Assembly (NCBI GenBank): GCA_903887845.1
Contig: CAISRC010000120.1
Span: 651-24,650, forward strand
Reading direction: 5' to 3'
Length of the DNA stretch: 24,000 nucleotides
From: an uncultured Chlorobiaceae bacterium
GTDB lineage: Bacteria; Bacteroidota; Chlorobiia; Chlorobiales; Chlorobiaceae
Each line of letters begins with the position of its first letter. Position 1 is the first letter of the stretch. Positions 1 to 24,000 of this stretch are shown piece after piece. The translations under genes were made by a program, and so were the position numbers. The notes beneath the pieces were generated by a model. The model ran no database searches, was not told the DNA's origin, and saw nothing but the letters and a program-made list of their open reading frames with translations.

Positions 1-1436
1 TTGCCTTTTGCAGTCAGCCGGTATTTCTGTGAACGGCTGTTTGGTTTTTCAGGGATGGTGTAGGCAAGCAACCCGGATTCCCTCAGGCGCGGGAGTGCTT
101 TTCGCAGATTGCCACTCAATTGCTTGTGCCCCATCGCAGCAGCAATATCCGCTGATGAAAGGGGATTATCTGAGCATAGGGAGAGAATGTGCATATCAAC
201 TTGTGCCCTTACCTGCGCCCCGACTTGGGCCTTTACTTGTGCCCTGTATTGGTTGTCGACTTGTGCTTTTTGCGTTATTTTAACTTGTGCCCTATCTTGT
301 GCTTTTTTTGCAAAAACGGAAACTGGAGCTGCCAGAAAGACTGTCAACCGTATCCGCGCAGCGAATTCCATAATCTGCGGTCCTGCCAACCCCAGAGCCC
401 CGGATTCTTTAAAAATGGAGAATATGCCACTGCCCCACCGCTCAACAAGATTCAGCTCACGGAAGACTCTGGCAATAACATGGTTACGGATTCTCGATGT
501 GCCTTGTTTCATGGACTCAAGGGTCATACCGGCAAGCAGAAGGCCTGGATTTTCTATTTCAATACGGTCATCAAAAAAAGAGATACGGATGGGAGCACTG
601 CGCCGGGAGTAGTCAGCATGGAGCAGTGCATTGATAACAGCCTCTCTCAAAAGAGGGAGCGTCCCTGATGCCTCTCCTGAAGCGAATTTTTTAATAAAAT
701 CCATAATACTTTCAACCGCCAGAGGGAGGTGGTCGTAGATATCGACAGAGTCGAATATGACAGCCCGGTCGGCACCGGTAAATCGAGCGCATTGTATCCA
801 TGCAGAGGAAAAGTGCAGTGCCCGCTCTTTACCGAAGAGCAGCACAGCTCCTCTTGTAGGAACCAGTCTTCGCTGGTAAGAGGTGAGGAGCTTGATGGTA
901 ACCAGCGACTGTTCGTCGAGTTTCCATTCCCCGGCAAAACATTTCTGGACTGCCGCCAGATCGAGATCATCTTTGCTCAGTTCCGGCATGGGCATTTCAT
1001 CATAGGATATACCCTCCGCCGCCCGGCCCAGTTCAGCGATCAATGATATATCGGCGCGGATATTTGATGCTCCAATGCGGACATAGACGCCCTGCTCCTG
1101 TCCTTCGGACTTCAGCCAATGGGGCCGTAAAGCGCTCACAAATACCTCTATTACCAGCAGGGTTGTGTCGTGGATAGTGACAAGCTCTATATTGGGAACC
1201 AGATGAGGGGTAATGGAATCTGCAATGAGGCTCCGAAGCTTCTCCTCTTCATCGAGAGGATCTTTGACGCCCACAATCTGCCTGTCGTCGCCCATGCCGA
1301 TGATCAGGCGCCCACCCGCAGCATTGGCATAAGCAACCAGCGTTTTCATCAACAGTGTCGGCGAAGCACTATCTCTTTTAAATTCAAGTGTTTTTCCTTC
1401 AGACTGGAGATGAATGTTGTTCACTATATCTCTCAT
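1..1436 (-). CDS. AlbA_2 / HATPase_c_4-type putative DNA-binding ATPase (family often annotated 'RecG-like' or 'putative transcriptional regulator'); 3' end runs off the window
   Basis: My own translation of the minus strand from ATG 1436..1434 stays open for 478 codons to the window edge. It reads MRDIVNNIHLQSEGKTLEFKRD..GGRLIIGMGDDRQIVGV.., then ..REAVINALLHADYS..IEIENPG..RIRNHVIARVFRELNLVERWGSGI.., then an AQV repeat linker and the tail ..SRSQKYRLTAKG. This layout matches the family from memory. The gene is absent from the supplied ORF track, apparently because no stop codon lies in the window. Confidence 0.8.
   Translation of the reverse strand, partial: MRDIVNNIHLQSEGKTLEFKRDSASPTLLMKTLVAYANAAGGRLIIGMGDDRQIVGVKDPLDEEEKLRSLIADSITPHLVPNIELVTIHDTTLLVIEVFVSALRPHWLKSEGQEQGVYVRIGASNIRADISLIAELGRAAEGISYDEMPMPELSKDDLDLAAVQKCFAGEWKLDEQSLVTIKLLTSYQRRLVPTRGAVLLFGKERALHFSSAWIQCARFTGADRAVIFDSVDIYDHLPLAVESIMDFIKKFASGEASGTLPLLREAVINALLHADYSRRSAPIRISFFDDRIEIENPGLLLAGMTLESMKQGTSRIRNHVIARVFRELNLVERWGSGIFSIFKESGALGLAGPQIMEFAARIRLTVFLAAPVSVFAKKAQDRAQVKITQKAQVDNQYRAQVKAQVGAQVRAQVDMHILSLCSDNPLSSADIAAAMGHKQLSGNLRKALPRLRESGLLAYTIPEKPNSRSQKYRLTAKG
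199..302. repeat. 12-bp periodic coding repeat (ACTTGTGC-type core) inside the AlbA_2-family gene
   Basis: Cores ACTTGTGC, ACCTGCGC, ACTTGGGC and TCTTGTGC start at 199, 211, 223, 235, 259, 283 and 295, spaced 12 or 24 bp apart. On the minus strand they encode ..AQDRAQVKITQKAQVDNQYRAQVKAQVGAQVRAQVD.. Confidence 0.85.
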
Positions 1437-1685
1437 GGGATATCTCCCTTCAACATGCAGAATTGCACCGTTTTACCTGGGCCATCAATCAATGCCTTAT
1501 CTCCTCTCTTGCTTCATTCAGTGCTTTGAGTTATGTTACCTCGTTCTTTTACCGTACCCGTTGTTTGCCCATCGTGTTTTGTTTGAGATCAAAACAACCG
1601 TTAATGTACAAATAACTTGTGCTCTTATAAGCGATTTTGCTGGAAGCGAACGACGAATCTTACTTTTTAAAACAATGGAGCAGAG

Positions 1686-1871
1686 ATGGGAGCAAAAGAT
1701 ATTATTCTTGAGGTACTGAAAAAAGAGAGCGAACCACTGAACGCAGGTAAAATTACAGAACTTACCGGGTTGGATCGTAAAGAGGTTGACAAGGCTATGA
1801 AAGCTCTGAAAGATGAGCAACTGATTGTCTCCCCGAGACGATGTTACTGGGAGCCAAAAAAACAACAATAA
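1686..1871 (+). CDS. small winged-helix-like DNA-binding protein (61 aa), hypothetical
   Basis: Track [61 protein letters not shown]. The pattern (name-like helix, '[12 protein letters not shown]' recognition-helix-like segment, beta-wing 'LIVSP..YW') looks like a minimal wHTH. It lies 15 nt upstream of osmC on the same strand. Confidence 0.55.
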
Positions 1872-1886
1872 CATATATCTCTTCTT

Positions 1887-2306
1887 ATGCACGCAACGGT
1901 GACTTATGACAGGAAAATGCCGATTTCCGGCATAAATGACAAGGGCCATACAACAATGTTTGATACCTCTGTCGCATTTTCAGGTACCGATTCGGCAGCC
2001 TCGCCGATGGAGACGGTGCTCGAAGCGTTTGGTGCCTGTTCCATGATGGATATTATCAGCATTCTTCGGAAAATGAGAAAAGAGCCAATTATCCTTGAGG
2101 TCGCCCTTGATGCCAAAAGGTCAGAAGAGCATCCGAAGGTTTTTACCTCGATTCATCTCAACTATCACCTGGAAAGTCCCGATTGCAGTCAGGACGAACT
2201 TGAAAAGGCCGCCCGTCTTTCGATAGAAAAGTATTGTAGCGTTGCGGCCATGCTCAGAGGATCAGGATGCATCATAACATGGGCAACGGAACTTGTCAGA
2301 GACTGA
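1887..2306 (+). CDS. osmC: OsmC/Ohr-family peroxiredoxin-like protein
   Basis: 139-aa ORF. It has the characteristic OsmC core ..ASPMETVLEAFGACSMMDIISIL.. and C-terminal ..IEKYCSVAAML.., with the two conserved Cys positions. Confidence 0.8.
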   Translation: MHATVTYDRKMPISGINDKGHTTMFDTSVAFSGTDSAASPMETVLEAFGACSMMDIISILRKMRKEPIILEVALDAKRSEEHPKVFTSIHLNYHLESPDCSQDELEKAARLSIEKYCSVAAMLRGSGCIITWATELVRD

Positions 2307-2369
2307 AGAGAATAGGCAAGAAGCGTTCAACTGCATAGAGTGGCTGATCCGTTTTTACTACGGCAAATC

Positions 2370-2546
2370 CTATGGAACATTAGCAAGCTTCCGCTCCCCG
2401 TCAGGTGAAACAAACCAAACATGGCCAGTTTCGCGATCTATCTTGTACGCACACGCGTTTCCTGCTCCAACAATCTGGTATTTGTATTCAGAGCACCCGG
2501 ACAGTGATGCACAGAGAGCGGCCATCACCAAAATAAATTTAAGCAT
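2370..2546 (-). CDS. small lipoprotein (58 aa), hypothetical
   Basis: Own translation: MLKFILVMAALCASLSGCSEYKYQIVGAGNACAYKIDRETGHVWFVSPDGERKLANVP*. It has a clear signal peptide plus lipobox (LSGC). It is below the apparent length cut-off of the track. The overlapping + strand ORF 2293..2565 starts at TTG and looks non-protein-like. Confidence 0.5.
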   Translation of the reverse strand: MLKFILVMAALCASLSGCSEYKYQIVGAGNACAYKIDRETGHVWFVSPDGERKLANVP

Positions 2547-2643
2547 AATGATCTCTGTTGATTAAAAGAGAGTTTACTGAAAATTTTGGAGAGAGACAAA
2601 GAGTGCGGAGAGAGAATTCCTTTCGCCTGTTTTGGATAACAGT

Positions 2644-2669
2644 AAGGGGAGATAGCTGTATCTCCCCTT
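2644..2669 (-). terminator. perfect 11-bp stem hairpin downstream of the 2695..3393 gene (possible terminator, no clear U-tract)
   Basis: AAGGGGAGATA (2644-2654), loop GCTG, TATCTCCCCTT (2659-2669). It lies 25 nt beyond the stop of the minus-strand gene. Confidence 0.4.
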
Positions 2670-2694
2670 TGCATAAACTTTATCAAAAAATCAA

Positions 2695-3393
2695 TCAGTT
2701 TTTTTTGCCGCCATCATCTGGCCGATTGTCAGATGGCTGATTGTTTTTGTTCTTTTCTTTTGCTCGATTGTCAGAAGACTGATTGTGTTTGCCGCCATCA
2801 TTTGGCCGAATATCAGAAGGCTGATTGTTTTTGCTTCCTTCTTTTGGTCGATTGTCAGGGGGCGGATTGTTTGGCCCGCGATTATCGTTGTTCCTCTGAT
2901 CCCGATTGTTGTCATTAAAACGTTGATCATTGTTATTGCCACGGCTTCTGTCGTCAAAGCGGGGACCCCTGTCATTGCGACCGTCAAAACGCTGATCACG
3001 GTTATCCCTGTTGTGGTCGAACCTGTCGTTATGCCTGCGATATTCGATATCCCGTGTTCTCCTTATGTCCTCCCAGCGGCGGCTTTTGATTCTGTAGGGA
3101 AGTCTGTTCTCGCGAACAATAGCCCATGGCCCACGGTAATTGGGAGAACAGTACCATATACCGTTTTGATTGATGTAGTAGAGTTCTCTATACAAGATGA
3201 TATCATAAGGACTCCCTACGGATATTGAGAACCCGTAATCCGACAGGCTTATAAAGTCTGGTCGGGTACTGAGAAAAAATGAAGGTTTTTCCCTTCCTCC
3301 GATATGGATGCTCACTTCCGCACACGCATCGGCTGCGGGATTACCGAGTAACATTCCCGCAATTCCGGCAGCCAGCCAAATGCTTCTTTTCAT
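2695..3393 (-). CDS. secreted protein with D/N/R-rich repetitive C-terminus, hypothetical
   Basis: 232-aa ORF. N-terminal signal peptide MKRSIWLAAGIAGMLLGNPAADA. A compact Trp/Tyr-rich middle part follows (..YYINQNGIWYCSPNYRGPWAIV..), then a low-complexity tail (DNR, NNQPSD.RP.DGGK repeats). Confidence 0.7.
   Translation of the reverse strand: MKRSIWLAAGIAGMLLGNPAADACAEVSIHIGGREKPSFFLSTRPDFISLSDYGFSISVGSPYDIILYRELYYINQNGIWYCSPNYRGPWAIVRENRLPYRIKSRRWEDIRRTRDIEYRRHNDRFDHNRDNRDQRFDGRNDRGPRFDDRSRGNNNDQRFNDNNRDQRNNDNRGPNNPPPDNRPKEGSKNNQPSDIRPNDGGKHNQSSDNRAKEKNKNNQPSDNRPDDGGKKN
2704..2871. repeat. tandem duplication, 2 x 84 bp (internal ~42-bp sub-period), coding
   Basis: 2704-2787 and 2788-2871 align base for base. 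Both start TTTGCCGCCATCAT and contain GATTGTCAGA.GGCTGATTGTTTTTG. They encode the 28-aa units ..KNNQPSD.RP.DGGK.. Confidence 0.85.
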
Positions 3394-3459
3394 GTGTATT
3401 CTCCTGTTGTTAAAAGTTGTTTAGTAATAAGGTCTCTATGTATCTGACGATCTTTTTAT

Positions 3460-5193
3460 TTATTTCCAGCGCAGAGCATCTCTCAAACCAGAATTTCTTT
3501 CTGTTTTTCTCCTTACAGCAGAGAAAAATACTTCTTTATTTGCCCAGAGTTCAATAGTTTTTTTCGTTCTGGTCATGCCGGTATAGATCAGCTCCCGCGT
3601 CAGAAGATCACTGTCAACCGGAGGAAGAAGCATCAATATTCGGTCAAACTCTGACCCCTGGCTTTTATGGATGGTCATGGCATAAGCCGTTTCATGAGCG
3701 GGAAGTCGTTCCGGCGGTATGCTGCGGACTCCTCCTTCAGGATTCGGGAAAAAGACCCTCAAGAGACCTCCGTTATCAGGATCGGGAAAGAGAATGCCAG
3801 TGTCACCGTTAAAGAGGCGCATGGAGTAGTCGTTGACAGTGACAAGAACGGGACGTTTAGAATAAAAGAGGCTTGACGGAGCAATCAGTCCTTTTCTGGC
3901 AAGAATTTTTTCGATTATGTTGTTGAGGCCACTCACACCGTAAGGGCCGTCACGCAGGGCGCAAAGAATGCGAAACCGGTCAAATCGCTCCAGCGCTTCA
4001 GCAGGAGAGGCTGCTTCAAGATACCCTTGATAGCCTTCGGCCACTGCTGAAACCAGAGCAGTTCGTAGATTTTCAGGAGCAGGCATCTCCTGCCAGATAA
4101 TACTCAGTGTTTTGGCTTTCAAAAGCTCCAGCGCCACCATCTCCTGGCCGGCATTAACCGCCCGGCTGATTTCAGCAATGCCGCTTCCCGGCTGAAAACG
4201 GTAGTTTTTTTCGAGTACAACAAGTGAAGTAGAGAGCGGCGAAGCGGGGCTCTCCTCTCCGGCGCTGCAAATATCACCAAGTACCGCACCGGCCTCAACC
4301 GAGGCGAGCTGATCACGGTCGCCAAGAAGAATCAGTCGGGCAGTTGGTTTGAGCGTCGCCACAAGGGCGCTCATCAGCGGGAGGGCAACCATTGATGCTT
4401 CATCGATAATAATGGTGTCATAAGGAAGCGGATTTCTGGCTGAGTGGCGAAAGCGCGTCGAACCTGAGATACTGCCAAGAAGACGCTGGATAGTGACGAC
4501 ATTGTCCGGAATTGCCAGCTTCACCTCATCGGAGCAGTTCAGTGTTTGGCGGATATCGTTGACCGATCGTTTCAGTCGCGCGGCGGCCTTGCCAGTCGGG
4601 GCGGCCATGGCAATCCGTTGCTTTGTGCCTCCCTCCTGTTCAAGCAGCAGCGCAAGAATACGGACAACCGTCGAAGTTTTCCCGGTTCCCGGACCTCCGG
4701 AGATAACACAAAACTGCCTCCGCAGAGCAACCGTCGCAGCCTCTTTCTGGCGATGATCGTCACTATCCGGAAAAAGTCTTTCGATCGGATCCTGAAGTTT
4801 TATTTCATCAAATACTTCCTGAACTGCAGCAGCTTTCTCAAGAATCGTCATGGCAAGATCATGCTCGTATCGCCAGTACCGATAGAGATAAAGGCGGCCT
4901 GCGGCATCAAGCACCAGCGGACGATGGTGCTTCCCCGGGCCAGTGACGACAGACATACTTCTCACCAACTCCAGGAGCGCATCAAACCGGGGCAGCAGCA
5001 GCTCTCTCCCGTTCAAATTGACGGTCTGACCTGCAATATCGGCAAGGTTCAGGCAGAGATTACCCCGCCCTATAGCGCTGCTGGCAAGAGAGACCACAAG
5101 CCGGAAGATCTCATTGACCTCACCGGAGGTCTGTTTGCCGATAAAGGCTGCAAAATGGCGATCAATAGCCCTCTCCTGAAACTCAATGGTCAT
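3460..5193 (-). CDS. recD: exodeoxyribonuclease V alpha subunit (RecD, SF1 helicase)
   Basis: Helicase motifs seen: VISGGPGTGKTS (Walker A), IIIDEASMV, LILLGDRDQLASVEAG, VTVNDY..LFNGDTG, AMTIHKSQGSEF. The track ORF starts at TTG 5214. ATG 5193 is preferred because GGAGGAAGGA lies just upstream and it begins 4 nt after the recB stop. Confidence 0.9.
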   Translation of the reverse strand: MTIEFQERAIDRHFAAFIGKQTSGEVNEIFRLVVSLASSAIGRGNLCLNLADIAGQTVNLNGRELLLPRFDALLELVRSMSVVTGPGKHHRPLVLDAAGRLYLYRYWRYEHDLAMTILEKAAAVQEVFDEIKLQDPIERLFPDSDDHRQKEAATVALRRQFCVISGGPGTGKTSTVVRILALLLEQEGGTKQRIAMAAPTGKAAARLKRSVNDIRQTLNCSDEVKLAIPDNVVTIQRLLGSISGSTRFRHSARNPLPYDTIIIDEASMVALPLMSALVATLKPTARLILLGDRDQLASVEAGAVLGDICSAGEESPASPLSTSLVVLEKNYRFQPGSGIAEISRAVNAGQEMVALELLKAKTLSIIWQEMPAPENLRTALVSAVAEGYQGYLEAASPAEALERFDRFRILCALRDGPYGVSGLNNIIEKILARKGLIAPSSLFYSKRPVLVTVNDYSMRLFNGDTGILFPDPDNGGLLRVFFPNPEGGVRSIPPERLPAHETAYAMTIHKSQGSEFDRILMLLPPVDSDLLTRELIYTGMTRTKKTIELWANKEVFFSAVRRKTERNSGLRDALRWK

Positions 5194-5197
5194 AGGA

Positions 5198-8100
5198 TTA
5201 TCCTTCCTCCTCAATGAGAATATCGGTCAATGCCTGAATCAGCCCTTCGGATGGAAGGTCACGGAAAAATCCTCTGCTCTCTCCCTTCTCCCGGCTAACC
5301 CCGCGAAGAAAAACGTAAATCACGCCGCCGAAATGGGTGGCATAACGGTAGTTCTTGACCCTCAGAGAAAGATAGCGATGAAGCGCCACCGTATAAAGCA
5401 GGTATTGGAGCGGATAGAGATTGCTCTGCATCGCCTGTGTCAAGGAAGATTGCCCGTAGTCATCAAGGGAGTTGCCAAGATGGTTTGATTTCCAGTCGAG
5501 CAGATAGAAGCGCCCTCCCTCCTCAAAAACCATATCCATAAATCCCATGAGCATTCCCTTGACCGGTTTGAAGTGGAGAGCTTCTGCAAGTTTGGCAAGG
5601 TCAATCCCGCCGGACAAAAAACCGTGACGAGCAAGAAGCTCGCCAAGCACTGAGGAGTTGATAAACCTGAGAGGAAAGAAAAACTCCAGCTCAGCACTCC
5701 AGTTTCCCTTCTTGAGCGTGCCAAGGGTAAAGAGAGCGTCAGGCGACGAAAGTGGCGTTCTGAGCACGTTATGCACCATTCCGGTAATATGCGGTTCCCA
5801 CTCCGTTTTATAATTATACCGTTCCAGACCTTGCACCACCAGTTCATGAATCGACTCCTCAGAGGGCGAAGCAAAATTGATCTTTTCAAAAATTCCGTGC
5901 ATAAAGATGCCCGCCTGCGCACCCTTCGGAAAGGTAAAAATGCTCTGCCCGCCAGCGGTTGTCATCGGCACCTCCCCTGCCTGACGCGTCTCATCTCGAT
6001 CAGGCAGCTCAGCGCTCTGCTGTTCCTGCCCCGATTCGTGGCGACTGAAAGAGGTGAAGCTTGAGACGCGCCAGCCAGTGTCTACCCTTCCGCTGAAGTG
6101 GCGCAGACTTGGGTGCTCAGACACCCTGGTTGTAGGGGGATGAAGTGAGTTCTCACCAGGTGCCGGGCGATTCATCCGCCTGAAGCCGATTGTTCCCCCT
6201 GAACTTTCGGCAAACTTCTGCAACTGTAAGGCCATCGTTGCTGCTGACATGCCTTTCATCTCGGCCACCAGAGCCGTCGTCGGGTTTTCCTTTCCCCTTG
6301 TCTCACCCGAAGCATGAAGCAGATAGTTGACGGGAGTGGTGTCCGCACGGGTTTTGCCCGTTACAAGATAGCAGCGATACTTCGCTCTGGTCAGCGCCAC
6401 ATAGAGCAACCGGAGACTCTCCGCCAGCGACTCCTTTCCGGCCAGAGAGCGGTGAAGGTCAATATCGGAGGAGCCGAAATCCTTCACGAGCTGCCACTGC
6501 TCATTATGGAACATCACCACCTCGCCCTTGTGGTTTACGCCGCCCCAGAGAAAGGGGCAAAAGACCACCGGATACTCAAGCCCCTTGCTGACATGGATGG
6601 TGACAATCTTGACCGCTGCCTCATCCGTTTCAAGGCGAATCTGGTACTCCTCCTGCTCCTCCTCAGCCCCAAGCCGTTCGCTGAACCAGGCAATCAGCCC
6701 CTCCATGCCCAATCCATGCTCATGTTCCTCCCCATGGAGCAGCTCAAAACAATGCAGAATATTGGTGAGCCGCCGCTCTCCATCAGGATAACCGAGCAGG
6801 CGCCCGCGAATCCCCTCGCTGGCCATCAGCTCACGGCTCATCACCATACAACCCCGCTGAAGCCAAAGCTCATGGTAGTGGCGGAACGACCTGAGGCGCT
6901 CCGTCCACAACTCCTCATCATCAAGCAACGTGGCAATCTCGTTGCCTGACCTGCCGAGGAGATCGCTCACCAGCGCAGCACGTACCTTTGGTTCATTTGA
7001 CGGATCGCCAAGCGCAGAGAGCAGGATTCGCAGCTCTTCGGCCTCCCTCGTTGCAAAGATGCTTTTGTCGCTCCGCATAACCCCCGCAATGCCGCGTACA
7101 CCAAGGGCGCTGAGCACCATGGCCGCCTGCCGATGGGTGCGCACAATCACGGCAATGTCTCCAGCGGTGAGAGTTTTGCCTCCCACAAGGGTTCCACCAT
7201 CCTGCAGAAGACGCACAATTTCACCGGCAACCCCTTCGGAAGCAAAAGCGCCAGCATCCTCAACCGTCCATACCCCGCCCTTTTCATCCCCGGAGTCCAT
7301 GAACCAGAGCTGCATCGGCTCCTTCTCGCTGTCGTTCAACTCCCGGTTACCCGCAAGAGGATGGTAGAAAATTTCATCGTAGAGAAAGGGTCGCCTTGCG
7401 TTATCGAACAAGGTATTGAAGGCATCAAGCAGCGGCGGCGCAGAGCGCCAGTTATCAGTCAGGGTAAAACGACGCTCTTCACTCACCTCTCGGGCCGCCC
7501 GCATGTAGGCGAAGATATCGGCGCCACGGAAGCTGTAGATCGCCTGTTTCGGGTCGCCGATAAGAAAGAGCGGCAAATCAGAGCCAGCGTAGATGGTTCT
7601 GAAAATCTCATACTGCACCGGATCAGTATCCTGAAACTCGTCAATCAGCGCCGCCCGGTACTTTACCCGGAGCAATCCCGCAAGTATTGCTCCCCCGCCG
7701 TCGGAGAGGAGCGCACGATAGAGATCTTCGAGCAGGTCGTCGAAAAAGCGGACATTGCTGGCACGCTTGCGGAGAGGCAGGCTCTTCCGGTAAAAGCGAA
7801 CCAGCTCAGCCTTGAGAGCTAGAAAGCGTCTCTGCACCGCATCATGCAGCCGCTGGCAGCTCCCGAAGAGAGGATGAACCGGCGGAGTGTTTTTCAACTT
7901 CGTTCCTTCACTGATGGCGCTTGCCGTAAACTTGTTAAAGTCGGCAAAGAGGTCATAAGGGTTGCCGGCAGCAACAAAAGCATCCATGTCAGCAAAGAGC
8001 GGCTCAAGCAGGTCTGCCCTATAAGTCTCCTGCGACCGCTTCAGCCCTTTGTCTGTTGTCAAGAGCTTTGTAATGCTCTCGCGTTCATGCTGCCAGAGAT

Positions 8101-8767
8101 CGCTTGTCTCTGCGTAGGCAGCGCTGCACTCCTTGTCGAGCGTGATTATCTCCTCGTCACTGAAGTCGGGAATAACTTTTACCCCGGTACCAGCATGAAG
8201 ATTTTTCAGGAGCGAGAGGAAGGTTTCAGGAGAGTGGCGATTCCGCAGGGTATAACCAAGCAGCGGCGCAGGCTCCCTGAAAAAGTGCATTCTCCAGAAA
8301 TCCTCCACAATATCGCGAAGCAGCCCTGTCTGGTCAGTTACCAACTCGGTATCGTAAAGAGAACCGCTCTCAAAGGCGTTATCCTGCAATGCCCGAAGGC
8401 AGAAGCCGTGAATGGTGAAAATCGAAGCGGTATCGAAGGCGCCGAGAGCCCGCTCAAGGAGATCGCGCACCTTTTTCATGCCACCTTGAGAGGCCTTTTC
8501 GTGCAGCTCTTCAAGAAATGCGTCCGTTGTCTCAGCACCCTTCATAACCTCAAGCGCCTCACGAATACGAGTGCGGATTCTCGAACGAAGCTCCTGCGTT
8601 GCCGCCTCGGTATAGGTCACCACAAGAATCTGCTCCGGCAACAGCTCCTGCTCCACCAGCAGCCGCAGATAGAGCGACGCAATAGCATAGGTCTTCCCCG
8701 TCCCGGCGCTTGCCTCGATGAGGTTAGTGCTGGAGAGTGCGACAGTGATGTGGTTCAGTTGCTGCAT
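5198..8767 (-). CDS. recB: exodeoxyribonuclease V beta subunit (RecB, UvrD-like helicase + PD-(D/E)XK nuclease)
   Basis: Motifs seen: LIEASAGTGKTYAI, ALIDEFQDTDPVQ, LIGDPKQAIYSFRGAD, LTDNWRS, VTIHVSKGLEYPVVF, LLYVALTRAK. The C-terminal nuclease has GFMDMVF..YLLDWKSN..QYLLYTVALHRYL. The ORF is open to 8875, but the family-typical N-terminus begins at ATG 8767 (MQQLNHITVAL..LIEASAGTGKT). Confidence 0.9.
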   Translation of the reverse strand: MQQLNHITVALSSTNLIEASAGTGKTYAIASLYLRLLVEQELLPEQILVVTYTEAATQELRSRIRTRIREALEVMKGAETTDAFLEELHEKASQGGMKKVRDLLERALGAFDTASIFTIHGFCLRALQDNAFESGSLYDTELVTDQTGLLRDIVEDFWRMHFFREPAPLLGYTLRNRHSPETFLSLLKNLHAGTGVKVIPDFSDEEIITLDKECSAAYAETSDLWQHERESITKLLTTDKGLKRSQETYRADLLEPLFADMDAFVAAGNPYDLFADFNKFTASAISEGTKLKNTPPVHPLFGSCQRLHDAVQRRFLALKAELVRFYRKSLPLRKRASNVRFFDDLLEDLYRALLSDGGGAILAGLLRVKYRAALIDEFQDTDPVQYEIFRTIYAGSDLPLFLIGDPKQAIYSFRGADIFAYMRAAREVSEERRFTLTDNWRSAPPLLDAFNTLFDNARRPFLYDEIFYHPLAGNRELNDSEKEPMQLWFMDSGDEKGGVWTVEDAGAFASEGVAGEIVRLLQDGGTLVGGKTLTAGDIAVIVRTHRQAAMVLSALGVRGIAGVMRSDKSIFATREAEELRILLSALGDPSNEPKVRAALVSDLLGRSGNEIATLLDDEELWTERLRSFRHYHELWLQRGCMVMSRELMASEGIRGRLLGYPDGERRLTNILHCFELLHGEEHEHGLGMEGLIAWFSERLGAEEEQEEYQIRLETDEAAVKIVTIHVSKGLEYPVVFCPFLWGGVNHKGEVVMFHNEQWQLVKDFGSSDIDLHRSLAGKESLAESLRLLYVALTRAKYRCYLVTGKTRADTTPVNYLLHASGETRGKENPTTALVAEMKGMSAATMALQLQKFAESSGGTIGFRRMNRPAPGENSLHPPTTRVSEHPSLRHFSGRVDTGWRVSSFTSFSRHESGQEQQSAELPDRDETRQAGEVPMTTAGGQSIFTFPKGAQAGIFMHGIFEKINFASPSEESIHELVVQGLERYNYKTEWEPHITGMVHNVLRTPLSSPDALFTLGTLKKGNWSAELEFFFPLRFINSSVLGELLARHGFLSGGIDLAKLAEALHFKPVKGMLMGFMDMVFEEGGRFYLLDWKSNHLGNSLDDYGQSSLTQAMQSNLYPLQYLLYTVALHRYLSLRVKNYRYATHFGGVIYVFLRGVSREKGESRGFFRDLPSEGLIQALTDILIEEEG

Positions 8768-8983
8768 TATGGCTTTGCCTCGGCAGGCTGGATGATGGGT
8801 GTAAAAGCTCAAGATATAATCATCAATGATAGCTATCTCCTGAAATGAAAGCAAAAACGAAATCAACATTGACAATGTTCGGAGCTAATCGTCAATAATC
8901 TCATCTCATCAGACGAGGTTTAGCTAAGAGATACTAAAAGTTTGATGATTCTTTTTTTCCTGTGTTATCGGCGCTATCTTTCG

Positions 8984-9025
8984 TACAGTTAATCGGAAAA
9001 AAGTCGATTAACTGTAGATTTTTTT
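8984..9025 (+). terminator. orphan intrinsic-terminator-like hairpin (12-bp perfect stem + T7)
   Basis: TACAGTTAATCG (8984-8995), loop GAAAAAAGT, CGATTAACTGTA (9005-9016), then GA and TTTTTTT (9019-9025). No + strand gene lies upstream of it in the window. Confidence 0.45.
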
Positions 9026-9171
9026 CAGTAGGAGACCGGCGTTTCGCTTTACAGGATTTGTCTGCTGGAAAAAATTATCGACGCATGACGGGGTGTAGAA
9101 AAGTCCCAGGCCAACGCTTGAAATCCCATATAGATTACATCGCAAAAGTTAAAAAACAGAATAACAAAACC

Positions 9172-9486
9172 ATGATCACACCACTACAAAACATTATTAA
9201 CCAGATTGAGGCCGGGCAGTACAAAGAGGCTTATAACGCCTTGAAGATGATGAGAAAAGACCCGACACTTTCAGATGAGCTTCTGGAAGTTGTAGAAATT
9301 GCCAGCATTGAAATTGGAGTGACCGAAAAGCGCATGCAGTTGGAACCGAAAGGCGGTTTTTATGCGAAAAGCGCAGTATTGAGGCTGCAGGAAGCTTTAG
9401 GCGATCCAGAGGCGGCTGAACGATTGAGAATTTTAAAGGAACAGATGAACCTTACTATAGACGCACAAGTCAATAGCAGAAACTAA
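9172..9486 (+). CDS. hypothetical small helical protein (104 aa)
   Basis: The track ORF 8962..9486 contains the terminator-like hairpin in its 5' part. The internal ATG 9172 gives MITPLQNIINQIEAGQYKEAYNALKMMRKDP... I do not recognise a family. Confidence 0.4.
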   Translation: MITPLQNIINQIEAGQYKEAYNALKMMRKDPTLSDELLEVVEIASIEIGVTEKRMQLEPKGGFYAKSAVLRLQEALGDPEAAERLRILKEQMNLTIDAQVNSRN

Positions 9487-9779
9487 CTGACGTCAGCCGC
9501 GACAACCTGAAGGTACATTTCCCAATCTGCTCAAACGGGGTCATCTGATCCTGCACGGCAGTGGAGGTGAAGTCTTTTATAAACAGGAACCGCCATCAAG
9601 CATCCAAAAATCAAAGAGCGGACGGCATCTCATTTTATTGCCCTTAATGCCTTATTACTCATGCAATAAGACGGATATTATCGATAGCGAATGATAAGCC
9701 ATTCACCTAATTTGATTTCTGTTCAAATACCGGTATATTTGAGTGGCAATTCATGCATTAGTGGGTAAATAAGAGCTTT

Positions 9780-10127
9780 ATGACTGAAACATCATTCACC
9801 AACTGGGCGTCAATGAGTGACAAGGCGCTGACTGAGCATATAGGTGCTTTTGTGCGGCACCATCGCCTGGAGCAGAACAAAACCCAGGATGCGCTTGCTC
9901 ATGCGGCCAGTATCAGTCGGTCAACCCTGAGTTTACTGGAACGTGGTGAAACGGTTACCCTGACCACCTTAATTCAGGTACTAAGAGTATTGGACCAGTT
10001 GCAGGTAATGGCGGCTTTTGTGGTTGAGCAGCGCATCAGTCCATTGGCGATGGCCAAAATGCAGAAAGAAAAAAGACAAAGAGCAAGAGGAAAACAGGGC
10101 GACGATACAACGGAACATGAATGGTAA
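9780..10127 (+). CDS. hipB: XRE-family HTH antitoxin (HipB-like)
   Basis: 115-aa ORF with an HTH segment ..NKTQDALAHAASISRSTLSLLERGE.. Its stop is 3 nt before the hipA start. The basic C-terminal tail (KEKRQRARGKQ) is not essential to the call. Confidence 0.75.
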   Translation: MTETSFTNWASMSDKALTEHIGAFVRHHRLEQNKTQDALAHAASISRSTLSLLERGETVTLTTLIQVLRVLDQLQVMAAFVVEQRISPLAMAKMQKEKRQRARGKQGDDTTEHEW

Positions 10128-10130
10128 AGG

Positions 10131-11435
10131 ATGAACGTAGCGGAAGTTAAAATATGGGGGGAATTGGCGGGTGCCGTAGCCTGGGACGAACTCTCCGGCC
10201 TGGCTACGTTTGAATATGCTTCCAGATTCAAGTCGAAAGGATGGGATCTTGCGCCCCTGCATATACCCCTCTCCGCCCCCAAGAGCACCTATGCCTTTCC
10301 TGCCTTGCGTAAAAAGGCCGAACCAGCCCTTGATACCTTCAAAGGATTGCCGGGATTACTCGCCGACGTCCTGCCCGACAGATACGGAAATGAGTTGATC
10401 AACCTCTGGTTAGCACAGCAAGGCCGCCCGCAGAACAGCATGAATCCGGTGGAGATGCTTTGCTTTATCGGCACCCGGGGTATGGGTGCTCTGGAGTTCG
10501 AACCGGCGACTTGGAAAGAGAGCAAAAGAACCTTTTCCGTCGAGATAGAGACTCTGGTGGAGATTGCAAAAAACATGCTCTTCAAAAAAGAGGCCTTTAC
10601 CGCCAACCTGCAAGCGGATGAAAAAAAGGCGATATCGGAAATTCTTCGTATCGGTACTTCGGCTGGCGGCGCACGACCAAAGGCCGTGATTGCATACAAC
10701 GTAAAAACAGGAGAAGTCCGCTCCGGCCAGACCAATGCTCCCAAAGGTTTCGAGCATTGGCTTGTAAAGCTGGACGGAGTGAGTGACGTGCAATTGGGAA
10801 CCAGTCATGGCTATGGAAGGGTGGAAATGGCGTATTACAAGATGGCAACGGCCTGCGGTATAACCATGATGCCATCCCGATTGCTTGAAGAAAACGGCAG
10901 AGCACACTTTATGACCAAACGCTTCGACCGGGAAGGCGGTTCAACGAAACACCACCTTCAAACCTTCTGCGCATTGAAGCACTTTGACTACAACTCAGTC
11001 ATGAGTTTCAGCTATGAGCAGCTTTTTCAAACCATGCGTGAATTGAAACTTCCCTACCCTGACGCAGAGCAAATGTTCAGAAGAATGGTTTTTAACGTAG
11101 CCGCACGAAACTGCGACGACCATACCAAAAACTTTTCGTTCCGGTTAAAGAAAGATGCCAAATGGGAACTGGCGCCAGCTTACGATGTCTGCCATGCCTG
11201 GCAGCCCAATCACCAATGGGTAAGTCAGCATGCCTTGAGCATCAACGGGAAACGAACGAACATTACAAAAGAAGACCTTTTGATCATCGGCAAATCCATC
11301 AACAATAAAAAAGCAACAGAGGCAATTGACGAAATCAATGCAACGGTAGCGCAATGGAAAACGTATGCTGATGAAGTTGCGGTGTCGCCTGAATTACGAG
11401 ACAAAATTGCCAGAACACTTATCTACTTGAAATAA
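10131..11435 (+). CDS. hipA: HipA-family serine/threonine kinase toxin
   Basis: 434 aa. It has a HipA N-terminal coupling region, ..GTSAGGARPKAVI.. and the catalytic loop ..ARNCDDHTKNFSF.. (D-x-H-x-K-N), followed by ..LAPAYDV.. Confidence 0.85.
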   Translation: MNVAEVKIWGELAGAVAWDELSGLATFEYASRFKSKGWDLAPLHIPLSAPKSTYAFPALRKKAEPALDTFKGLPGLLADVLPDRYGNELINLWLAQQGRPQNSMNPVEMLCFIGTRGMGALEFEPATWKESKRTFSVEIETLVEIAKNMLFKKEAFTANLQADEKKAISEILRIGTSAGGARPKAVIAYNVKTGEVRSGQTNAPKGFEHWLVKLDGVSDVQLGTSHGYGRVEMAYYKMATACGITMMPSRLLEENGRAHFMTKRFDREGGSTKHHLQTFCALKHFDYNSVMSFSYEQLFQTMRELKLPYPDAEQMFRRMVFNVAARNCDDHTKNFSFRLKKDAKWELAPAYDVCHAWQPNHQWVSQHALSINGKRTNITKEDLLIIGKSINNKKATEAIDEINATVAQWKTYADEVAVSPELRDKIARTLIYLK

Positions 11436-11497
11436 TACCTGCCTTTGCCAACGACATTCCGCCATCAAAAGATGACCCGACTAACTCTATTGCATCT

Positions 11498-12562
11498 TTA
11501 CTCGTTGTCGCTCCTATCCGCATTATACTCTTCTGCCTCCTCCAATAACAGCGTACGTTCCCGCTCCAGCTCCTTTCGCAGCTCTTCTTCGGATGGCAAT
11601 ACCAATTTATAGCGGCTGGCAAATAACTGTTCACTGCCATTCAATACCGAATAGCGAACCACAGACTCGTCCTTTTGCGAACACAAAATAATGCCAACAG
11701 CAGGATTGTCACCTTCGCCGCGTTTGAGGTCGTCATACATGCGCACATACATGTCCATCTGCCCTATGTCCTGATGGTTGAGCTTGCCGCTCTTCAAATC
11801 AATCAGCACAAAGCACTTGAGCAGATAGTTGTAAAAAACAAGATCGATATAAAAGTCCTGTGACTCGGTACTGATGCGCTGCTGTCGGGCAACAAAAGCG
11901 AAGCCCTTGCCCAGTTCGAGCAAAAAAGCTTGCAGCTTATCCATCAGTGCCTGTTCCAGCTTTGACTCCAGCAGCTTGCCCGTGCCAGGCAGACCAAGGA
12001 ACTCCAGCATCACGGGGTCATGCACGAACTCCCGGGGACTTTGAGGCAAAGCCGCAATATTGGCAGCAGCCTCAGCCTTCACGCTGGCCTTGTCGCTGCT
12101 GAGCACCAATCGTTCGAAATAGAGCGTGCCAATCTGCCGATCCAGTGCGCGGGCGCTCCAGTTCTGCAAGGCAGATTCGTTCAGATACCACTCTCGGGCT
12201 TCCTTGCTCGTGACTCGCAGCAGTGTCCGATAATGCGACCAGCTCAATTCGCGACGCACTGTGTCGCGAATTGGAAAAGCAAGATAAAAACCTCGCATGT
12301 GCCGCAAATTAGTTGCATCAAACCCCTTGCCAAACTCACGGGTCAAAGATTCCGCCAGTCGCGACAACAGCTTCTTGCCATAAGCTGCGCGTGCCTCGCC
12401 ACCCTGCTCAAACTCTACAATATGGCGGCCAATCTCCCAGCAGGTTTGCACCTGCACCCTGTCCACAGCGTGCAGGGCCTGCTGTCGGCCTTGCTGAATC
12501 AGTTCCCGCAGGGCATGCAGCAAGCCGGATAAGGGTGGAGTGTTCGGTATCAGATTTGTCAA
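11498..12562 (-). CDS. YhcG/DUF1016-family PD-(D/E)XK nuclease-domain protein
   Basis: 354 aa. N-terminal ..CWEIGRHIVEFEQGGEARAAYGKKLL..GKGF..NLRHMRGFY.. and C-terminal ..FYIDLVFYNYLLKCFVLIDLKSGKLNHQDIGQMDMYV.. are the recognisable DUF1016 signatures (D ... D/E-L-K core). Confidence 0.8.
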   Translation of the reverse strand: MTNLIPNTPPLSGLLHALRELIQQGRQQALHAVDRVQVQTCWEIGRHIVEFEQGGEARAAYGKKLLSRLAESLTREFGKGFDATNLRHMRGFYLAFPIRDTVRRELSWSHYRTLLRVTSKEAREWYLNESALQNWSARALDRQIGTLYFERLVLSSDKASVKAEAAANIAALPQSPREFVHDPVMLEFLGLPGTGKLLESKLEQALMDKLQAFLLELGKGFAFVARQQRISTESQDFYIDLVFYNYLLKCFVLIDLKSGKLNHQDIGQMDMYVRMYDDLKRGEGDNPAVGIILCSQKDESVVRYSVLNGSEQLFASRYKLVLPSEEELRKELERERTLLLEEAEEYNADRSDNE

Positions 12563-12699
12563 ATCGATTTCGGTTAAGTGTCATTATATGACTTCTTCAG
12601 CATAGCGCAACATGGGTCTGATTTATTTCGCGAATCAAGTGTATTGATAATAATGCATTTTATAATGAATAAATATCGTTATTATACCCTAAAATAACA

Positions 12700-13150
12700 A
12701 GTACCGATAATATAACTCACCCGTGAAGTTTTAAGCGTTGCTCAGATCTCACCGACACCAATACTCATCTTTTTGGGCTCTCGTCCTTGATACCTTCAGG
12801 CATGTCTGACTACTCCTGAATCAACCGGCATTCAAATTGAGCCAGAGTACTGAAGATATAGAAAATCATTTTACCGGACGCCGTAGTGGTATCGGTGCAT
12901 CCGTCATTGATTGATCGGAAGCCCACACCCCTTTTCTGGAACTGTTTGACAATATTGATCATGTTCCGCTGTGACCAGCCAAGTCATTCATACCTCCAGA
13001 TAATCAGAATGATTTAAAGTAACAGCTGAAAACGTTTATCAGCCGTTTGTCTGGATCGTGGAGAATAAACCACACCTGAGTTCAGCGTCATGAAGTACTT
13101 CCAGTTCAGCATAACTATCGCTCAAGATACTAATTGCTGAAAAACTTTTC
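12700..13150 (-). pseudogene. decayed serine recombinase (resolvase/invertase) gene remnant
   Basis: Minus-strand translation gives ..LIIWRYE*LGWSQRNMINIVKQFQKRGVGFRSINDGCTDTTTASGKMIFYIFSTLAQFECRLIQE*.. This compares with the resolvase consensus ..LVVWKLDRLGRS...L.E.GV.F.S....DTTT..GK..F.I.....EFER.LI.ER. Weaker N-terminal (..LEVLHDAEL..) and HTH (..ELYYRYL) remnants lie in other frames. There are multiple stops and frameshifts, and the boundaries are approximate. Confidence 0.6.
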
Positions 13151-13197
13151 TTTCAGTAGCACTTTATTGGGTCAGGGGAAGCTCGTGTAATTTTGCC

Positions 13198-15486
13198 TTA
13201 TTTCTGAACCTTCGCTAACATCAACTCTGTCAGAGTTACAGCAAAAGGAAAAGCCGATTTCCGACCGCCTTCATATTTTTCAAGCTTTGTTAGATCCCAT
13301 TCTACGTTATCAAAAGCATCATCAGTTACCATCTCAACTCTATAAACAAGGTAAGAATCACCAGAAGGTCTTGTATATCCGGTTTTCAACATTTGATCTT
13401 TTGAAAAAACTCTCGGACCCTTTTCTTTTATTCTCCACAGGGAACCGGCATTCAATTCCGCTTCAGTGTGAAGTAAAAGATATGATGCATCAGCAGTTAA
13501 AGAATCAATCCTTATTGAACCTCTTGAAGAGTTCATCCGGACATTGTATAATCCTTTTTTTTCTATCCAGTGGTAGTGTTCGGCATCCTTGTAATATCCG
13601 ATAAGTACACTGGTATCGCCTGGAGGCAAAACCCTTTTGCCGTTACCATAATGCTCAGGCATCTGATCTCTGACGATAAAGTCATTCGTATCATTATGGA
13701 TATCATAAATCCGGTAACTCAACTGCTCTCGCTGTGATGCCCTGTTCTGAACATGATGAACAACCTCAAGAATGAACTGTTTTAACTCTTCGATACCGGT
13801 TCCGTCTGCTGAAGGTCGAACAGGAAAGGCTCCAAGTCCCGGAATCAGTTCATGAAAGCCTTTTTTGGTGTCCGTTCTAGTGCCAGGATATAATACATAG
13901 GAACCTGCAGTTCTTCTGATAGCGTCTTTATAAGCATGCATTTTAAGAAGATCATCTCTTTTTCCTGTCCTTTCATCAATGTTTCCGGCAGTATCTTCCC
14001 CTGATTCAGTCCCGTCGTCAAGTAATTCAAGAAACTCTTTAACCTTATACTTGGCATCGAAATGAACATGAACTATCAATTCCTGCTCTTCTGCCTGTTT
14101 TTCTGAAAAACCTTCAGGCCAGAGGCTCAGCGTATAATCCGGTCTCATAGAAAGCGTCCAGCTCCCCCCAGCAGGGTAGCTTTTATTGCCTGAAAACGTT
14201 CTGTTATAGGCAAACTGCACATTAAGCTTTCGTCCACTTTGATCAAAAACCCCCTTAAGCGGGAAATGTCTGCCCGATCTCAATGCAAGACCGAGGCCGT
14301 CGGAAGTCGGCTCGATAAGATTTTCAATTGATTCCGGTTCAATAGTAAAAATCCCTTTCAGCAGATCCAGTAGTTTAAAGAACAGCCAGTATTCATAAAG
14401 AATGGCAACATCTCTCTTGCCGGCAGCATAAACGTCATCACCGCCATGCCAGATAAGCTTTGAGGCAAGATCAAACATAAACCAGACTCGTAATACTTCC
14501 CGATAACCCTCTTTTCTCTGAAGTACCGGGCTGTTAAGGGGTAGAATGTCAGGGTTCGATAACTCTCTAAAAAAAGCACGGGAAAGTAACTCTTCGAGCA
14601 TCTCTTCCAGAAAGAGTGCCTCTCTATATGAGCGGCCCTGGTTCTCGGATAATTTTTCACGTATAACAGAGCAGAATGTGCAAAACTCAGTTAATGCGTG
14701 TTTGACAAAACGGTTCTCTGCTGTATCAAGCGTATCATGTTTCCGGGTAATACTGATCTGCTTAGGAACATGCGCAATTGTTGATGCAAGCGCATGAAAA
14801 TCAGGAAGATTAATCCGGTTTGATGCTGACGCAAGCTGCCGTGAAAACGATCTGTTAGGGCGGCCTGCCCTTCTGATATCAGTATCTGCCTCGAACTCTT
14901 CCCATGCTGTTACAGGAGAAAGAATTATCCGGTAAACAGCATCAAGAAATTCAGGTGACTCAAGAATAGATTTAATAAAAGCAAACCGCTGGTAAAGAGT
15001 TGACGCATCAGAGGATGCATCCACAGAATACTGTTGTGCAACCGGAGAGGTATGTAGCATCAAAAGATCTGTACACTTCTCCGTAATCTCTTCAAGCATA
15101 AAGCGGTAATCCGTACGGTATGAGGTTTTTACCGATCTCACTTCGAGTGTCACCGATCCCTTCTTCTCTTTCGAACCGGAATCGATGACATCAGCAGAGA
15201 GGGTTCCGACGTAGGTATTGGGAGTGATTCTGCCGCTCGAAGGATGTATCTTCGAGTGTTGAACAACGCCGCTGATCTCCTCTAATTGGTACTCTGCCGG
15301 GTTAATCTGGTATTCGTAGGCGCACCCCTCCTTAAGCTGGTAGGGAGATTCTCCGTTCGACTCAGCTTCGGCTGAATCAATAACGGCAAGTGTAAAATCA
15401 ACAGAAGATTCAGCGGAAATGATAAGCTTACATGTTTCACCATTAACCAGGTGAAACGTTATTTCGCATTTATTTTTTTCTAACAT
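13198..15486 (-). CDS. DUF2357-like + PD-(D/E)XK (DUF524/COG1700-type) nuclease, McrC-analogous subunit, with extra ~170-aa C-terminal domain
   Basis: 762 aa. ..GRITPNTYVGTL..LEVRSVKTSYRTDYRFMLEEI.. resembles DUF2357. The nuclease core is ..MRPDYTLSLW..VHVHFDAKYK..LLKMHAYKDAIRRTAGSYVLYPG.. The start is 11 nt after the stop of the McrB-like gene. Confidence 0.75.
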   Translation of the reverse strand: MLEKNKCEITFHLVNGETCKLIISAESSVDFTLAVIDSAEAESNGESPYQLKEGCAYEYQINPAEYQLEEISGVVQHSKIHPSSGRITPNTYVGTLSADVIDSGSKEKKGSVTLEVRSVKTSYRTDYRFMLEEITEKCTDLLMLHTSPVAQQYSVDASSDASTLYQRFAFIKSILESPEFLDAVYRIILSPVTAWEEFEADTDIRRAGRPNRSFSRQLASASNRINLPDFHALASTIAHVPKQISITRKHDTLDTAENRFVKHALTEFCTFCSVIREKLSENQGRSYREALFLEEMLEELLSRAFFRELSNPDILPLNSPVLQRKEGYREVLRVWFMFDLASKLIWHGGDDVYAAGKRDVAILYEYWLFFKLLDLLKGIFTIEPESIENLIEPTSDGLGLALRSGRHFPLKGVFDQSGRKLNVQFAYNRTFSGNKSYPAGGSWTLSMRPDYTLSLWPEGFSEKQAEEQELIVHVHFDAKYKVKEFLELLDDGTESGEDTAGNIDERTGKRDDLLKMHAYKDAIRRTAGSYVLYPGTRTDTKKGFHELIPGLGAFPVRPSADGTGIEELKQFILEVVHHVQNRASQREQLSYRIYDIHNDTNDFIVRDQMPEHYGNGKRVLPPGDTSVLIGYYKDAEHYHWIEKKGLYNVRMNSSRGSIRIDSLTADASYLLLHTEAELNAGSLWRIKEKGPRVFSKDQMLKTGYTRPSGDSYLVYRVEMVTDDAFDNVEWDLTKLEKYEGGRKSAFPFAVTLTELMLAKVQK

Positions 15487-15497
15487 TCCGCAGGGTC

Positions 15498-17132
15498 TTA
15501 TGCTTCAGCAAAACTGGTAAAGCCATCCATCTGAACTCTTTTCTGCATCCGCATAATTTTTTCAAGGGAAACCGGAAAACGGATTTTTTCGCGGTCAGTA
15601 TAGTCAATCTCTTCAGGTTTACTGAGCAGCGTCCCTTCCTGACCCGCAGTCAAACAAAGAAGGGAAAGCTTATTCAAAACCGGCTCAAGCTTTCTTCTGG
15701 AACCATGCAGCTTCGGGAGAAGCTTCTGTACGATTGCTGAATCGACAATATCCACAAGAACCCATTGTGCACCTTGCGTCAGTTTTTTGAAGATTAATGT
15801 ATACCGGAAAATATCAGATGCAGTCCTGTAACCAAACTCGGCACCCGTTTTTTTCAATTCTTTAAAAAATTCAACAAGCACATTATTCAAATCATCAGTG
15901 TCAGAAAAATCAGAGATTTCAGCTTTGGCAAGTTCAACAAAAGCCTTGCCCATACTGCTGCCTAATCCATTTATAACATCAATATCAGGCTTTACCGGAT
16001 TTTTTAGGAAACCGGTCATTTCCGACTCTGAAACTCTGAACTCGATAACACTCGCCCGATCAAGCACTTTCGGGCTGAACATGTAGGTGGTTTCATCAAT
16101 ATTGACGGTACCGACCACAAAAAGATTCTTTGGAACAACAAGCCTTGAAGGGACACCGCTCATTACATCTTCAGATGAATGAAGCTGAAGCTCTTTGCCT
16201 GATTCAAGGACACTAAGAAAATCGGCAAAATAACGTTCAACATGGCTCAGATTCATCTCATCAAGAATCAGAAAAAACGGTTTTTCAGCGTTTTCCGGTT
16301 TGATCGCTTCGAGAAGCAAATCAATAACTCCGCTTTCAGGCTTGACATAAACTGTATTATCAAGAGCATTCGGATAACCTAACAAGGGTTCTCTATTTGT
16401 CCAGTCAGCCCCTACCGGAACAATTTTATACTGATTATCACTTTCGCATATCCACTGAGCAAAAGCCTGAGCCAGCTTGGTTTTTCCAGATCCGGAAAGT
16501 CCGGTAAGAATTACTAATGGTTTTGTGCATAGCGAAGCGATAAAACGGCTAATCAAGTTATGATGTATTATTATATTAGCTTTAATAAGTTCTATGGAAA
16601 ATTCATAGCTTAATGCGCTTATTTCGGCATCAACATTAAGGATATACTGCTCGAAAACAGGAATCTGCATCCAAATCGAGTTAAGACTTTCATTAGCAAA
16701 CTCTTCATACAATCTTATTAGTGCTATAATTCCTTCCTTAGACTCTGTTTTGCCGATGGCCTGATTTCTAAAATGATTAGCCCCTACATAGGGAATATCA
16801 TAGAGATATGAAGCTAATCTATTATGAATTTTAGATTCTCTAGGTGAGATTGCTTTTTCTAGCACATGCAAAGGTTCAATTTCAATCTTGAAGTAGTTAG
16901 GTTTTGCTGAATCATAACCTTCATCATAAGGAGAGCGACTTATTTTACCAAAAGCCTTTAATCCTTGATCCCATGTTATAAGGGATTTATCGCCGCCAAA
17001 ATAAATAAACACAGGGTCATTAACGGCTATTTCGGTTTTAAAATTCGAAATAGCATCATGAATAAACGTTTCATTATTCTGAATCTTTCTAATAATTGAT
17101 TCGGCGCTAATTTTTACTATAAATACTTTCAT
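15498..17132 (-). CDS. McrB-family AAA+ NTPase (AAA_5 type) with an unassigned ~190-aa N-terminal domain
   Basis: 544 aa. Walker A LTGLSGSGKTKLA, Walker B region FFLILDEMNLSHVERYFADFLSVLE, and the McrB-type segment VVGTVNIDETTYMFSPKVLDRASVIEF. The start ATG overlaps the methyltransferase stop (TAATG at 17130-17134). Confidence 0.8.
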   Translation of the reverse strand: MKVFIVKISAESIIRKIQNNETFIHDAISNFKTEIAVNDPVFIYFGGDKSLITWDQGLKAFGKISRSPYDEGYDSAKPNYFKIEIEPLHVLEKAISPRESKIHNRLASYLYDIPYVGANHFRNQAIGKTESKEGIIALIRLYEEFANESLNSIWMQIPVFEQYILNVDAEISALSYEFSIELIKANIIIHHNLISRFIASLCTKPLVILTGLSGSGKTKLAQAFAQWICESDNQYKIVPVGADWTNREPLLGYPNALDNTVYVKPESGVIDLLLEAIKPENAEKPFFLILDEMNLSHVERYFADFLSVLESGKELQLHSSEDVMSGVPSRLVVPKNLFVVGTVNIDETTYMFSPKVLDRASVIEFRVSESEMTGFLKNPVKPDIDVINGLGSSMGKAFVELAKAEISDFSDTDDLNNVLVEFFKELKKTGAEFGYRTASDIFRYTLIFKKLTQGAQWVLVDIVDSAIVQKLLPKLHGSRRKLEPVLNKLSLLCLTAGQEGTLLSKPEEIDYTDREKIRFPVSLEKIMRMQKRVQMDGFTSFAEA

Positions 17133-18208
17133 TAGGCATTATAATTTATATCAATATTACTTTCAATAAATAAATATGGACACTTAGCATATGTTTTTAA
17201 AATAGATTCAAATATAATTTTTGATAATGCAGGCGGAACAGCCATACCAATTTGCTTTCTAACGCTTTCTTTGGCTCCAAAAAAAGCATAATCATTCGGA
17301 AATGATTGGATAGCGGCTCTTTCCCTATTAGTTAATGCCCTGTTTTCGTAATAATGATACCCATGAGTACCTCCACCGCCACTTCCTGTAATTGTATATG
17401 AAGGTTTATCCGGATGAAGTCTTTTATATATCTGGCTTAACTTAGCGTTCTCGACATTTAGGCGCAAATGTTCAGGCATTTTTGATGTCCAAACATTTTC
17501 ACCAGGACTTATATATTTTAATCTTTCAATCACTTTTTTTGATTGATTTGTAAACTCATTATTTGGTGCGTCGAAAGGAATTGATTCTAACACTTTAGAT
17601 ACAGGTATATAGTTGTTTTTTGTGGTCTGTGCTGGTACTCTATATTTTAGTTCTAATGACTTCTGAATCCCAACAATTATAATCCGATGCCTTGTTTGAG
17701 CTATACCGTATTCTTCAGCTTTATATAAGTGCGAAACGATATCATAACCATCACCTGAGTTGGATAAGTCATTCAAGATTTTCTTAAATGCCTCCCCATC
17801 ATTTGCAGATCTGATCCCGCCAACATTTTCTGCAATAAAAAACTTTGGCTTAAACTTATTTATAACATTGATACCGTATTTGTAAAGCGGACCATAAGTC
17901 CCAGCAAAACCTTTTTGCTTCCCAACAATACTAAAGTCATTGCAAGGGAAGCCATATGCAAATATATCAATTGATGAAAGATTATCTATATTTAAAAGCG
18001 CAATATCTTCACAATAAACACTGCCGGAATGCGCCCCAGGTATATTCATTATATATGTTTGACATGAGTCATGGTCAATATCGTTAGACCAAGCATGTCC
18101 ATAAGAATAATGAGTCCCTCCATACTCAAGACTACTATTTATAGCTCCATAAGCCAAACCGCCTGGCCCAGAAAATAATTCACCTAAATTCAGTTTTATT
18201 TTTTCCAT
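17132..18208 (-). CDS. dcm: DNA (cytosine-5)-methyltransferase
   Basis: Canonical C5-MTase motifs in order: LFSGPGG (I), GFPCNDFS (IV), FIAENV (VI), QTRHRIIIVG (VIII), RALTNRERAAIQSFP (IX), QIGMAVPP (X). The track start is TTG 18217. ATG 18208 (MEKIKLN..) is preferred. Confidence 0.9.
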   Translation of the reverse strand: MEKIKLNLGELFSGPGGLAYGAINSSLEYGGTHYSYGHAWSNDIDHDSCQTYIMNIPGAHSGSVYCEDIALLNIDNLSSIDIFAYGFPCNDFSIVGKQKGFAGTYGPLYKYGINVINKFKPKFFIAENVGGIRSANDGEAFKKILNDLSNSGDGYDIVSHLYKAEEYGIAQTRHRIIIVGIQKSLELKYRVPAQTTKNNYIPVSKVLESIPFDAPNNEFTNQSKKVIERLKYISPGENVWTSKMPEHLRLNVENAKLSQIYKRLHPDKPSYTITGSGGGGTHGYHYYENRALTNRERAAIQSFPNDYAFFGAKESVRKQIGMAVPPALSKIIFESILKTYAKCPYLFIESNIDINYNA

Positions 18209-18225
18209 CAAATACAACCAGTATT

Positions 18226-18663
18226 TTAAAATTTAAGTTCTTGGAACAAGATATCTTTTAATCTTACTCTATCTTTAATTTCGCATTCCCATATTATTAA
18301 AACGCGCCAGCCCATATCTTCAATTAACTTTTTATTTATGAAGTCAGAAGTGACATTCTTTTTTAATTTATTATACCAATATTCAATATTTGTTTTTGGT
18401 TGAGTCGCACGAGAACAACCTTCATGCCTATGCCAAAAACAACCATGTATAAATATAACTGTCCTGTATTTTGCGAGCACAATATCAGGTTTACCAGGAA
18501 GAATTCCCTTCGCATACGCTTTTTTAGAGATCTTTCCATGCAGTCTGAAGCGATAACCCATTCTGTGCAATAGAGACCTAACCAGCTTTTCCGGTTTTGT
18601 GTTACTGGATTTTATACGGCTCATATTCCAGCTTCGCCGTTCTTTTGTCAAAAGATCAGCCAT
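18226..18663 (-). CDS. vsr: very short patch repair endonuclease (Vsr)
   Basis: ..RSWNMSRIKSSNTKPEKLVRSLLHRMGYRFRLH..LPGKPDIVLAKYRTVIFIHGCFWHRHEGC..WRVLIIWECE.. is the Vsr signature. The track start is TTG 18681. ATG 18663 is preferred. Confidence 0.9.
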   Translation of the reverse strand: MADLLTKERRSWNMSRIKSSNTKPEKLVRSLLHRMGYRFRLHGKISKKAYAKGILPGKPDIVLAKYRTVIFIHGCFWHRHEGCSRATQPKTNIEYWYNKLKKNVTSDFINKKLIEDMGWRVLIIWECEIKDRVRLKDILFQELKF

Positions 18664-18842
18664 CTCCGCATATAGTAACAATATAAATCAATAATACTTA
18701 CGCCTGTAATCAGGAAAATGCAGTCAACCACATTGCTCTTCTCTACATGATAGACAAGATAGGACATCTACTGTTGCTTATCCAATGCAATATTGTGGGA
18801 ATGAAATGAAAACAAAATCAACTGTTCAACACACACTTTAGC

Positions 18843-19222
18843 ATTTTCAGCAACTTGAGGGAAATATCTCAGCCAGCGTTCTCGGTAATCTCGCCTTCCT
18901 GTCCGTTTCCATCATCGTCGTCACGCTCCTCTTCGAAAGGGAGCGCCAGTCGGTCATGAGAAAACTAAACATGGCCATCGGCGTCTTTTTCAGTGAATTC
19001 GGCAACCGCCTGCTGAAAGAGTTGTCGGTACACGTGGTCGGAAGCGAGGAGCTGAAAGACCGTCTGCGTATGACCGCATCATGGAAAAAACAGGATTTTG
19101 AGGCGGCGCTCGAGTATCTGCGCCGAACCAACCAGAGGATCATCATCGACTGTGACGCACTCCCCTGCCTGAAGCAGTTAATGGCCGGAAAACGGAGCGG
19201 CCTCCTGAGCCTGCTGGAAAAC
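18843..19222 (+). pseudogene. truncated, frameshifted paralogous fragment of the membrane-protein gene at 21261..22019
   Basis: Nucleotide alignment by eye pairs 18843-19222 with 21353-21750. The fragment has a 2-bp insertion (ATATCTCAGCC vs ATATCAGCC) and a 15-bp deletion between GAAAGGG repeats. The embedded 91-aa ORF (18956..19231) differs from residues ~74-164 of the intact protein at 14 positions by my count. The N-terminal and C-terminal parts are missing. Confidence 0.8.
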
Positions 19223-19239
19223 AGGAGCTGAAGTATCGG

Positions 19240-19278
19240 ACAGTTATCGGACATTAAGCATGGGTGTTCGATAACTGT
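19240..19278. repeat. 14-bp inverted repeat / hairpin at the junction of two gene fragments
   Basis: ACAGTTATCGGACA (19240-19253), 11-nt loop, TGTTCGATAACTGT (19265-19278). This gives 13 Watson-Crick pairs and one G-T pair. TATCGGACA also occurs directly upstream (19234-19242). Confidence 0.7.
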
Positions 19279-19318
19279 TTAATGAACCAAAGTATATCGC
19301 CGTCCCCGCTTATCGCCG

Positions 19319-19519
19319 CCAAAGAGCGCTTCTCTCCACGTAGGCAACTCAGTACTCTTTGTCGAGCGCTAGTATTTCCTCGTCGCTGAAGTCGGGGATA
19401 ACTTTCACCCCGGTACCAGTATGAAGATTTTTCAGGAGCGAGATGAAGGTTTCAGGCGAGTAACGGTTTCGCAGGGTATAGTCAAGCACCGGCACAAGCT
19501 CACTGAAAAAGTGCATCTC
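19319..19519 (-). pseudogene. ~200-bp fragment homologous to an internal part of recB
   Basis: Minus-strand translation EMHFFSELVPVLDYTLRNRYSPETFISLLKNLHTGTGVKVIPDFSDEEILALDKEY*VAYVERSALW aligns with intact RecB ..RMHFFREPAPLLGYTLRNRHSPETFLSLLKNLHAGTGVKVIPDFSDEEIITLDKECSAAYAETSDLW.. (encoded at 8094-8293). It contains an internal stop and has no flanking recB sequence. Confidence 0.8.
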
Positions 19520-19572
19520 CTCGCTTAATTGACAGCGACAGGCATTTTCAATTATCCATTCTTGATTCTGTT

Positions 19573-20267
19573 CTATTCCTGTTCATTCTCAACTCCTCCC
19601 AGCTTTTTCGCCGACGATTGTGCCCGTCGATCCAGCTTTCTCAGATCCTCTTCAGGTTTCGGCAACTCTTCGGGCATCGTGCCACCCAGTTCCTTAATGG
19701 TCTGGCGTACTTTTTTGCCGACATCAAAATGGGTCTGGTTTGCTTTGAGCCTTCCCTGAATATTTGCCCTGCGAAGTTTTTCCTCTGTCTGCGTCGTACG
19801 GAAGAGATTGGCAGCCTATTGTGCTCGCGCATTTCGTTACGGAGAAAAAGCCGTTTTTCCTCCTCCTTGAGTCATTTGAAAGCCTCATCGTCAGCCAACT
19901 CCTGTCTGCATGTCTGGATGGCGAAATATGTCTGGCCGTTGGCTATAACAGGCTTGGATGTATCAGATTTCTGGACAATCAGATAACAGGCATAACGGGA
20001 GAGTCTTATATCCTCCAGTTTTCGCTTGGCTCCTGAACCGATTTCGACCATTTCGAGGACATCCTCGAAATGGTCTCTGACTTCATGACTGCTGTTTTGA
20101 CAGGCTTCTTTCGCCCTTTCAACAACAGGAATAAAATGGCGATGCTCAGAATAATCCAGTGTTTTTTAAAGCTTTCGAGCCGTCCAAAATTCTTTGCCAT
20201 TTTCGCCAGTCTGCTTTATCTCTTCAAACGTCTGGTGATGTCTTTTTTCTATCTCCTTGCTGCTCAT
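19573..20267 (-). pseudogene. dinD: DNA damage-inducible protein D (DinD) pseudogene
   Basis: Translation from ATG 20267 reads MSSKEIEKRHHQTFEEIKQTGENGKEFWTARKL*KTLDYSEHRHFIPVVERAKEACQNS..LSRYACYLIVQ..GQTYFAIQT.RQELADDEAFK*LKEEEKRLFLRNEMREHN. It then jumps frame to AANLFRTTQTEEKLRRANIQG..THFDVGKKVRQTIKELGGTMPEELP.. There are in-frame TAA (20166-20168) and TGA (19871-19873) stops. An internal deletion/frameshift lies near 19815-19820. Confidence 0.75.
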
Positions 20268-20317
20268 GGCTGCATTTCCTTTAAAAATTGACAGTTGATA
20301 ATGGATAACGAAAGCCA

Positions 20318-21223
20318 TTATTCACTACTTTTCTCTTCCAGTTTTTTGATACTCCGATCATCGACCAGCAGCGCCATTTGGTGGATGGCTGTCCGATTGA
20401 GCGTTTGCAGCCGTTCGGACTGACTGAGCCCTTCCTGAATAAAATGGGCATTGAGGTTTTCAAGATTAGCCAGGCAAACCAATTGAGAAACATTGGCAAA
20501 GTCACGGATGTTGCCGTTATCATCAGGATTTTCATCACGCCACTCTTTGGCGATTTTTCCGAAGAGTGCCATGTTCAGAATGTCCGCTTCGGATGCGTAG
20601 ACCAGGTTTATTTGCTCTTTGGTCAACTCTTGAGGGATGAGATGCTGTTTGATGGCATCAGTATGAATGCGGTAGTTGATTTTAGTCAGGTTGCGGCGAA
20701 TATCCCAGCCAAGCTGTTTGAATTCCTCATTTTTCAATCGCTGGAACTCTTTGATGAGGTAAAGTTTAAATTTTGGAGATATCCATGACGCAAATTCAAA
20801 GGCAATATCTCTGTGAGCATAGGTTCCGCCATAACGACCTGCTTTGGCAACGATACCAATGGAACCTGTTTTTTCCACCCACTGCTTGACCGATAACACA
20901 AAACGGTTCAAGCCTGCCTCGTTTTTAATTCCCTCGAATTCGGGGGAATTAAAATGTTCGTTGTAGATCTGCTCCCAGATGCCGATGAACTCTATGGTCC
21001 TGGATTTTTGCAGGATCGCGAGTCGTAATTATAACCATCTTTCCGGGCAAAAGCCGCTTGAGCTCAATAATATGGATACATCATCACCGAATAACCGGAA
21101 ATTCCGAGAACATTTATAAATCCTCAAGCGATGTTGGTGTTCGTGACGAGCGTAACACGGGTTGTGTGGTTTTCTTTTCTCAGCGAACGATAAAATGTAT
21201 TCGCCTGTTTGTTTATTATGCAA
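20318..21223 (-). pseudogene. KilA-N domain protein gene interrupted by an in-frame TAA
   Basis: The downstream part (..SRTIEFIGIWEQIYNEHFNSPEFEGIKNEAGLNRFVLSVKQWVEKTGSIGIVAKAGRYGGTYAHRDIAFEFASWISPKFKLYLIKEFQRLK..) is a clear KilA-N family match from memory. The same frame continues upstream through TAA at 21029-21031 into the 64-aa ORF 21029..21223. The only start for the downstream part is an internal TTG. Confidence 0.65.
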
Positions 21224-21260
21224 TGTTTTTCAGGTTGTTTGGTTCCGGTTAACATAACAG

Positions 21261-22019
21261 GTGTTTATGTTTAAAAAACTGTTTATGAACAAGGTGTGGA
21301 CGGTGTCCGCCCTCTTTGCCATCTCGCTGGCCCTTTATGGTATTGACTTCACTATTTTCGGCAGCTTGAGGGAGATATCAGCCAGCTTTCTTGGCAATCT
21401 CGCCTTTCTGCCCATTTACATCATCGTCGTCACGCTGCTCTTCGAAAGGGTGCTCAAGGAAAGGGAGCGGCAGTCGGTCATGAGAAAACTGAACATGGTC
21501 ATCGGCGTCTTTTTCAGTGAATTCGGCAACCGCCTGCTGAAAGAGTTGTCGGTACACGTGGTCGGAAGCGAGGAGCTGAAAACGCGCCTGCGTATGAGCG
21601 CATCATGGAAAAAAGAGGATTTTGAGGCGGCGCTCGACTATCTGCGCCGAAGCAGCCAGAGGATAAGTATCGATAGTGATGCCCTTCCCTGCCTGAAGCA
21701 GTTCATGGTCGGAAAACGGAGCTTCCTCCTGAGCCTGCTGGAAAACCAGAATCTGCTTGAGCATGAAAATTTTACTGACCTTCTCTGGGCAGCGTTTCAT
21801 ACCATTGAAGAGCTTGGGGCCCGGGAGTCGTTCGATGGTATTCCATCAAGCGACAAAGAACACATCAACGGCGACATAAGGCGGGTTTTTGGTCATCTCA
21901 TCCGGGAATGGGTCCTCTATATGCAGCATCTCAGGGAGGATTACCCCTATCTTTTCTCTCTGGCAGTTCGTCTCAATCCTATGATCGACTCACCGGATCC
22001 GGTGGTATATCAGGACTGA
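21261..22019 (+). CDS. hypothetical membrane protein (two predicted N-terminal TM helices + soluble domain)
   Basis: 252-aa ORF (GTG 21261; alternative ATG 21267). Hydrophobic stretches are VWTVSALFAISLALYGI and FLGNLAFLPIYIIVVTLLF. I do not recognise a family. A diverged partial copy lies at 18843-19222. Confidence 0.7.
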   Translation: MFMFKKLFMNKVWTVSALFAISLALYGIDFTIFGSLREISASFLGNLAFLPIYIIVVTLLFERVLKERERQSVMRKLNMVIGVFFSEFGNRLLKELSVHVVGSEELKTRLRMSASWKKEDFEAALDYLRRSSQRISIDSDALPCLKQFMVGKRSFLLSLLENQNLLEHENFTDLLWAAFHTIEELGARESFDGIPSSDKEHINGDIRRVFGHLIREWVLYMQHLREDYPYLFSLAVRLNPMIDSPDPVVYQD

Positions 22020-22096
22020 GTGCTGAGCGTGGTTGATGACGCTGGTTGGGTTCATCATCAGAATGTATATTCCGGTAATGAAAACCTGGAAGAACG

Positions 22097-22549
22097 ATGA
22101 GACTTACAAAGATACATGCTGGTCCGGTGCTCGACTTTTTTACCCCGGACTTTACAACGCAGCTTGAGTTGCCGCTTGCCGGTACCGCAATCGCTGCTGG
22201 CTTCCCCTCTCCGGCTGAAGAGTATCTGGATCTTGCCCTTGACCTGAACAAGGAGCTGGTCAAGCATCCGGCGGCGACTTTTTATGCCAGGGTGAAAGGC
22301 GACTCCATGGTTGAAGCGGGCATTCAGGATGGTGACTTGCTGGTTATCGACAAGGCCCTTGAGCCGAAAGAGGGCTGCATTGCGGTCTGTTTTATTGATG
22401 GCGAGTTTACGGTGAAGCGTCTGGCGGTGCGGGATGAGGGCGTCTACCTCATGCCTGCCAATGCTGAATTCAAGCCGATCAGAATCACTGAAGACAATGA
22501 GTTTCTGGTGTGGGGCATTGTGGCATACGTGATTCATAAACCCAGATAA
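22097..22549 (+). CDS. umuD: translesion polymerase V accessory subunit UmuD (LexA-like S24 peptidase)
   Basis: 150 aa. It has an Ala-Gly cleavage-site-like ..IAAGFPSPAEEY.., the catalytic Ser in ..KGDSMVEAGI.. and the Lys in ..FTVKRL.. Confidence 0.9.
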   Translation: MRLTKIHAGPVLDFFTPDFTTQLELPLAGTAIAAGFPSPAEEYLDLALDLNKELVKHPAATFYARVKGDSMVEAGIQDGDLLVIDKALEPKEGCIAVCFIDGEFTVKRLAVRDEGVYLMPANAEFKPIRITEDNEFLVWGIVAYVIHKPR

Positions 22550-22571
22550 CTACAGCAGGAGATACCACACC

Positions 22572-23849
22572 ATGTTTGCCCTTGTTGACTGCAATAACTT
22601 CTATGCCTCGTGTGAACGGGTGTTCAACCCCGCTCTGCGCTTGCGCCCGGTCGTTGTGCTGTCGAACAACGATGGCTGCATCATCGCCCGCTCTGAAGAG
22701 GCCAAAGCGCTCGGGATACAGATGGGCATGCCTGAATTCAAGTGCCGCCCGCTGCTGAAAAAGCATGAGGTAGCGGTCTTCTCTACAAACTTTGCCCTGT
22801 ATGGCGATATGTCTGCGCGGGTGATGATGACCCTTGCCGCCCTTGTTCCCGAGATTGAAGTCTATTCCATTGATGAGGCGTTTCTCGATATGACGAGCTT
22901 CGCACGGTTCGACCTGACGGAGTATGCCCGGCTGATTCGCCGGACGGTGCGGCAGCATAACGGCATTCCGGTCTGTGTCGGCATGGCGCCCACAAAAACA
23001 CTTGCAAAAATTGCCAACCGGATGGCAAAAAAGAATCCGCACTATCAGGGTGTCTGCCTGCTCAGGAGCGATGCCGAAATCCAGGCGGCGCTTGACCGCA
23101 CCAAAGTTGAGGATATCTGGGGCATCGGGCGGCAGTGGAGCAAGCTGTTACAGGCAAGGAGGATTGAGAGCGCCGCTGACCTTGCCGCTGCGCCTGCTGC
23201 CTGGGTTCGCAAGCACCTGCATATTGTCGGTGCCAGAATACAGGCGGAGCTGAACGGTAAATCCTGCCTGCCGATGGAGCTGGTGAGGCCTCCAAAGCAA
23301 AGCATCTGCACCTCGCGTTCATTTGGCCGCAGCGTAACCTTGCAGAAGGAGTTGCAAGAGGCCGTGGCGACGTTTGCGGGTAAATGCGCGGTAAAGCTCC
23401 GAAAAGAAAATTCACAGGCATCCCTGATTACCGTCTTTATCGCTACCAGTCCCTTCAATGATTCGTCTGAACGGTACTGGGGTACCCGAACGGCTTCTCT
23501 GCCCTGTCCAACGAATGATTCTCTTGCGATGCTGAAGGCGGCACAGACGATGCTTGACGGCCTCTTTCGGGCCGGTATGAGCTACAAGAAAGCAGGAGTT
23601 ATGGTGAGCGGGATCGTGCCGAAAGAGGCTTACAGTACAACGCTTTCGCTTTTTGCGGAGGAGGAGCCTGCCGAAAATGAGCGGGAGAGCAAGATCATGC
23701 AGGTTATGGATGCAATTAATCAGCGCTATGGAAGCGGTGCCGTGCGGCTGGCGGCGGAGAACTCGGAGAGCTGGAAGCCGCATCAGGAGCGGCTGTCGGC
23801 CCGATATACGACTCGGTGGGATGATATTATTGAGGTGGACTTACAATAG
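22572..23849 (+). CDS. umuC: Y-family DNA polymerase V catalytic subunit UmuC
   Basis: 425 aa. The N-terminus MFALVDCNNFYASCERVFNP..VVVLSNNDGCIIARS.., then ..YSIDEAFLD.., and a C-terminal ..RLSARYTTRWDDI.. typical of UmuC. It starts 22 nt after umuD. Confidence 0.9.
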   Translation: MFALVDCNNFYASCERVFNPALRLRPVVVLSNNDGCIIARSEEAKALGIQMGMPEFKCRPLLKKHEVAVFSTNFALYGDMSARVMMTLAALVPEIEVYSIDEAFLDMTSFARFDLTEYARLIRRTVRQHNGIPVCVGMAPTKTLAKIANRMAKKNPHYQGVCLLRSDAEIQAALDRTKVEDIWGIGRQWSKLLQARRIESAADLAAAPAAWVRKHLHIVGARIQAELNGKSCLPMELVRPPKQSICTSRSFGRSVTLQKELQEAVATFAGKCAVKLRKENSQASLITVFIATSPFNDSSERYWGTRTASLPCPTNDSLAMLKAAQTMLDGLFRAGMSYKKAGVMVSGIVPKEAYSTTLSLFAEEEPAENERESKIMQVMDAINQRYGSGAVRLAAENSESWKPHQERLSARYTTRWDDIIEVDLQ

Positions 23850-23868
23850 AATTCCCCGACAACCGGAT

Positions 23869-24000
23869 TCAAGCCCCGCCCATCCCCACCATTTCTTGAG
23901 CAAAATCATACTCTTTGTTAAACGGGAGCCGGAGTTGCTCCAGGTACTCGGGGAATGCCTTTGCCCAGCTTACATAGTAGTAGGCAAGCACTTGGTAACC
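23869..24000 (-). CDS. 3' end of an unidentified minus-strand ORF entering from the right edge
   Basis: The frame is open for 43 codons from the window edge to TGA at 23869-23871 (..GYQVLAYYYVSWAKAFPEYLEQLRLPFNKEYDFAQEMVGMGGA*). It is convergent with umuC. It is too short to assign. Confidence 0.3.
   Translation of the reverse strand, partial: GYQVLAYYYVSWAKAFPEYLEQLRLPFNKEYDFAQEMVGMGGA

What the first reader, a model, noticed from the sequence alone, without database searches (positions are those of the whole stretch)
13198..18663. Four-gene operon vsr / C5-methyltransferase / McrB-like NTPase / DUF2357-PD-(D/E)XK nuclease: a methyltransferase-coupled McrBC-type restriction module
Seen in sequence: four minus-strand genes are packed almost without spacers. 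The vsr stop lies 8-17 nt before the dcm start. The dcm stop and the McrB-like start overlap in TAATG (17130-17134). The McrB-like stop lies 11 nt before the nuclease start. Established knowledge: classical McrBC attacks methylated DNA, so a C5-methyltransferase that overlaps the NTPase gene, suggesting translational coupling, is paradoxical for a Type IV system. The only precedent I know is the LlaJI-type arrangement, where m5C methylases sit with McrB-like R1 and McrC-like R2 subunits and the methylation protects. Inference: this operon is probably a protective-methylation, NTP-dependent restriction system. It is built from a non-canonical McrB (new N-terminal domain) and a DUF2357/DUF524 nuclease instead of McrC. 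An in-operon Vsr would repair the T:G mismatches generated by m5C deamination. I do not recognise this exact four-gene combination as a described system.
Basis: partly seen in the sequence, partly recalled or inferred. Interest (0 to 1): 0.8.

Follow-up and report, generated by a model that had tools for sequence, protein, structure and literature searches.

The report
Methyltransferase-coupled McrBC-type restriction operon
A horizontally acquired four-gene operon in a probable Chlorobium genome joins a cytosine methyltransferase and its mismatch-repair nuclease to an McrBC-type motor and nuclease whose DNA-reading domain belongs to a family that normally reads methylated bases; it is most likely a restriction-modification system of an already known kind, but with an unusual reader that always travels with its methyltransferase.

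Summary
Four tightly packed minus-strand genes encode Vsr, a C5-methyltransferase (Dcm), an McrB-like NTPase and a DUF2357+PDDEXK_7 nuclease, and all catalytic motifs are intact.

- DUF2357+PDDEXK_7 is the McrC architecture itself, not a replacement for McrC.
- The NTPase N-terminus is not a new fold. It is a divergent EVE/PUA-like domain.
- The architecture has precedents beyond LlaJI. PcaI (Birkholz 2022) is experimentally shown to restrict unmethylated DNA, and Bell et al. 2024 report methyltransferase-associated McrBC clades.

New here: this EVE-like reader subfamily is accompanied by one orthologous Dcm (49–62% identity, conserved TRD) in 18 of 18 informative loci from at least 7 phyla. 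The pair occurs on three different McrBC backbones: two NxD classes and a classical NxxD type. Vsr is present in 10 of the 18 loci and an NgoFVII-type endonuclease in 6. Three backbone relatives with 5mC-reader domains lack any methyltransferase. A GC3 break inside mcrB marks the junction between reader and motor.

This is inferred, not shown.

Verdict: new variant of a known kind; moderate interest.

The parts
18226..18663 (-). vsr: very-short-patch T:G mismatch endonuclease (145 aa from the ATG at 18663; coordinates include the stop codon)
   Evidence: Pfam Vsr 4.8e-27, NCBIfam TIGR00632 2e-40 (above cutoff), PADLOC Vsr 7.2e-31. The KPD60 and HGCFWH motifs are present.
17132..18208 (-). dcm: C5-cytosine DNA methyltransferase (358 aa)
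   Evidence: Pfam DNA_methylase 1.6e-73, TIGR00675 8.2e-49, PADLOC MTase_II 9.4e-109. FSGPGG, FPC89, ENV and RERAAIQSFP motifs are present. The TRD (about aa 200-295) is as conserved across 16 orthologues as the catalytic motifs.
17130..17134 (-). TAATG overlap of the dcm stop codon and the mcrB-like start codon
   Evidence: Read directly from the sequence. The same tight M-to-B junction, an overlap or a gap of about 110 nt or less, is seen in most related loci.
16662..17132 (-). EVE/PUA-like reader domain (NTPase aa 1-157), the presumed specificity module
   Evidence: AF2 model pLDDT 86.6, pTM 0.84. Foldseek best hits are 2eve, THYN1 bound to 5mC DNA, YTH domains and VcaM4I. Pfam EVE scores 18.7 bits, below the cutoff of 23; 19 of 23 family members match at E<=0.1. 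GC3 is 0.255, similar to dcm.
16533..16661 (-).
   Evidence: GC3 is 0.24-0.32 for vsr, dcm, reader and linker, against 0.34-0.42 for the motor and nuclease. Linker length and sequence vary between homologues.
15498..16532 (-). McrB-type AAA+ NTPase core (aa 201-544) with the NxD variant of the signature motif
   Evidence: AAA_5 3.6e-5, McrB PRK11331 2.2e-6, PDC-M26A 6.7e-53. About 60% identity to more than 8000 McrB-family proteins. Walker A is GSGK217T, Walker B is D291/E292, and the signature is GTVN344-I-D346-ETT.
14482..15234 (-). McrC N-terminal (DUF2357) domain of the 762-aa nuclease (aa 85-335), preceded by an 84-aa N-terminal extension (15235-15486)
   Evidence: Pfam DUF2357 6.5e-37. 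Identified as the McrB-activating McrC N-terminal domain in PMC11090510.
13876..14400 (-). PD-(D/E)xK nuclease domain (aa 363-537)
   Evidence: Pfam PDDEXK_7 3.6e-28. RPD450 and D477-A-K479 are intact.
13201..13623 (-). C-terminal YTH/EVE-like (PUA-like) domain of the nuclease (aa about 622-762); a feature of the backbone
   Evidence: AF2 pLDDT about 90 over this stretch. Foldseek best hits are YTH domains at E 3e-4, TM normalised to target 0.45-0.5, so the fold match is weak. Homologues occur only as tails of PDDEXK_7 proteins. The domain is also present in methyltransferase-less controls.
17138..17166 (-). Candidate internal sigma-70-like promoter (TTGAAA-17-TATAAT) inside the 3' end of dcm; weak evidence
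   Evidence: It matches 11 of 12 consensus positions. However, the region has fewer promoter-like sites than shuffled controls and is AT-rich, so this may be a chance match.

Best explanation
This is an NTP-dependent restriction-modification module built on an McrBC-type chassis.

Proposed mechanism:
- Dcm methylates a specific cytosine-containing motif throughout the host genome.
- Vsr repairs the T:G mismatches produced when those 5-methylcytosines deaminate.
- The McrB-like protein uses its N-terminal EVE-like domain to recognise the same motif when it is unmethylated.
- The NxD-type AAA+ ring then hydrolyses NTP and translocates DNA.
- The McrC-like subunit activates the ring through its DUF2357 domain and cuts DNA with its PD-(D/E)xK domain.
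- Methylation of host sites blocks reader binding and so protects self DNA.
- Placing M before R, with the TAATG overlap, ties R expression to M expression.

Shown: gene content, intact motifs, the EVE-like fold, and strict co-occurrence of reader and Dcm on three backbones.

For: 1.
2. The pair recurs on three different motor/nuclease backbones. These are NxD class 1, NxD class 2 (core 28-32% and McrC 22-27% identical to the window) and a classical NxxD McrB with McrB_lid (the canonical PF10117 McrC partner is documented in L034 and L036, while the Dcm on this backbone is documented in L035). Reader and Dcm identities show no backbone-class structure (0.53/0.50 and 0.60/0.60 within/between classes), whereas core and McrC do (0.57/0.37 and 0.43/0.30).
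3. The Dcm TRD is as conserved as the catalytic motifs, implying one shared target that matches a conserved reader.
4. Three relatives on the same class-1 backbone whose N-termini are MrcB_N, ScoMcrA_N or MrcB_N+EVE have no methyltransferase or Vsr.
5. In 6 loci the same Dcm also sits beside an NgoFVII-type PLD+B3 endonuclease. That family's characterised members cut unmethylated sites (PMC4267653, PMC5737866). The McrBC part must therefore tolerate Dcm-methylated host DNA.
6. A diverged reader relative (27% identity) pairs with a different C5-methyltransferase (24% identity) on a true RE_LlaJI backbone.
7. Experimental precedents exist: PcaI (Dcm-like methyltransferase, McrB-like GTPase, DUF2357 nuclease) and LlaJI both restrict unmethylated DNA.
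Against: - Characterised EVE, YTH and SRA-type PUA-like domains bind modified bases (PMC7641849, PMC12707154). I know of no EVE-superfamily domain shown to read an unmethylated, sequence-specific site.
- No biochemical or genetic data exist for this family or for any NxD-type McrB (PMC11090510).
- The target motif is unknown.
- In loci that also encode an NgoFVII-type enzyme with its own B3 site reader, a second reader of unmethylated sites looks redundant.
- The nuclease carries a second PUA-like domain of unknown role.
- The sample is about 18 independent loci, mostly from metagenomes.
Confidence: 0.6

Rival explanations
1. This is a composite island made of two independent systems. The EVE-like McrBC pair is an ordinary modification-dependent (Type IV) enzyme that reads some other modification, such as 5hmC, glucosyl-hmC, 4mC or 6mA. 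Dcm-Vsr, with or without an NgoFVII-type R gene, is a separate Type II R-M module or its orphaned remnant. The two are linked only because defence genes cluster, or because together they cover both unmodified and hypermodified phage DNA.
For: - The EVE-like fold best matches modified-base readers.
- Backbone relatives with MrcB_N or ScoMcrA_N domains look like ordinary Type IV systems.
- Six loci contain an NgoFVII-type endonuclease that could be the real cognate R of the Dcm.
- Bell et al. 2020 proposed for EVE-associated R-M systems that the methyltransferase makes a mark the EVE domain does not recognise.
- E. coli-type McrBC is often adjacent to Type I R-M systems.
Against: - Mere clustering does not explain why one particular reader subfamily is found with one particular Dcm orthologue in 18 of 18 loci, on three unrelated backbones.
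- It does not explain why a diverged reader switches to a different methyltransferase.
- It does not explain why dcm overlaps or directly abuts mcrB in the 12 loci that lack an R gene.
- It does not explain why the composition break lies inside mcrB rather than between dcm and mcrB.
Confidence: 0.17
2. The logic is still protective methylation, but the reader keeps the ancestral EVE function. In one version it binds the Dcm-made 5mC as a 'self' mark that switches the motor/nuclease off. In another it docks the Dcm protein, so that the methyltransferase supplies sequence recognition, as in Type I and Type III enzymes. DNA lacking the mark would then be cut.
For: - The domain has an EVE-like fold with many invariant aromatic and polar residues, consistent with a retained base pocket.
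- Strict co-inheritance with Dcm and the translational coupling (TAATG) are equally well explained by recognition of the Dcm product or by a physical Dcm-McrB complex.
- This version removes the redundancy with the B3 reader in loci that contain an R gene.
Against: - There is no precedent for an McrBC enzyme being inhibited by reader binding.
- A system that fires in the absence of a mark needs another way to load onto DNA and cannot tell site-free DNA from unmethylated DNA.
- There is no evidence for a Dcm-McrB interaction.
- In L024 dcm is on the opposite strand from mcrB, and in L007, L009, L011 and L021 it is separated from mcrB by other genes.
Confidence: 0.15
3. The module has decayed or been domesticated. 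Dcm-Vsr acts as an orphan epigenetic and repair pair, and the McrBC genes are inactive passengers.
For: In L014 and L006 the mcrB or mcrC reading frames are split. Orphan Dcm-Vsr pairs exist, as in E. coli (general knowledge).
Against: - In the window all four ORFs are full length with intact catalytic motifs.
- Identical copies occur in several samples.
- The split frames are in MAG or metagenome assemblies and may be sequencing errors.
Confidence: 0.05

Closest known systems
PcaI (PcaRCI) R-M system of Pectobacterium carotovorum RC5297 (Birkholz et al., NAR 2022, PMC8989522)
   Same: [quoted passage not shown] PcaI experimentally restricts unmethylated plasmids and phage, and methylation protects.
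   Different: M.PcaI is a close Dcm relative (38% identity to E. coli Dcm; target CCNGG), whereas the window's Dcm scores only 1.3e-10 against the E. coli Dcm model. No Vsr is reported for PcaI. The fold of the PcaIA N-terminus and its NxD/NxxD status are unknown to me.
LlaJI R-M system (Lactococcus pNP40; PMC1459862) and Helicobacter LlaJI.R1
   Same: Both combine m5C methylation with an McrB-like R1 and an McrC-like R2 carrying a PD...(D/E)XK motif. In LlaJI, unmethylated DNA is the target and the N-terminus of R1 confers site specificity. A distant relative of the window's reader sits on a true RE_LlaJI backbone next to a methyltransferase and Vsr (L037).
   Different: LlaJI has two methyltransferases for an asymmetric site, a B3-like reader (PMC12707154) and a nuclease of Pfam family RE_LlaJI. 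The window has one methyltransferase, an EVE-like reader, a DUF2357+PDDEXK_7 nuclease, an NxD signature and a Vsr.
EVE-McrB / McrBC Type IV systems (E. coli McrBC; T. gammatolerans YTH-McrB; census in PMC7641849 and PMC11090510)
   Same: Same modular plan: an N-terminal PUA-like reader, an McrB AAA+ NTPase, and a McrC made of DUF2357 plus PD-(D/E)xK. The window's motor core is about 60% identical to McrBs that carry MrcB_N or EVE readers.
   Different: Those systems have no cognate methyltransferase and attack modified DNA. Bell et al. 2024 noted methyltransferase-associated clades, including NxD ones, but deferred their description to a later paper.
CglI / NgoAVII ATP-dependent R-M systems (PMC4267653, PMC5737866, PMC5861437)
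   Same: Both have an m5C methyltransferase plus a motor-dependent restriction complex. Six relatives of the window locus carry an NgoFVII-type R gene (PLD+B3) between dcm and mcrB.
E. coli Dcm-Vsr pair
   Same: A C5-methyltransferase gene adjacent to vsr, with Vsr correcting T:G mismatches from 5mC deamination (established knowledge; family assignments).
   Different: In E. coli the order is dcm then vsr, the genes overlap, and the pair is an orphan. Here vsr precedes dcm and the pair is fused to a restriction module.

Membership tests
McrBC family (chassis) | McrB-type AAA+ NTPase with Walker A, Walker B and the Nx(x)D signature motif | tested here: met
   GSGK217T, D291/E292 and GTVN344-I-D346 (the NxD variant) are present. 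AAA_5 scores 24.2 bits against a cutoff of 22. The NCBIfam McrB equivalog gives only 2.2e-6, far below its cutoff. About 60% identity to proteins that sources name McrB.
McrBC family (chassis) | McrC partner with an N-terminal DUF2357 domain and a PD-(D/E)xK nuclease domain, encoded directly downstream | tested here: met
   DUF2357 6.5e-37 and PDDEXK_7 3.6e-28. There is an 11-nt gap after the mcrB stop. D450 and D477-x-K479 are intact.
Type IV (modification-dependent) restriction | No cognate methyltransferase; cleavage requires modified DNA | tested here: not met
The biochemical half, dependence on modification, cannot be tested with these tools.
EVE domain (PF01878) / PUA-like superfamily | EVE beta-barrel fold and a match to the Pfam model | tested here: inconclusive
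   The fold criterion is met: Foldseek E 1e-6 to 1e-5 to 2ar1, 2eve and THYN1, TM 0.62-0.67. The Pfam score is 18.7 bits, below the cutoff of 23; 19 of 23 family members match at E<=0.1, the best at 1.2e-6. A profile of the family finds no solved EVE structure by sequence. It is best described as a divergent EVE-like subfamily, with a family-specific GGDKxxIxWxQG insertion relative to the canonical EVE of P0028.
EVE domain (function) | Binds a flipped-out modified base | not testable with these tools
   This needs binding assays or a complex structure. The genomic context argues that the Dcm-made mark is at least tolerated.
LlaJI-type R-M | Two m5C methyltransferases serving an asymmetric site | tested here: not met
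   The operon has a single dcm.
LlaJI-type R-M | R1 with a B3-like N-terminal DNA-binding domain | tested here: not met
   The top 50 structural matches are EVE or YTH domains, with no B3 domain among them.
LlaJI-type R-M | R2 nuclease of Pfam family RE_LlaJI (PF09563) | tested here: not met
   At E<=0.1 only DUF2357 and PDDEXK_7 are hit. RE_LlaJI is found in the distant relative L037.
LlaJI/PcaI-like functional class (methyltransferase-protected, McrBC-like restriction) | A cognate methyltransferase in the same operon as the McrB-like and McrC-like genes | tested here: met
   synteny is conserved.
LlaJI/PcaI-like functional class (methyltransferase-protected, McrBC-like restriction) | Restriction of unmethylated DNA, relieved by the methyltransferase | not testable with these tools
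   This is inferred from context only.
PcaI orthologue | Sequence orthology to M.PcaI, PcaIA and PcaIB | not tested
   The sequences (CP045097) are not in any searchable collection available here. The different methyltransferase subfamily suggests it is not an orthologue.
[not shown]
   [not shown]
PADLOC PDC-M26 candidate system | Matches to all component models | tested here: inconclusive
   The NTPase matches PDC-M26A at 6.7e-53, best stretch aa 179-314. The nuclease has no PADLOC match.

The most novel reading that the evidence does not exclude
The EVE-like domain may keep its ancestral ability to read 5-methylcytosine but use it with inverted logic. Under this reading, it senses the Dcm-installed mark as 'self' and holds the McrBC motor/nuclease off, so that DNA lacking the mark is destroyed. 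Reader and methyltransferase would then form a portable write-and-read self-marking cassette that can be plugged into at least three unrelated McrBC chassis and can also be combined with PLD-B3 nucleases.
Probability: 0.12. Interest if true: 0.85.

Novelty: new variant of a known kind. Interest (0 to 1): 0.58.

Why it matters
McrBC is the textbook methylation-dependent restriction enzyme, and EVE/PUA-like domains are the textbook readers of modified bases. Here a family pairs an EVE-like reader with a cytosine methyltransferase in every informative locus. It therefore bears directly on how a chassis built to attack marked DNA is converted into one that attacks unmarked DNA.

That would be useful as an epigenomic reagent.

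The family would also give a tractable genetic phenotype for NxD-type McrB GTPases, none of which has been characterised (PMC11090510). It puts detail on the 'surprising' methyltransferase association that Bell et al. reported but left undescribed. Finally, the portable vsr-dcm-reader cassette is a clear example of specificity-module swapping between defence chassis.

Tried and rejected
The word-indexed search found only 8 extra clusters, which suggested the domain was nearly unique. The exhaustive profile search and the A4 HMM showed 150-180 representatives, so I dropped the rarity claim.
2. **Misassigned controls.** I first treated P0010 and P0031 as controls with other N-termini. The true controls are P0028, P0037 and P0059.
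3. **Target from neighbours.** I tried to infer the target as GCSGC from the NgoFVII-type neighbours. Those R proteins have no sequence match to solved R.NgoAVII, so the specificity cannot be transferred.
4. **Target from structures.** The nearest solved methyltransferase is M.HaeIII at low identity, which is uninformative.
6. **Direct sequence comparison with LlaJI.** The Lactococcus plasmid hit H8 has no methyltransferases and is not LlaJI. pNP40 is not in the plasmid collection.
7. **PcaIA and PcaIB sequences** could not be obtained.
9. **Promoters and terminators.** The scan gave nothing above chance.
11. **Co-evolution.** The mirror-tree style reader-Dcm correlation was weak (r about 0.3), so I make no claim of residue-level co-evolution.


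Full report
**1. Observation**

The window has four consecutive minus-strand ORFs.
- vsr: 18226-18663, ATG start, 145 aa.
- dcm: 17132-18208, ATG start, 358 aa.
- McrB-like NTPase: 15498-17132, 544 aa.
- Nuclease: 13198-15486, 762 aa.

There are 17 nt between the vsr stop and the dcm ATG. The dcm stop and the mcrB start overlap in TAATG at 17130-17134. There are 11 nt between the mcrB stop and the nuclease ATG.

HMM searches confirm the families:
- Vsr, 4.8e-27.
- C5 DNA_methylase, 1.6e-73.
- AAA_5, 3.6e-5 (just above Pfam's cutoff), with NCBIfam McrB at 2.2e-6 and PADLOC candidate PDC-M26A at 6.7e-53.
- DUF2357, 6.5e-37, and PDDEXK_7, 3.6e-28.

All catalytic motifs are intact: McrB K217, D291/E292 and N344-I-D346; nuclease D450 and D477-A-K479; Dcm C89; Vsr D60.

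The operon has 33-45% GC, against about 50-56% in the flanking genes. The flanking UmuC clusters at 90% identity or more with Chlorobium and Chlorobiaceae MAG proteins. The operon is therefore an acquired island in a probable green sulfur bacterium. It sits among other defence and mobile-type genes: HipBA, a YhcG-type nuclease, KilA-N, UmuDC and a RecB/RecD-like pair. Identical copies occur in several metagenome assemblies.

**2. What the parts are**

*The nuclease.* It is not an alternative to McrC. PF09823 (DUF2357) is the McrC N-terminal domain that activates McrB, and PF04411 is the McrC nuclease domain (Bell, Wolf and Koonin 2024, PMC11090510).

*The motor.* The NTPase core (aa about 200-544) is about 60% identical to more than 8000 McrB-family proteins with interchangeable N-terminal domains: MrcB_N/DUF3578, ScoMcrA_N and EVE. 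Its signature motif is GTVNIDETT, which is the NxD variant of the McrB NxxD motif. Bell et al. state that no NxD McrB has been characterised. They also state that NxD homologues associated with methyltransferases would be described in a later paper.

An AlphaFold model (pLDDT 86.6, pTM 0.84) best matches EVE/PUA-like readers: 2ar1, 2eve, human THYN1 bound to 5mC DNA, YTH domains and the modification-dependent endonuclease VcaM4I. E-values are 1e-6 to 1e-5 and TM-scores 0.62-0.67.

By sequence the domain lies at the edge of Pfam EVE. The window scores 18.7 bits against a cutoff of 23. Of 23 family members, 19 match at E<=0.1, the best at 1.2e-6.

*A second PUA-like domain.* The nuclease's unexplained C-terminal extension (aa about 622-762) is confidently modelled (pLDDT about 90). 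It matches YTH/EVE-like folds, though weakly (E about 3e-4, TM normalised to target 0.45-0.5). This domain is also present in methyltransferase-free relatives of the backbone. It occurs only as the tail of PDDEXK_7 proteins. It is therefore a feature of the chassis and is not part of the methyltransferase linkage.

**3. Comparative evidence**

I built a profile of the reader domain (A3, A4). An exhaustive search of 1.84 billion representatives found 154 proteins carrying it, almost all 500-800 aa long. Scans of genomes and metagenomes, plus contig look-ups, gave loci from Latescibacteria, Omnitrophota, Lentisphaerales, two gammaproteobacterial lineages, Geobacter, Desulfuromonas, two spirochaete lineages and Pontiella.

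I scored all loci with the window's proteins.
- An orthologue of the window's Dcm (49-62% identity) is present in all 18 loci with enough flanking sequence. It is nearly always directly upstream and on the same strand.
- The other five loci are cut by contig ends within 1.4 kb: L015, L022, L023, L034 and L036.
- Vsr is present in 10 of the 18. One locus has an HhH-GPD glycosylase in the corresponding place.
- Three relatives on the same backbone (core 59-62% identical) carry MrcB_N, ScoMcrA_N or MrcB_N+EVE N-termini. None of them has a methyltransferase or Vsr.

The motors and nucleases fall into different backbones:
- NxD class 1, which includes the window.
- NxD class 2, with the core 28-32% and McrC 22-27% identical to the window.
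- A classical NxxD McrB with the McrB_lid domain. Two such loci show a canonical PF10117 McrC. In a third (L035) the upstream gene is again the Dcm orthologue, at 53% identity over 354 aa including the TRD, while the motor is only about 20% identical.

Mean pairwise identity within and between the two NxD classes:

| Component | Within class | Between classes |
|---|---|---|
| Reader | 0.53 | 0.50 |
| Dcm | 0.60 | 0.60 |
| Motor core | 0.57 | 0.37 |
| McrC-like nuclease | 0.43 | 0.30 |

The Dcm TRD is as conserved as the catalytic motifs, which implies one shared target.

A more distant reader relative (27% identical) sits on a true LlaJI-family backbone, where the nuclease matches Pfam RE_LlaJI. 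It is next to a different C5-methyltransferase (24% identical) and a Vsr.

It is 0.34-0.42 for the motor core and the nuclease. The break falls inside mcrB near position 16530. This supports a vsr-dcm-reader cassette recombined onto a motor/nuclease chassis.

**4. Mechanism**

The best-supported reading, at confidence about 0.6, is a protective-methylation, NTP-dependent restriction-modification module.
- Dcm marks a specific motif on host DNA.
- Vsr repairs the resulting deamination mismatches.
- The EVE-like domain targets the McrBC motor/nuclease to the same motif when it is unmethylated.

The arguments are contextual:
- Backbone relatives with 5mC-reader domains have no methyltransferase.
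- The same Dcm also serves an endonuclease family whose characterised members are blocked by methylation.
- No locus has R without M.
- Two experimentally studied analogues, PcaI and LlaJI, restrict unmethylated DNA.

The weak step is that characterised EVE, YTH and SRA-type domains bind modified bases. A sequence-specific EVE-like reader that excludes methylated sites would be new, and it is inferred here, not shown.

Rival explanations:
- A Type IV enzyme that reads some other modification and merely neighbours an independent R-M module (about 0.17). The linkage across three chassis and the intragenic composition break argue against this.
- A reader that binds the Dcm product as a self signal, or that docks Dcm (about 0.15).
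- A decayed module (about 0.05).

**5. Comparison with known systems and novelty**

*Closest functionally.* PcaI (PMC8989522) has the same Pfam-level architecture: a Dcm-like methyltransferase, an McrB-like GTPase with an unrelated N-terminus, and a DUF2357/PD-(D/E)xK nuclease with N- and C-terminal extensions. Its phenotype has been demonstrated. LlaJI works in the same way, but the window fails three LlaJI membership features: two methyltransferases, a B3 reader and an RE_LlaJI nuclease.

*Already reported.* The general association of McrBC clades with methyltransferases is stated by Bell et al. 2024, so the architecture as such is not new.

*Not found in the searchable literature.*
- That the specificity module is an EVE-like subfamily.
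- That it forms a portable cassette with one Dcm orthologue, and often with Vsr.
- That this cassette sits on at least three McrBC chassis.
- That it optionally includes an NgoFVII-type nuclease.

I rate the finding a new variant of a known kind, with interest about 0.58.

**6. Limits**

- The evidence is purely computational.
- About 18 independent loci were examined, mostly from metagenomes or MAGs.
- The target motif is unknown.
- Two fold libraries were unavailable.
- The fold match for the nuclease's C-terminal domain is weak.

Noticed in passing
[not shown]
   Followed up: partly
L007 7273-7965 (also L026/L027): An HhH-GPD glycosylase gene sits between the R gene and mcrB in a locus that lacks Vsr. 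It may be a functional substitute for Vsr in repairing T:G mismatches from 5mC deamination.
   Followed up: no
window 13201-13623 (nuclease aa about 622-762): The McrC-like nuclease carries its own C-terminal YTH/EVE-like domain, so the complex has two PUA-like domains. It is also present in methyltransferase-free relatives and its role is unknown. The fold match is weak (E about 3e-4).
   Followed up: partly
L037 (P0189 locus), 603-10907: A dense R-M cluster containing an HTH gene, two genes with RE_NgoFVII_C (B3-like) domains, Vsr, a 599-aa unknown protein, a C5-methyltransferase, an McrB-like gene with a distant EVE-like N-terminus, an RE_LlaJI nuclease and an RE_Bsp6I gene. It shows that LlaJI-family backbones can also carry EVE-like readers.
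   Followed up: partly
L030 7909-8661 (Pontiella agarivorans): A DUF3800 gene is inserted between the EVE-like mcrB and mcrC genes, and Vsr is on the opposite strand downstream. This is a variant layout of the same system in a cultured organism, which could serve as an experimental model.
   Followed up: no
L014 7926-9834; L006 5785-8062: The mcrB gene (L014) and the mcrC gene (L006) are split into two or more ORFs, while dcm and vsr are intact. This is either decay of the R genes leaving an orphan M, as expected for R-M systems, or assembly and sequencing frameshifts.
   Followed up: no
window 17138-17166 (-): A near-consensus sigma-70-like promoter (TTGAAA-17-TATAAT, 11 of 12 positions) lies inside the 3' end of dcm and ends 6 nt before the mcrB ATG. 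It could give dcm-independent, leaderless expression of the R genes, or it could be a chance match in AT-rich DNA.
   Followed up: no
window 9780-12562: A HipB-like HTH gene (9780-10127) and a HipA toxin gene (10131-11435), followed by a YhcG/DUF1016 PD-(D/E)xK nuclease gene (11498-12562, minus strand), lie next to the operon. The neighbourhood looks like a defence and toxin-antitoxin island.
   Followed up: no
window 3460-8875 (-): A 1225-aa UvrD/RecB-like helicase gene overlaps a 584-aa RecD-like helicase gene. In another assembly of the same island (L001), this segment is replaced by a PIN-domain gene and ATP synthase genes, so strains differ at the island border.
   Followed up: no
window 18682-20300 and 21261-22019: The region upstream of vsr has no convincing full-length ORF. 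It contains a 91-aa fragment (18956-19231) matching the MJ1433_C family, and a full MJ1433-like gene lies at 21261-22019. This looks like gene remnants or an insertion scar at the island edge, next to KilA-N (20318-20911) and umuDC (22097-23849).
   Followed up: no
plasmid hits H6 (NZ_CP064190.1) and H19 (NZ_CP104151.1): On Rhizobium and Sinorhizobium plasmids, the region similar to the McrB core lies under a gene annotated 'DNA methyltransferase'. This suggests methyltransferase-McrB-like fusion proteins.
   Followed up: no
It is another uncharacterised specificity module on this chassis.
   Followed up: no
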